Assembly: GCA_963705505.1 (NCBI GenBank)
Contig: CAVPJU010000005.1
Span: 10,472 to 74,471 of the forward strand
DNA from: an uncultured bacterium
Lineage (GTDB): Bacteria; Desulfobacterota_D; UBA1144; Nemesobacterales; UBA2774
DNA length: 64,000 bases
Direction of reading: 5' to 3'
Shown here: positions 1 to 64,000 of the stretch, piece by piece
Numbering within the stretch: the stretch's first letter is position 1
Layout: each line of letters opens with the position of its first letter
The notes under the pieces: generated by a model
What the model was told of the DNA's origin: nothing
Database searches by the model: none
The model's input: the letters and a program-made list of their open reading frames with translations, nothing else
Program-made: the position numbers and the translations under genes

Positions 1-227
1 CGCCAATTCTGTGAATGTCGGGGGAAGAAACGACTTTCTGGATTGATATCGGTACTAGGGTAAACCCCCACCCAAACCCTCCCCCGTTAGGGGGAAGGAA
101 GTTCATATGAAGGGGAGCGGGGATTGTAGAAGCCGCTGCCTGTGCCGGGGTGACGAAAAGGAAAAAAACGACTCGCAAATTCCACGGAATCCGGCATAAT
201 TATCAAGAGATTTTTGGAGGGTGATAA

Positions 228-863
228 ATGAAACTTATGAATCCGAAGTTTGCTGTTTGTTTCGTAATAGCTTTACTGATGTCGGCGGCTCTGGCTGCCG
301 GGTGCAAGAAGAACGCAACCCAGCAGGCGAGCGCCCCCGCTCCAGCTCCTGTCTATACCCCCGCTCAGGTGACGAGGGGGGCCGAGCTCGTGAACGAATG
401 GAAGTGCAACTACTGCCATACGCCCGAGCTGAAGGGGCCCGACGGGAAACCGATCCCCAATCCGCAGAGGCTGCTATCGGGACACCCGCAGGACGAGAAA
501 ATCCCCGACATCTCCGACATGGTGATCACGTCGCCCGAGTTCATGGAGTTCCTCGACAACCTCGAGAACACGGTATGGGCGACTAACGACAAGCTCGTAT
601 TCGCCTCGAACCTGACGCCGGATATCGCGACGGGTATAGGGTCGTGGAACGAAACCCAGTTCCTCGAGACGCTGAGATCGGGGATACACATGGGACTCGG
701 CAGGAGGATACTCTATCCGATGCCGTGGCAGGAGTTGGCGCAGCTTCCCGACGGCGACCTCATATCGATCTTCGCGTATCTGCGGACGATAGACCCGGTG
801 AGCAACAAGGTCCCGCCCGCGATCGTGCTGATGAGATGGAGAGGGATGCGAAGTGCGGCATGA
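228..863 (+). CDS. c-type cytochrome lipoprotein
   Basis: Lipobox-like AAGC, CxxCH (CNYCHTP), ASNLTPD..TGIGSW motif, MPW axial Met region; GGAGG upstream. Confidence 0.8.
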   Translation: MKLMNPKFAVCFVIALLMSAALAAGCKKNATQQASAPAPAPVYTPAQVTRGAELVNEWKCNYCHTPELKGPDGKPIPNPQRLLSGHPQDEKIPDISDMVITSPEFMEFLDNLENTVWATNDKLVFASNLTPDIATGIGSWNETQFLETLRSGIHMGLGRRILYPMPWQELAQLPDGDLISIFAYLRTIDPVSNKVPPAIVLMRWRGMRSAA

Positions 864-875
864 TGCACTTCGCGA

Positions 876-1505
876 CCCTTCGACTGCACACTTCGTAAGC
901 GCTCAGGGTGAACGGGTTTACAAGGTTGATTGTCTCACCTCATTTCAATGCGCTTGCAATGACAAAGAAAAGGCAAAGCACACATGCTGAAGCAGATTCA
1001 GCGCAACACAATTGAGATTGCTGCTGTTGATTTGCTGCCTCATAAAGAAAAAGCAAAGGCAAAGATAGTTTCTTCTTTTCCTTGATGAAAAGAAGCAAAA
1101 ATCACACACATAGTGTGGTCTCTCGAAAAGACAGCACAGAATTGGCTAAAAATCCCTCGTTAACGCTAAAATGTTTTAATTCCACCCCAATTAGTATTAA
1201 GGCTTAGCGAAGCAAGACTCATGACATTATTGCATTTAGCGAATGGCGTCCGATTCCTTGCTTGCTCGGGATCGTCCCCTAAAACATTTTTCGTGCGTTA
1301 ACGAGTGATTTTCTTAACGCAAATTCTGTAATGTCGGGGGAAAAGGCTTTCTGAATTGATAGGACTAAGGTAACCCCCCACCCAAACCCTCCCCCCTTGA
1401 TAATTGGGGAGGGAATTTTATGTGCGGGCGCTTGCCCGCCGCCAATTCTGTGATGTCGGGGAAAAGAAAAGGCGGGATTGCCGCGCTTACTGCACGCAAT
1501 GACGA
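876..1505 (+). repeat. Intergenic mosaic repeat block
   Basis: TTCTTTTCCTTGATGAAAAGAA hairpin, long hairpin core 1130-1337 with one nested unit, CCCTCCCC/GGGGAGGG palindrome, GCGGGCGCTTGCCCGC module. Confidence 0.9.
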
Positions 1506-1580
1506 ATGTGAGTGGTTCGATGGGGATTGTCGTTTGACGGGATTAGGGGGCTCGGAACTCCAGCGGAATTTGAGGGTGCG

Positions 1581-2223
1581 TTACTGCGCGGGGGAGCAGC
1601 GGAACTGGCGGAGGGAGGATTCCTTTCCGGTCCTGAGGTCAAGACGACATCTTCTCCTCGTAGATTATGTTGAGGCCCTGCTTCTTCCATTCGGACGCGG
1701 CGGGGCACGGTATCTTTTCGAGCGCGCCCGTCACCTCGTCCCTCGTCTCGTAATATGTCAGGACTCCGTGCTCGATCCTGGCGCCGGAGTACCTTAGCGC
1801 GAGGAGCGGGAACTTTTTCTCCATAATGTCGAATACCGAGAGCGTCCGGTATGAAGGGCCCGTACCCTGGTCTATGAACAGGTAGTTCCCGGAAATGCCG
1901 CCGAAGAAGTTCTCTCCGCCGGACTCGCCGGAAGGGATCGAGAAATATTTCTCGCCCTTGCCGGCTCCGCAGGGGTCTCCGGGAGGGGAGGGCGGCTTGT
2001 AAATATGGATGTCCTGGCCCGGAAAGTCCGCGTTCTGTATCACATATATCGTATATTCCTTATAGACATAAGCCGCGCCGTCGGGGCAGTTCGTTACCGC
2101 GGGCTTGTCAGTCCCCGGCAGGAGGGAAACCGACGGGTGCGCGGGGGGTTCTTGCCCTATGGCAGCGGTGACGGCGGCCATGATGATGACGACGAGGGTA
2201 GCCGTGAATAGTGCGTTTCGCAT
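1581..2223 (-). CDS. Secreted hypothetical protein, probable frameshift near the 3' end
   Basis: Signal peptide MRNALFTATLVV; ORF stops at 1639, but the adjacent frame continues LDLRTGKESSLRQFRCSPAQ* to 1581. Confidence 0.6.
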
Positions 2224-2352
2224 GGGGGAATTATACACGCGTGGTGCGGAAGGGGAAAAGAGCGCAGGTTTTGAGTCTTACTCTCTGTTCATATTTGGTT
2301 GCAAAAATTCATCAAAAATCGTATAATGAATTTAATTAATTCTTTGAGGAGG

Positions 2353-2897
2353 ATGAATATGACTAACCGTGTATTACCGAATTTATACTTTTCTTTATTG
2401 CATGGTTTCCGGTTTTCTGGCTTTATCGGCACGGGCGGGTTTTTTAGATATCCCCGACGGTGATTGTGCATTTGGCATTATAAAATCTGCACCTCAGACT
2501 GATTCCTCTCTACCTTTTGAGTTCACCCAGGCGGTGAACGGGGTCGAATCCGAAATCACCGTGTTCTCGAATACGTTGACGCCGCCCGATTTCGTATTCG
2601 TGAGCGACGGAGGCACCGTAAGCTACACGGAATTGCCTCAGGAAGGGTGGACGCTCGAGGACATTCGAGTGCGTCGAGGGAGCAGGCGTTGATATTACGA
2701 AGACCGAGGACAGCGTGACTTTCGAATGCGTCCAACCAAGCGGACAATTTTCTGCTGCGTTCTGCTTCTTCGAGAATAGAGTATCAGCCGACAAGATACC
2801 CACGCTTTCCGAGTGGGGGATGATAACTGCGGCGGCAGGGTTGGGCTTGATCGGAGTGTTCTTCGCGGTGAGAAGGCGGAAATCGCTTAGCGCCTAG
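2353..2897 (+). pseudogene. IPTL-CTERM sorting-domain protein, frameshifted (or sequencing error)
   Basis: ORFs 2369-2692 and 2715-2897 join across a frameshift; C-terminal IPTLSEWG + TM + RRRK. Confidence 0.75.
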
Positions 2898-2953
2898 GCA
2901 GGAATAAATTTAAGGACGAGACCCTGAAGCTAGTTCAGGGTGACTAAATATAA

Positions 2954-3027
2954 CAGGCCTCTTCCCTCTGAGCGGGGGGAAGAGGCTTTTTTGTTTGGGG
3001 GAGCGGGGGAAGAGGCTTTTTTGTTTT
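2954..3027 (+). terminator. Intrinsic terminator with duplicated 3' arm
   Basis: GCCTCTTCCC..GGGAAGAGGC-TTTTTT; GAGCGGGGAAGAGGCTTTTTTGTTT-like arm repeated in tandem. Confidence 0.6.
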
Positions 3028-3151
3028 CGGGGACAATAATCGGCGGAGGAGCTGGAAAACCTGTACTTACACACTTCCTGTGTGTTGCGTTGGGGCAGGG
3101 CGTTACATATAATTTCGTTGGTTTCTATTTATTTATAAGCGGAGGCAGGAC

Positions 3152-3598
3152 ATGGGATTTATTTCGAGAACTGTATTTTGCGTGTGCGGGGTGATTGTAC
3201 TGGGTCTCGCGCTCCCGGGCGCATTTGCCGCGGAGGGCGAGCTATCGATAACGCCGGGGATGTACCGCGTCACGAGCAGTACGAGGTCGAACTACGACAC
3301 GCAGCCGAGGGAGACGACTATCGACAGGTGCATTACGTCAAAGAGCCTCGACCCGGATACGATACTCCAGGGGAAGGAGAACTGCGAGATAGACAACGTC
3401 GTGAAGTCGGGCGCGAGTGCGAGCTTCGATTTCATGTGCAAGGACCCCCAGAGCGGGAGGAAGCTCGTCGGGCATGCGGAGTACTCGAGCCTGGGGACTT
3501 CATTCAGCTTTAAGTTCAAGATCGACAGCCCTTACGGGGATAAGCATCTCGAGCTTACCTCTCAGGGCACCGCGAGCCGCACCGGGGACTGCAGCTGA
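3152..3598 (+). CDS. DUF3617-like secreted protein
   Basis: Signal peptide, PGMYRVT, paired Cys, terminal RTGDC; paralogue of 8260-8706. Confidence 0.7.
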   Translation: MGFISRTVFCVCGVIVLGLALPGAFAAEGELSITPGMYRVTSSTRSNYDTQPRETTIDRCITSKSLDPDTILQGKENCEIDNVVKSGASASFDFMCKDPQSGRKLVGHAEYSSLGTSFSFKFKIDSPYGDKHLELTSQGTASRTGDCS

Positions 3599-3832
3599 GG
3601 GGCGGTTAAGGGGTCCGATAGCATCCATCGGCAGCGGTTGCGGGCGAAGCGGTTATAAGATATCGCGGATATATGTTCAATATGTACTATCGGGGTGTAT
3701 AATTACTCTGCCCGCGCTGCGGAAGGTTCCGCCCGTGTATGCCAGCGGGGCGGGTTGATTCCGAAAAGAGAATGTAGTAAAATCGACTGTGAGCAAGGGG
3801 AGTTAGAAAATCCCGTCAAAGGAGGGTAAATC

Positions 3833-4363
3833 ATGGAGAGTAACAAATCAGTGAGGAAGTTCGTTGTCGGCGCTATTTCCTGCGTGTTATTTATAGCTGT
3901 GTCGGCTGTCGGCGTTTATGCGCAGACCCCCGGCAGCAGCGTTTATCCGCAGCCCCCGCCTGCTCCTGCACCGCCAGCTTCGCCGTGCTCATCGCAGGAG
4001 GGCATCTCGTGCTCCGAGACGTGCGTGCCCACCGTCATAGACGTGGAGACGGTCAAGTCGAGCGGAGTCGCGGTATCGGAAGTTTCCGAGAGCCAGCAGG
4101 TCAGCATGCTTGCCGGAAGGGCGCTCGATTTCAGGGCGCACTGCCCCGCAGGGTCATTCGCGATAGGCGGCGGATATACGATTGTCCCCGAAGGATCGAC
4201 GATCGATCTCAGGGAGGTCAGGGTTTCTTCGAGCGTGGCCGACAACACGAACCCGAACGGATGGAACGGATGGAAGGTGTCGGTGTTCAGGAAAGAAGGC
4301 GCAGGCTCGCCTGACAATTGTCTGAAGGTCGAAGTGCGCGCATACTGCGTCCAGGGTCAGTAA
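3833..4363 (+). CDS. Secreted Cys/Pro-rich hypothetical protein
   Basis: GGAGG RBS, signal peptide, C-terminal CPAG..AIGGGY..AYC domain. Confidence 0.7.
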   Translation: MESNKSVRKFVVGAISCVLFIAVSAVGVYAQTPGSSVYPQPPPAPAPPASPCSSQEGISCSETCVPTVIDVETVKSSGVAVSEVSESQQVSMLAGRALDFRAHCPAGSFAIGGGYTIVPEGSTIDLREVRVSSSVADNTNPNGWNGWKVSVFRKEGAGSPDNCLKVEVRAYCVQGQ

Positions 4364-4431
4364 AAGACGCGCGGATTGAAGCGGGCGTACCAGCCCGTGT
4401 TATTCGAGATACTGTGATATGGAAATGATCG

Positions 4432-4471
4432 CTCCCCGCTCCGCCGGAAACGGCGGGACGGGGAGTTTTTT
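4432..4471 (+). terminator. Intrinsic terminator
   Basis: CTCCCCG..CGGGGAG stem followed by a T-run. Confidence 0.7.
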
Positions 4472-4499
4472 TATTTGGAGGGGAGGGATTGAAGACTAA

Positions 4500-5292
4500 G
4501 ATGAAATTGCCGCGGTCGCTTCCGGCTTCGCCAGTAGGCTACTCCGGGACAAGCCGCTCTCTCGCAAAGACGAAGAAAAAGAAAAGATAATATCTTCTTT
4601 TCCTTGATACAAAGAACCAAAAATCACACACATAGTGTGGTCTCTCGAAAAGACGGATAAGAGAGAAGGCAAAAGTATTTTCTTCTTTTCCTTGATGACT
4701 CGTCAGGGCGGAGCCTGCCGTAGCCTGGAAAGAAGCAAAAATCATCCGACAGCACAGAATTTGCTAAAAATCTCTTGTTAACGCTAAAATGTTTCAATTC
4801 TACCCCAATTTGTATTAAGGCTTAGCGAAGCAAGACTCATGACATAATTGCATTTAGCGAATGGCGTCCGATTCCTTGCTTGCTCGGAATCGTCCCATGA
4901 AAGATTTATCGACGCCTTAATAATCTATTTTCTTCACGCCAATTCTGTGAATGTCGGGGAAAAGACAAAGGCTGGATTCCCGATCGTAGTCGGGAATGAC
5001 AGGAATATTAATGTACACCCCCACCCGGACCCTCCCCCTTTTCTTAAGGGGGAGGGAAATTTATATGTGGGCGCTTGCCCGCCGCTAATTCCGTGAATGT
5101 CGGGGAAAAAGACAAGATTCCCGATTAAGCCATTCGGGATTGATTGGTGTATTGAGGTAAACCCCCACCCGAACTATATTAGCTCAGGCAACCTAGAGCC
5201 AGGAGTTAAGGTGTGACGTACTCCTTGTTGGGGGTGCAACCGATTCCTTACTTGTTCGGAATCGTTCCCCACTTTAGAAAGGGGGGAGGAAA
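4500..5292 (+). repeat. Intergenic mosaic repeat block
   Basis: Same modules as 876-1505 plus GATTCCC..GGGAATGAC and a unit-filled palindrome at 5160-5290. Confidence 0.9.
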
Positions 5293-5359
5293 TTAAATTT
5301 GATTGTGCAGGTCATGCGGAGGAGCGTCGCGGCTATCGTAGATGAACGCGATTCGGCGC

Positions 5360-6715
5360 TCAGGATTTGTTATTGCCGAGGTATTTTCCGGCGCGGTATA
5401 TGAGCTGGTATATGACCGGGACTACCATCAGCCCGCCGATGAACCAGAGGTCTTTTCTGTTCTCGGGGCTCCGGGCCGTCTGCACAAGCATCACGGCGAG
5501 CGCGAAAAAACACACGGCCGCGGCTATTGCCGGGACGGAGCGCTTGCTGCCTGTCTCCCCGGCGAGCTTCGCGTTCGCTACGTTGACGGTGAGGAATATG
5601 ACGATGAACCCCGCGCTCGCGGCGGCGGATAGGGAGTGGAGGTCGAGGAAATTGGCGATTACGAGCACGAGGAGAGAGATGACGATGAGCCCCGCCGGGT
5701 GGCGCCCGCGGTACTGACGCTCGTATATGGTGGGCGCTTCTTCGACCTTCGCGAGCATGATCGGGAGCTTGGACGCGCCGAAGAGGCCTGCGTTGATGGC
5801 TGAGGCAGTGGCGAGTATTGCGCCCACGGCGAGCAGCACGAAACCCGCCTTGCCCATGAATAATTCAGCAGCGGCGGAGAGCGTGTAGTCGCGCGAGCCC
5901 GAGACGGCGTCGAAGCTCATGTGCCCGAGGACGACGACGATTATCAGCACGTAGAAAACGAGCGCCGTCGCGACGGAGCCGTAGTAGGCGAGGGGGAGGT
6001 TCCTCTCTCGGTCTTTCACCTGGTCCGAGACGTTTGCGATGAGCTCGAACCCTTCATAGCTCAGGAAGACGAGCATGCCAGCGGCGATTATGCCCGGGGC
6101 CGGGACCCATTCGGAGGGGGCCATGCGCGCGAACGTGAGGCCGCTGCCCGACAGGCCTAGTACGACGAAGACAAAGAGTATGAGCAGCTTGCTAAGGTTG
6201 AAGAACCCTTCGGAGCGCTCGACGAGCGCCGGGCCCGCGAAATTCACAAGCGCGAGGAGGACGATGACGCCCGAGACGAGGACCCTGTGCCAGCGGGCGT
6301 ATTCAGCGTGCGGGAAGAACGTGGCCGCGGCGTAATTGGCGAATGCGTACGCGTAAACGGAGAGCAGCACGACGTAGCTCATCACGAGCAGCGTGTTGAG
6401 AGAGCCTGTGAAGAAACCGGGGCCGAAAGCTTTGTTGAGGAACGTCACGGTGCCGCCCTTGCTCGGATACGTGACGGAGAGCCTGACGTATGAGTAGGCT
6501 GTGAGGAGCGCGACTACGCCGCCTATGAGGAACGAGAGGAATGTCGCGCCGCGGGACTCGACTGTAGCGAGCCCGAGCGTGGCGAATATTCCGCCGCCGA
6601 CTATACCGCCGATGCCGATCGAGAATGCGCCCAGGAACCCGAGCGCGCTGCTTCCGCCTGAGATATTTTCGTCAGGATTGTCGAGCCGCCGGCGGATGCT
6701 CGATAAGAGCGCCAT
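5360..6715 (-). CDS. APC-family amino acid permease
   Basis: GGIVGGGIF TM1 motif, FLSYEGFE TM6 motif, about 12 TM segments. Confidence 0.9.
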   Translation of the reverse strand: MALLSSIRRRLDNPDENISGGSSALGFLGAFSIGIGGIVGGGIFATLGLATVESRGATFLSFLIGGVVALLTAYSYVRLSVTYPSKGGTVTFLNKAFGPGFFTGSLNTLLVMSYVVLLSVYAYAFANYAAATFFPHAEYARWHRVLVSGVIVLLALVNFAGPALVERSEGFFNLSKLLILFVFVVLGLSGSGLTFARMAPSEWVPAPGIIAAGMLVFLSYEGFELIANVSDQVKDRERNLPLAYYGSVATALVFYVLIIVVVLGHMSFDAVSGSRDYTLSAAAELFMGKAGFVLLAVGAILATASAINAGLFGASKLPIMLAKVEEAPTIYERQYRGRHPAGLIVISLLVLVIANFLDLHSLSAAASAGFIVIFLTVNVANAKLAGETGSKRSVPAIAAAVCFFALAVMLVQTARSPENRKDLWFIGGLMVVPVIYQLIYRAGKYLGNNKS

Positions 6716-6839
6716 AGGAACCTCCGGAAAACAGTGTCGTGTGATGAGTACTTGAGCGTTCGGTGAACATGGTTCGAATGATTAAATGTATATAACACAG
6801 GATTCGGAAAAAGATAGCGGAGGGGAGGGATTGAATTAC

Positions 6840-7345
6840 TGGACCCTGAAACGGGTTCAGGGTGACGGATATGAAAAGACAAAGAAAATGAAAAGTTAAA
6901 AATGTTTTTCTTCTTTTCCTTGATGACTCGTCAGGGCGGAGCCTGCCGTAGCCTGGAAAGAAGCAAAAATCACACACGTAGTGTGTTTCATGAAAAGACA
7001 GCACAGAATTGGCTAAAAAGTGATTATTCCGGCTAAAATATTTCAATTCCACCTCAATTAGTATTAAGGCTTAGCGAAGCAAGACTCATGACATAATTGC
7101 ATATAGCGAATGGCGTCCGATTCCTTGCTTGCTCGGAATCGTCCCGTAAAACATTTTCACGCCATAATAATCACTTTTCTTAACGCCAATTCTGTGAATG
7201 TCGGAAGGGAAAGACTTTCTTGATCGAGCAATAAAGTAAACCCCCCGCCCAAACCCTCCCCCCTTATAATGGGGGAGGGAATTTTATGCGCGGGCGCTTG
7301 CCCGCCGCCGATTCTGTGATGTCGGGGAAGGAAAAGACCAGGTTG
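6840..7345 (+). repeat. Intergenic mosaic repeat block
   Basis: Long hairpin core ~6998-7204 and associated modules. Confidence 0.9.
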
Positions 7346-7452
7346 CCGCGACTGCGGCTCGTAAGGCCGCGCTTTTAATTACAATAATACATTGTATGGA
7401 CAAATGAAGGACAATATATTAAAATGTGTGAATTGCGATTCAGGAGGATGAA

Positions 7453-7674
7453 ATGGGAAAGGATTCGACCATATACATAAGGATAGAGGAGGGGGAGAAG
7501 AGGGAGTTCGAGAGGCTCGTCTCGGGTCTCGGCATGACCCCCTCTCAGGCGGTGAGGATGTTCATAAAGAAGGCGCTTGCGCTCAGGGCCATCCCGTTTA
7601 AGGTGGGACTGCCTGAGGAAGGGAAGGGCGATCCCACCGATGAGAATGAGGACTACGAGAGCCTGTTTACGTAA
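7453..7674 (+). CDS. RelB/DinJ-family ribbon-helix-helix antitoxin-like protein
   Basis: IYIRIEEGEK..LGMTPSQAVRMF..IPF pattern; AGGAGG RBS. Confidence 0.75.
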   Translation: MGKDSTIYIRIEEGEKREFERLVSGLGMTPSQAVRMFIKKALALRAIPFKVGLPEEGKGDPTDENEDYESLFT

Positions 7675-7724
7675 GGGGCTTTGTTTGCGGCACATCGCTT
7701 GACGAGTTTTCGTGCGCAATTCGA

Positions 7725-8160
7725 CCCTTCGATCCTTCAACGGACACAGGACAGGAAGTTCGATCCTTCGATAGTTCGGCAAGCTCACTGCTCAGTATGA
7801 ACGGATTAGTATACTGAGGTGCCCCCTCATCCTTCACCTATTTTGGTTTAGGCGGCATTGAGCCGAGAGTTGAAGTCCTTCGGCGCCTTTGTTGGAAGGG
7901 CGTCCAATTGTGCGCTTGCTTGCAATCGTTCCTCGAAGGGGAGAAGGAATTCTCAAGCAAAGACAAAACGAAAGATTTATAAATTCTCCCTGACACTCTC
8001 GTCAGGGAGGAGCCAGCCGGAGCACGGCCTTTTTCTAAGGAGGGAATGAAAAGATAAAAGATGAGATTTCTCGCCTGCACCTCAAAATGACAAACTTCGG
8101 CAGGCTCAGGGCGAACGGGTTAAATGAAAAATTCACCTTAACCTTTTTTCAGAGCGGGAA
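7725..8160 (+). repeat. Intergenic mosaic repeat block (short modules)
   Basis: CCTTCGA..GCTCA modules, palindrome filled with a ~90-nt unit at 7841-7929. Confidence 0.75.
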
Positions 8161-8259
8161 TCTAGGCAATTAAGAGCGAGTTAATCTCGTTGAAATCGAG
8201 GGGCATCTAAACTATACTTTTGAAGGACGAATATAATTTATGACGGAGGAAGTTTCGAT

Positions 8260-8706
8260 ATGAAATTCACACGGACGCTGACACTTGTTATGATTCTCAT
8301 TGCCGGGGCGGCTGCGGGCGCGCGGGCGCAGGACGCGACACTCAATGTGACTCCGGGGAAGTATATGATCAAAAAGGAGACGAGCTCCAACGTGAAGCCC
8401 GAGCCCGTAGTAAAGACCGAGGAGAAATGTATTTCAGAACCGGTGTTTAAACCCGAAGACGCCCTCCCGGACAAGGAGAGCTGCTCGGTAAGCAACGTGA
8501 AGAAGAACGGCAATACTCTTACATTCGATATTGATTGCAAGGGGGGTTCTCAGACGCTCCCCATGAAAGGGACCGCCGAGTATAGCACGACAAGCTCCAC
8601 AATAAGCTGGAGCATAACTCTGAAGGGCGAGATGCAGGGCAATGAGGTAACGATCAACAGCAAGGCCTCAGGGAAGCGCATGGGGGACTGTCACGAGGCT
8701 ACTTAA
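8260..8706 (+). CDS. DUF3617-like secreted protein
   Basis: Signal peptide, PGKYMI, Cys pattern, terminal RMGDC. Confidence 0.7.
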   Translation: MKFTRTLTLVMILIAGAAAGARAQDATLNVTPGKYMIKKETSSNVKPEPVVKTEEKCISEPVFKPEDALPDKESCSVSNVKKNGNTLTFDIDCKGGSQTLPMKGTAEYSTTSSTISWSITLKGEMQGNEVTINSKASGKRMGDCHEAT

Positions 8707-8774
8707 TCCGGGCGGAGCCGTGTTGTTGTGATGGGGCCCGGTACGGAGCCGGCTGCGGGCGCGGGGTGGAGCTG

Positions 8775-9791
8775 TCAAGGGGTAGGAGACGGCGCGTAAC
8801 TGATGTCGAGGGGCTTTGCGACTTCAGGACTTCTTACCTTCCAAATCCATCCGTCGTAAATAAAGTGCAGGAACGAAGAGCCCGTGATATATATCGCGAA
8901 CGCGTTTTCGTTGTATTTAATCCCCAGATAGCAGATACCCGCGAGAGCGACCGAGAACGCTCCGCTGTAAATCCATTGTTTCCTCGATACCCTTGAGAAA
9001 AGGCTCGTAGTTTCGGGTTTTCTGGTATATTTCGAGCTCACGAATACGTTTACGAACGCTATGTATTCGAGCGCGTGTGAAAATCCGAACACTACGTATC
9101 CTATCACGAGGTCATAGAGGAAGATCGAGTATAACAAAAGCACTGATAATACGAAAAGGTTTTTGGGCAGGCTGATCTTATCGCGGTTTTTAAACTCCTC
9201 GGCGATATAGGCTACGGTAAAGTATATGGCGACAGCGAGAGCCGCGTAGGAGACGAGCGTGAATATGGGGAAATATTTCCCGACAGCGTCTATGAGGAAC
9301 TGGCCGGCCTGGTATTGATCGAGAACCCCCGCGTTCTTTTCCCCGAGGGCGAAGAAAAGGTATATGAGCCAGGAGTATATTATCCCTTTATCGATCCACG
9401 CCTTCCCGTAGCCCGCTTTCCGGGAATAGATCCTCGTAAACCCGTACTTCTGCGCAATCGTGTGGTATATGGTCCAGACGACGGATATGACCAGCAGGAG
9501 CTTGAATACCCCGGCTACAATGGATATCAGGGTTATGAGGGCGAACGCCGCGGGCATGAGGATATAACTCCTCTTCCTTTTTTCGAATTCCTCTTTCTGC
9601 CCGTAAACGAGGGCGAAAGTATAATGCCGGTGTACGAAATTGAACAGCAGGACCACTATAATGAGCGCATCGGTATATTGCCGGAATGTCAGGAACGCGA
9701 GGAAAACTATTATCCAGCCGTATGAGAAATACGTGAGGTCGAAACGCGGGCTCTGAATCCAGTATTTAATAGGCGGTGCCAATGTACTCAT
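8775..9791 (-). CDS. Multi-pass membrane protein with His motifs, function unknown
   Basis: About 8 TM segments; HRHYT, YHT..Q.YG and HFIYDGWIWK motifs. Confidence 0.7.
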   Translation of the reverse strand: MSTLAPPIKYWIQSPRFDLTYFSYGWIIVFLAFLTFRQYTDALIIVVLLFNFVHRHYTFALVYGQKEEFEKRKRSYILMPAAFALITLISIVAGVFKLLLVISVVWTIYHTIAQKYGFTRIYSRKAGYGKAWIDKGIIYSWLIYLFFALGEKNAGVLDQYQAGQFLIDAVGKYFPIFTLVSYAALAVAIYFTVAYIAEEFKNRDKISLPKNLFVLSVLLLYSIFLYDLVIGYVVFGFSHALEYIAFVNVFVSSKYTRKPETTSLFSRVSRKQWIYSGAFSVALAGICYLGIKYNENAFAIYITGSSFLHFIYDGWIWKVRSPEVAKPLDISYAPSPTP

Positions 9792-10002
9792 ATCAGGGTT
9801 TGTTCAAGCACTCCTATCGAGTCCGGGGAAAGGACTCAACTACCTTATATATAACATAAAAATTTTCACCCTGCAAAGAAAATTAACGGAGAGAACGTAG
9901 GGGGCGGCGGCGGATTATAAGAGGCTCAGATTTCTCGCGCGGCGAGACGAGCAAGAGACTCAGGGTGTGCGGGCCGGGGTTCGTAGAAACACACAATGTG
10001 TG

Positions 10003-10275
10003 TTAATTACAGATGGTGTATTTCGTGCAGAGGATGTTTCTGTAATAGCGGCTGACAAAGCTCTGGTCGGTGAAAACCGGGGGCTTGAGGTATGCGACTG
10101 TGGTCCGTGCGGACGAGGCCGGTTCCTTGCCGTCTGCGGGTATGACGTATATGTACGAGATGCTGTTGTTCGGGTAGGCGGTATAGACTATGACCTGATC
10201 GGCCGTTTCCATTGCCTGTGCCAGGACCGGAACCGACAACAATCCAATTATCAATATTAATATTAATTTCTTCAT
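10003..10275 (-). CDS. Small secreted hypothetical protein
   Basis: MKKLILILIIGLL signal peptide. Confidence 0.55.
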   Translation of the reverse strand: MKKLILILIIGLLSVPVLAQAMETADQVIVYTAYPNNSISYIYVIPADGKEPASSARTTVAYLKPPVFTDQSFVSRYYRNILCTKYTICN

Positions 10276-10491
10276 AACCCTATCCCTAAACAAATACCCC
10301 TTTTCAATTATTGTCAATATCTCACTAAATATTACGGCGCAAAATTGTAAACGGATTCAAAATAATTGTTACCTGGGGGGTATATTCGCCCGCATCCCGG
10401 ACTTCCCCGCTCCCAATGGGAATGAAATACTATCAGTCGGAGGAGAAGCGCGGAAACCGTATATGACCGCAGATTCTATGTTTTTTAGGTT

Positions 10492-11223
10492 TTACTCGTA
10501 CTTAAAGACCGTGTAGAGATCGGTGGGGTCGGTATAGACTTCTTCGGCTGTGCCGAAGCCCGCTTCCCTGCCGAGGCGTATCCATTCGGAGGGCTGCTCC
10601 GGAATGTCCGATTTCTTAACGTGGTCAAAGACGATGCCGAGCTCTTCGGGCGTGAGGTCGATCCACGTACGCTTTACGATTCCGCTGAACCTGTCGAAGT
10701 ACGTGGTCCTGTCCTCGCCTTCCGTGAGCGTGGGCTCGAATATGAGGAAGACTCCGTCTTTGGGGAGTGTTTTTCTCACCTTCGCCATGAACCTCCCCTT
10801 TTCTTCAGTCTCCAGGTGGTGGACTGACAACCCGACCCAGACGACGTCGGGCTGCGTTTCCATGTACGTGTCGAACTGCTCGAAGTCGCCGGTGATGAGG
10901 CTGTGTTTCGCCGGGAGTCTTTCGAGCTCCTTCTCGGCGAGCTCGAGCGCCCATTCGGAAAGGTCGATGCCCGTGTATTCGCGGACTTTGGTATCGCGGA
11001 GACAGCGAGAGGAGAAATAGGCGTCCCCGCACGCGAGGTCGGCGAAAGAGAAGGGGCGGTCGATTTCGGAGTTCAGTATATCGCGGAGCCTCCCGTATGC
11101 GGCTTTGTGGGACATGTAGTCGTGCTCGAGCACCTTCCTGTATATGTCCCAGTGGCGGCGGAATATTTCCGTTACCTCTTCCTGCGAGTGTCCGTTCTTG
11201 AGCGGGTGATGGAATCCCGGCAT
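10492..11223 (-). CDS. Class I SAM-dependent methyltransferase
   Basis: DLACGD motif I, GIDLS, SVHHL; GGAGG RBS. Confidence 0.9.
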   Translation of the reverse strand: MPGFHHPLKNGHSQEEVTEIFRRHWDIYRKVLEHDYMSHKAAYGRLRDILNSEIDRPFSFADLACGDAYFSSRCLRDTKVREYTGIDLSEWALELAEKELERLPAKHSLITGDFEQFDTYMETQPDVVWVGLSVHHLETEEKGRFMAKVRKTLPKDGVFLIFEPTLTEGEDRTTYFDRFSGIVKRTWIDLTPEELGIVFDHVKKSDIPEQPSEWIRLGREAGFGTAEEVYTDPTDLYTVFKYE

Positions 11224-11309
11224 TTGTGAGTCCTCCGTGTGAATTTCACGTAATAATACTGCCGGTCGGTGAGGAGGGGAAGGGGATTGATAATGTTCGG
11301 GGTTTATTC

Positions 11310-12335
11310 GTCCTTCGATCCTTCGACTTCGCTCAGGACAGGCTCATTGCTCAGGACGAACGGGTTAAAGACGAGATTGCCGCGCGTCGTTTCACTGCGC
11401 TCGCAAGGACGAAAAAAAATGGAAAAATAATTTCTTCTTTGTCTTGATACAAAGAAGCAAAAATCACACACATAGTGTGGTCTTTCGAAAAGATGGATAA
11501 GAGAGAAGGCAAAAGTATTTTCTTCTTTTCCTTGATGACTCGTCAGGGCGGAGCCTGCCGTAGCCTGGAAAGAAGCAAAAATCACACACGTAGTGTGGTC
11601 TTTCGAAAGACAGCACATAATTGGCTGAAAATATCTGATTCTGGATTGGGATGTTCTCACAGATGAAAATCCTAATGAGCAAAGGTCTAATACACAACAA
11701 AATATATTCAATGAGAAATTAAAAGAGCAGACAAATAAATATATCAAAGACAGTTTCTTCTCGATTTTGAATGATGCAATCAATCCCATTTGTAAGGCGG
11801 TGATTGATCAAAAGTGTGGTCATACTATTAACATAATACATCCTAAGGCATTTGGTGATGAGCACTTGAGACCAGAAATAAAACTCGAAATCGGAGCACG
11901 GGCTTCAATGATGCCTTCCGCTGAATTTACTGTCAAACGTTATGCAGCTGAAGCTTTTCCTAGCGTGTTCGAGCAATTGGAAGTAAATGTTAATGCAATT
12001 AAAGCAGAGAGATCATTTTGGGAAAAGGTTACAATACTGCACGTTGAAGCTCATAGACCTAAAGATAAGGACGTCCGGATCGTTATTCGAGACATTATTA
12101 TGATGTTTATAAGATGCTAGGGACTCAAGCAGCAACTAATGCTTTATTGACATCTACCACTGGCGTCCAGTTGTTACGCTTGCTCAGAACCGTTGCTTAC
12201 AATCGTTACTTGCTCGGAATCGTCCCCTAAAACATTTTTCATGCGTTAACAAGCGATTTTCTTAACGCCAATTCTGTGAATGTCGGGGGAAACAGGAAGC
12301 GGATTCGAGTTCTTGAATCAACTTCAGGACAGGCT
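11310..12335 (+). repeat. Intergenic mosaic repeat block interrupted by a foreign gene fragment
   Basis: Left arm ends ~11634; repeat resumes ~12140 inside the innermost nested unit. Confidence 0.85.
11632..12155 (+). pseudogene. Internal fragment of an AbiEii/AbiGii-family nucleotidyltransferase toxin
   Basis: LILDW at the start, KLEIGAR, ERSFWEKVTILH, then after a frameshift RYSRHYYDVY; AT-rich; no start or end of gene. Confidence 0.8.
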
Positions 12336-12344
12336 GGGACGGGG

Positions 12345-13115
12345 TCAGGAGAGTGAAGCGGTTTTGCGGCGGATTACGAATAGCCCGGTTGCGGCGAGTA
12401 TGATTGCCATTACCGCTATGCCCCATTGCGAGAGCGCCGGGACCCGCTGAATGTTCGCGTTCGTGAAATACACCTTCTCGACGGCGTTGAAGCTAAGCTG
12501 CGTAATGAGGTCTGCGTCTATGAAGGTTATCCTTTCGATAAGCGAATCGGAGGTGATCCCGACAAACGTGTCGAAGAGGCTGTCAACCGGCACTGTGGTC
12601 TCGCCGAGCAGAACATTGCCCGCTCCGAAGACCTGCACAAGCATGGTCTGTCCGGTGCACGGCAGTCCGAAGCCCTGATCGAAGAGGCACCCCAGCTCGA
12701 GACCCACCGCATTTACATTATTTCCGGGAAACGTGATCACGCTCTTCTGGAGGGAGCCGTCGGGTAAGAGGACTTTCTCGGGATTCAGGTTCGAGAAAAG
12801 GAACGGCCCGGAAAGGATGGTATCCCCGAAGTCGGGGTCGGTGCTGAACGCTATGCCGGGCAGTATGTCGCCGGGCGAGAAACAATCGTCGTTTGAATTG
12901 CTGTCCACCGGAGTTGCACATCCTTTGATCTCTCCCGTGGCCACGTTGCCGCTTGCGAATGTCTGCAGAAGGAGTCCGGGGTTGTCCTGGATGAACTGTC
13001 CGCGGTTCGACGTGAATGTGACCTCGGCCTGAGATGTATCGGCGCTTATATAAAGCGCGACGGCCGATGAGGCCAGCAGCGTTATAAAGAAGATCGCACC
13101 ACGTATATCCAGCAT
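12345..13115 (-). CDS. IPTL-CTERM sorting-domain protein
   Basis: Signal peptide; C-terminal VPALSQWG + TM + RRK. Confidence 0.85.
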   Translation of the reverse strand: MLDIRGAIFFITLLASSAVALYISADTSQAEVTFTSNRGQFIQDNPGLLLQTFASGNVATGEIKGCATPVDSNSNDDCFSPGDILPGIAFSTDPDFGDTILSGPFLFSNLNPEKVLLPDGSLQKSVITFPGNNVNAVGLELGCLFDQGFGLPCTGQTMLVQVFGAGNVLLGETTVPVDSLFDTFVGITSDSLIERITFIDADLITQLSFNAVEKVYFTNANIQRVPALSQWGIAVMAIILAATGLFVIRRKTASLS

Positions 13116-13204
13116 TCCACTCCTCCTCTAAGATCTTACAATGCCACGATTATACCGAATATGAGGCGTTAATTCAATCCTGCCGGAGCCGGTTACGAGC
13201 TGGA

Positions 13205-13438
13205 TCACTGCTTGATTTCGACGGGGAGGGAGTTGTAAACGGAGCTGCCGTTTACTTCCTCTATGTTGACGTCGAGTACCTTATTTATGCTGCTGCCGTC
13301 GATCTGTTTGAGGTTCACGTCGATGATCCCGGTCGATGCGTCTACGTCCTTCGCTTGAAAAAACGGGTTAAGGAATATGCCCCAGAGCGCGAGCGCAATG
13401 AGGGTCAGGATTATTTTCGTGTAGGTGTCTATTTTCAT
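13205..13438 (-). CDS. Small membrane-anchored hypothetical protein
   Basis: GGAGG RBS; MKIDTYTKIILTLIA; repeated DVN(L/I)..(I/V)(D/N)G. Confidence 0.7.
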   Translation of the reverse strand: MKIDTYTKIILTLIALALWGIFLNPFFQAKDVDASTGIIDVNLKQIDGSSINKVLDVNIEEVNGSSVYNSLPVEIKQ

Positions 13439-13514
13439 GTGATGCCTCCTGTGAATATTTTAACCCGGATCGGGGTGGGTTTGTTGCCGCCTGATGGTGG
13501 GAGGATTTAAAAAT

Positions 13515-14105
13515 GGGAAAAGAAAGGCAAATATATTTCTCTTCTTTTCCTTGATGAAAAGAAGCAAAAATCACAGACTGCACAGAATTGTGCTGAAAAT
13601 ATCTTAATTAACGCTAAAATGTTTTAATTCCTCCCCAATTAGTATTAAGGCTTAGCGAAGCAAGACTCATGACATAATTGCATTTAGCGAATGGCGTCCG
13701 ATTTGTTTTGTTTTCTGCCGCTGCTGAACCAAACATTTGCATTGATGCACTCAGCGTAGGGCGTCCGGTTGTTCGGTTTTTGATTTTTTTACTTGGTGCC
13801 CAATACATTTGCTTTATTGAAATCTACCACTGGCGTCCAGTTCTTACGCTTGCTCAGAACTGTTGCTCACAACCGTTGCTTGCTCGGAATCGTCCCCTAA
13901 AACATTTTTACGCCTTAATAATCTATTTTCTTCACGCAAATTCTGTGAATGTCCTCAAAAAGATGGAGGCTGGGATAGTTGTTCGAAATTGTATGTCCGC
14001 GGGTGCTCACCCGCCGCCAATTCTGTGTATGTCGGGGAAACAAAATATTTTCGAGTATAACGCGTTCCTGCGCCCTGCGATCCTTCGACAAGCTGAGGAC
14101 AGGAA
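13515..14105 (+). repeat. Intergenic mosaic repeat block with triple-nested unit
   Basis: Core ~13576-13953 containing three GCGTCC-hairpin units. Confidence 0.9.
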
Positions 14106-14177
14106 TATAGCGGATAAATGTAAAGAAGAATTTATTCCGGGTTGAAAATGGGGGCGGAAACAAGAATACTTGCTCAG

Positions 14178-14921
14178 ATGAGGACTTTAGTCGTAGGGGA
14201 CATTCACGGGAACCTGAGAGCGTTGAGGCAGGCGTTCGAGCGCTCGGGGTTCGACCCCAAGGCGGACAGGCTCATATCGCTCGGCGACGTATTCGACGGC
14301 CACCCGTATTCCGCGGAGTGCGTCGAGGAGCTGATGAAGGTGAAGGACCTCGTCTGGTGCCTCGGGAACCACGACGCGCTTGCGCTCTCGTGGCTCCGGG
14401 GGGAATGGAAGGGTAAAAAGACGCTCGGCGAGTGGAAGTACGAGGAGCTTGTCATGATCATGTTTTCGTACGGCGGGGGGGAGAAAGAGGCCGACCGTGT
14501 GCGGATGAAGAGGCACGCTGAATTCGCGGGGCGTAAGTGTGTCCGTTACCACATCGATGAAGCGGACAGGTTCTATGTCCACGCGGGCATAGACTGGGAT
14601 TATCCTGTCGGCGAGCAGCCCGACCCCGGCGTTTATTACTACGACAGGAGGACGTACGCGCTGTTCGCGCCGCTTTACGAGATAGGCGGGATGAAGTTCC
14701 CCTACAGGGACGTGTTCGTCGGGCACACGAAGACCATACGCGAGTACCCGGACGGAAAGCCGGTGAGGAAGGCGAACCTCTGGAACCTCGACACGGGCGC
14801 GGGGACGTACGGGAAGCTCACGATAATGGATGCGGATACCTATGAATACTGGCAGAGCGATTGGGGGGAGGGGACGGAAGATGACTATAATTTTATGCTG
14901 AGAAAGAAAAATCTGTCGTGA
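14178..14921 (+). CDS. Calcineurin-like metallophosphoesterase
   Basis: GDIHG, GDVFD, GNHD, HAG, GHT, DTGA motifs. Confidence 0.9.
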   Translation: MRTLVVGDIHGNLRALRQAFERSGFDPKADRLISLGDVFDGHPYSAECVEELMKVKDLVWCLGNHDALALSWLRGEWKGKKTLGEWKYEELVMIMFSYGGGEKEADRVRMKRHAEFAGRKCVRYHIDEADRFYVHAGIDWDYPVGEQPDPGVYYYDRRTYALFAPLYEIGGMKFPYRDVFVGHTKTIREYPDGKPVRKANLWNLDTGAGTYGKLTIMDADTYEYWQSDWGEGTEDDYNFMLRKKNLS

Positions 14922-14954
14922 TGTTTATTTTGTAATGACGGAATAAAAAGACAA

Positions 14955-15217
14955 AGACGAGATTTCCACACTTCGTTTCAATTCGCTTACTACGACAAAG
15001 AAAAGGCAAATATAATTTCTTCTTTGTCTTGATACAAAGAAGCAAAAATCACACACAAAGCGTGGTCTTTCGAAAAGATGGATAAGAGAGAAGGCAAAAG
15101 TATTTCTCTTCTTTTACTTGTCAGGGCGGAGCCTCGACTGAAAGAAGCAAAAATCACACACGTAGTGTGTTTCATGAAAAGACAGCACAGAATTCGCTAA
15201 AAATATCTTATTCCGGC
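14955..15217 (+). repeat. Truncated mosaic repeat (left half only)
   Basis: Two short hairpins and the left arm, ending at TTATTCCGGC. Confidence 0.85.
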
Positions 15218-15481
15218 CCGACCGACGATAACGGCGCGCCCTCGCTGGGGGACCTCGCGAGGGGAGTGGATTTCATAGGCGAGATAGACGGCGGAGGCAG
15301 GGTGTTTATACATTGCTGGGAAGGGATAGGGAGGAGCGCCACAACGGCTGCCGCCTATTTCGTGAGCAGGGGGAGCACGCCTGTAGAGGCATGGAAGAGG
15401 ATTAAAAAAATCAGACCTTTCATCCGCCCGACGAAAACGCAGGTCGAGCGGCTAAACGAATATTCTGAAATACACCTGTGA
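15218..15481 (+). pseudogene. C-terminal half of a dual-specificity protein phosphatase
   Basis: HCWEGIGRS (CX5R) and IKKIRPFIRPT..Q; N-terminus replaced by repeat DNA. Confidence 0.75.
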
Positions 15482-15581
15482 GAATGTCACCCGGGCCCGT
15501 TCGGGGACGTTTAAATCCAAGCTGTTTTTGTCTTTGGAAAAATAAAGGGGCATGTAGGAACACGCCCCTTTTGTTGAATGC

Positions 15582-15839
15582 TTATTTCTTTTTAGCGGCT
15601 GCTTTCTTCTTAGGAGCAGCTTTCTTCGCGGCTGCTTTCTTCTTAGGAGCAGCCTTTTTCGGTGCCGCTTTCTTAGCCGTCGGCTTTTTCTTCGGCGCCG
15701 CTTTCTTCTTTGGAGCCGCTTTCTTAGCCGTCGCCATAAAAGCTACCGAGTGACGAGCCATCTTCGACTTTGAAGCCTTCTTCGCCGGCTTCTTCGCCGT
15801 TTTCTTTGCTGCCTTCTTAGCTGGTTTCTTTGTTGCCAT
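15582..15839 (-). CDS. Histone H1-like Lys/Ala-rich protein
   Basis: KKAA/PKKK repeats, AGGAG RBS, downstream hairpin at 15545-15572. Confidence 0.75.
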   Translation of the reverse strand: MATKKPAKKAAKKTAKKPAKKASKSKMARHSVAFMATAKKAAPKKKAAPKKKPTAKKAAPKKAAPKKKAAAKKAAPKKKAAAKKK

Positions 15840-16181
15840 TTACTGATCTCCTGTTTTAAGTGGATTTTTACAGATAAAAGATAATAGACTGACTACTAAC
15901 ACGGTTGTCTCTCAGCAGGCTTGTTATATCGGGCCGACTATAACTTCTGCTGGTACAAATTGCCCGTCATGCAACGACAACCTTATTGCACTTGTATGAC
16001 GGGGGTCTATTTTCTCATCTATTCAATCCTCCCTTTCAGTGAAATTACTGACATAATACAATACTAGCAGATATTTGTCAAATGTTTTTACCTGTTAATT
16101 TATCTGTCAGCTCTGCTTGATTTCCTTTGACAGAATGTTTATATTTATCGGAGCACTTTTTTAAACCGGAGAACCGGTGTT

Positions 16182-16967
16182 ATGACCGAGAAAAATCCCG
16201 AACCAAAATATAAAGCGCCGTCCGAAGGAATAGCCGGCGGGAAGAGCAAAAAGCGCAGCCCTAATTTTCCATGCATAGATCTTGAAAAGGCGCTGGAGCT
16301 GACAGAGAAGATTTACTCCATCGACAAGAGGGCGCCCATACCGGTCAATCTCCTCATAGCCAGGTGGGGGCTGCCGAAATATAATAGTTATGTCAGGCAG
16401 CTCATTGCGGCCCTTACCTACTACGGATTATTAGAGTCCATGGGGAAGGGGGAGAGCAGGAGGGTGGGCGTTTCGGACAGGGGGTACAGGATACTGGAGA
16501 AGGCCCCCGATAAGGCAAAGCTTCTGAGATCGGCCGCGCTCGAGCCGAAGCTCTTCAATGAGGTATGGCAGCATTACAAAACGAGGGGGCTTCCGAACAA
16601 CGACGTGCTCGAGAGGGACCTAGTCTGGCAGAACAGCTTCGCCAACACGAGATTCACGAAAAACGGGGCTAGGACGTTTATCAACAACCTGAAATCTACC
16701 GTCAATTTCGCTAAAATTTTACCGGACAATATCATGTACGGTGAAGATACGGGGTCGGAAGTCATAGACGTGATGATCCACGAGCAGAGCGGGACGGCCG
16801 CGACCGGGTCGTTCAGGCGGCTCGACCTTACCCTCGGGAGCGGGGAGGTGGCTACGATCCAGATCCCCACATCCATAACCATGAAGGAGATAAGGTACCT
16901 TCAGGACGGCATAAATCTTATAAAAGGGGACCTCTTCCCCGAAACCAAGGACGACGGAAGCAAGTAA
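16182..16967 (+). CDS. Hypothetical protein
   Basis: 261-aa ORF with GGAG RBS; SPNFP..L..AL and ALxxYGLL motifs suggest a winged-helix-like DNA-binding fold (inference). Confidence 0.7.
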   Translation: MTEKNPEPKYKAPSEGIAGGKSKKRSPNFPCIDLEKALELTEKIYSIDKRAPIPVNLLIARWGLPKYNSYVRQLIAALTYYGLLESMGKGESRRVGVSDRGYRILEKAPDKAKLLRSAALEPKLFNEVWQHYKTRGLPNNDVLERDLVWQNSFANTRFTKNGARTFINNLKSTVNFAKILPDNIMYGEDTGSEVIDVMIHEQSGTAATGSFRRLDLTLGSGEVATIQIPTSITMKEIRYLQDGINLIKGDLFPETKDDGSK

Positions 16968-17223
16968 AAACGGGCTTCCCGCGCCTTTTTGCCCCGATAA
17001 CGGGCTCCTCGGTAAAATACCTGTAAAAGCTAAGAGAGCAGAATCTGACAGAAACATCCCTTTCTGACGGACAGGGGCGGCATTAAAAATTCAATGACAA
17101 GGATATGTGAGAGTTGAGCCTCAAAGTTAAAGTAGGACGGGCCGGATTGCGCCTTTTTACAGGGGCTTCAGACAGGTGAGCCCGCCGGGACAGGGGCGGA
17201 AGCCGGATTTGGCGGGGGATTGA

Positions 17224-17980
17224 CCGGGGTAGGGTGACCCCCCATCCTGGCCTCCCCCTACCAGGGGGAAGGAAAAAGCATCATTCCTCGACAGGCGCAG
17301 GGCAAACGAGTTTTAAAGATGAGATTGCCGCGCTGCTTTGCTACATAATAAAGACAAAGAAAAGGCAAAGATATTTATCTTCTTTGTCTTGATACAAAGA
17401 AAATCAGACACAAAGCTGGTCTTTCGAAAAGACGGATAAGAGAGAAGGCAAAGATTTCTCTTCTTTTCCTGATGAAGCAAAAATCACACACGTAGTGTGT
17501 TTCATGAAAAGACAGCACAGAATTTGCTAAAAATATATTATTAAGGCTAAAATCTTTCAATTCCGCCCTAATTAGCATCGTGGTTTACAGTGAAGCAAGA
17601 CTCATGACATTGTTGCATTTGGGCAAGGGCGTCCGATTCGTTTTGTTTTCTGCCGCTGCTGAACCAAACATTTGCATTGATGCACTCAGCGTAGGGCGTC
17701 CGGTTGTTCGGTTTTTGATTTTTTTACTTGGTGCCCAATACATTTGCTTTATTGAAATCTACCACTGGCGTCCAGTTCTTACGCTTGCTCAGAACTGTTG
17801 CTCACAACCGTTCCTACTCGGAATCGTCCCATGAAAGATTTTCACGCCTTAACAATCTATTTTCTTAACGCCAATTCTGTGAATGTCGGGGAAGAGAAAA
17901 AACGAGATCCTGAAACGAGCCTGTCCTGAACTTGATTCAGGGTTCTGGATGACGTCCTTCGACAAGCTCAGGACGAACGG
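17224..17980 (+). repeat. Intergenic mosaic repeat block with triple-nested unit
   Basis: Core 17511-17890. Confidence 0.9.
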
Positions 17981-18046
17981 GTTGACTTCGAATGATGGTT
18001 TTGGAGAAGGAGTATAGAAGGAATCATAGAACACACTATGTGTGCG

Positions 18047-18991
18047 TCAAAGGGGGATGCCGAGGTTGATGAGGGCGTCGCCTTTGCGGACGGCGGGCGC
18101 TGACCTGACGCAGAGCACGTAGCCGCTTCTCCTCGCCTTTAAACTCACCTCTTCCCCGCCTTCGTTTCCGGATATGCTCGCAAGGAGGTCGCCTTTCCTC
18201 ACCCGGGAGCCGCAGCCGATGTGAAGCGAGTAATCGCCTCCGCATTTAGCCCTGACCCAGATTGCCCTGCCTATCACCTTCGTTTCGTTCCTTTCGGGAG
18301 CGCCCGTCCTCGTCATTCCCATGTAATCCATGAGCCTGAGTATTCCGTTCACGCACTCGGAGACAGCGAATTCAGAAAGGCGGCGGGACTCTCCCCCTTC
18401 GTAAACCAGCACGTTCTTGCCAGTGAGCCACGCGGCTTTTCTGAACGTGCCTTCCATGAGCGGGGAGTTCAGTATGAAAGGCGGGGAGAACGCGCGCGCG
18501 AGCTCCATGTTCTCGGGTACGGAGGTATCGCACCGGATGTGGGGGTAGTTCAGACTCGCGCCCCCGGAGTGGAGGTCGATGCCGCAGTCGGCGGCCGGAA
18601 GTATGTTCTGCATGATCGTCCGCGCCATTTTCACGGCTAGCGATCCCGAGGCCGAGCCGGGGAAACCCCTGTTGAGGTCTCTGCCGTCGGGCAGAAAGCG
18701 CGAGGAGTTGAGAAAGCCCCAGACGTTCGCAATCGGAAGGGCGATTACAGTGCCCGCGTCGGGCGCGATCGAGCCGTCGGAGATCATGCGCCTTAACGCT
18801 TCCACTCCGTTGAGCTCGTCCCCGTGGACGCCGGCGGTTATGAGCAGCACGGGGCCCGCTTCTTCACCCCTGAAAACGAAGACCGGCAGGCTGACCGCTC
18901 CGGCCCTCCTGTGGGTCGCGATCTCTATTCCCAGGAACTCCCTCCCGCCCCGCGGGATGAGCTTTCCGTTTATTTTTATATCGCTGCGCAT
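18047..18991 (-). CDS. Succinylglutamate desuccinylase/aspartoacylase (M14) family protein
   Basis: HGDELNG, DLNRGFPG, DLHSG, YEGG motifs; directly downstream of rimK. Confidence 0.9.
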   Translation of the reverse strand: MRSDIKINGKLIPRGGREFLGIEIATHRRAGAVSLPVFVFRGEEAGPVLLITAGVHGDELNGVEALRRMISDGSIAPDAGTVIALPIANVWGFLNSSRFLPDGRDLNRGFPGSASGSLAVKMARTIMQNILPAADCGIDLHSGGASLNYPHIRCDTSVPENMELARAFSPPFILNSPLMEGTFRKAAWLTGKNVLVYEGGESRRLSEFAVSECVNGILRLMDYMGMTRTGAPERNETKVIGRAIWVRAKCGGDYSLHIGCGSRVRKGDLLASISGNEGGEEVSLKARRSGYVLCVRSAPAVRKGDALINLGIPL

Positions 18992-19900
18992 CTATACCTT
19001 TATCCGGTCCCTTCTCAGACTGCGGACGTGGGCGTTATCCTCTATGAATTTAATAATCCTGGACGCTACGTCAACGCCCGTCGCGGTCTCTATGCCTTCG
19101 AGGCCCGGAGACGAGTTGACCTCGAGCACCATCGGGCCTTTCTCAGATTGTAACATGTCCACTCCGGCGACGTTGAGCCCCAGCAGGTTAGCGGCGTTCA
19201 CGGCGGTCTGCCACTCCTGCTTCGTGAGCTTTATCATCTTGGCGCTCCCGCCCCTGTGGAGGTTCGAGCGGAACTCGCCTTCCGAGCCCTGACGCCTCAT
19301 CGCGCCTATGACCTTTCCGCCTACGACGAACGCCCTCACGTCCGAGCCTTTGGATTCCTTAATGAATTCCTGAATCAGCATGTTCGCCTTCACGCCGTAA
19401 AACGCCTCCATGACGGATTTCGCCGCCTTCTTCGTCTCGGCTAGCACGACCCCTATGCCCTGCGTGCCGTGGAGGAGCTTTATGACGACGGGCGCTCCGC
19501 CGACGAGCTCGATAAGGTGGTTGATGTCCGTCGGGTCGGATGCGAACGCCGTGACGGGCATGCCTATCCCGGCGCGCGAGAGTATCTGCATGCTGCGGAG
19601 CTTGTCGCGGGACCTCGCTATGGCCTGCGACTCGTTCACCGAGAAGACGTGCATCATCTCGAACTGCCGGACTACTGCCGTGCCGTAGAACGTGCGCGAT
19701 GCGCCGATGCGGGGGATGACGGCGTCGACGCCCTTTATTTTTTTACCGTAGTGGTATATCTCGGGGTTGCCCCTTTTAATTACCATGTAGCACTTGAGGA
19801 AATCCACTACCTCGACCTCGTGTCCCATCTTCTCCGCAGCCTCGACGAGACGGCGCGTGGAGTAAAGCTTCTTGTTTCTCGAAAGCACGACTATTTTCAT
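18992..19900 (-). CDS. rimK: RimK-family alpha-L-glutamate ligase
   Basis: [47 protein letters not shown]. Confidence 0.95.
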
Positions 19901-20074
19901 AAAAACACTCCTGTGTGTTTTGTACAACGATACGGTTTCTTGAACACCTGTCGATCCGGCAGAGCGCCGGATGATATCTGCGGATGATTGCCTGTCGGGG
20001 ACTTCTCTCGCAATTAGTATGACATAAAAAAGGGGAAGCGGAAACGGGAATTTTTTTGCGGCAGTGGGATGCAG

Positions 20075-20665
20075 GATGCCATTGCTTCACGTTGCTCGCA
20101 ATGATAAAGAAAAGGCGAAGATGATTTCTTCTTTTCCTTGATGACAACGACAGGGCAGGATCCACACGTAGCCTGTGTATTCAAGAAGCAAAAATCATCC
20201 GACTGCACAGAATTGGCTAAAAATATACTATCTTAAGGCTAAAATCTTTCAATTCCACCCTAATTAGCATCGTGGTTTACAGTGAAGCAAGACTCATGAC
20301 ATTGTTGCATTTGGGCAAGGGCGTCCGATTCGTTTTGTTTTCTGCCGCTGCTGAACCAAACATTTGCATTGATGCACTCAGCGTAGGGCGTCCGGTTGTT
20401 CACTTGCTCACAACCGTTACTTACTCGGAATCGTCCCCTAAAAGATTTTTACGTCTCGATAATCTGTTTTCTTAACGCCAATTCTGTGATGTCGGGGAAA
20501 AGAAAGACTTTTTGGTTGATATGGATATTAATGTAAACCCCCACCTTATCCCTCCCCCTTGGAAATGGGGAGGGAATCAAAATGGAAGAATGAGAATGAA
20601 AGAGAAAAGATGAGATTGCCGCGCGCGGAGTTTATCCTGAGTTTATCGAAGGGCTCGCAATAACA
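20075..20665 (+). repeat. Intergenic mosaic repeat block with double-nested unit
   Basis: Core ~20199-20496. Confidence 0.9.
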
Positions 20666-21126
20666 GTAACGGATAGGACCCCGATGAAGTCGTTCAGTCT
20701 CTGTAAATGGTAAAAATTGTCATTTGAAAATTTTTGTTGTAACCCTAATGTTATATGCTATAGTAAGTAAGCACTTACTTATGAATGAGGATCTCACATT
20801 TGGTTTTACCGCAGTTCCGATGAGGTCATTACCTCCGAAAAACCTTTGCCCCGGCAGTATTTCCTCAATAATCACAGTTATTATCACCGCATTCCTGGCG
20901 AAGTCTCATTCACGGCTTTGCTCTTACGATCATTGCGCGGCTCTCGTTTAAACAAGCCCTAAAAATTATCCCTAGACAAATTAAGCATCTTACTTTATAT
21001 TGTTATCAATTCTTAAGTAGGGAGCTTAAATTGAGACAGCCCGATACCACACAGTCAACAGTCTTCGAAAGCGAAATCCCGTATCTCAACCATAAAATCA
21101 CGAGTAATAACCCGAGGGACATCTCT

Positions 21127-22206
21127 ATGAACAATCGTACGATACAGCCGAGAATCGCGGGCATTTCGACCGTCGTTCCGCCGAACAGCTTCAGCCAGGA
21201 CCTTGCGATAGAAACAGCGAAGAAGTGGCTGTCCTCGGGCGGAGCGCCCGAGCTTTCAGTCGCGAGAACGGTTCAGGTCTTTCAGAACGCGGGAGTCGAG
21301 ACCCGCTACAGCATCACCCCTCTGGATGAGATGCTGAGGGAGAAAGACTTCCCGGAGAGAAACGCTCTCTATAGCAAGTACGCGCGGATACTCGGAGAAA
21401 AGGCTTTGAAGAATGTATTCGAGAAAACCGGGATCAAGCCCTACGAGATCGACCTCTTTATCACCGTCTCGTGCACGGGCTTCATGATACCGGCTCTCGA
21501 CGCTTACATGCTGAACCGCTTTCCGTTCAGGAACAACGTGAGGCGCCTTCCCGTAACGGAGCTCGGATGCGCGGCCGGAGTCAGCTCGCTTATATTGGCA
21601 GGCGATTATATACGCGCACATCCCGATTCGAACGCCCTCATACTCTCTCTCGAGCTCTGCACGCTCAATATGCAGCCTACGGACAAGAGCGCGGACCACT
21701 TAATTTCAACGGCGATATTCGGGGACGGGGCCGCGGCCGCGATAGTCACGGGGAGGAAAGCCGAGAGCGGTCTACATATCGTCAAAACTGAAAACAGGTT
21801 TTTCCCCGGGACGCTCGACTTCATGGGATACGACGTGGAGAAGACGGGGTTCCACATATTCCTCTCTCCCGGTATCTCCAAGTTCATAGAGAAAAACATA
21901 TCGGAGCAGATGGGTTCGATACTCCGCGACGCGGGGCTGGGAATAGAGGATATCGACTCCTGGTTATTCCACCCGGGCGGTTCCCGCATTCTGAGGTCGA
22001 TTGAAAAGGGGCTCGGCATAGACAACGGTAAACTGCGGGACAGCGCGCAAGTGCTGAGGGACTACGGGAACCTTTCGTCGGCGACCATATTTTTTATCAT
22101 CGATTCCTATCTTCAGAACGAGCAAAAAAAGAGCGGTTCCTATCAGGTAGTGGGCGCAGTGGGTCCGGGGTTCGGTTTGGACACCATTCTCACGCAATGG
22201 AAATAA
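21127..22206 (+). CDS. Type III polyketide synthase
   Basis: LGCAAG (Cys), FGDGAAA, HPGG (His), YGNLSS (Asn), GPG. Confidence 0.95.
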   Translation: MNNRTIQPRIAGISTVVPPNSFSQDLAIETAKKWLSSGGAPELSVARTVQVFQNAGVETRYSITPLDEMLREKDFPERNALYSKYARILGEKALKNVFEKTGIKPYEIDLFITVSCTGFMIPALDAYMLNRFPFRNNVRRLPVTELGCAAGVSSLILAGDYIRAHPDSNALILSLELCTLNMQPTDKSADHLISTAIFGDGAAAAIVTGRKAESGLHIVKTENRFFPGTLDFMGYDVEKTGFHIFLSPGISKFIEKNISEQMGSILRDAGLGIEDIDSWLFHPGGSRILRSIEKGLGIDNGKLRDSAQVLRDYGNLSSATIFFIIDSYLQNEQKKSGSYQVVGAVGPGFGLDTILTQWK

Positions 22207-22225
22207 ACGAAAAGGAGAATCCATC

Positions 22226-23629
22226 ATGAGCATCAACAGCGTTGGTCTAAAAGCTGATGGGGAGGGCTTCAACGAAACGAGTTCGAAGGAATCCCATGAC
22301 GTACTTTACTCAAGGCACGTGAACCCGCAGTGGGTGAAGCTGTTCAACACGCTCGGGATGAACGCGAGGTACGAGTCCTGCCTCGGGGCGGAGGTACGCA
22401 CGGAGGATAAGCGCAGGCTGCTCGACTACCTCTCGGGCTACTGCGTTTATAACGCGGGGCATAACCATCCCCGGATCGTAGCCGCGCTCGCGGACGAGCT
22501 TTACAGGGGAGGGCCGACGATGCTCCAGAGCCATGTGCCCGAGCTTGCGGCTGAGCTCGCCGCGCGACTCTGCGCGCTCGCCGGAGGGCGTCTGAACAAG
22601 GTCTTTTTCACGAGCTCCGGGAGCGAGGGGGTCGAGACGGTGATAAAGTTTTCCCGCGCCCATACGAACAGGCCGGGGATCCTCTACTGCCACAGGGCGT
22701 TTCACGGGCTTACATGCGGCGCTCTATCGCTGATGGACGACCCCTACTGGCGTAAAGGGTTCGGACCTCTCCTGCCTTATACGGAGGGGGTGCCGTTCCT
22801 CGATCTCGAAGCGCTCGAAGAAAAGCTGAAGAGCAGACGTTTCGCCGCGTTTATCGTCGAGCCGATCCAGTCCGAAGCCGGCGTGCGCGTGCCCCATGAC
22901 GGTTATCTGAAGCAAGCCGAGAGCCTGTGCCGGAGATACGGGACGCTCTTCGTCCTCGACGAGGTGCAGACCGGCATTTACAGAACGGGGCCTTTCCTCG
23001 CAGCGCACCACTGGGGGCTCGATCCGGACATGGTCATCCTCGCAAAGGCGCTCAGCGGAGGGTTCGTCCCCTGCGGGGCAGTGCTTATGACCGACGAGAT
23101 AAACCGCTCGGTTTACAGCTCCGTCTTCCGCGCATTCGTCCACACCTCGACCTTCGGCGAGAATAACCTCGCCATGCGCGCGGGGCTCGCCACGCTCGAC
23201 GTGATGCAGGAGGAAGGCCTGGGCGAGCGCGCAATAGTGCTCGGGGAGCGTCTGAGAAACGGGCTCAAAGAGGTCTCCGGGAATTACGAAATGGTCCACG
23301 GGATAAACGGCATGGGACTCCTGAACGGGATAGAGTTCGGAGAGCCTAAAATGCTCAGGCTTAAAATACCCTACGAGACTTTCAAGAGAATCCATCCGGC
23401 AATGTTCGGTATGATCGTCGTGATGCGGCTATTCAGGGAGAAGAACATCCTGACGCAGATATGCGGCAATAACCACATGGTGGTGAAGGCATCTCCCCCG
23501 CTCGTCGTGACGGAGGCCGGTATAGACAAGTTCGTGTCCTCGATGGGGGAGATACTGGAGACGATCCACACGAAGGCGTCGTTCTGGTCGGAGGCGCTCC
23601 TTATGGCAAGGCGCGCGGTGAATATATGA
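22226..23629 (+). CDS. Class III PLP aminotransferase (HpnO/ornithine-AT-like)
   Basis: GHNHP, SGSEGVE, FHGLT, EPIQSE, DEVQTG, AKALSGG, STFG. Confidence 0.9.
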   Translation: MSINSVGLKADGEGFNETSSKESHDVLYSRHVNPQWVKLFNTLGMNARYESCLGAEVRTEDKRRLLDYLSGYCVYNAGHNHPRIVAALADELYRGGPTMLQSHVPELAAELAARLCALAGGRLNKVFFTSSGSEGVETVIKFSRAHTNRPGILYCHRAFHGLTCGALSLMDDPYWRKGFGPLLPYTEGVPFLDLEALEEKLKSRRFAAFIVEPIQSEAGVRVPHDGYLKQAESLCRRYGTLFVLDEVQTGIYRTGPFLAAHHWGLDPDMVILAKALSGGFVPCGAVLMTDEINRSVYSSVFRAFVHTSTFGENNLAMRAGLATLDVMQEEGLGERAIVLGERLRNGLKEVSGNYEMVHGINGMGLLNGIEFGEPKMLRLKIPYETFKRIHPAMFGMIVVMRLFREKNILTQICGNNHMVVKASPPLVVTEAGIDKFVSSMGEILETIHTKASFWSEALLMARRAVNI

Positions 23630-23705
23630 GGGCCGGGGCCGCGGAATCGTAACCGGCATGTCTTTCCGAATGTTAAGAATAAAGAATCTGAAAAGAGAGG
23701 GAATC

Positions 23706-24398
23706 ATGATAAGGAAAATATCAGCAGCAGCAATTGTATCGGCAGCTTTACTCATATCTTTTATACCGCTCGCCGCGTTCTCGACGCAGGGCGAAGCAAC
23801 GACCGCAAAGGGCAGCCTGACGCCCGATATATTCGGGAGCAGCGAAGTAATGGAATTCGACATCGTAAAGGACATTAGCTCGGTCGAGTTTATCGGTATC
23901 TCCATGATGCACCACTTCACCGGGATTTCCCACGGCGTCACGGGCTTTACCAGGGTCAACTTCGCGGCGCCCGAAACGAGCACTGCAACCGAGATCACGG
24001 TGCCCGTCGATACGCTTAAAGGTATCGCGCTCGGGTCCGAGAAAGAAGACATGTCCAAGAACATACACATGAACCTCGAATCCGATAAGTACCCGGACAT
24101 TAAATTCAAAGTGACTCAGATACTGCCGGAAAAGACGGAGAGCGCCGATCCCGCGGCAAGGAGTTACCTGCTAAAGGGGGACCTTACGATCCATAACGTG
24201 ACAAAGCCCATCGTGCTTACGGCCAATACGGATATAAAGGACGGGTTCCTGCACATTACCGGGGAATACGACAACCTCAACATGACGGATTACGGCGTCG
24301 TGGCCAAACCCCTTATGGCCATTATCAGGGTGGACGATATAATCGATATAAAATTCGATATTTACGAAGACCTCAAGAAGAGCGCTCCCGTTCAATAA
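23706..24398 (+). CDS. YceI-like polyisoprenoid-binding protein
   Basis: Signal peptide, SSVEF, KYPDIKF, GDLTIHNVTKPI, DYGV. Confidence 0.85.
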   Translation: MIRKISAAAIVSAALLISFIPLAAFSTQGEATTAKGSLTPDIFGSSEVMEFDIVKDISSVEFIGISMMHHFTGISHGVTGFTRVNFAAPETSTATEITVPVDTLKGIALGSEKEDMSKNIHMNLESDKYPDIKFKVTQILPEKTESADPAARSYLLKGDLTIHNVTKPIVLTANTDIKDGFLHITGEYDNLNMTDYGVVAKPLMAIIRVDDIIDIKFDIYEDLKKSAPVQ

Positions 24399-24455
24399 TC
24401 ATTCCGGGACTCCGGCAAAAACAATCGAAAAAAACAATCTCAGACGAGGGTAAAT

Positions 24456-25550
24456 ATGGAAAGCGACGTGATCGTTATAGGGGCAGGGCCCGGCGGCTCG
24501 GCGAGCGCGATTTCATTCAGGAGGCGCGGCTTCGGTGTGGCAGTGCTGGAAAAGAGGTTCATGCCGAGGGACAAGGTTTGCGGGGAGATGGTCGCTCCGC
24601 TCGGGGTGAAGGAGCTGAGGAAGTTAGGCGTGCTCGGCAAGATAGAGGACGCCGGAGCCAATAAGGTGAAAAAGGTCATCTTCTATTCCTCCCGCGGGGC
24701 CAGGGCCGAGCTCGGATTCCCCGGAGATGAATACGGAGTCGCGATGAGCAGGGAGAGGTTCGACACGATCCTGTTCGAGGAAGCGCGCCGTGAAGGGGCC
24801 CTGGGGATAGAGGGGTTCCGCGTGGATAACGTGGAGAGGGAGCGGGGCACGCGGCTCTTCAGGGTGGAAGGGGCTTACAACAAAACGGGCAGGAGAGAGA
24901 CGTACCGCTCGAAAGCCGTGATAAACGCCTCGGGACTCAAAGGGGTCGGATACAAGGATAAAAAGTGCAGAGAATTTCTTTACGCCTTTAAAGTGCACCT
25001 GCGAGGCGTTTCCTGCGGGGACGCTGCGGAGCTCTTTTTTTACGACGGCGGGTACGGTGGCCTGGTCGATATCGAGGACGGGATCGTCAACCTCTCGTTT
25101 CAGATAAGGAAAGACCAGGTGTCTTTAATGACCGGGCACCCGCTCGATATACTGAAGCATATACTCCCGGCGTCTCATCCGGTCTATGAGAAATTATCCG
25201 GGGCCGAGCCCGTGGGGGAATGGGAGGCTATGGGGAGCGTCTTCGCACGAAGGATGGGATCGTTTCCAGGGGTGTGGAACATAGGGGACGCCTCCGGGAT
25301 AATCGACCCGTTCACGGGCCTCGGAATCAGCCTCGCCCTGCAGGGCGGTAGGCACATCGGGGAGAACCTCGAAATCGGCAAGGAGCGCCGCACTTACGAT
25401 CTCAAGAGAAACCTCAACAGGACGCGTTTTTTAACCGTGGATATGTTAAGGAAGGTACTTTTCCGTCCGCGTCTTTCTCACATGATAATGAAGCACGCGT
25501 CATTCTCCCCCATGCTGGGGATGATGATTCTGGGGCTGCTGCATACGTGA
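24456..25550 (+). CDS. FAD-dependent oxidoreductase (geranylgeranyl reductase-like)
   Basis: GAGPGG, PRDKVCGE, RERFD, GDASG.IDPFTGLGI. Confidence 0.9.
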   Translation: MESDVIVIGAGPGGSASAISFRRRGFGVAVLEKRFMPRDKVCGEMVAPLGVKELRKLGVLGKIEDAGANKVKKVIFYSSRGARAELGFPGDEYGVAMSRERFDTILFEEARREGALGIEGFRVDNVERERGTRLFRVEGAYNKTGRRETYRSKAVINASGLKGVGYKDKKCREFLYAFKVHLRGVSCGDAAELFFYDGGYGGLVDIEDGIVNLSFQIRKDQVSLMTGHPLDILKHILPASHPVYEKLSGAEPVGEWEAMGSVFARRMGSFPGVWNIGDASGIIDPFTGLGISLALQGGRHIGENLEIGKERRTYDLKRNLNRTRFLTVDMLRKVLFRPRLSHMIMKHASFSPMLGMMILGLLHT

Positions 25551-25599
25551 GGATCAGCAGTGATTCCTGGAATGATCTGAATTATTTTTATTTACATAC

Positions 25600-26460
25600 T
25601 TCCCCTACTCTCCCCTATCCCCTCCCCTCCAATTGGAGGGGAGGGGAATTAAAAGAGACCCTTCGATCCTTCGACAGGCTCAGGACAGGCTCACTGCTCA
25701 GCGGGAACGAGTTTAATATGAGATTTCCGCGCTTCATTTCAGTGCGCTTACGATGATAAAGAAAAGGCAAAGATATGTTTCTTCTTTGTCTTGATACAAA
25801 GAAGCAAAAATCACACACATAGTGTGGTCTTTCGAAAATACGAAGAAAAAAGAAAGGCAAATATATTTCTCTTCTTTTCCGTTTGAGCCTGCCGTAGCCT
25901 GAAAAGAAGCAAAAATCACCGACTGCACAGAATTGTGCTAAAAATATCTTATTCCGGCTAAAATGTTTCAATTCCTCCCAAATTAGCTTCGTAGCTTATT
26001 GATATTCGAGGCTCATTACCTATCACTGATAGGAAAGGGCGTCCGATTCCTTGCTTGCTCGGAATCGTCCCCTGAAAGATTTTCACGCCTTAATAATCTA
26101 TTTTCTTAACGCAAATTCTGTGATGTCCTCAAAAAGATGGAGGGTGGGATGGTTGTTCGATATTATAAGTCTGCGGGTGCTTGCCCGCCGTCAATTCTGT
26201 GAATGTCATCAAAAGATTAAATTCCCGGTAAAGGCGTTTTGGAATCACAGGAATATTGAGGTAAACCCCCACCCTATCCCTCCCCCTTGGAAATGGGGAG
26301 GGAATTAATAAGAGAGGCTAAAGTAGATTTCTCGCGATGCTCGAAATGACAAATTTCGATCCTTCGACTGCACACTACGTGTGCGCTCAGGGCGAATGGG
26401 TTATTGAAATTAATGTACACCCCCATCCTCACCTTCCCCCTTGATATGGGGAAGGGAAAA
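25600..26460 (+). repeat. Intergenic mosaic repeat block
   Basis: Core ~25919-26127 carrying a divergent nested unit. Confidence 0.9.
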
Positions 26461-26623
26461 CTGCTCAAAGATGGGAATGAAAGGGGCGGATCTGTGTTGC
26501 CGGAAGCAGCGTATCAATATCGATGAGCGCTCCGGGAGGGGCTTGTCCTGGGGCAGGTCTATGAATTAGAATAGTCCGGAGGAGCGGCCACGGTTCAGGG
26601 TCAATACGGGGGCCGGATTTGAT

Positions 26624-27709
26624 ATGACGGGAAAAGCGAAGAAAACATCTGTAACGGGAAAGAAGGCCTACAAAACGAGCGGGCTTCATCCGGGCGCCCT
26701 CATACACATCGGGGAGAAGAAGGCGGAGAAGGTCAGGTTTACGGTGCTCGACTACGACCAGGACAATGTCACGGAGAGGGAATACGAGGGCGTGGACGAA
26801 TGCCTGGTGTATGCGGATAAAGAGACCGTTACGTGGGTCAACGTGAACGGTCTCCACGATACGGAGGTAATACATAAGATCGGCGAGCACTTCGGTATCC
26901 ATTCGCTCGCGCTCGAAGACATACTCGACACGGACAAGCGGCCGGAGCTCGACGATTACGTGGATTTTATTTTTATAATACTCAAGATGGTCCTCGTCGA
27001 TCGGGAAAGCGGACGGATAGACGCCGAGCAGGTGAGCCTGCTCCTGTGTAAAAATACCGTTATTTCATTCCAGGAAGGGGAAGAGGACGTGTTCGAGCCT
27101 ATTCGGCAGAGGATAAGGACCGGCAAGGGGAAAATAAGAAAAGCCGGCGCCGATTATCTTATGTACACACTTGCCGACGCGATAGTCGATAATTATTACG
27201 TAGTGCTCGAAACGCTTGGTGAATTGATCGAGGAGATCGAAGACGAGCTGCTCGAGGAGCCGGACGCTGAAACCCTGAAGGACATTTACGGGCTCAGAAG
27301 GGAGGTGGTGCTGCTGAGGAAATATACATTTCCGCTGAGAGAGCTCGTTCATAAATTCCAGATATCCGAATCGCCCCTGATAGAACACGACACCAAGCTC
27401 TATATCAGGGACCTATACGACCATTCGATGCAGATAATGGATACGACCGAATCATACAGGGACATGATCGCGGGGATGCTGGAAACGTATCTCTCGCTTT
27501 CGAGTAACCGGATGAACGAGGTGATGAAGCTCCTCACCGTGATGGCGTCCATATTCATCCCGCTCACTTTCATCGCGGGCATTTACGGGATGAACTTCGA
27601 TTATATGCCCGAGATCCACCAGCATCTGGGGTACCCGGGCGCAATCCTGTTCATGTTCATTATTGCCATGGGGATGGTCTATTACTTCAGGAGGAAGAAA
27701 TGGATATGA
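26624..27709 (+). CDS. corA: Magnesium/cobalt transporter CorA
   Basis: YGMNF signature, MPE, two C-terminal TMs. Confidence 0.95.
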   Translation: MTGKAKKTSVTGKKAYKTSGLHPGALIHIGEKKAEKVRFTVLDYDQDNVTEREYEGVDECLVYADKETVTWVNVNGLHDTEVIHKIGEHFGIHSLALEDILDTDKRPELDDYVDFIFIILKMVLVDRESGRIDAEQVSLLLCKNTVISFQEGEEDVFEPIRQRIRTGKGKIRKAGADYLMYTLADAIVDNYYVVLETLGELIEEIEDELLEEPDAETLKDIYGLRREVVLLRKYTFPLRELVHKFQISESPLIEHDTKLYIRDLYDHSMQIMDTTESYRDMIAGMLETYLSLSSNRMNEVMKLLTVMASIFIPLTFIAGIYGMNFDYMPEIHQHLGYPGAILFMFIIAMGMVYYFRRKKWI

Positions 27710-27744
27710 GGATCGTGTTCGGCATTGCGCCTTTTGAAAAAACA

Positions 27745-28020
27745 AAGGAAAGAAAAAGCAAAGGCAAAGATAGTTTCTTCTTTTCCTTGATGAAAAGAAG
27801 CAAAAATCATCCGACACACAGAATTGTGCTAAAAATCCCTCGTTAACGCTAAAATGTTTTAATTCCGCCGCAGCCCTAAAAGATTTTCATGCCTTAATAA
27901 TCGATTTTCTTAACGCCAATTCTGTGAATGTCGGGGAAAAGAAAAAGACGAAAGACCGGATTGCCGCGCCGCTCAGCAGCTCGCAATAACATCCCTCGAC
28001 AGGCTCAGGACGAACGGGCT
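27745..28020 (+). repeat. Mosaic repeat block with empty core
   Basis: Core 27811-27935 with no nested unit. Confidence 0.9.
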
Positions 28021-28177
28021 GAGGTATGTCGGAATTATTAAGGTGCTCCCCTATCCTCCCCCTTGTCTGCATACGAATAGAAAATAAAGGATTAACGGAA
28101 AGGCTGCATGTTCGCACCTGCCTGAAACCGTTGTATAATGTTCCCTATATTAAAACAGCAGGAGCAGGGAGAAGGGC

Positions 28178-28717
28178 ATGGCCAAGGATACCGACACGGT
28201 AAGCGTGATGGTGGAGATCACAAAGGGGTCGAGGAATAAGTACGAGTACGATAAGGTAAAGAAGCGGATAAAGTTTGACCGCCTTCTTTACGCTTCGGTC
28301 CATTATCCGAGCGATTACGGGTTCATAGAGGACACGCTCGGGGGGGACGGCGACCCGCTCGACGCGCTCGTGCTGCTCTGGGAGCCCACGTTCCCGGGGT
28401 GCATTATATTGTCGAAGCCCATAGGGATGTTCATGATGGGGGACGAGAAGGGGCCCGACGAGAAGATACTCTGCGTCCCTGTGGACGACCCGCACTGGAA
28501 CCACATCGAGAAGCTGACCGAGATACCGCCCCATCTGCTGAGGGAGATAGAGCACTTCTTCGCATCCTACAAGACGCTCGAGAAAAAGAACGTGCACGTC
28601 GAGGGGTGGAGGAACAAGGAGGCCGCGCTCCAGACGATTGAGGAAGCGCGGGAGAGGTATAAGGACAAGGGGAAGAAAAAGAAAAAGAAGGTGAACCGCG
28701 CGGCGGATTGGCTGTGA
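28178..28717 (+). CDS. ppa: Inorganic pyrophosphatase (family I)
   Basis: KYEYD, DGDPLD, DEKGPDEK, HFFASYK. Confidence 0.95.
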   Translation: MAKDTDTVSVMVEITKGSRNKYEYDKVKKRIKFDRLLYASVHYPSDYGFIEDTLGGDGDPLDALVLLWEPTFPGCIILSKPIGMFMMGDEKGPDEKILCVPVDDPHWNHIEKLTEIPPHLLREIEHFFASYKTLEKKNVHVEGWRNKEAALQTIEEARERYKDKGKKKKKKVNRAADWL

Positions 28718-28749
28718 GGGTTTTCTTACACGTCCGGTGACTGAAAGAA

Positions 28750-29400
28750 AGAGATGAGATTGCCGCGCTTCTTCGCAGCTCGAAATGACAAAGAAATAGC
28801 AAAGGAATGAAAAATAAAAGGCAAAAATAGTTTTCTTCTTTTCCTTGATGAAAAGAAGCAAAAATCATCCGACACACAGAATTGTGCTAAAAATCCATCG
28901 TTAACGCTAAAATCTTTCAATTCCACCCACACACCTGAAACGATTTTCACGCGTTAACAAGCGGTTTTCTTAACGCAAATTCTGTGAATGTCGGGGAAGG
29001 AAAAGGCAAGATTGCTGCGCTTCGTTTCACTGCGCTCGCAATGACAAAGAAAAAAGATGAGATTCCCGATGAAAGCGGTCGGGAATGACGGAAAGATTAA
29101 GGTAAACCCCCCACCCCCACCCTCCCCCACTTTGAAAAGGGGGGAGGGAATTAAATCTAAAAAAGAAGTGATTGCTGCGCTTACATTTTCGTTCCGCTTG
29201 CAATGACAATTAATACGTCCTTCGATCCTTCGATAAACTCAGGACAGGCTCCTGCTCAGGACAAACGGGAAATATCACCCCATCCTCACCTTCTCCCTTT
29301 CTAGGGGGAAATAATAATGCGTCCTTCGACAAGCTAAGAACAGGCTGGATTTTATCCGGGTGGTCCCCGACCCGCACCCTCCCCCTATCGAGGGGGGAAA
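28750..29400 (+). repeat. Mosaic repeat block with empty core
   Basis: Core 28868-28995 followed by several short palindromic modules. Confidence 0.9.
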
Positions 29401-29512
29401 TTAAATATAAGCGGGATTTCATCCCGGCGATTACTCGTGGCTCCGGTGAATCGAATCTTTAAAATCTTCATATATAATGACATGTGATTCTCACTGACTT
29501 CCGGACGGGAAG

Positions 29513-30661
29513 ATGAGCGACGAGGGAAAACGGGATTCGGGAAGATTGAAGGAGCTGGCGCTGCTGTTCCTGAGACTCGGGGCGACCGCGTTCGGGGGGC
29601 CTGCCGCGCAGATAGCCATAATGCACGACGAGGCGGTGCGCAGGAAGAAGTGGCTCGACGACGAGAGCTACCTCGACCTCATCGGGGCCGTGAACCTGAT
29701 ACCGGGACCGAACTCGACCGAGATGGCGATACACCTGGGATACCTCCGCGCAGGGTGGAGGGGGCTGATCGTCGCGGGGGCGTGCTTCATACTTCCGGCG
29801 GCGGTCATCGTGACGGCGCTCGCCTGGGTCTATGTCCGCTACGGCTCAACACCCGAAGGCAGCTACATCTTCTACGGCATAAAGCCCGTCATCATCGCGA
29901 TCGTGCTACAGGCGCTTATCTTTCTCGGGCGTAAGGCGGTGAGGGAGCCTGTCGCTATACTGACGGGGATAGCAGTCGCGGTCTCTTACCTCTTAGGTGT
30001 GAACGAGATCGCGCTCCTCTTCGGCGGGGGGCTTTTCGTGATGCTATGGAAGAACCTCCGCAGACTGAGGGGGCAGAGCCTCACGGCGCTCCTCGTCCCC
30101 GTTTTGGGGATAGACGTAACCACGGCATACGAGAAGGGAGTGTCCCTGACCTCGATATTTCTCGTATTCCTCAAGATTGGCTCTGTGCTCTACGGGAGCG
30201 GATACGTACTGCTCGCATTTCTCAACTCCGATTTCGTCGTGCACCGCGGATGGCTCACACACCAGCAGCTACTGGACGTGGTGGCGATAGGGCAGGTAAC
30301 GCCCGGGCCGTGGTTTACCACGGCGACGGCGATAGGGTACGTGCTCGGAGGAGTGCCGGGAGCGGCACTCGCGACGCTCGGGATATTCCTCCCTTCGTTC
30401 ATATTCGTAGCCGCGAGCAACCCGCTGATACCGAAGCTGAGGAGGTCGCCCTGGGCGGGGGCCGCGCTCGACGGCGTGAATGCATCATCGCTTGGGCTTA
30501 TGGCTGCTGTTACGATCGATCTGGCCAAGGCTTCGTTCCCGGACCCCCTTACGATAGCTATAGGCGTAGCCGCGGCGGGGGCGCTATTCTTCCTGCGCGT
30601 GAATTCGACGTGGCTCGTGCTCGCCGGAGGGATTATAGGGCTGCTGACGGGCGTGCTGTGA
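29513..30661 (+). CDS. chrA: Chromate efflux transporter (long-chain CHR)
   Basis: FGGPAA, PGP twice, YGSGY; duplicated halves. Confidence 0.92.
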   Translation: MSDEGKRDSGRLKELALLFLRLGATAFGGPAAQIAIMHDEAVRRKKWLDDESYLDLIGAVNLIPGPNSTEMAIHLGYLRAGWRGLIVAGACFILPAAVIVTALAWVYVRYGSTPEGSYIFYGIKPVIIAIVLQALIFLGRKAVREPVAILTGIAVAVSYLLGVNEIALLFGGGLFVMLWKNLRRLRGQSLTALLVPVLGIDVTTAYEKGVSLTSIFLVFLKIGSVLYGSGYVLLAFLNSDFVVHRGWLTHQQLLDVVAIGQVTPGPWFTTATAIGYVLGGVPGAALATLGIFLPSFIFVAASNPLIPKLRRSPWAGAALDGVNASSLGLMAAVTIDLAKASFPDPLTIAIGVAAAGALFFLRVNSTWLVLAGGIIGLLTGVL

Positions 30662-30827
30662 GGGGAGAGGGAAATAAAAGATGGAAAGACTATTCCTGAA
30701 ATAAATTCAGGATGACAGGTAAGTAATGGTTGCGGCTGCAATTCTGTACAACTGCGAGATCTATTCTGTGAAATATTTATTAACCCGTCTTGATTAAATA
30801 CGAAAAAGGGTATTTAATTTTCCTCTG

Positions 30828-31703
30828 ATGAAGTGCCGCAGACCGCTGGTTTTTCTTATGCTCGTTACCCTGACCGCAGCCGTGCCGCTCGCGAACGTAT
30901 CGTCCGCTAAAGACAAGAAAGGGGAAGTAGAGGTCAATTTCATATACGCCTTCCAGCTCGGGTTCGGCTCGTATAACATAGGCGGGCTCGACGTACAGGT
31001 GTACAGCCTCCCACTATCATTTACCCTTAACGATTTCCTCGGAAGCGAGAAGCTCAAGCTCGTGCTCAATACGCCGGTATTCTACGGGCGGTTCAGGTTC
31101 AGGGAAACAGAACCCGACGGGACGAGGATAAAGGTGGACCAGGACATGATGAGCGCGATCCCGGGTGTGGAGCTCCAGTGGGAGCCGGTGAGGCACTGGC
31201 ATATAAAGCCTTTCATAAACGCCGGGTTCGCATGGCAGGTCTACGACAGCTCGACTCCGAACGGGCTGAGCGTGGACGATTCATTTGTTTTTGTGTACGC
31301 GCTCGGAGTGGGGAGTCTCTACCAGATGTTCTGGAAGGATTTCACGTTTAGCCTCGGAAACAGGCTATCGTGGGCGGGGAATACGAACTTCAAGCAAAGC
31401 GTCGAGCAATCCTTCGCTTTGCTCGAAAACGGTATAGACGTGAAACACCCGCTCGGGTTTACGGTTAAGGGTTACGAGCCGGATATGAGCGTTTACTTCA
31501 ACTGGTATTACTTCATTCCCGACACGACTTTTGACAGGGCTTTCAAACCTCCGCTCAGGGTCGACAACCAGTTCGAGATTGCTACGACCTTGGGTTTTGC
31601 GACACCGAAGAAGCTCTGGGTTCTGAATGATCCCAGGATAGGCGTCGGGTACCTGTTCGGGGACATGAAGGCTTTCTCCGTGAACTTCGGGTTTCCGTTT
31701 TAG
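30828..31703 (+). CDS. Putative outer-membrane beta-barrel protein
   Basis: Signal peptide, alternating aromatic strands, C-terminal Phe. Confidence 0.65.
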   Translation: MKCRRPLVFLMLVTLTAAVPLANVSSAKDKKGEVEVNFIYAFQLGFGSYNIGGLDVQVYSLPLSFTLNDFLGSEKLKLVLNTPVFYGRFRFRETEPDGTRIKVDQDMMSAIPGVELQWEPVRHWHIKPFINAGFAWQVYDSSTPNGLSVDDSFVFVYALGVGSLYQMFWKDFTFSLGNRLSWAGNTNFKQSVEQSFALLENGIDVKHPLGFTVKGYEPDMSVYFNWYYFIPDTTFDRAFKPPLRVDNQFEIATTLGFATPKKLWVLNDPRIGVGYLFGDMKAFSVNFGFPF

Positions 31704-31756
31704 ATTCGGCTATCTCCATTTTGAAATGATAAAGATTTGATTCCAGGTTTCCGCAT

Positions 31757-32040
31757 AAGGTAAACCCCCACCCGAACTATTTTGGTTAAGGAAGCATTTA
31801 GCCTGAAGTTAAGTGGCTTTGTTGCTTTTGTTGGGAAAGCGTCCTACTGCTCGCTTACTCGCAGCAGTTCCCCTTAAGAAAAGGGGGAGGGAAATTTATA
31901 TGCGGCGCTTGCCCGCCGCCAATTCTGTGATGTCGGGAATGGAAAGGCAAAAGATAGATTTCTCGAGTGCGCTCGAAATGACAGATAAAAAACGAGGGCT
32001 GTATAAATTCTCCCTGGCCCTCCTTTTCCTAAGGAAGGGA
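31757..32040 (+). repeat. Mosaic repeat block (short modules)
   Basis: Unit-filled palindrome 31780-31868 and terminal GCCAATTCTGTGATGTCGGG motif. Confidence 0.8.
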
Positions 32041-32086
32041 TTGAAAAAGATCGCGGCAGGATGCCACCCATACCGATTTATTTGAA

Positions 32087-33283
32087 TTAAAGTTTAAAAC
32101 GGAGAATCGCGCCCGCGCCGTGGACGGGTTTCTTGTAGGGCTCGTCCTGGATTATCTCGACCTCGGCGCCCTGGTTGAACGCTTCCTCGATCGCGCGGTC
32201 CACAAGATCGGTCACGGGTATGGGCTCGCCGCCGCCGTTACATTTTTCACTCCCGTCCGTGAGGTAAACGCCCGAATCGGGGCATACGAATCCCGGCTGA
32301 CTGAAACCTTCTTCGACGAGGAGCACCCTCACCTGGCCGTTCCTGAGCGCGTCGAGTGTGGACTTGAGCCCGTCAACGGCGTAGCCCACGGCGAGCTTGT
32401 CCGCGAATTCCTGAAGCAGCATCTTCTGCCTTTCGGCTCTGGTTCTTTCGATTATGTCGAGAGAAGCTTCCGTGACGAGAGAAGGTTTCACGCGCTCGAG
32501 GTCGATGGTTACGGTCCCCGCCAGCTTCTCCCTGATGGCGGTCGGGAGGTGGTGCGAGAATTCCGTTATGTTCTCTTCCGTCCCGCCGAGGACGAGCCAG
32601 TGAACATTCTCACTACGGCAGTAGTCCTTGAGCTTCTGAGTGATGTATTTGAAGTGCTGATGTATCTCGTTCTCTATCATCCTGTTGAAATTGAACTCGC
32701 CGAAGCCCTGGGAGAAATTCCTAGAGCCGGCCAGTGATGTCCCTTTCTTGTTGTACTTTCCCTGGGGGTTATGGAACTTCGTCGAGCGCTCCGCCGCAGG
32801 GTAGAAGTAATCGAGTACTTCCGTGGCGCCGTCGAGGCCTATGCTGAATATGCGCGCCTTTTTCCGGTCGATGAGCACGGTGACGATTCCCTTGTTCTCG
32901 TCGTCCATCTTGAAGAGCTGGCCCATTACGGGGGAGCGGTCTATCAGTAGCTGGTTCCGGGAGAGGGAGGGGAGCTTGAGTGTCTCCCAGAGCCCGCCGC
33001 CGGAGCATGAGAAAATTGCTATGCCCCTGCATTCGGTGAGGCCGTTCGAGCTATCTACGAAGCTCTGAATCTTCGCGAGGTCCGCTTCGACCGATTCGAG
33101 GGCGTCCTTCGATAACCCCCTTTTTCCTATTTCGTCCCTGAGCCCTTTGGCGAGGTTCTTGAGCGTAATCTTGTAGCCGAAGTTTTCCCTTTCTTTCGGG
33201 CCGAGCTTGAGATAGAGCGTCGTGACGGGATGTTTGTCGTTAGAATATCCGCTCAGCTTATTGACCGATTCTTCGAAACCCAT
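32087..33283 (-). CDS. Bacterial archaeo-eukaryotic release factor (baeRF / eRF1-like) protein
   Basis: GIAIFS, DRKKARIF, AL..GQV..LLV, C-terminal GAILRF. Confidence 0.85.
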   Translation of the reverse strand: MGFEESVNKLSGYSNDKHPVTTLYLKLGPKERENFGYKITLKNLAKGLRDEIGKRGLSKDALESVEADLAKIQSFVDSSNGLTECRGIAIFSCSGGGLWETLKLPSLSRNQLLIDRSPVMGQLFKMDDENKGIVTVLIDRKKARIFSIGLDGATEVLDYFYPAAERSTKFHNPQGKYNKKGTSLAGSRNFSQGFGEFNFNRMIENEIHQHFKYITQKLKDYCRSENVHWLVLGGTEENITEFSHHLPTAIREKLAGTVTIDLERVKPSLVTEASLDIIERTRAERQKMLLQEFADKLAVGYAVDGLKSTLDALRNGQVRVLLVEEGFSQPGFVCPDSGVYLTDGSEKCNGGGEPIPVTDLVDRAIEEAFNQGAEVEIIQDEPYKKPVHGAGAILRFKL

Positions 33284-34038
33284 TTCTTACTCCTGTGATG
33301 ATTGAATTTTACCGGCTGAGGCAGCGCGGCCCCCCTGCCGTTTTTTTAGAGTATAAGAGCATACCAGAAAGCGGGGCGATTTCGAGGGGCTAAATTTCGC
33401 GACAGGTCGGGGTAGGGTGGGTGGGATGCACGATGCAGGATAAAAATGAGACTCTGGAACAAAGTACATGGTGATGGGCTTAAAAAAATGATATTGCCGA
33501 CGTTACTCCGCGGTCTCGCAATGGCAGCGATATACCCTAATCCTGTCCCGGACTATAAATAAATTTCTGTTATCAGCGGATTAGATATACAAATTTAAAG
33601 CGGTTTCATTTTCTTGAGCCGGAGAAGTAATGCGGTACGTGAATTAAAGGGAACTAAATGAAATTGATATGCTAAACATCATAGTTCATGTATTACTTTA
33701 GCACTATATTTGAAGGCAGGACGGATTATTAACGTCCAGCCGATCGCCATATACATAATTTTGGAGGTATGGGCAACCCTAATATATACGCCCGGTCGGA
33801 CGAGCCTTGGATTTCTGCTATAACCAAATAATACATTAAAACAGATATGTGTCAATTAATATATATTAATTCTGAGCATCAGTGAATACACGAAAATCGT
33901 ACGCAGAGCGAATAAACCGGGGAATCCGGGAGGTCTGAAAGGAGGTGAGGGTGGATTTTGAATGAAATTTCCCGCTTCTATCGTCGGGATCGGCGGTTAT
34001 ACTTTTTCCTCATCCGGGCCCGAAAAGGAGCTTATCCA

Positions 34039-34674
34039 ATGGGAGCAAAAGTGAGCGCATCCGCAATGTTGCTGATTCTGGGGTCATTGTTACTGGCGCT
34101 ATCGGGGCCGGGGGAGGCGCGTGCGTCGGAACCCGCTATAAACAAGCCCGCCCCCGAGTTCACGTTTACGGACATTGAAGGGACTTCGGCGAAGCTCTCC
34201 GATTTCAAGGGGAAGTTCGTGGTGCTGGAGTGGTTCAACCACGGATGCCCGTTCACGGAGAAGCACTATAAGAGCGACAAGATGCAGGACCTCCAGAGGA
34301 AGTACACGGAGGAGGGGGTAGTGTGGATCTCGATAAACTCGACCAGCGACGGTCACGCCAACTACAGGGACGCCGCGATGTCGAGGAAGGAGGCGGAGGC
34401 GTACGGAGCGTCCTCAACGTACATCGTGCTCGATCCGTCGGGGGAGATCGGGAAGCTCTACGGGGCCAAGACCACGCCCGATATTTTTATCATAAACCCC
34501 GAGGGGAAGCTCGTCTACATGGGAGCAGCCGACAGCATCGCTTCGACGGAAGTGGAGGATATACCTAAGGCGACAAACTACATCGACCTCGCCCTCACAG
34601 AAGCGCTCGCGGGGAAGCCGGTCAGTATGCCGGAGACGAAGCCCTACGGGTGCAGCGTGAAGTATAAGGAGTGA
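34039..34674 (+). CDS. AhpC/TSA redoxin-family protein
   Basis: APEFT, WFNHGCPF, YGAKTTP, YGCSVKY. Confidence 0.9.
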   Translation: MGAKVSASAMLLILGSLLLALSGPGEARASEPAINKPAPEFTFTDIEGTSAKLSDFKGKFVVLEWFNHGCPFTEKHYKSDKMQDLQRKYTEEGVVWISINSTSDGHANYRDAAMSRKEAEAYGASSTYIVLDPSGEIGKLYGAKTTPDIFIINPEGKLVYMGAADSIASTEVEDIPKATNYIDLALTEALAGKPVSMPETKPYGCSVKYKE

Positions 34675-34759
34675 GGGAGGAATTGCGTTACAGCAATTAT
34701 GGAAATGCGGTGTAAGTTAGTGCGTGCAAAGTTTCAGCAGCCCACATTCGGCGGATTAT

Positions 34760-35262
34760 CGTTTTTTTCTTTTTCTTGAACAAGAAGCAAAAATCACACA
34801 CGTAGTGTGGTCTTTCGAAAAGACAGCACAGAATGAGGCTAAAAACACTATTAACGACTAAAATCTTTTAATTCCGCCCCAATTAGTATTAAGGCTTAGC
34901 GAAGCAAGACTCAATGACATAATTGCATTTAGCGAATGGCGTCCGATTCCTTGCTTGCTCGGAATCGTCCCCTAAAAGATTTTTACGTCTCGATAATCTA
35001 TTTTCTTAACGCCAATTCTGTGAATGTCGGGGAATAGACAAGGCGAGATTCCCGTTCGTGGCCGGGAATGACAGGCATGTTAAGGTACCCCTTCACCTTC
35101 ATCCTGATTTGGTTTAGGCAACGTTGAGACGGAAGCTAAGGAACTCCTGCGCTTTTTTGGAAAAGCGTCCGATTGCTTACCCGTGCGTAATGGTTCCACG
35201 CCGGGGAGAGGAAAATTCACGGAAAAGACAAAGGTGAGATCCTGAATAAATTTCAGGATGAC
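34760..35262 (+). repeat. Intergenic mosaic repeat block
   Basis: Core ~34822-35031; unit-filled palindrome 35107-35194. Confidence 0.9.
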
Positions 35263-35376
35263 GGAAACGAATAAGACCTTTGAAAATGGTTAGCCACGGA
35301 GAATAATTTGTGTAAAATAAACTGTACTATCCCGAACGGACGAACGAGAGGGCTCATCCGGGCAGGCGCAGGGTTT

Positions 35377-35835
35377 ATGAGGAAAATGGACGCTACGGAA
35401 TATTTCGACAGGCACATTAAAGAGCATACGGCGAACGGCAACATCCATCCCGGCGATAACTGGTACGAGCAGGATTTCCATGAGGGCAGGGATATTATCA
35501 CGGGTTTTTCGGACCTCGACTGGCACGCGCTGAAAAAGATGTTCGGGAGCAGGACGCACATCTGGCAGGAGGCATGCGTCTACGTGCTCGGGGAGTCGGA
35601 TGCGGAGGGTTCGGCGAGGATGCTCGCCGACGTATTCATACGGGGGCAGGACAACATCTCGTGCTATTCGGCGGTGTTCCTTTCCGAGCGGAACCTGGAC
35701 ACGTTTCCCGAAGAAATGAAGCGTCAGATCAGGTTGAGGGCGCACGAGCTCTTCAAGGACGGCGCGTACAGGCAGTACGGGGAGCATTACCGTGTGTCCC
35801 TCGAGAAGATACGCGAGAAGCTGAGGCCGGTGTAG
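35377..35835 (+). CDS. Hypothetical protein
   Basis: ORF with host-like codon usage between repeat blocks. Confidence 0.6.
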   Translation: MRKMDATEYFDRHIKEHTANGNIHPGDNWYEQDFHEGRDIITGFSDLDWHALKKMFGSRTHIWQEACVYVLGESDAEGSARMLADVFIRGQDNISCYSAVFLSERNLDTFPEEMKRQIRLRAHELFKDGAYRQYGEHYRVSLEKIREKLRPV

Positions 35836-36004
35836 CCGGACTCCCGCCGGAATTTCTATAAAACTTTTATTCCCCGAGACACAATCAGAGAATAACATTG
35901 AGGTGAGAGCTGATTAATTTGCAATTCGGCAATTAGCCGGGGTACATCGACTGCGGGATTGCTTGCGGCTGTTGTTCAGCAAGACAAATCTTAAATACAA
36001 AAAA

Positions 36005-36390
36005 GTGGATTCCCGATAGAGACATTCGGGAATGACAGAAAAATTAAGGTAATCCCCCCACCCAAACTATTTTGGCTCAGGCATTGTTGAGCCGGAGATA
36101 AGCACCTTCGTTGCCTTTGTTGTAAGTGTGACCTACTTATTTTGGCTTCAATAGAGTATCCCAAGAACATTAGCATTTCAGTATTCAACCAGAGGCGACC
36201 GGATTCTCGCTTATTCGAATCCGTTGCTTGCTCGAAGCAGTTCCCCTTAATAAGGGGAGGGAAATTAAAGGAATGGATTCCCGGCTCGTCAGGGCGTCGC
36301 CGTGGCAAGCCCGGTCGTGGTCGGGAATGACGTCTTTCGACACGCTCAGGACGAACGGACAAGAAATTGAATCCTCTCTGACCCTCTTTA
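36005..36390 (+). repeat. Mosaic repeat block with double-nested unit in a palindrome
   Basis: Outer unit 36070-36241, inner unit 36140-36224. Confidence 0.8.
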
Positions 36391-36825
36391 TCGCACTCGG
36401 ATGATGGCGGATTCAGGACAGCTGAAAAAAAGAGTGGTATACGAGGAGGGTATTGGGTACTATTTTATCCGGAAAATTAAATTTCCTCGCAAACCGCGTT
36501 AAACAAACCGAATAAGGAAGATTTCCTACATTCCTATCCCGGGTCCGTTCCCTCCACCTACCGCCATCTTGGATACCGGGATAGAATGTAGGACGATCTC
36601 TCCCTGTCTTAAATAATCAGGACGCTCCCCAGTTATTGCACACTCAATACAAATTTGGATCGAATCGATGACAAATTTCGTATATATATATTCATTGCGG
36701 GGAATATTCAGGAGACAAAAAGTGTTATATTATATGAAGAGTAGGTAAATCGTGATTTCGACAAGAATGATTTTTGCCGCAGGCAAATAAAAAAAGGGTA
36801 TGGGCAACCCTAATTGCGGCATTAG

Positions 36826-36862
36826 AGTGCTGCCGGGCTTAAAGCTCTGGCAGCACTTTTTT
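36826..36862 (+). terminator. Intrinsic terminator with no upstream ORF
   Basis: AGTGCTGCC..GGCAGCACT-TTTTT. Confidence 0.7.
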
Positions 36863-37089
36863 ATTCCTTCCCTAAAATAGAGCGGGCCCGGGTTTATAGC
36901 CTCTTTACGATAAAATAATGTAGTGATCGGTGGGAGTTGCTCAACTTCTACCCTGCTCGATATCCTCTACTTTCACTTATTTCCAACGAAGCGTATTTTC
37001 TCCAGTATAGTATTACTGGACAGAACATCATTCAGTTTTATAATAACTAGGCTTGGTCTGACATGCTTGACAAGACTAGGAGGGGATAT

Positions 37090-37413
37090 ATGAAATATCT
37101 TGTTATGGGGACCGAGGGTCCCGGGTATTTTTCGCCCGAGGAAGAAGTCGAGGTCCTCGAAAGTGTTGTGATTCCGGCTTTCGACGAGCTCAAAGAGCTT
37201 GAGGACGAAGGGACGATCGTAGGGGGTCTTCCGGTTGGTGACCGAGCCTTCGTGTTCGTCGCGGAGGCCGATTCACACGACGATCTCGATCGGATGCTCA
37301 GGTCTCTCCCTGTATGGGGAGTGCTGGAGTGGGAAGTTACTCCGCTTCAGGATTTCGAAGCGAGGGCGAGACAGGAGCGGGGAATACTCAAGAGTTTAAA
37401 AGCAGAAGGCTGA
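37090..37413 (+). CDS. Muconolactone delta-isomerase-like small protein
   Basis: EADSHDDLDRMLRSLP.W..EVTPL. Confidence 0.65.
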   Translation: MKYLVMGTEGPGYFSPEEEVEVLESVVIPAFDELKELEDEGTIVGGLPVGDRAFVFVAEADSHDDLDRMLRSLPVWGVLEWEVTPLQDFEARARQERGILKSLKAEG

Positions 37414-37733
37414 TATTCAAATTAGTTTGTCATACAATCTCGACCAGTACTGATCAGTAATTATTACAGCGGCGCGCGACATACATCTCGAACTGAACCT
37501 CATAAAGGCAAGTTAACTCACACAGCGGACACGACGAACTCTCCGGAAAGACACTATCTGCCGTTCTCTATTTGTTTGTTTTGACAAGCTTGATTTCATG
37601 CCTCTGATACCGGAGTCCATGACTCCCGGTATCCGGACTAGAAAGCGTATCTCGGATTAGTGCCCATAATCCGTGCGGGGGATGTTTTCGCGTTTTAAAT
37701 GCCTGTCATGTCGTGACAGGGCTCTTCGGCGAT

Positions 37734-37931
37734 TCAGGTGGACTTTTTGCTGTTTTCTATGAAGCGCTTCCAGTGATGGGGCAGCTCGTCTTCATCGAGA
37801 TGCGCCCCGTCCGAGCAGTGCACACACGCCCCGCATTCGGCACATTCCTCGAGGCCGATCATGCATTCTTCGGTGCAGTGAAGCTGCTCCTTATCTCCGG
37901 ATGCTCCGGGGTCTTCTTTTTTCTCGCCCAT
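37734..37931 (-). CDS. Small Cys/His-rich hypothetical protein
   Basis: C-x3-C..CAECGACVHC. Confidence 0.5.
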   Translation of the reverse strand: MGEKKEDPGASGDKEQLHCTEECMIGLEECAECGACVHCSDGAHLDEDELPHHWKRFIENSKKST

Positions 37932-38049
37932 GATCGTTTACAGTGATAGATTAGCACATTCCGGGGCGCTTGTCTTAATTCCGCTATTGCATATATGTAA
38001 ATATAGTTCATGAAAAAAAATCATGGATATAAAAATAAAACACAGAAAT

Positions 38050-38375
38050 ATTAAGGTACACCCCCACCTGAACCCTCCCCCATCGAGGGGGAGGGAAATA
38101 AATCTGGAAGGCATGATTGCTACGGTTGCATTAACTTTCGCTGGCTCTGCTCGCAATGCTGGATAAAAGAATGGATTCCCGATAAAGTTCTTCGGGAATG
38201 ACAAGAAAGACAAATCCTCCCTAACCCTCCTTTTTCTAAGGAGGGAATTAAAGCAAAAGATGAGATTCCCGCGGTCGGCTACAACGCCCCCTCGCAATAA
38301 CTGATCTATCACCCCCTATCCTTCACCTTCCCCCTTGTTAAGGGGAAGGAAATAAAAAAAAGCTCAGGACGAACG
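38050..38375 (+). repeat. Mosaic repeat block (short modules)
   Basis: Several CCCTCCCC/GGGGAGGG, GATTCCC..GGGAATGAC and GAGATT..CTCGCAAT palindromes. Confidence 0.75.
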
Positions 38376-38459
38376 GGATGGGTTTCAAATATTGGCCGGT
38401 GCCGAGGAGTGATCGGGAGATCGTAGAAACACACTACGTGTGTGAGTTCACAATGCGTG

Positions 38460-39890
38460 CTAGGCGCCGGTGATTTTTTCGACGAGGGATTTGCGCTCTT
38501 CTATGTCGTATCTGCGCATGACCTCGAGGCGCGTGGCTTCGGGGGAGCCGCCGCCGGATATGCTTATTACCGAGTACCATCCGCCCTGATAAGACGCCGT
38601 GATGTCCTCCAGCAGCCTCGCGATCGAAACCCTGTAGTCGGCGGGGATGTCTTCCCTGCCCTGGAGGTAACGCGTGAGCCTTTCGCCCACAGCCGGGGAT
38701 TCCATGTCCTCGGGGTAGGGGGACGAGACGAGTATACCGCCCGCGGTGTCGTGGACGATCCTGAACATATCGTATATGTGGACGCCCTGGAGGAGCTTCC
38801 CGATGTTGGAGTAAACGGCGTCGGGGATGAAGCTGCCCGCGCGGGTTTCCTTTCCGAAAACTGCGGACGTGACGCCGCACGCGTAGGAAGATTCCACGTA
38901 CTTTATGAGGTCCGAAATCTTGTCCCTGATGTGTCCTGTTTTTTGCGGGTCGAGACCGTTCGCCTCGGCGAGAGAAACGGATGCGCCGATGAGCATGTCG
39001 CCCAGGCCCGCCCTCGCTCCGATGCAGGAGAGCCTGTGATGCGTGGCGAAGCTCTCGGTGAGAGACCCTGCCAGCTCCCATTCGCCCGCGAGGAAGACCC
39101 TGTCCCAGGGGATGAAGACGTTATCGAAAAGTATCTGCGCCGTCGCCTGGCCGTAGCGGGAAGTGAGCGGCGCGCCCGTCTCCCCGGGCCTTCCGGCCTG
39201 GCGCGAGACGAGCTCGACTCCCGCCGTATCTATGGGGATTGCGAACGATACCGCGTAGTCTTCGTCCTCCGCCGTCATGCTGCGTGTGGGCAGTACTATT
39301 ATTTCGTGCGTGTACGGGGCGCCCGTGACTATTGCCTTGATGCCGCGGACGACAATGCCGCGGTCGTTCCTGTCGACTATGCGGAGGTAGAGGTCGGGGT
39401 CGTGCTGCTCGTGCGGTCGCTTCGAGCGGTCGCCCTTGGCGTCCGTCATGGCGACGCACGTGGTGAGGTCCGCGTCCTGCAAGTATTCGAGGTATGTGAG
39501 GAATTTTACGTGATAGTCCGTGCCGAACTGGAGGTCCAGGTTGTGAGTCGTTTCGTAGAGCGCGTTGAGCGCGTCGTGGCAGAGGTAGCGCTGGGCGCAC
39601 CCTGTCTCGCGGCATAGGAGCCGCACCATCTCGAGCTTCTTTAATAAGTCATTCTGGTTCGTGTTTATGTGGAGGAGGCGGTTTATCTTTCTGCCCGTGA
39701 CGTGGGATACGGCCGTCATGGTCTCCGAGTATTCGGGCAGTAGCGCGAGCTCGTAAGTGACCGAGACCGCGTTTATGCCGGGCTTGAGCAGGGGCTCATC
39801 GGGTACGTTTTTCAGCCGTTTGCCCTTAATGTAAACGACGGGGTTGAGCTCTCTCAGGCTTTCGACGTATTCTTCGGGGGTCTTGAGCAC
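38460..39890 (-). CDS. 4-hydroxybutyryl-CoA dehydratase / 4-HPA 3-hydroxylase family flavoprotein
   Basis: MTDAKGDRSKRP.EQ.DPDLYL, GIVVRG.K, DYAVSFAIP, FDNVFIPW.RVF, GGGSP. Confidence 0.88.
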   Translation of the reverse strand: MLKTPEEYVESLRELNPVVYIKGKRLKNVPDEPLLKPGINAVSVTYELALLPEYSETMTAVSHVTGRKINRLLHINTNQNDLLKKLEMVRLLCRETGCAQRYLCHDALNALYETTHNLDLQFGTDYHVKFLTYLEYLQDADLTTCVAMTDAKGDRSKRPHEQHDPDLYLRIVDRNDRGIVVRGIKAIVTGAPYTHEIIVLPTRSMTAEDEDYAVSFAIPIDTAGVELVSRQAGRPGETGAPLTSRYGQATAQILFDNVFIPWDRVFLAGEWELAGSLTESFATHHRLSCIGARAGLGDMLIGASVSLAEANGLDPQKTGHIRDKISDLIKYVESSYACGVTSAVFGKETRAGSFIPDAVYSNIGKLLQGVHIYDMFRIVHDTAGGILVSSPYPEDMESPAVGERLTRYLQGREDIPADYRVSIARLLEDITASYQGGWYSVISISGGGSPEATRLEVMRRYDIEERKSLVEKITGA

Positions 39891-40009
39891 GGGCGTTTCT
39901 CCCTCGGTTTATAAAGGCACAAAACGTGATGTGCGCCTAATTAGAGATAGTCTCATAAAGGCGGGGCTGTGTCAATCCGGGGGGGAGGGCCGGATTTACC
40001 TGCCGGGTA

Positions 40010-40865
40010 AAGGCGAAGGTAATTTCTTCGTTGTCTTTCCTGAAATGAATTCAGGACAGGGATGCAAAGAAGCAAAAATCACACACGTAGTGTGTTTCAT
40101 GAAAAGACAGCACAGAATTTGGCTAAAAATATCTTATTCAGGCTAAAATCTTTCAATTCCTCCCTAATTAGCATCGTGGCTTACAATGAAGTAAGAGTAA
40201 TGACGTTATTGCATTTAGGAAAGGGCGTCCGATTCATTTTGTTTTCTGCCGCTGCTGAACCAAACATTTGCATTGATGCACTCAGCGTAGGGCGTCCGGT
40301 TGTTCGGTTTTTGATTTTTTTACTTGGTGCCCAATACATTTGCTTTATTGAAATCTACCACTGGCGTCCAGTTCTTACGCTTGCTCAGAACGTCGCTCAC
40401 AACCGTTACTTGCTCGGAATCGTCCCCTGAAACATTTTTTTCGTGCGTTAACATCCGATTTCTTAACGCCAATTCTGTGAATGTCGGGAAGAAAAAGGCG
40501 AAAGACGAGATTGCCGCGGTTGCTTTGCAACCTCGCAATGACAGATGAGAAACGAGATCCAGAATAGATCCCGGATTTTTTGGATTGATAGACGAATGAC
40601 CGTGGAACAGGTTCGCTGTCACATTTAGCCAAAGGCGCCCCATTCCTCGCTCATCCGAAATTGTAGTCCGGGACATAGTTCAGGATGACTGTAAATGGAT
40701 TCCCGATCGTAGTCGGGAATGACAGGAATTTTAAGGTACTCCCTCACCTTAATTTGGATTAAGGAACAATTAGCCGGAGGTCCAGTAGCTTAAGTGCGGT
40801 TACGGTAAGATGTCCTATTTCTCCTATTTGTCGAAATAGTTCCCTCCCTCGTGGGGGAGAGGAAA
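40010..40865 (+). repeat. Intergenic mosaic repeat block with triple-nested unit
   Basis: Core ~40105-40488; unit-filled palindrome 40751-40840. Confidence 0.9.
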
Positions 40866-40889
40866 TCAAACAAGGAAAGGAATTAATAA

Positions 40890-41318
40890 TCACAAGCGCG
40901 GGCGTTCGCTCTCGATTATTTCGGCGACGTCCGACATTTCCTTCCCGAGGAGAAAGATGACGTCGTCGAGCGTTATTATGCCCTTGATCGCGCCGTGATT
41001 GTCCACGATCGGAAAGCGCCTCACGCTGCTGCCGCTCTCCTTTATCTGCTCGAGGGCTTCGTATAAGCCCGTCCCCTGGTTAAGGGTTACAAGCTCGAGG
41101 GACATTATATCGGCTACCAAACATTTCGCCGGGTCAAGACCCTTGTTGACTACCCGTATCACGACGTCCCTGTCTGTGACGATGCCGACCGGCCTGTCGT
41201 TCTGAATGACGACTACGCTCCCTACGTTCTTTTCTTCCATAAGCTGTGTCGCTTCTATTACTTTTGTTTTGATGTCTACACAGGCTATCTCTCTGCGGCA
41301 TAAAGTTTCAAGACTCAT
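40890..41318 (-). CDS. CBS-domain protein
   Basis: GSVVV..PVGIVTDRD, RRFPIV..GIITLDD; AAGGAGG RBS. Confidence 0.92.
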   Translation of the reverse strand: MSLETLCRREIACVDIKTKVIEATQLMEEKNVGSVVVIQNDRPVGIVTDRDVVIRVVNKGLDPAKCLVADIMSLELVTLNQGTGLYEALEQIKESGSSVRRFPIVDNHGAIKGIITLDDVIFLLGKEMSDVAEIIESERPRL

Positions 41319-41572
41319 GTGAATGTCCCTCCTTCTTATATTTTAACACGCGGCTGCGCGCCGGTCTCGTATTATTGTGCAATGTGTGTGCCGCGGGCGA
41401 GGGAATTCCATAACCTGCTGTGGAGAAAGGAATATTCCGCTTTCTTCATGCTCATACCCCGTAATGTGTCAGCTTTCGAGTGTCAGTATTCAGGACATAC
41501 GACGAAGGATGCGGCGGGGGAGGGGCACAAATAGGGTTATGCATCGGGGGAAAACTCGGTCAAACTATTAAC

Positions 41573-42082
41573 GTGACGGTCAGGGTAAGGCGGGAGAAGC
41601 CTGTGGATATATGGGATATATATAATATCAACCTCCTCGCGTTCGGCAGGGCGGACGAGGGGAGGCTAGTCGACAGGCTGAGAGGGGAGGCTAGTCCCTT
41701 CATATCGCTCGTCGCCGAGGACGGGGACAGAGCTGCCGTGGGACATATTCTATTCACTCCCGTCACAGTGGGGGACTCTCCGCTGAGGGCCGCAGGTCTC
41801 GGGCCGATGTCGGTGCTGCCGGAGCGTCAGGGGATGGGCACGGGGTCCGTGCTCATAAAGGAGGGGCTCGTAGCCTGCGCCGGAGAGGGGATAGAGGCCG
41901 TGTTCGTCCTGGGGCACCCGGAGTACTACTCGAAGTTCGGGTTCCGGCACGCGTCCGGGAAGGGGATTTACTGGAAGAGCGAAGAGTTCGCCCCTTATTT
42001 CTTCGTCATCGAGCTTGCAGACGGGGCGCTCGACGGTGTAACCGGGGAGGCGAAGTATCACCCGGCATTCGATGAAGTGTGA
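41573..42082 (+). CDS. GNAT N-acetyltransferase (YhbS-like)
   Basis: VGHILF, LGPMSVLPERQGMGTGS, VLGHPEYYSKFGF; start codon inferred. Confidence 0.88.
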   Translation: MTVRVRREKPVDIWDIYNINLLAFGRADEGRLVDRLRGEASPFISLVAEDGDRAAVGHILFTPVTVGDSPLRAAGLGPMSVLPERQGMGTGSVLIKEGLVACAGEGIEAVFVLGHPEYYSKFGFRHASGKGIYWKSEEFAPYFFVIELADGALDGVTGEAKYHPAFDEV

Positions 42083-42139
42083 GGCGGGGAGATGGCGGGG
42101 CGGAGGAGTGGGGGTCGTTGAGCAGCGCACATTCGGCGG

Positions 42140-42832
42140 ATTATTTTTTTCTTTGTCCTGATAACAAAAAAAATCAGCACACACAGTGTGTGGATTATGA
42201 AAAAGACAAAGAAAGGCAAATATTATTTCTTCTTTTCCTTGATGAAAAGAAGCAAAAATCACACACGTAGTGTGTTTCATGAAAAGACAGCACAGAATTA
42301 GCTAAAAATATCTTATTAAGGCGAAAATCTTTCAATTCCGCCCCAATTAGTATCAAGGCTTAGCGAAGCAAGACTCATGACATAATTGCATTTAGCGAAT
42401 GGCGTCCGATTGTTTTGGCTTGAGTAGATTATCCGAAGAACATCAGCATAGTGCATTCAGCTAAAGTCGTCCGATTGTGCGGTTTTTGATTTTTTTACTT
42501 GGTGCCCAATACATTTGCTTTATTGAAATCTACCACTGGCGTCCAGTTCTTACGCTTGCTCAGAACTGTTGCTTACAATCGTTACTTGCTCGGAATCGTC
42601 CCATGAAAGATTTATTGACGCCTTAATAATCTATTTTCTTAACGCCAATTCTGTGAATGTCGGGGGAGAAAAAGGCGTTCGGGAATGGCAGGAATATTGA
42701 GGTAAACCCCCACCAGACTATTTTGGTTTAGGAAACGTTTAGCCTGAAGTGAAGTGGCTATGTTGCTATTGTTGGGAAAACGTCCTGACTGCTCGCTTGC
42801 TCGCAGCATGCCCTTAAGAAAAGGGGAGGGAA
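42140..42832 (+). repeat. Intergenic mosaic repeat block with triple-nested unit
   Basis: Core ~42286-42665 with an alternative middle unit; unit-filled palindrome 42721-42809. Confidence 0.9.
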
Positions 42833-42898
42833 ATTATTGAAAAATGTTTGATATGCGGGATCACCGCAGAAATCGTAGAATCGCGCTGTTTGCGTGTG

Positions 42899-43762
42899 CT
42901 AATACGAGTCTTCGATCCGGCGGGGGAAGCTGAAGACAGCGTCATCCAGCTTGGCGTTAATTTCAACCGTCGATACCTTTATTACTTCACTGCCCTCTCC
43001 GCTCTCTACGTCGAACTTGAAGTAGTAGGGGATGACCACACCGCCCGTTTCGATGTATTGATCGATTGTCGTGGTGGACGGAACTTCCTTGTCCTTAACT
43101 TTAGTAGTCCCTTTCACCAAGAACGGAAGGTATGTTTTGGCGTCGAGGTAGTAATAATCGACGTTCCCGCTTTTGAATCCGACCTTTATCTTGTAGGCGT
43201 CGTGGCCGTCGACTTTTTCCATTCCCATCAGCTCGATTTTATGACCTTTGTGCTTGTAGTCGATGAGCGGGCCGTCGAAGTCACACGTCTCCTTAAGGTC
43301 TTCCGCCTCGTCGCCCTTAAGCAATTCGGGCGCGCTGCCTTGGGTCGTGGGGTTGAATTTCCATGCGTCTTTACCGTCGTAAGACTGAATGAAATAGATG
43401 TGGCCGAGACTGAAGTCTATCCTGCACTTATCGGGGCGCTTGTACACAATCGCCATCTGGAAGAGCTTACCCATCGAATCCATCTTGCCGGTGTATTTGA
43501 GCGAATGGACGTCGTTCCATTTCGCGGGGCCGCCGATCGCGTCGAAGTATTTGGTCAATATAGTGTCGAGGTCTTTGTCTGCTGGTACGGGAGCGGGTTC
43601 TTCCACCTGACCGGGCTGTTCCCGGGCTGCTTTATCAGGGGCAGCCGGCTTCTGCTCGGCCGTCTTCGGCTTCTCCTTTTCATCCGCGCGTCTGCACGAA
43701 ACCATTCCCAGTAATCCGGTTACGGCTATAGCAATCAAAATGACGTATAAATTCCTTCGCAT
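42899..43762 (-). CDS. LolA-like / lipoprotein-sorting-fold lipoprotein
   Basis: Lipobox MVSC, AIGG, RPDKCR, E.VDG...YKI, YYLD..TYLP; paralogue of 45339-46196. Confidence 0.7.
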   Translation of the reverse strand: MRRNLYVILIAIAVTGLLGMVSCRRADEKEKPKTAEQKPAAPDKAAREQPGQVEEPAPVPADKDLDTILTKYFDAIGGPAKWNDVHSLKYTGKMDSMGKLFQMAIVYKRPDKCRIDFSLGHIYFIQSYDGKDAWKFNPTTQGSAPELLKGDEAEDLKETCDFDGPLIDYKHKGHKIELMGMEKVDGHDAYKIKVGFKSGNVDYYYLDAKTYLPFLVKGTTKVKDKEVPSTTTIDQYIETGGVVIPYYFKFDVESGEGSEVIKVSTVEINAKLDDAVFSFPRRIEDSY

Positions 43763-43925
43763 CGGGCTACTCCTGAGTTTGTGTAGATACGATAATGAAG
43801 ATTATAGGAAAAAGCTGGAATTACAATAGGAATTTAAAGGAACACCTTGATACGGGATAATCCGGGCGTAACAATGAGCCGCGCCATCGGTCAAGATGCG
43901 CCGATAATAAATATGAGGCAGGTAT

Positions 43926-44669
43926 TTAACCGCCATATTTAAAGACGATTATACGGCAGGGCTCGCACCTGTACGCGTGGAGCTTGGGGCGCTTCACCCA
44001 GAAGGCCGTGCCCGGGAGTCCCGTCAGCATGGTGGGGATTCCTATGGGGTCCTCCCTGTCCCTCCACGAGACGCCGCCGACTGTGGGCATGTAGCCTTCC
44101 GTCATCGGCGCGCCGCATTTCGGGCAGGCGAGTCCGCCTACGGGCATGCCGAGATCAGTCGTGAGGGGGACGAGTTTATCGCGTGGCGGTTTCCTGAATG
44201 ACTTGTATATATAGTAGGTGAATCCGGCAGCGAGAAGGAGCAGGAATAGGGCGACCGCGACGAGGGACATAAGGAGATAAAGGTTAAGCTCGACGCTGTC
44301 GGGGAGAGTGCATTTCGACGGGTCTTCAGGGAGGTAGACCACGTTCAATATATCGTGCCTGGCTATGACGTCGTATGTGTATTTCGTCACGCGGAGAGTG
44401 CAGGCGGAGGTGATCCCCCGCGGCATGCGCAGGGAAACCACGATGCGGTGGTCGTCGGAAGGGGAAGTGATGCTTGCCCTGACGAGGCGTCCGTCCTCCA
44501 TTATCCCCTTCATCGCGACTACAGCTGTCGTTTCGACGCCTCTGTCGCTGAGGGTTTCGTAGAACAGTAAGTCTCCGGCGTATTTGTAGAGTATCCAGGC
44601 GGGCACTGCAGCGAGCAGGACGAGGACGAGGATGGGGACGATTAGTTCGCTCTTGTTCTTCATTATCAT
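43926..44669 (-). CDS. Membrane protein with C-terminal zinc-ribbon domain
   Basis: Two TMs, CPKCGAPM.EG and CEPC. Confidence 0.7.
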   Translation of the reverse strand: MIMKNKSELIVPILVLVLLAAVPAWILYKYAGDLLFYETLSDRGVETTAVVAMKGIMEDGRLVRASITSPSDDHRIVVSLRMPRGITSACTLRVTKYTYDVIARHDILNVVYLPEDPSKCTLPDSVELNLYLLMSLVAVALFLLLLAAGFTYYIYKSFRKPPRDKLVPLTTDLGMPVGGLACPKCGAPMTEGYMPTVGGVSWRDREDPIGIPTMLTGLPGTAFWVKRPKLHAYRCEPCRIIVFKYGG

Positions 44670-44764
44670 TGGATATTTATGATTTAACAGCGTGCCGGGC
44701 CTGGCCGCATGCCCCTGACCGGGTGTTACGGGTAATAATACATCTCTTTATGATATTCTGAAAA

Positions 44765-45300
44765 AGGCTCAGGGCGAACGGGGTTTCGACGCTAGATTGC
44801 CGCGTTTCATTTCAATACGCCTGCAATGGCAAAGAGAAGGCAAAGATATCTCTCTTCTTTTCCTTCAGGAAAAGAAGCAAAAATCGCACGTGTGTGCGTT
44901 TTATGAAAGACATAGAACAAAGATAAGGCAAACATATTTTCTTCTTTTCCTTGATGAAAAGAAGCAAAAATCATCCGACAGCACAGAATTGGCTAAAAAC
45001 AGACTATCTCGACTAAAATCTTTTAATTCAGCCCCAATTAGTATTAAGGCTTAGCGAAGCAAGACTCATGACATAATTGCATTTAGCGAATGGCGTCCGA
45101 TTGCTTTGGCTTGAGTTGCTCGGAACCGTCCCCTAAAAGATTTTTACGTCTCGATAATCTGTTTTCTTAACGCCAATTCTGTGTATGTCGGGGAAAAGAA
45201 AAGATTTTCGGGAATTACATGTCCCTGCGTTCTTCGATCCTTCAACAGGCTCAGGACGAACGGGGTGGAAAATGAGATTCTGAAACAAGTTCAGAATGAC
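44765..45300 (+). repeat. Intergenic mosaic repeat block
   Basis: Core 44975-45192 with an internally deleted second unit. Confidence 0.9.
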
Positions 45301-45338
45301 TGATATTTTGTGAATGAGAGGTAGATGCGATGTGTGCA

Positions 45339-46196
45339 TCAGGGCATGTTGAAAATGCCGGGGTCGAGTGACGAATTCAGTGTGACCGATTCCACAACGT
45401 AATCTTCGTGGGGTCCGCCGCCTTTCTTGTCGATCGCGAGTCTGAAGGGGACGACGACGTTCCCGGTTTTCCTGTAGTCTTCGAATTTCGTCATCATTAC
45501 GATCTCGCTGCCTTCGACCGTGTAGAACCCGATCGTCTTGAGGGGGAGGAACCTGGACGCGTCGAGGAAATAGAACTGGAAATTCCCCGTGGGGTATGTG
45601 ACCTTTATCTTGTAAGTCTCTTTGCCGTCGACGGACTCCATGCCCTCGAGCGAGACCTTGTGTTTCTTCTTCGCGTAGTCGATGAGCGGGCTTTCGACAC
45701 CGCACCTGTCGCTGAGGTAATTCGTACGCGCGCGGTCGAGGGGCTCCGGGGAGGGCTTGTCCGAGATGGGGTTTTGCTGCCACGCGGTCTCCCCGTTATA
45801 CGCCTGAATGACGAGCTTGCCGCCTATCGAGTATTCGACCCTGCATTTATCGGGGCGCATGTACTCCGCGGTCGTGGTGAACTCCCTCTTCTGGGAGAGT
45901 ATTTTCCCCTTGATTACCAATGTGTTTACAGACTGCCAGCTTCCGAGACCGCCTATCGCCCGGTAGTAATTACGGAGGACTTCATCGAGTGTGAGGCTTT
46001 TCGCGGCGTCGTTGACTGCCGCCGGCTTATCTGCCGGGGGCTCCGCTTTTACGGGCTGTTTAGGCTCACTTTTGGCGATCACGTACGCTCCGCCGTCCTG
46101 AGACAGTGCGGGGAGAGGGAAAGATAGCGCTGCTATAAGCGCCGCTCCGATGAGTAGTCTGGTCAAGCCTTTGCTCCTGTATGGGTTTCGATGCAA
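45339..46196 (-). CDS. LolA-like / lipoprotein-sorting-fold secreted protein
   Basis: Signal peptide, AIGG, RPDKCR, ESVDGKETYKI. Confidence 0.7.
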   Translation of the reverse strand: MHRNPYRSKGLTRLLIGAALIAALSFPLPALSQDGGAYVIAKSEPKQPVKAEPPADKPAAVNDAAKSLTLDEVLRNYYRAIGGLGSWQSVNTLVIKGKILSQKREFTTTAEYMRPDKCRVEYSIGGKLVIQAYNGETAWQQNPISDKPSPEPLDRARTNYLSDRCGVESPLIDYAKKKHKVSLEGMESVDGKETYKIKVTYPTGNFQFYFLDASRFLPLKTIGFYTVEGSEIVMMTKFEDYRKTGNVVVPFRLAIDKKGGGPHEDYVVESVTLNSSLDPGIFNMP

Positions 46197-46244
46197 CGAA
46201 AAAGAATAAAGGATGGTGGGGGAATTTCAAAGGGGGAAAGGAAA

Positions 46245-46842
46245 GATGAGATTGCTGCGCTTTACTCCCGGATTTGCCAGCAGGCTACATCGGGACAAAT
46301 CGCTCCCTCACAATGACAAAGAAAAAGTATAGATAATATCTTCTTTGTCTTGATACAAAGAAGCAAAAATCACACACATAGTGTGGTCTTTCGAAAAGAC
46401 GGATAAAAGAGAAGGCAAATATATTTCTCTTCTTTTCCTTGATGAAAAGAAGCAAAAATCACACACGTAGTGTGACGACTGCACAGAATTGTGCTAAAAA
46501 TATCTTAGTTAAGGCTATAATCTTTCAATCCCACCCTAATTAGTATCAAGGTTTAGTGAAGCAAGACTCGTGAAATAATTGTATTTAGCGAGTGGCGTCC
46601 GATTCCTTACTTGCTCGGAATCGTCCCATGAAAGATTTTCACGCCTTAATAATCTATTTTCTTAACGCAAATTCTGTGAATGTCGGGGAAGAAGAAATAC
46701 CCTCTGGATTGATAGGGGTACTAAGGTAAACCCCCCACCCGAACCCTCCCCCACTTTGAAAAGGGGGGAGGGAAAAAATATTAATGCTTCGACAGGCTCT
46801 CGAAATGACGCAGATGATATTGCCTTGCTTCCTTGCAATGAC
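46245..46842 (+). repeat. Intergenic mosaic repeat block
   Basis: Core ~46476-46688; empty palindrome 46729-46774. Confidence 0.9.
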
Positions 46843-46862
46843 GGATTAGAGATTGTGGTGAT

Positions 46863-47228
46863 CTATTTTTCCTCTTCGCTCAGGCGGTCGTAGGCGCGGT
46901 CGATGTGGACCTGCCATGGGGAAAGCTCGGGATGTGAGGAAACGAGGCGCGCGAGCTCGTCGATTTTGTCCCGTCTGCCCTTATGACTCCATATCTTCGC
47001 CCCAAGCTCTATCGCGGGGATGGTAGTGATGTCGAACTCTCCCGAGAAGCGTTTCGTGTTTTCGATGAGGGAGGGGATGAGGGGGAGCGAGAGCTCGCAG
47101 TATTTCAGCACCATGAGGTTGTAGCCGTTCCGGACGTTTTCCGTGATCATGTTCAGGTAGTAGAAGTATTTGTCGACGTCGGCGGCGAGGTACTTGTCGC
47201 TTCCGGGGTCTGATTTAGTGTCTGACAT
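46863..47228 (-). CDS. Hypothetical protein
   Basis: AAGGA RBS before MSDTKS; host-like codon usage. Confidence 0.6.
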   Translation of the reverse strand: MSDTKSDPGSDKYLAADVDKYFYYLNMITENVRNGYNLMVLKYCELSLPLIPSLIENTKRFSGEFDITTIPAIELGAKIWSHKGRRDKIDELARLVSSHPELSPWQVHIDRAYDRLSEEEK

Positions 47229-47519
47229 GGTGATTTCCTTTTGCTCCTGAAAAATATAATCGGAGGCGGGGGAAAGGCAATGAGGTGTCGGCAGCTTTCC
47301 ATGATGGAAGGGAGTGGAGGAATGAAAAAGGATGCCTGAATTGACCCCGTGTCGTAGCACGGGACTGGGTTCAGGATAAGGTACAGAGGTATAATTGCGG
47401 GTGGAAGCCGTTCCTCCGGATTTAATACACAAAAAATGAGATTATCTTGAACATTTTGAGGGATTTTGGGTGTATAATGAATGGAAATTATGCGGTTAAT
47501 TCAAATAGGAGGATTCCTG

Positions 47520-47777
47520 ATGACGAGGAAAATTTTGTATATGGCGCTCGTGATTGGCGCGTTAGCTCTGGGAGCATGCGCCGGGCAGAACGAGAGCGCA
47601 CAGCAGGACGACCACTTCGACATGAGCATATGCAACAACATCCCGGTAAGTGTCGAGGCGTACGAGGCGATGGATCCCAAAAGCAAGCAGGCCAAGATTA
47701 GCTGCGCCGATCTAGAGAGGTGCGCGTCGTATATGGGTAACGACACGCCGCCGAACGTGCCTTGTGAGGGGCCTTGA
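47520..47777 (+). CDS. Small lipoprotein
   Basis: AGGAGG RBS, lipobox LGAC. Confidence 0.7.
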   Translation: MTRKILYMALVIGALALGACAGQNESAQQDDHFDMSICNNIPVSVEAYEAMDPKSKQAKISCADLERCASYMGNDTPPNVPCEGP

Positions 47778-47809
47778 TTGTAATAGTATGGGAAATGGAG
47801 GATTAAGGA

Positions 47810-48245
47810 AAAACACCCCCATCCACACCTTCCCCCTTTCTAAGGGGAAGGGAATGAAAGGAATGGATTCCCGATCGTGGTCGGGAATGACAAAAAAATC
47901 CATCCTAACCTAATTTGGGATATAGCAACATTGAACCCGAAGTTAATCTCCTTCGGCGCTCTTGTAGGGGTAGGGCGTCCGAATGCGCGCTTGCTTGCGT
48001 TCGTCCCCCTTTACAAAACCCTCTCCCATGCAGGGGAGTGGGAAATAAAAACTTGTATTGCCTGAGTGCCGTGGTAAGGAGACTTATTTGCAATCAGCCA
48101 ATGGCGTCCGGTTCTTGCTAATTTGGTTTCTACAACATCAACACGGAGTGATATTCGCGTTCATGGATTCAACCAGTAGAGCGACCGAATTCTTCACTTG
48201 CTCGAGAATTGTTGTTCAGAACCGTTATTCGGGAATGACAAAAAT
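47810..48245 (+). repeat. Mosaic repeat block with divergent nested units
   Basis: Unit 47912-48004; nested pair ~48050-48225 with inner unit 48120-48212. Confidence 0.75.
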
Positions 48246-48321
48246 GAGATTGCAACGCTCGCAGGAACATACGAAAGGGATAGTTTTCTCGCTAGGCTCG
48301 AAGATGTACGATTTTTAATAT

Positions 48322-49824
48322 CTAATCCATCTTCTTGAACCTGCCGAGGGATTCGTCGTTGAATTCCGTGACGTTGCCCTTCGCGTCGATGACGAAGGTT
48401 ACCTCGTCAGGGGCGGATATGAAGATGGGCCAGCTCAGGTAGAAGGTGTCGTAGTTCACGTGCGCAAGGGTGCCCGTGTATTTCGCGGGGCCGGCTTCGA
48501 TCTTTAAATTGTCGCCGTCCCTGAGCACCGAGAATTGACCGTAGAGGTCGTTCTCGTAAGTCCCGGTGTAGGCGTCGAGGTCCTTGCTCGGGGGCTTCGG
48601 GTTCTCTGGCATCACGGTCTTGTTAATGCCCAACATCTCTGTCATCTTCTTTGACCTGTCCATTATGGCTTCCTGCATATCGTAGTCGGCTTCGCCCAGG
48701 TACTGCTCCAGTATGAATGCGCGGACGGCTTCGGGGAGGACAGTCAGGTTCATATTTGCCAGCACGACTATCCCGAGCTTCAAGTCGGGCACGAGGACGA
48801 CTATAGTCCTGTAACCGTCGAGCGCGCCGCCTTTCTCGAGTATCTTGTGGTTCTGCCAGTAGTAGATACCCCAGGCGAGCCCGTAGCTGAACCCCGTATC
48901 GTCCGAGATGGGGGGGAGCTCGGCGAATGAGGGTTTGTCCACCATAGCCGGCGTGAAAAGCTGCTCGACCGATTCGGGCTTGAGTATTTCCTTGCCCCTG
49001 AATTTACCGCCGTCGAGGTGCATGATGAGATAACGGGCGAGGTCGGACGCCGACGAAGTCATAGCTCCCGCGGGGGCCAGCACCCTCTGCTCATTGAAAG
49101 GTATTACCTTTGTCTCGCCGTTGACTACGGCGTGGGGATAGGCGACGTTCTTCTCTTTATCGATCTCGTAAGTGAAGCCCGTGTGCTTGAGGCCGAGGGG
49201 CTTTATGATGTTCTCCCTCACCACGTCTTCCCACGACGAGTCGGCGGCATAGGCGGCTGTCTCGCCCGCGAGGAAGTAACCGATGTTGGAGTAATTTGCC
49301 TCTTCCCTGAAGCTGCAGGCCGGGGTGAAATAGCGGACGCGTCTTATGACTTCCCCCCTCGAATAGCCGAGGTGGTCGAATATGTCGCCCGTGAACGGGG
49401 GAAGGCCGGTGCGGTGGGCGAGCAGGTCGCGCGGGGTCGTGAAACGTGTGGAATAGGGGTCCATGAGGGCGAAGTCGGGGATTATCTTTATGACTTCCTC
49501 GTCGAAGCTCATCTTGCCCCTGTCGACCATGGAGGCGACCGACGCCGCGGTGAATGTTTTGGTGACTGACGCGAGCTGGAATACGGTATCGCCGTCCACT
49601 TTCTCTTTCGTATCGACGTTCCTGACGCCGAATCCCTTGAGATAAACGACGTCGCCGTCCTTAACGACAGCGACCGCCACCCCGGGGACGTCGTACTGTT
49701 CCATGGCAAGCTCGATGAACGCGTCCAGGCCTTCGAGTTTTTCCTCGGCGATGAGGGTACCGCGAGACCCCGCAGCTATAAAAAGGGCAAGTATTACCGA
49801 AGCGATAACCGATTTCCTCGTCAT
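48322..49824 (-). CDS. Serine hydrolase (AmpC/beta-lactamase-like) with C-terminal DUF3471-like domain
   Basis: SVTK (SxxK), LLAHRTG, YSN, YTGTYEN..YG. Confidence 0.9.
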   Translation of the reverse strand: MTRKSVIASVILALFIAAGSRGTLIAEEKLEGLDAFIELAMEQYDVPGVAVAVVKDGDVVYLKGFGVRNVDTKEKVDGDTVFQLASVTKTFTAASVASMVDRGKMSFDEEVIKIIPDFALMDPYSTRFTTPRDLLAHRTGLPPFTGDIFDHLGYSRGEVIRRVRYFTPACSFREEANYSNIGYFLAGETAAYAADSSWEDVVRENIIKPLGLKHTGFTYEIDKEKNVAYPHAVVNGETKVIPFNEQRVLAPAGAMTSSASDLARYLIMHLDGGKFRGKEILKPESVEQLFTPAMVDKPSFAELPPISDDTGFSYGLAWGIYYWQNHKILEKGGALDGYRTIVVLVPDLKLGIVVLANMNLTVLPEAVRAFILEQYLGEADYDMQEAIMDRSKKMTEMLGINKTVMPENPKPPSKDLDAYTGTYENDLYGQFSVLRDGDNLKIEAGPAKYTGTLAHVNYDTFYLSWPIFISAPDEVTFVIDAKGNVTEFNDESLGRFKKMD

Positions 49825-50215
49825 AACTTATCCTCCAGTATATTTTTCGGCCGGTACTTTCAACGTAACATGAAACGGGCGGGTTAACAATAAAAAAGAG
49901 GGGGGGATGGTTTTTAGATTTAGCTTATCCTTCGACAAGCTCAGGATGGAGGGGGTTTTTATAAATAATAAGGTAAACCCCCACCCGCGCCCTCCCCCTT
50001 GGAAAGGGGGAGGGAATAAAAGAGGAAGGAGAAGTCCACCCCGGTTCTCTCGTCAGGGCGGAGCCTGCTGGAGGACGGCCTTTTTCTATGGGGGGAAATA
50101 AGGAAATGATGGATTAAAACTTTGTGCGGGGCCGGGCGTATATATTTACAGGCGCGTTTGATATAATTGAGAATACATGGTTTGTTTTATTGGAAATCCA
50201 TACAGGAGGGGTTTA

Positions 50216-50668
50216 ATGTTCGGACGTGACTTTTTTGTTATCATTCTGACAGGCGCGCTCACGGTTATGACGTTCACGGGTGGTGCGGAAAAGGCAAAAG
50301 GGCAGGATGCGGACTGCGCCCAGCTCGAGTCGCAGATACAGCAGGCGGAGCAGGTATATAAGGATGCCCACCACAAGCAGGTGGACGCTTTCAGGGACTG
50401 GGACAAGTACTACAAGGCTCTCCATTCAGACACCTATGAGGGAACGGAGGAGCCGCTTGCGGACACCGCTCAAAAGTGCGAGTCGGACGAGTCGAAGGGG
50501 AATTACTGCAGCGGCGCGATGGAGGACTATGAGACTATATCGGCCAGCGAGCAGAAGGCTAAAGCGAAGCTCGACGCGGCGAAGGCCGAAGCGGATCAGG
50601 CGGAGGCGAATCTGAGCGAGCTCAAGGCGAAGGCTGAGGCAAACGCATGCGATGCAGGGGGACAGTGA
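50216..50668 (+). CDS. Secreted coiled-coil hypothetical protein
   Basis: GGAGG RBS, signal peptide, heptad-rich. Confidence 0.65.
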   Translation: MFGRDFFVIILTGALTVMTFTGGAEKAKGQDADCAQLESQIQQAEQVYKDAHHKQVDAFRDWDKYYKALHSDTYEGTEEPLADTAQKCESDESKGNYCSGAMEDYETISASEQKAKAKLDAAKAEADQAEANLSELKAKAEANACDAGGQ

Positions 50669-50824
50669 GTAAGTGGTATTAGGTTAATTGGCGAAGGCGG
50701 ATGAGTAGAAAAACTTGCATATGAGCATACATTGTGTGCCTCAGAGTATGCGGGTTTATCACCCCCACCCGTACCCTACCCCCGGGAAGGGGAGGGAATT
50801 GATATGTTGGGAGAGGAGAGGGAG

Positions 50825-51097
50825 ATGAATACGCAGGTTTCGGAGACGGGGGAGAAGGCGATTTCGGTCGTGAACTGGCTTGGGACTATTTTAGTCGCAT
50901 TCGTTCCGCTCATAAATATTATAGTTCTTTTCTACTGGTCGCTCGGAAGGGATATCGACCCTAACAGGAGGAACTTCAGCAGGGCGGGCCTGATAGTCAT
51001 CGGTATCTTGACGGTCCTTATACTGTCGGTCTTTTACTACATGATTATTTCCATTGATCCTCATGAAAGGATTAAGGCTTTTATGATGATGGACTGA
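50825..51097 (+). CDS. Small membrane protein
   Basis: SV.NWLGT..VP.INII.LF.W..N..NF.RA pattern. Confidence 0.65.
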   Translation: MNTQVSETGEKAISVVNWLGTILVAFVPLINIIVLFYWSLGRDIDPNRRNFSRAGLIVIGILTVLILSVFYYMIISIDPHERIKAFMMMD

Positions 51098-51117
51098 GGG
51101 GGAGGAGTAGAGTGTGA

Positions 51118-51500
51118 GCAAGATTGCTGCACTTCACGCTTTTAGGAATGACAAAGAAAAAGCAAAGGTAATATCTTCTTTGTCTTGATACAAAGAAGCA
51201 AAAATCACACACATAGTGTGGTCTTTCGAAAAGACGGATAAAAGAGAAGGCAAATATATTTCTCTTCTTTTCCTTGATGAAAAGAAGCAAAAATCATCGA
51301 CTGCACAGAATTGTGCTGAAAATTTCTTATTAAGGCGAAAATCTTTCAATTCCTCCCACACCCCTGAAAGATTTATTGACGCCTTAATAATCTGTTTTCT
51401 TAACGCCAATTCTGTGAATGTCGGGAAAGACAAAGAGCGTTAAGGAATAAAGAGCAAGGACACCCCCATCCTTTCCTTCCCCCTTGAATGGGGAAGGAAA
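51118..51500 (+). repeat. Mosaic repeat block with empty core
   Basis: Core 51298-51425 with no nested unit. Confidence 0.9.
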
Positions 51501-51581
51501 TACATGGTGTGAAGTTCGATTGATTGATTTTTACTTTCCGGTATCAGACGGTTAATCTCATGCGACCGGCAGGAGACGACC

Positions 51582-52835
51582 GTGATGACCGACGACCGGA
51601 ATACCGGCTTTCTTCAAATACTCCCTCTCTACTTCGTAATATTCATCGGGTTCGTCGGGTACAGCCTGATGATAACCATCCTCACGCCGGTGACACTGGA
51701 CAACAGCGGCGGTATTCTCGACACGCTGCCTTTCAAGGCGGACAGAACGATCATACTGGGAGTTCTGCTCGCTCTATACCCGCTCGGGCAATTCGCGGGC
51801 TCGCCCGTAATGGGAGCGATGTCCGACAGGCTCGGGAGAAGGCCGATTCTGCTCGTCTCTCTCTTCGTCATCGCTATCTGCTACGCTCTATTCGCGTACT
51901 GTCTTCAGATAAGGAACATGCCGATGCTTATGATCATATCGGTCATAATGGGGCTTGCCGACGCGGACATCGTGACGGCTCAGAGCGCAATTGCCGACGT
52001 GAGCACGGAGGAGAACAGAAGCAGGCTCTTCGGGTACGTATATCTGAGCGCGAGCAGCGCGTACGTCGCGGGACCTCTCATCGGGGGGAAGCTCGCCGAC
52101 CCTCATATTGTCCCGTGGTTCGATTACGCAACACCGTACTGGGCGGTGTTCATCCTCCTTATTATCTCTATCGTGTTTACATATTTCCTGTTCAGGGAGA
52201 CGCGCATACCCCAGGAGGGGGCAAAGACGAGCTATTTCGAAGCGTTCACGAACATGCTGACTATATTCACAGCCGGGCGCATAAGGATCATATACCTCGT
52301 GAATTTTCTCATTTACTTTTCCATATTCGGTTTTTTCCGGGCCTATCCTATGTACCTCGTCGACCGTTATCAGATGGGTGTGGCGGGGGTATCCGACTTC
52401 ATCGCATGGGTCGCCGTGCCGATAGTGCTCGCAAACCTTTGGATCACCGGGTACCTGGCGAAGCGGTTCTCCGCGAGGACGGTAACCATATATTCGACCC
52501 TGCTCTTCGGGATACTCATGAGCGCCATTGTCGTGCCCGCGCATGAAGGGGCGCTCTGGGTGACGCTCTTTTTACCGGGACTCGCCCTCGCCGTAGCGCT
52601 GCCCGCCTGCGCCTCGATGCTGTCGCTCATGGTGAGCGCGGATGAGCAGGGAGGAGTGCTCGGAAATAACCAGTCGCTGCAGGTCGGGGCCGAGGCCCTT
52701 TCGGGTCTCGCCGCCGGACTGCTCGCGGCGATCGCATTCAAGCTGCCGCTTATCGCGCTCGCCGGGGTAGCGATGCTCGCGGCTCTGATTCTCGCGGCGG
52801 TGGGGAGGGGGAAGACAGATGAGAACGAGAGCTGA
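51582..52835 (+). CDS. MFS transporter (TetA/DHA1-like)
   Basis: GAMSDRLGRRP motif A, AIADVS, GPLIGG, 12 TMs. Confidence 0.9.
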   Translation: MMTDDRNTGFLQILPLYFVIFIGFVGYSLMITILTPVTLDNSGGILDTLPFKADRTIILGVLLALYPLGQFAGSPVMGAMSDRLGRRPILLVSLFVIAICYALFAYCLQIRNMPMLMIISVIMGLADADIVTAQSAIADVSTEENRSRLFGYVYLSASSAYVAGPLIGGKLADPHIVPWFDYATPYWAVFILLIISIVFTYFLFRETRIPQEGAKTSYFEAFTNMLTIFTAGRIRIIYLVNFLIYFSIFGFFRAYPMYLVDRYQMGVAGVSDFIAWVAVPIVLANLWITGYLAKRFSARTVTIYSTLLFGILMSAIVVPAHEGALWVTLFLPGLALAVALPACASMLSLMVSADEQGGVLGNNQSLQVGAEALSGLAAGLLAAIAFKLPLIALAGVAMLAALILAAVGRGKTDENES

Positions 52836-53159
52836 ATAGGTTTGGTATCATTCACTGAACTGGTTCGGAATGCCTGAATAAATGAATGAAATGTAACACC
52901 CCCATCCTCGCCTTCCCCCTTTTTATGGGGAAGGAATAATAGGGTAACGCGGCTTGAAGCCGCTCCTATAGTGGAAATAGAGATTCCGGGTCGAGCCCGG
53001 AGTGACAAATACCTACGTCCTTCGACAGGCTCGGGACGAACGGGTTTGGTTCCTGCTTTTTTAGTTAACGCCACACCTTCTATAATGCTCATGGAGGGTC
53101 AGTGATTAATCGCAATATGTTTCTCTTGATTATTACGGTATTTCTGCTATAGTAGAAAT

Positions 53160-53507
53160 ATGAAACTAAAACGTCAGAGAAAAAGCGTGGCTCACCTCGC
53201 GGACATGATTTCGGCGATGGGGAACGAGCAGAGGCTAATGATAATGAGGCTCCTCCTCGCGTCACACCCGGAGGGGATGGTCGTGGGGGATATACAGTCG
53301 GAGCTCGGGATACCGGGCTCGACACTGTCGCACCATCTTGAGAAGCTCAAGATAGCGGGGCTCGTGAGTGTGAAGAGGGAGAGCCAGTTCCTCCGGTACA
53401 GGGCGGAAGCGCATGCTCTCGAAGAGCTGCTGACATTCCTGTTCTCCGAGTGCTGTACGCGGAGCTCGGTTATCAAACCGGAGACTTTTATTTCTTTTTG
53501 CAAATAG
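53160..53507 (+). CDS. arsR: ArsR/SmtB-family repressor (C-terminal CC type)
   Basis: RL.I.RLL, STLSHHL..L..AGLV, ECC; first gene of the ars operon. Confidence 0.88.
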
Positions 53508-53518
53508 GAGATTGCGTC

Positions 53519-53980
53519 ATGGTAAAACATAGGGTGCTTTTCGTATGCGTGCATAATTCCGCGCGCAGCCAGATGGCTGAGGAGCTGTTGAGGAAGATCG
53601 CCGGGGACAGGTTCGACGTCGAGAGCGCGGGACTCGATCCGGGGACGCTGAACCCGTATGCCGTCGCTGCGCTCAAGGAGGAGGGGATAGACATTTCCGG
53701 GAAAAAGACGGTTTCGGCTTTCGACCTCCTGAAGCAGGGGCGCTACTACACCTACGTCATAACCGTATGCGACGAGACCTCGGCTGAGTCGTGCCCGATA
53801 TTTCCCGGATGCAGGGAGAAGTTCCACTGGAGCTTCCCGGACCCTTCGAAATTCACGGGGACTGAAGAGGAGATCATGCAGCGCGTGAGGGAAGTCAGGG
53901 AGCAGATCAGGGAAAAGATCTCCGAGTGGGTTGTGGCCGTCGGAAGAGAAGATAAAAAGGGCAAGCTGAAAGTGGTCTGA
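53519..53980 (+). CDS. arsC: Arsenate reductase (LMW-PTP fold)
   Basis: [30 protein letters not shown]. Confidence 0.9.
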
Positions 53981-54067
53981 AAATATTAATTCCACGAGTA
54001 CATCCGCCATATCACTATGTTATTAAAACCGCAGCCGTGCGTCAGCGGTGAAGGAGGAAGATCCGGG

Positions 54068-54172
54068 ATGAGGGGTTCTTTGCATTTATATTTCGCCGAG
54101 GCACTGGGGACTTTTTTTCTCGTGTTTGCCGCGACGGGTGCGGCGCCCCGGTACAGCAGACGCCATGTGTAA
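54068..54172 (+). pseudogene. N-terminal remnant of an MIP/aquaporin gene
   Basis: AAGGAGG then MRGSLHLYFAEALGTFFLVFAATGA, matching the MIP TM1 AE..GT..LVF pattern, then an abrupt end. Confidence 0.65.
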
Positions 54173-54251
54173 TCCCGACGGTAACGGGATTCCCTTTCCC
54201 GGTAGTTTTTCAAATTTTGGGAACTTGTAATTCGTGTATAAGGAGACGAGT

Positions 54252-55361
54252 ATGAAAGCGAAAGAGATGTCTTTACAGTGTCCGGCTACGCTGCAGCGCG
54301 GAATCGCTTCGCGGCTTTCGTTCCTGGACCGCTACCTGACTCTATGGATTTTTCTTGCAATGGGTCTGGGTGTGGCTGCAGGACACTTCATCCCCGGAAC
54401 GGAATCGTTTGTAAACCGTTTCCAATACGGCTCGACCAATATACCGATTGCGATAGGTCTGATATTGATGATGTACCCGCCGCTGGCCAAGGTACGTTAC
54501 GAGGAGATGGGTGATGTGTTCCGGAATCTGAAAGTGCTCGGTCTGTCTCTGATTCAGAACTGGATTATCGGTCCGGTCCTGATGTTCTTTCTCGCAATAC
54601 TGTTCCTCCGGGACTACCCTGAATACATGGCAGGCCTGATTCTGATCGGCCTTGCCCGATGTATAGCGATGGTTATCGTATGGAACGAACTTGCAAAGGG
54701 AGACACGGAGTATTGCGCCGGGCTAGTTGCTTTCAACAGCATTTTCCAGGTGCTTTTATATAGTGTCTACGCCTGGCTGTTCATCACAATCCTGCCGCCT
54801 CTTTTCGGTCTAAAGGGCAGCGTGGTAGAGATTTCAATCGGCCAAATAGCGAAAAGCGTCTTTATCTACCTGGGTATTCCGTTTATCGCGGGAGCGCTGA
54901 CGCGCCTCGTGTTGGTAAAAGCACGGGGCAAGGAATGGTACCATTCCAGATTCATCCCCAGGATCAGCCCTATTACGCTTATCGCCCTGCTTTTCACGAT
55001 TGTGGTCATGTTCGGTCTCAAGGGCGGCCTTATCGTCCGGATCCCGATGGACGTGCTGCGTATCGCTGTCCCGCTCCTTATCTATTTCGTGCTTATGTTC
55101 CTTGTGAGCTTTTGGATGGGCAGGAAGGTGGGTGCAGACTACTCTAAAACCGCTACTCTTTCATTCACTGCCGCGAGCAACAACTTCGAGCTGGCAATCG
55201 CAGTAGCGATCGCGGTATTCGGCATCGGCTCCGGCGCCGCTTTCGCAGCCGTCATAGGCCCCCTCGTTGAAGTCCCAGTATTGATAGGTCTCGTCAATGT
55301 AGCATTGTATTTTCAAGGCAGATACTTCGGGAGCCGGGAAGCACCACAAGTGAACGGCTGA
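54252..55361 (+). CDS. acr3: Arsenite efflux transporter Acr3
   Basis: [43 protein letters not shown]. Confidence 0.95.
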
Positions 55362-55661
55362 ACAGCCCCTTCGGGAGGGTGACACCCCCATCCGCACTAT
55401 TTTGACTCAGGCAACGTTGGGCTGAAAGTTTAAGGCGCTTCATTGGCTATGCCGCTTCGTAAAGACTAAAGACAAGTTAAACCCCTATTCTTCCTTTTCT
55501 TGATAAAAAGAAGCAAAAATCACACACGTAGTGTGACGACTGCACAGAATTTATGAATCCGACTCGGAATTCGGAATGAAGAATTCCATTCATTGCCGGC
55601 GGGATTGATGATAATATTAGGAACAATCGGTATCCGATATTCCATTTTCGAGAGGTGTAAT

Positions 55662-56231
55662 ATGGCAAGAACCGTATTCGCTTTGCTGGCAGTGATGATA
55701 TTGGCAGTATTCTCGTCCGCTTCCTTCGCTCAGCAGGGGAGCGCTAACCAGAACGCGTACAGCTTCCTGTTCGTCCAGACGGCGACATCCATGTCGTATA
55801 AGGACGGCAAGCTAACGCTCAAGAAGATATCGCCTTCGATGATATTCTTCACCGACAGGCCTGAGCGGATGGCCGGGCATTTCCCGACGACTCACTTCCT
55901 CAAGATGTGGGACGAGGGGAAGGACAACTTCAAAAACGACCCGCCTAACGCCAACCTTTCCATAATCGGAGAGAAGGGAAAGTCGGACGTTGACGTAGTG
56001 GTTGAGCTTTCGAACCCGGCTCTCAGCGAGAAGGGGGACCTCACTTACGACGTGCGCATACTCGACGGCGATATGCCGGCCGAAGGGGGGATAACATCTC
56101 TCTTCATAGACTGGTGGGTCGCGCCCGACGGGGCAGTATGCCACTATAACTGGTACACGGGTTACAGGACATGCCGCTTCCCGGGGCCCTATTACTGGGG
56201 ACCTTACGCCAGGCCATACTGGCGGTATTGA
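55662..56231 (+). CDS. Secreted hypothetical protein
   Basis: Signal peptide, LFVQ.A, FTDRPER, F..DPPNA. Confidence 0.75.
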   Translation: MARTVFALLAVMILAVFSSASFAQQGSANQNAYSFLFVQTATSMSYKDGKLTLKKISPSMIFFTDRPERMAGHFPTTHFLKMWDEGKDNFKNDPPNANLSIIGEKGKSDVDVVVELSNPALSEKGDLTYDVRILDGDMPAEGGITSLFIDWWVAPDGAVCHYNWYTGYRTCRFPGPYYWGPYARPYWRY

Positions 56232-56334
56232 GAAGGAACCTCACAGGGGGAGTTGTCTCGTGATAGTTTGAGCTGACGGGGCGGCATAATGCCGGGCGGG
56301 GGAGTTGCGTTATTCGAAGAATATATATTAGGTT

Positions 56335-56715
56335 CTTCGACAGGCTCCGTGGCATCTTTGCTGTAACGTAAAAGACGAAGGAAAGGCAAAGATAATTTCT
56401 TCTTTTCCTTGATGAAAAGAAGCAAAAATCACACACATAGTGTGGTCTTTCGAAAAGACTGCACAGAATGTAGCTATAGTACGTCCTTCGACAAGCTCAG
56501 GACGAACGGGTTTGGTTGCGTTGGTTGACGGAGCAGAGGAGGGATATTAGCAATCGTATGCCTGCGGGCGCTCGCCCGCCGCAAATTCTGTGAATGTCGG
56601 GGAGAGAAATGAAAGAGAAAATCCTCCCTGACCCTCCTTTTTCTAAGGAGGGAATGAAAGACAAAAGATGGGATTCTGAAACAGGCCTGTCCTGTACTTG
56701 ATTCAGGGTTCAGAA
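56335..56715 (+). repeat. Mosaic repeat block, truncated core
   Basis: Left modules, GCGGGCGCTCGCCCGC + terminal motif. Confidence 0.85.
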
Positions 56716-56731
56716 AGAGGAATTGCGATAC

Positions 56732-57622
56732 TTACTTTTTAGATTTGGATTTCTTTTTGAGGAAGAGGGTGAGGTTATCGTCGACGAATTCGTCGAAAGT
56801 GCGGGGCTGTTTCTGGGTTATTTGATAGAAGGTGTCGGTGACGACGTCGCAGAGGCCCTCGCTCACGAGCTTGTAAAGCTCGGACACGGCTTCGGACATC
56901 GGCTCCGGAATGCCCGATTCTATCATCTCTTTCTTGAATTCTTTGGGCTTGACGTCTACGTACTCGATCTTTTTGCCGACGGTGTGAGAGAAGATTTCAG
57001 CGATATCCTTGCAGCTTAGCGATTCGGGGCCGGTTACTGTGAGGACGCTATTCTGGTGTCCGTTCTCGGTCAGCATCTTCGCGATGAGCCTGCCGATGTC
57101 CCTCACATCGACCCATCCGCATTTGGCGTCTCCGAACGGGAGGCTGAACTCCTTTTTTTCCCTTATCTGACGGGCGTAGAGGTTCGTGAAATTCTGCATG
57201 AAAATATTGGGGCGGACTATCGAGTACCTGATGCCCGACTGCGCGAGGTATTTTTCGGCCTCGCCGTGCCATGCGAGGAGGCGCGAGGGGGAGTCGGGGT
57301 CGGCGCCTATGGCGGAGTACTTGACGAGGTATTTGACGCCGGCTTCCTTGGCCGCGTCTATGAAATTCCTTTCGAGCTTGAACTGGTTTTCCGTATTGGG
57401 CGGGAGGAGGAACGCATGCTCTATTCCCTCCATCGCTCGCTTCAGGGAATCGGGTTTGCCGAAATCGCCCTTGATGAGATCGATTTTAGAGGACTTGAGG
57501 CCGGACACCTTTTCAGGGTCCCGTACCAATGCGCTAAATCTGTAACCCCATTTTGTCAGACGCCTGGCAACTCTACGTCCGGTTGTGCCCGTAGCGCCAG
57601 TCAGAAGTATCATATTTTGCAC
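56732..57622 (-). CDS. NmrA-like atypical SDR oxidoreductase
   Basis: TGATGTTG, H..AE..L..SG, RPN.FMQN, VDVRDIG, TGPE.LS. Confidence 0.9.
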   Translation of the reverse strand: MQNMILLTGATGTTGRRVARRLTKWGYRFSALVRDPEKVSGLKSSKIDLIKGDFGKPDSLKRAMEGIEHAFLLPPNTENQFKLERNFIDAAKEAGVKYLVKYSAIGADPDSPSRLLAWHGEAEKYLAQSGIRYSIVRPNIFMQNFTNLYARQIREKKEFSLPFGDAKCGWVDVRDIGRLIAKMLTENGHQNSVLTVTGPESLSCKDIAEIFSHTVGKKIEYVDVKPKEFKKEMIESGIPEPMSEAVSELYKLVSEGLCDVVTDTFYQITQKQPRTFDEFVDDNLTLFLKKKSKSKK

Positions 57623-57823
57623 CCCAGGGAATTCTTGGCTGTGGCAATAGTCTATCAGAACATTACCTGTTTTGGAAATGGGGGAGGAAAAATGAGGGGA
57701 GGGGGATGGAATTCAGCGCTTCACCGCTCGAAGTGTTGTAAGATACACCCCATCCCCCCCTTTCTGGCGTTAGAGGAGGATGGAATGGATCATTTAAGGA
57801 TTTCCAAGTGTGAGGAATACGTA

Positions 57824-58207
57824 TTATTCGGTAACCGTGTCGGCTTTACTCGTCTCGACCGCTGAAACGCAGGTTTCGGATGAGGTCCTTACCTCTCCAG
57901 CGTCGAGCCTGCCGTTATCGTTCAGGTCGAAGCCGATTTCCACCTTCGATCCCTGAGCGCCGTTCTCACATGACGCTGCGGATGCAAAATTGGCGAGTGG
58001 GACGAGCTTCCCGTTATTTTTTACATCCCCGCTGCTGATTCTGATCTCGGACTCTTCTTCGAAGCATTTCCCCGCCGCATCACTCAACACGACATACCTG
58101 TTTTCTTTACTCAAACAGAGCACGACCTCGTCCGCGACGGAATAATTCGTTAAGCCGAATACGGGAATACCGGAAACAACAAGCATAAACGTTATTAGAG
58201 TTTTCAT
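57824..58207 (-). CDS. Secreted protein sharing the Asp-rich repeat domain of the upstream collagen-like protein
   Basis: DEVVLC start and C.NG..G.K.EIG.D.NDNG.L...EV motif. Confidence 0.7.
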   Translation of the reverse strand: MKTLITFMLVVSGIPVFGLTNYSVADEVVLCLSKENRYVVLSDAAGKCFEEESEIRISSGDVKNNGKLVPLANFASAASCENGAQGSKVEIGFDLNDNGRLDAGEVRTSSETCVSAVETSKADTVTE

Positions 58208-58262
58208 TTTTATCTCCTGATTTTTTTCGCTCCTGTCCTTATTATGAAACAAACGTGAGCTC

Positions 58263-59598
58263 CTAATTCACACTCGCACAGAGAGCGCTCCTCGTGATGG
58301 AAATAGTCCTCGAAGTGCCGGAATTATTCATCCAGGTGCACGTCCATACGTTATCGGCAGAGGCTCTGTCTCCGACGTAGAATATGTTTCCAAAGAGCGT
58401 GCCGTACGTGCAGCCTCCGCCGAGGACTTTTTTAGTGCCGGTGCAGGTCGTTGTTACGGACACTGTGGAATTGCCCGCGACGACAAGACTTTCAGCGGCG
58501 CCTAAACGCTCCCAGCTAGCCACGCCTGCCGATCCCTGAGGCCCTGTGGGCCCTGTTGCACCGGTTGGTCCAGCGGGCCCTGCCGGTCCGATGGCCCCGG
58601 CCGGTCCTGTTGGCCCGGTATTTCCTGTGGCTCCGGTCGGCCCGGCCGGTCCTGCCGGACCTGTCAGTCCGGTATTACCCTGAGGGCCTTGCGGGCCTGC
58701 CGGTCCCTGCGGGCCTGTGTTGCCCTGGATTCCCTGAGTACCCTGCTCGCCGTTACACGCGTAGTATGTGTTGTCCACTTCCGCGGGGCTGAGAGAGCCG
58801 TTATCGTCATCGTCGAGACCGATTTCAATTTTACTTCCGCCGTCGGGGCAGTTCGTTCCCGAAGGCTCGGCGTGATGTACTCAAGAGGCTCATTAATCCG
58901 TCAACGCCGGGGTCGCCCTGGGGACCCTGATCTCCTTGCGGTCCCTGTGGGCCGGCATCCCCCTGTAAACCCTGCGGACCCGTATCACCCCGGATTCCCT
59001 GAGGTCCTACATCGCCCTGAGGTCCGGCTGGTCCCTGAGGGCCTGTGTTGCCCTGGATTCCCTGAGTACCCTGCTCGCCGTTACATGCGTAGTATGTGTT
59101 GTCCACTTCCGCGGGGCTGAGAGAGCCGTTACCGTCATCGTCGAGTCCGGTTTCTATTTTGGTCCCGCCGTCGGGGCAGTTCGCTCCCGAAGGCTCGGGA
59201 GATGTACTCAAGAGGCTGATGAATCCGTCAGCACCGGGGTCGCCCAGGGCACCCTGAGCTCCTTGCGGTCCCTGTGGGCCGGTATCACCATGTAAACCCT
59301 GCGGACCCTGCGGGCCTGTTTTGCCCTGAATACCCTGAGGACCTTGCGGCCCAGCGGGGCCTTGAGAACCTGCGGGACCCTGGGGCCCTGCCGGGCCTTG
59401 CTTGCCCGCATTTAATGAAATTAACAATTCTGTTTCGTTACTCAGACAGCTTCCATGACTGCCGCCTCTCCAGGAAACCCGCTTACCGGTATTACTAACA
59501 CAGAAAACCACCTCATCGCTTCGGGCTTCGATGCTCCAAACGGCGGGCAGTACGAATAAAAAAATTAAAAGCGGTACAAATAACCTCGACATTATCAT
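58263..59598 (-). CDS. Collagen-like surface protein with duplicated Cys/Asp-rich domains; one +1 frameshift at ~58872
   Basis: Gly-X-Y tracts; [30 protein letters not shown] occurs twice; comparing the two copies shows one extra base in the second. Confidence 0.85.
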
Positions 59599-60082
59599 CC
59601 TCCTTCTTTTTTAAGCTTTATTAAATTTTAATTTGCCTTTTCACCCTTTTTTAATCAGTTTATTATGAATTTTCCTCCCAATCATAAGATTGTGCTTATA
59701 CATTCTCACAAACCGGTCATCGGCCGTGACGAATACCAAAACTCCCCGTTTCCATTGTTGAATTTCAGGCCGGAGGGCCTGATTCTGTATAGCAAGTAAA
59801 GATTGTTAAATAAATAGTGCCGGTTTATTTCGCTGTCAAGCACTTTTTGTGAAAATATAGAAAAATCCTGATGGGATATGATTAATACTTATAATATTAT
59901 CTTACTATTAGTTAATGCGTTAATTATTTCAACTGTGCAGACTTTTGCGCATACATTGCCCTGAGAACCGATGGTATTCCTGTGTTGTCAAACCGACTTC
60001 GGAACCCCGGCAAGGGGTCGGGCTTTCAAAAACACAAATGAGCGGAGGAAGTCTCTCCAACAGAGGGGAGGAGAAGACATAG

Positions 60083-61720
60083 TCACTCGGGCAGGCCGGT
60101 TGAAGGGTCGAGGATGAGCTTGTCATCCCTCCGTTTCGAGAAGTCGAACAAGTCGAGGATTGTGTTCGCGTGGTTGTCGAACGATATTTCGGTGAGGCGG
60201 CGGCCTTTGAGCCAGTTGTCCTCGATGAAGCGCGTGATTGAAGTCTGATCCGCGAGCGAGCTCGAGACGTAGTTCTCCCTCGCATAAGGGGAGACGGCAA
60301 CGAATGGGAGCCTGGGGCCGTAGCCGCAGCGCCCGCCGGGGCCGTCCGATTCGTCACCGCAGTGGACGTCAAACTCGGTAGCGGAATGGTTAATTATAGG
60401 GGGCATGACATGGTCGTACCAGCCGTCGGAATCGTCCCACGCAATGAATATGGCCATGTCCTTCCACTCCGGGAGCTGCATCAATCGGTTCACGGTTTCG
60501 ACGATGAAAGTGTCCGCGTCGAGACGGTCGGAGTATCCCGGATGCCCGTTCTGGTATGCCGGGGGCTTGATGAAGATGACGGACGGGAGGTTGCCGGCAT
60601 CCGCCGCTTCCCATAAGTCGGAGATGTCGTAGAGGTGGTTAGCCCGGTCGGTCTGCCCGATCATATCCACGGACGAAGGCGGGAGATGAGAAGGGTTAGC
60701 CGTCGAGCGGAAGTACTGGAATGGATTGTGATGGGGGACGTAGTCGGGGATCTTGTCGGGGTCTTGCGCGGGGTCTATACCGTTCGCGATGTCGTAGGAC
60801 ACTAGAGGGTGGCTCGACGTGCATTTGCCTTCGGAATCGAGGGTGAACCCCCCTTGGAACCATCCCCACGTTATGCCGCCGTCGTTCAGGAGGTCGCCTA
60901 TGGTGGGTCTGTCCTCGAATGCCGCTGTTGCTTCCGGAACGTCATCCGAGCAGACATCCCAGAAAGGGTCGACGTCCACGTTGAATGTCGCTACCTTGCC
61001 GTTCGTGGGCGCGGGAATGTCGGTCGAATCCGCCGTGCCGCCGCAGAGCGGGATTTCCGGGCCTATCACGGCAAAGTGGTCCGCGCATATTACTCCGAAC
61101 GTGTCTGCGGCCGTGAGGTTCAAGTGGCCGCGGGTGGATTCTCCCGATGTCGTGGCGAAGAAGTTGTCGCTGATCGCGTAATTTTGGGCATAGTTCCATA
61201 ACGCGGTAACGGTGTTGCCGTCGAAGTATCCCATGACCGTATCCCAGTGACCGGCGGCGTTCTGGCTGCAGAACTGGCGAGGGTCGGTCGGGGGCTCTGC
61301 GTCGAACTGGACGAATTTGTCCATGAGCCCGCCGTTACGCGCCATCTGCTCGCTTGTGTAATCGTGGTCCTGATCGCAGGTGAAGGAGTCGAGCCTCCCT
61401 ATGCGGAAGGGGTTCGACTCGTTGGGATTGTCCGTGAGGAGGACTCCGGTGAGATTATTCACCGAGGGCGTGCCCGGGCGGGGTTCGAAATGCGGCTCGC
61501 CTTGCGGGTTAAGCGCGTCCGGGTATGTGCCGAACAGGAGGTCGAAGGACGCGTTCTCCATATAGATGACGACGAGGTGTTTTACGGGGGTCGCAGTTGC
61601 GGGGTCGTTATTGCCGTTTGAGGAATTGCAGCCTCCGTAGAGAAATATCGCAAAGAGTATGGCGGCTGAGGAGAGTGATAAAGTTTTAAACGGACGTGAT
61701 TCGATTAATCTCCGGAACAT
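60083..61720 (-). CDS. Phosphoesterase / phospholipase C-acid phosphatase family protein
   Basis: KHLVVIYMENASFD, SDNFF, HHNPFQY, WDDSDGWYDHV, GYGPRLP. Confidence 0.9.
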   Translation of the reverse strand: MFRRLIESRPFKTLSLSSAAILFAIFLYGGCNSSNGNNDPATATPVKHLVVIYMENASFDLLFGTYPDALNPQGEPHFEPRPGTPSVNNLTGVLLTDNPNESNPFRIGRLDSFTCDQDHDYTSEQMARNGGLMDKFVQFDAEPPTDPRQFCSQNAAGHWDTVMGYFDGNTVTALWNYAQNYAISDNFFATTSGESTRGHLNLTAADTFGVICADHFAVIGPEIPLCGGTADSTDIPAPTNGKVATFNVDVDPFWDVCSDDVPEATAAFEDRPTIGDLLNDGGITWGWFQGGFTLDSEGKCTSSHPLVSYDIANGIDPAQDPDKIPDYVPHHNPFQYFRSTANPSHLPPSSVDMIGQTDRANHLYDISDLWEAADAGNLPSVIFIKPPAYQNGHPGYSDRLDADTFIVETVNRLMQLPEWKDMAIFIAWDDSDGWYDHVMPPIINHSATEFDVHCGDESDGPGGRCGYGPRLPFVAVSPYARENYVSSSLADQTSITRFIEDNWLKGRRLTEISFDNHANTILDLFDFSKRRDDKLILDPSTGLPE

Positions 61721-62309
61721 GGGGATATGTCCTCCTTTGTGGCGTAATGATTTAATGTTACATCCAAAAATATTTGGCGGGGGAGAGAGGGAAGAGAAAT
61801 TGTGACGGGGCTGTGGCGACATCCTTCAACCATTCGACAGGCTCAGAATGAGCGGGCGGGCTTCGTTTGCGGCTGGAGCATGGGGGATCCGCAGAAATCG
61901 CAGAATCATACTACGCGTGTGTGAGTGCTGATTCCGTATTAAAGCAGGTTCTAGAAATGGCGCGGGATAATTACGTTAGGTTTATTAAGTGTAATAGAAA
62001 AGGCATCAAACGATATAAGGTATATATATAATATTAACGACTAAGTGACTGACATCAATATATATAATAGTGAATATGAAATATTAAACATAGTCCTTGA
62101 ACAGTTTGCGTTTTACTTTAAGGCGAACCGCCGCGGCGGTCAGAAATCACTTTAGGTTTGTTAAAGGAAGGGGTTTGGATGGGGATATTGCACATGCATG
62201 GAACGCGGCGGGACGCGGAGATGTTACGTAAATAAAAAATCGCTTCTTCCGTAAATCTCAGCCGGTATAATGTATTAATGACCGTCTGTATGACACGAGG
62301 GAGGACGAT

Positions 62310-63348
62310 ATGAATATGGGCGAAAGAAAGACCGGATCGAGGAGTTGTCTCCGCGCCGTGGTGATGTTCCTGATATTGTGCGCGGGAGGGGCGGGGATAG
62401 GGTGTGACGGCGGGGGGACTGACGGAGGCACGGACAACGGAGGGGGGAACGGCGGAAGCGGACCGGGGATAGATATAGAGACGGGAGGGACTCTCGCTGC
62501 GGAGCCCGAGACATTTTTCTACGTCGAGGGAGGAACGGAGCGGCAGACACTCGACCTCTACAGGATACAGGGAGTATCCTCGCCGAGGCCCGCTCTCGTA
62601 TGGTTTCACGGCGGGGGATGGGTCATAAATTCGAAAGACAACATAGAAGGCATAGCATTCGAGATAGCGGAAGCCGGAGGGTTTCACCTCGTGTCCGTAA
62701 ATTACAGGCTCGCGGGCCAGGACGCTGAGGATTGGCCGGGGATAATCCGGGAGGTGAAGTCCGCGATAAGGTGGCTCAAACTGAACTCCGCTCAGCTGGG
62801 GATCGATCCCGATGCGATAATCGTCACGGGCGAGTCGGCGGGGGCGCACCTGGCCGCGATGATCGCGCTCTCGAGCGGCGTCGCCGACCTCGAAGGGAAT
62901 GTGAACCCGGGGGCTTCGAGCGATGTCGCCGCCGGCGGTTCTCTTTTACGGACCTTACGATTTCGATACGATCGTGGACGAGGCGCTCGACGTGCTCCTC
63001 ACGGGCAGCTGCGGTGTGGAGCTTAATCCGCTCCCGGCGTGGGTGCTGCTCGGATGTTCGGTGCCCGACGATATATCCGACCCGTTCAGCGGGTGCGACC
63101 AGTCGGACCTCGAGGAGGCAAGCCCCGTGACGCACGTTGACGCCGGGGACCCGCCCGTCTTCATCGCGGCGGGGACGAAGGACTGCTTCGTGCCGTGGAT
63201 GCAGGCGCTCGACCTCGAGGGCGCGCTTGACGCTGCCGGGGTGACGAACGAGGTGTCGATAACGGAGGGGGGAGTGCACGACGCCGATACGCTCGACGTG
63301 ACGCCCGCGCAGGTGATAGAGTTCCTGAGCGCGGGGGCTGCGCAGTGA
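62310..63348 (+). CDS. Alpha/beta hydrolase esterase, frameshift at ~62934
   Basis: HGGGW, GESAG in ORF 62310-63026; G..D..VP and GVH in ORF 62923-63348. Confidence 0.85.
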
Positions 63349-63808
63349 GGGATTCTTAATTCCGCTATTGCATATTGTGTTGAACGGGATTCAAAGGTGA
63401 AGATTAAAAGATGTGTGGAGCTTAATCCGCTCCCGGCGTGGGTGCTGCTCGGATGTTCGGTGCCCGACGATATATCCGACCCGTTCAGCGGGTGCGACCA
63501 GTCGGATCTCGAGGAGGCAAGCCCCGTGACGCACGTTGACGCCGGGGACCCGCCCGTCTTCATCGCGGCGGGGACGGAGGACTGCTTCGTGCCGTGGATG
63601 CAGGCGCTCGACCTCCAGCACGCGCTTGACGCTGCCGGGGTGACGAACGAGGTGTCGATAACGGAGGGGGGAGTGCACGACGCCGATACGCTCGACGTGA
63701 CGCCCGCGCAGGTGATAGAGTTCCTGGGCGCGGGGGCGCAGTGAGGGATTCTTAGTTCCGCTATTGCATATTGTGTAAACCGAGATTCAAAGGTGAAGAT
63801 TAAAAGAT
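63014..63808 (+). repeat. Tandem duplication (~399 + 396 bp) of the esterase 3' end and downstream DNA
   Basis: 63014-63412 is near-identical to 63413-63808, with scattered substitutions and a 3-bp indel. Confidence 0.92.
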
Positions 63809-63829
63809 AGGATGACTGATTTTTTTTTC

Positions 63830-64000
63830 AAGGTATCCCCTCATCCTAACCCTGTTTTGGTTTAGGTAGCATTGAAGCACAAGCTTAGACGCTTCCGTGC
63901 CTCTGTTACAGGGCGTCCGATTGTGCGCTCGCTTACGATCGTTCCACGCTGGGGAGAAGGGAAATCAAATGATAAGGCAAAGATAATTTCTTCTTTTCCT
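63830..64000 (+). repeat. Start of another mosaic repeat block
   Basis: Unit-filled palindrome 63855-63942, then AAGGCAAAGATAATTTCTTCTTTTCCT. Confidence 0.85.

Follow-up and report, generated by a model that had tools for sequence, protein, structure and literature searches.

The locus at positions 13637-13892 raises the question of how a short hairpin unit came to lie inside a second unit of its kind, and the second inside a third. The window, the whole 64,000-nt stretch of an uncultured bacterial genome (G000, 93.6% complete) analysed here, was read directly at this point, and three nested units (A1 > B1 > C1) were found within the loop of a long palindrome, so that the triple nest set at 13637-13893 in a preliminary description of this DNA was borne out to within 1-2 nt. 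The left arm of the host palindrome (13581-13636, + strand, CACAGAATT...AATTCCTCCCC) and its right arm (13893-13947, + strand, TCCCCTAAAAC...AATTCTGTG) form a duplex with each other when 13581-13950 is folded as DNA (z = -3.0). The outer unit A1 (13637-13892, + strand) is split by B1, with its leader (13637-13692), box GGCGTCC (13693-13699) and a partial 5' stem, CGATT, to 13703 on one side, and its loop TTGCTTGCTC (13876-13885) and 3' stem GGAATCG (13886-13892) on the other. The middle unit B1 (13704-13875, + strand; box 13760-13766, stem CGGTTGT/ACAACCG, loop TCGG...TTGCTC) is split in turn by the inner unit C1 (13775-13862, + strand, start approximate), which comprises a leader, a box at 13832-13838 and the stem CAGTTCT/AGAACTG with loop TACGCTTGCTC. 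On the 3' side of C1 follow TTGCTC and ACAACCG, which are the rest of the B1 loop and its 3' stem, and then the TTGCTTGCTC and GGAATCG of A1. The core of C1 recurs with 100% identity at 17704-17801, 40300-40396 and 42475-42572.

The units are non-coding and share one order of parts: (Y)R-TTTGG, a leader of ~55-60 nt that diverges freely in sequence while its length is conserved, then the box G(G)CG(T/A)CC and a 7-bp stem, whose 5' and 3' strands enclose a 10-nt loop of conserved sequence (YNRCTYGCTY). They measure ~86-88 nt in the nests and ~86-100 nt in the family overall, and some copies are 5'-truncated. The motif GGCGTCC occurs 36 times in the window, 30 of them on the + strand, compared with 11.1 +/- 3.6 (maximum 20) in 100 shuffles. 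Compensatory change in the stems, which had been proposed from a handful of variants, was confirmed by two comparisons with shuffled sequences. At 46 distinct sites, chosen by box and loop motif only and without a pairing pre-filter, 296 of 322 stem cells (91.9%) were paired, the shuffled mean being 73.5% and the maximum 78.6%; among 141 covariance-model hits, drawn from pieces of five genomes in an alignment fitted to the model, 95.1% of cells were paired, compensatory changes were seen in 7/7 pairs and none of 500 shuffles was equal. RNAalifold gave no helix in the leader, no consistent guide-like complementarity between leader and target was seen by eye, and the ends, (Y)RTTTGG... and ...stem-CG, form no terminal inverted repeats. 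Conserved length and covariation, together with host palindromes that are old and stand at syntenic intergenic positions, would also fit one functional structured RNA or DNA with optional domains, in which shorter forms are deletions and nothing is mobile. However, the consensus structure is limited to the 3' hairpin; beyond it, shuffled sequences fold as well as single units (z -0.2 to -2.2). Rfam gave no match over the whole window, whether the gathering threshold was applied or E <= 1 was allowed. Plasmid and phage collections likewise contained no match to the palindrome with A1, which agrees with the earlier statement that no named family was recognised, and literature searches on Dadabacteria repeats and on nested MITE or stem-loop elements listed no relevant paper.

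The same palindrome family occurs in the window empty (n = 3), with one unit (n = 7), with two (n = 1) and with three (n = 4), and thus all the occupancy states reported previously are present at one kind of host site. Besides the nest described above, triples are found at 17570-17826 (A2 > B1 > C1), 40166-40422 (A2' > B1 > C1) and 42345-42598 (A1 > B2 > C1), all on the + strand, and the double at 20262-20433 (A2 > B1, + strand) lacks C1, with its B1 at 20329-20420; B2 without C1 was found at C9:42664-42751 of this genome. A single A1 occupies the palindrome loop at 1189-1274 (+ strand), and other single units lie at 4807-4892, 7056-7141, 25981-26067 (A3), 34881-34967 and 46538-46623, those at 1189, 4807, 7056 and 34881 being intact A1 copies. 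At 45036-45128 (+ strand) A1 carries an internally deleted B2 remnant in its loop, in which TTTGGCTTGAG is joined to TTGCTC. Scripted coordinates of these twelve filled palindromes agreed with the preliminary description, as did the empty ones at 27817-27926 (+ strand, loop ...CCGCCGCAGCCC...), 28875-28986 and 51304-51416. Other hosts are also used in the window. A D-type unit at a CCCC/GGGG ('P') hairpin (36061-36240, + strand) carries in addition a B-like unit (36131-36227), which lies on the 5' side of the TTGCTTGCTC loop, and a REP-like hairpin ending GGGAATGAC holds a nested pair (48052-48226, + strand), in which an E-type unit (48112-48215) lies in the loop of the outer unit (box 48103). 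A single D-type unit occupies the 5' foot of a P hairpin at 7832-7932 (+ strand), and further D-type singles are at 5168-5268, 31771-31871, 35098-35197, 42712-42812, 47905-48007 and 63846-63945.

Related genomes bear on the order in which these units arrived. The window is collinear with G007:C10, G003:C2, G009:C31 and G006:C23, and 11 of its 12 filled palindromes have an empty counterpart between the same two neighbouring genes in one relative or more, most relatives being empty at the syntenic sites. Where this genome has the 13637 triple, the junction read directly in G007 is that of an empty site, and where it has A2 with B1 at 20262-20433, G006 has an A2-like unit with its hairpin intact and no B1. 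Identity between loci rises from 75-86% for the A leaders through 97-100% for B1 to 100% for the C1 core; inner units are thus more alike than their outer hosts and, consequently, younger. Moreover, hosts that are unrelated, and other genomes too, contain the same inner unit. C1 is found in both B1 and B2, B1 in A1, A2 and A2', and a short unit type of another kind, in G007 and G004, has B1-like units on the 5' side of its TTGCTCGCTC loop. In total, 22 of 141 units are nested in another unit (9/42 in G000, 6/29 in G003, 4/26 in G009 and 3/43 in G007). Syntenic empty and part-filled sites, the identity gradient from inner to outer and the combinations of units together support the earlier proposal that the nests would have been built by sequential insertion, not by deletion from an ancestral triple; a single structure with shorter forms as deletions was already disfavoured, and we regard it as extremely improbable. 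Contigs from four metagenome runs, compared over 12400-21000, include a form with exactly 13704-13875 replaced by CC and several empty-loop forms, which may be paralogous copies; on their shorter side these contigs reach only 20-50 nt, their depth is that of repeats, and being too short for assignment to a locus they were not counted as same-locus polymorphism.

The junctions show where a unit lands. The 3' junction is exact, and ~2 nt are changed at the 5' junction, where the 5' stem of the host is altered in its final 1-2 nt (CC to TG, CG, CA or G). Neither the 12 palindromes nor the nested positions showed a target duplication, and the host loop is intact 3' of each insert, in keeping with the earlier reading of 1-3 altered nucleotides and no duplication. 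A T stands directly 3' of the unit in 137 of 141 cases; the commonest 3' flanks are TTCC (41), TCCC (23) and TTGC (21), together 85/141, and the motif is degenerate and subfamily-dependent. Units have a fixed orientation relative to the host repeat and occupy the loop 5' edge, the loop centre or the 5' foot of the stem. What these points have in common is a few nucleotides, ^T-Y-S-C with C-rich or TTGCT surroundings, and not one structural position, and the element can be called structure-targeting, as in the preliminary description, only tentatively. Host type follows subfamily: A occupies long palindromes and D stands at P hairpins, whereas B, C and E use the loops of units, where, across four genomes, they insert 5' of TTGYT in the conserved loop that belongs to the family itself. 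Since the unit's own loop contains TTGCTYGCTC, this preference directs B, C and E into units that are already in place, and with every insertion a further copy of the site is supplied, which gives nests two and three deep. The idea that the element rebuilds its own target is therefore upheld for the site used by these subfamilies. Some tRNA-adjacent units have on either side a 16-nt direct repeat of the tRNA 3' end, and a 175-nt tandem duplication contains one unit; the window itself contains no tRNA or tmRNA gene.

The units could also have spread by copying without a dedicated enzyme, templated by microhomology, in which a nascent strand stalled or broken at a hairpin switches to a filled paralogous hairpin, copies the insert and switches back, using GGCGTCC and the stem as left flank and TTGCTYGCTC or TCCC as right flank; gene conversion after hairpin cleavage is an alternative form. 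This would agree with the restriction of each subfamily to one host type, with the 1-2 nt before the insert, which travel with the insert and mismatch the recipient stem, with the direct repeats and the tandem duplication at tRNA-adjacent units, and with the lack of a transposase family that tracks the element. However, near-identical A1 copies have flanks that differ within 5-10 nt of both junctions. Across 8 loci, A1 leaders average 95% identity and the adjacent 20-nt flanks 83% and 80%, and the boundaries are thus sharp. The hairpins that carry B1 differ in their stems (CGATTC, CGGTTC and CTACTT), and such copying leaves unexplained why box, covarying stem, loop and leader length are conserved when leaders cannot be aligned across subfamilies. 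We therefore hold templated copying to be unlikely as the source of these units.

The family is abundant and narrowly distributed. This genome has 74 nhmmer hits, and units are present in 26/32 other genomes of its family-level lineage (Dadabacteria-like), in 1/28 genomes of the rest of the order and in 28/120 of the phylum, that is, essentially in one family-level lineage. They inflate intergenic regions in Dadabacteria genome bins and break assemblies, as contig ends of this genome fall inside units. The search for an enzyme that could move them covered 33 family genomes, of which 27 carry units. Y1-HUH (PF01797) was absent from this genome and found in 5/33 family genomes, with 0/7 in the unit-rich genus g4; the IS110 DEDD transposase (PF01548) was absent here and present in 6/33, and TnpB absent here and present in 3/33. 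Y2-HUH also gave no hit in this genome, but the control matched no reference genome and this result is uninformative. Pfam scans of 54 ORFs of the window and of 62 ORFs of contigs C5 (start), C4 and C9 revealed no recombinase or transposase. The only enzyme lead found was a set of small nuclease genes of the DUF559 (Vsr-like) type, one of them at C9:22122-22442 of this genome, which have inverted P-hairpin ends on both sides: 15 of 17 genomes with strong DUF559 hits carry units, compared with 13 of 44 without a strong hit. No candidate enzyme family tracks the units, and mobilisation in trans by an enzyme, as put forward in the preliminary description, is something that we continue to infer.

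The search also bears on an RNA-mediated, SINE-like route, by which a reverse transcriptase would bind the 3' hairpin of a transcript and copy it into a nick by target priming. An exact 3' junction with a variable 5' junction, a conserved 3' stem-loop with a free 5' region and the 5' truncation of some copies are features that such a route would produce, but RVT_1 is absent from this genome, occurs in 8/33 family genomes and in 0/7 of genus g4, and the units have no poly-A or other tail, so that we consider this route very unlikely.

The palindromes themselves invite another explanation, in which they serve a cassette array as attC-like sites, and an integrase of integron type shuffles the units as variable terminal structures. 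They are co-oriented, have ~110-nt cores and lie between gene blocks, which are gained, lost and moved at palindrome boundaries, and 69 of them stand on one strand across 153 kb of G007:C10. Nevertheless, no integron integrase (IntI, TIGR02249) scored above cut-off here or in G003, G007, G011, G013 and G014, five relatives with good assemblies, and 30 ORFs at the G007 array ends included no recombinase or transposase, one boundary of this array running off the contig. Both strands carry genes, reading the arms did not bring out evident R'' (RYYYAAC) and R' (GTTRRRY) cores, and units are also found in hairpins outside the array. An integron origin seems to us scarcely credible on these data.

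The explanation that we favour is that the units are, on balance, lineage-specific non-autonomous insertion elements moved by DNA-level cut-and-join through a trans-acting protein. Movement would take place on unpaired DNA, either single-stranded or an extruded hairpin, and the protein would recognise the conserved box-hairpin-loop end. Its logic may resemble HUH single-strand transposition as in IS200/IS605 and REP/RAYT, and the enzyme could lie outside recognised families or may no longer be encoded. Several observations count against this explanation, the lack of any enzyme in the searches among them. Known transposases do not usually replace 2 nt at the 5' junction; outside contig C5, orientation and GC skew disagree (13/11/10/5), unlike the usual lagging-strand-coupled HUH elements; and one host type per subfamily is also predicted by homology-driven copying. 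A more speculative version, which we put forward tentatively, is an enzyme class that is neither HUH, DEDD, DDE nor reverse transcriptase, acting beside an integrase-less cassette array that the palindromes would form, within one Dadabacteria family. Such an enzyme would bind the box-hairpin-loop end and attach it, with the loss of ~2 nt, on the 5' side of a T where the DNA is unpaired. If true, the units and the co-oriented palindrome array would constitute a layered, self-referential mobile-DNA ecosystem.

Comparison with known systems shows features in common with several families. Lacking terminal inverted repeats and target-site duplication, they are not classical MITEs derived from DDE elements, and the distribution of RVT_1 argues against a SINE-like or group II retroelement. 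IS200/IS605 elements and PATEs, their derivatives without an ORF, have no inverted terminal repeats or target duplication, insert strand-specifically beside a 4-5-nt motif, require unpaired DNA and present an end hairpin as the handle of the enzyme. The units are similar in lacking terminal inverted repeats and duplication, in oriented insertion, here beside a degenerate motif, and in the end hairpin, but they have no left-end hairpin and no Y1, their hairpin abuts the junction directly and ~2 nt are replaced; with only the 3' hairpin conserved and Y1 absent, they do not qualify as PATEs derived from IS200/IS605, which have a subterminal hairpin at each end and depend on a Y1 TnpA in trans. 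The autonomous 1-1.5-kb IS110/IS1111 elements, which also lack inverted terminal repeats and target duplication, insert into REP or attC hairpins, and IS1397 and ISKpn1 target REP loops. These elements share with the units the use of hairpin repeats as sites, whereas the units have no conserved region like a bridge RNA, and the absence of PF01548 here, with its scarcity in the family, speaks against membership. Helitron/IS91 elements have a 3' subterminal hairpin, no terminal inverted repeats or duplication, insertion before T and one less precise end, all traits that the units share, although sizes and termini differ.

REP/REPIN sequences are short non-coding hairpin repeats, vertically inherited and lineage-specific, which occur with RAYT (TnpA-REP, Y1-HUH) transposases (PMC3116915). 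The units are REPIN-like in having a short box of conserved sequence on the 5' side of a stem that covaries and in being non-autonomous, intergenic and persistent at syntenic sites, while a REPIN is a doublet of two inverted REPs and the unit here is one 7-bp hairpin with a ~60-nt leader (PMC3116915). The REPIN/RAYT system has a cognate RAYT gene in single copy, as a rule with its REPs on either side. RAYT is absent from this genome and from 28/33 family genomes, which sets the units apart from that system. To our knowledge, nesting into its own loop is not a described feature of REPINs. The SDR4-6 repeats of the cyanobacterium Nostoc punctiforme, reportedly described by Elhai et al. in 2008, are said to be 21-27 nt long, to insert into repeats and into one another with respect for hairpin structure, and to have no known transposase. 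Compared with SDR4-6 as so reported, the units here are longer (~90 nt), have a long variable leader and a distinct box and loop, and belong to a different phylum. Bacterial intergenic DNA is filled with small hairpin repeats, whose spread has been explained mainly for REP/RAYT and IS200/IS605. The present family offers a clean natural experiment, with dozens of syntenic sites from empty to triple across species, exact 3' junctions and a covarying end, and, since the canonical hairpin-DNA enzymes that were searched for are absent here, what moves enzyme-less hairpin repeats becomes a directly testable question.

The sequence of positions 13400-14100 bore out, to within 1-2 nt, the triple nest parsed in the preliminary description. 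The host, a long imperfect palindrome, extends from CACAGAATT of the left arm at 13581 to AATTCTGTG at the end of the right arm at 13947, and its centre carries three units (elements of ~86-100 nt comprising a leader, box, 7-bp stem, 10-nt loop and 3' stem), each nested in the previous one. The outer unit, of subfamily A1, starts at 13637, with the box GGCGTCC at 13693-13699 followed by the 5' stem CGATT up to 13703; directly after this stem stands the middle unit, B1 (13704-13875), and 3' of B1 the remainder of A1 continues with an intact loop, TTGCTTGCTC (13876-13885), and the 3' stem GGAATCG (13886-13892). The inner unit, C1 (~13775-13862), splits B1 in the same way as B1 splits A1, and it is the only one of the three whose hairpin is unbroken (CAGTTCT, loop TACGCTTGCTC, AGAACTG). 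The outer palindrome arms pair in the DNA fold of 13581-13950 (z = -3.0), and folds of single units recovered the 3' hairpin and little else. Generally, a unit follows a C-rich 5' flank and reads R, (A/T)TTTGG, ~55 poorly conserved nt, the box G(G)CG(T/A)CC, a 5' stem C-R-N-N-T-S-Y, the loop YNRCTYGCTY and the complementary stem ending in CG, directly followed by T in 137 of 141 units.

The window contains 36 copies of the motif GGCGTCC, versus 11.1 +/- 3.6 in shuffled sequences; of the 36, 30 are on the + strand. A profile built from 21 units recovered 74 copies in the 2.88-Mb genome (G000), including 35 on the window's contig, C5, every one on the + strand. Stem cells of the alignment were paired in 98.6% of cases at sites pre-selected for pairing; because of this pre-selection the count was redone without the filter on 46 distinct sites picked by box and loop motif alone, where 296/322 cells (91.9%) were paired and shuffles gave a mean of 73.5% and a maximum of 78.6%. 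Among 141 covariance-model hits drawn from ~580 kb of five genomes, in an alignment fitted to the model, 95.1% of stem cells pair and compensatory changes are found in 7/7 stem pairs. RNAalifold predicted the 3' hairpin as the sole structure of this alignment, with no consensus structure in the leader. That the family represents a non-mobile structured RNA is unlikely.

Units occupy defined positions in their hosts: the centre of the C-rich loop in long palindromes (CCCCA^YCCC), the 5' foot of CCCC/GGGG 'P' hairpins (CACC^TTCCCC), the loop of REP-like hairpins (GATTSCSG...AATGAC) and, within other units, a point 5' of TTGYT, at the stem-loop boundary or four nt into the loop. Common to all target types is a following T-Y-S-C, and the 3' flanks of the 141 units include TTCC (41), TCCC (23), TTGC (21), TTTC (12) and TTCT (11). 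The insert leaves the host sequence on its 3' side unchanged, and the 1-2 nt 5' of TTTGG (TA, TG, CG, CA or GG) mismatch the host-stem requirement, the simplest reading being that they are part of the element and that ~2 nt of target are lost. No target duplication was found at unit junctions, as had been proposed, and units have no terminal inverted repeats. Units are oriented according to their host repeat rather than to replication; for units outside C5, orientation against GC skew splits 13/11/10/5. Intergenic DNA is rich in two families of REP-like hairpins, GGATTCCCGA...TCGGGAATGAC and GATTGCCGCG...CGCAATGAC (window 1470-1500, 4975-5005, 35995-36035 and many other sites), and both also act as unit hosts. 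In the related genome G007, the counterpart of window 4.7 kb (contig C10, concatenated reverse coordinates 88942-89126) carries no unit at the matching point of the palindrome loop (after CCCCAC) but a different, REP-like hairpin insert of ~40 nt, so other small elements use this site too.

Fifteen complete palindromes were counted in the window (three empty, seven with one unit, one double and four triple), in agreement with the range of occupancy states initially listed; one of the seven single-unit palindromes also contains a second unit reduced by deletion to a remnant. The window is collinear with stretches of four same-genus genomes at ~75-85% nucleotide identity, whose palindromes occupy the corresponding intergenic gaps and are mostly empty (39/55 in G007:C10, 160 kb; 17/20 in G009:C31; 6/6 in G003:C2; 3/4 in G006:C23). 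For 11 of the 12 filled window palindromes, at least one relative is empty between the same flanking genes. The focal site (13637-13892) is empty in G007 (...AATTCTACCCCACCCCGTGGAAG...) and reads ...CCCC[AATTAG...256 nt...GGAATCG]TCCCC... in G000. In G006, the alignment at window 20.2 kb runs unbroken from the upstream gene across the outer unit, and the intact hairpin of that unit, CGATTCC TCTCTTGCTC GGAATCG, corresponds to CGATTCG[B1]TTACTTACTC GGAATCG in G000. Between composite loci, identity rises inwards, from 75-86% for A leaders to 97-100% for B1 and 100% for the C1 core. Combinations also vary, as B1 is found in A1, A2 and A2', C1 is found in both B1 and B2 (65% identical to each other), and B1 and B2 each also occur without C1. 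Lastly, A1 leaders from eight loci average 95% identity and the adjoining 20 nt 83% on the left and 80% on the right. These four lines of evidence, namely synteny, age gradient, combinations and sharp boundaries, favour sequential insertion, and the shorter forms therefore do not appear as deletions of one ancestral triple structure, the alternative named in the preliminary description. Of a triple nest at window 12099-12270, just the right half is present (a C1-like 3' part, B and A 3' stems and the right palindrome arm); unrelated sequence stands in place of the left half, so this is a truncated composite.

Self-nesting is a trait of the unit family, with 22 of the 141 units lying inside another unit (G000 9/42, G003 6/29, G009 4/26, G007 3/43). 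In G007:C10 and G004:C44, B1-like copies with 90-93% identity stand 5' of the loop TTGCTCGCTC in units of another type, with short leaders. The nesting is recursive because the conserved family loop is itself a favoured target of some subfamilies, which fits the earlier suggestion that the element rebuilds its own target. The covariance model detected units in 26/32 other genomes of the same family, 1/28 genomes from seven other families of the order and 28/120 genomes of the phylum.

The ~170-nt composite palindromes keep to one strand independently of gene orientation (window 1-56600; G007:C10:69566-222290) and occupy nearly every intergenic gap; G007:C10 has 69 on the same strand over 153 kb and none in its first 69 kb. 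Gene blocks between them act like cassettes: only G000 and G007 carry the PKS operon block (window 20.7-25.5 kb), both G009 and G006 lack window 20.1-28.1 kb, and G007 has the block of 29.5-31.7 kb at another place, between 37.9 and 38.4 kb. Searches yielded no integron integrase for this array, which could be an integrase-less cassette array or else reflect shuffling via homologous recombination between co-oriented repeats. The palindromes are evidently the cause of assembly fragmentation; the 3' ends of C5 and C9 fall within them. Two ORFs of ~1040 aa, at the start of C5 (148-3258) and the end of C9 (43269-46412), have sub-threshold matches to an MtrC/MtrF-like domain. A small palindrome module, CACAC(G/A)TAGTGTG(TTTCATGAAAAG), probably another small inserted element, is optional in the left flank of long palindromes (window 1075-1134, 6940-7001, 17455-17515 and other sites) and also stands directly after two tRNA 3' ends, following tRNA genes on C8 and C10. 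Short-leader units lie directly 3' of tRNA-Arg(TCT) and, as a tandem pair, 3' of tRNA-Arg(CCT) (G000:C10:547150-547320 and G000:C8:189208-189470). After each unit, 16 nt of the tRNA 3' end are repeated, an arrangement like that of att repeats in islands that target tRNA genes. The tRNA-Arg(TCT) gene is closely preceded by a truncated tyrosine-recombinase ORF. At G000:C4:195-522, a stretch of 175 nt duplicated in tandem (1.9 copies at 98% identity) spans the tRNA-Arg(ACG) 5' end, its upstream region and a unit, whose second copy has a disrupted hairpin.

Enzyme and Pfam searches found no coding partner of the units. Integron integrase, Y1-HUH, IS110 DEDD, RVT_1 and TnpB are all absent from G000 (93.6% complete), and Pfam scans of 146 ORFs from the window, neighbouring contigs and G007 array ends showed no recombinase. 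Among 33 genomes of the family, 27 carry units, while Y1-HUH occurs in five, IS110 DEDD in six, RVT_1 in eight and TnpB in three; retroposition is an unlikely origin. Integron integrase was found in 0/6 family genomes searched, and attC biology is likewise unlikely. In the Y2 search the control was silent. The sole lead is the previously suggested DUF559: of 61 genomes, 17 have strong hits to small DUF559 genes and 15 of these carry units, versus 13 of the 44 genomes without a strong hit, these being related genomes and not independent samples. DUF559 genes adjoin units and are flanked by inverted P-hairpin ends; the link is weak because G013 has at least 45 units and no DUF559. These Vsr-like nuclease genes lie between inverted copies of the 'P' hairpin CCCCCACC...CCTCCCCC/GGGGGAGG (G000:C9:21950-22560; G004:C44:1280-2990; G007:C10:214600-215080). 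The same hairpin is scattered across the window, which suggests a DUF559 mini-element of which the P hairpins are the solo ends; in G004 one downstream P end bears a D-type unit and the neighbouring P end is empty.

The units probably constitute a true insertion-element family. Their movement is proposed to be a cut-and-join reaction at the DNA level, specific in orientation and acting on unpaired DNA, in which the box-hairpin-loop would serve as the handle for a trans-acting protein; the operation would resemble HUH single-strand transposition, with the element not being a HUH family member, and HUH-like chemistry specifically is a tentative proposal. The main rival, microhomology-templated copying between paralogous hairpins, would account for each subfamily's host fidelity, for the lack of an enzyme and for the direct repeats that bracket units next to tRNA genes. 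The sharp boundaries and the conserved, covarying unit end agree poorly with it, and we consider it the less probable reading.

The closest described kinds of element include the PATEs of IS200/IS605 and the Nostoc SDRs. When the defining features of REPIN, PATE, MITE, IS110, integron and retroelement were checked on the units, they were absent or gave no clear match. REP/REPIN-RAYT systems are also among the closest kinds (PMC3116915). The units are thus a well-supported real variant within the hairpin-repeat class of mobile DNA, apparently new to the literature as such, and the evidence for their insertion is unusually clear.
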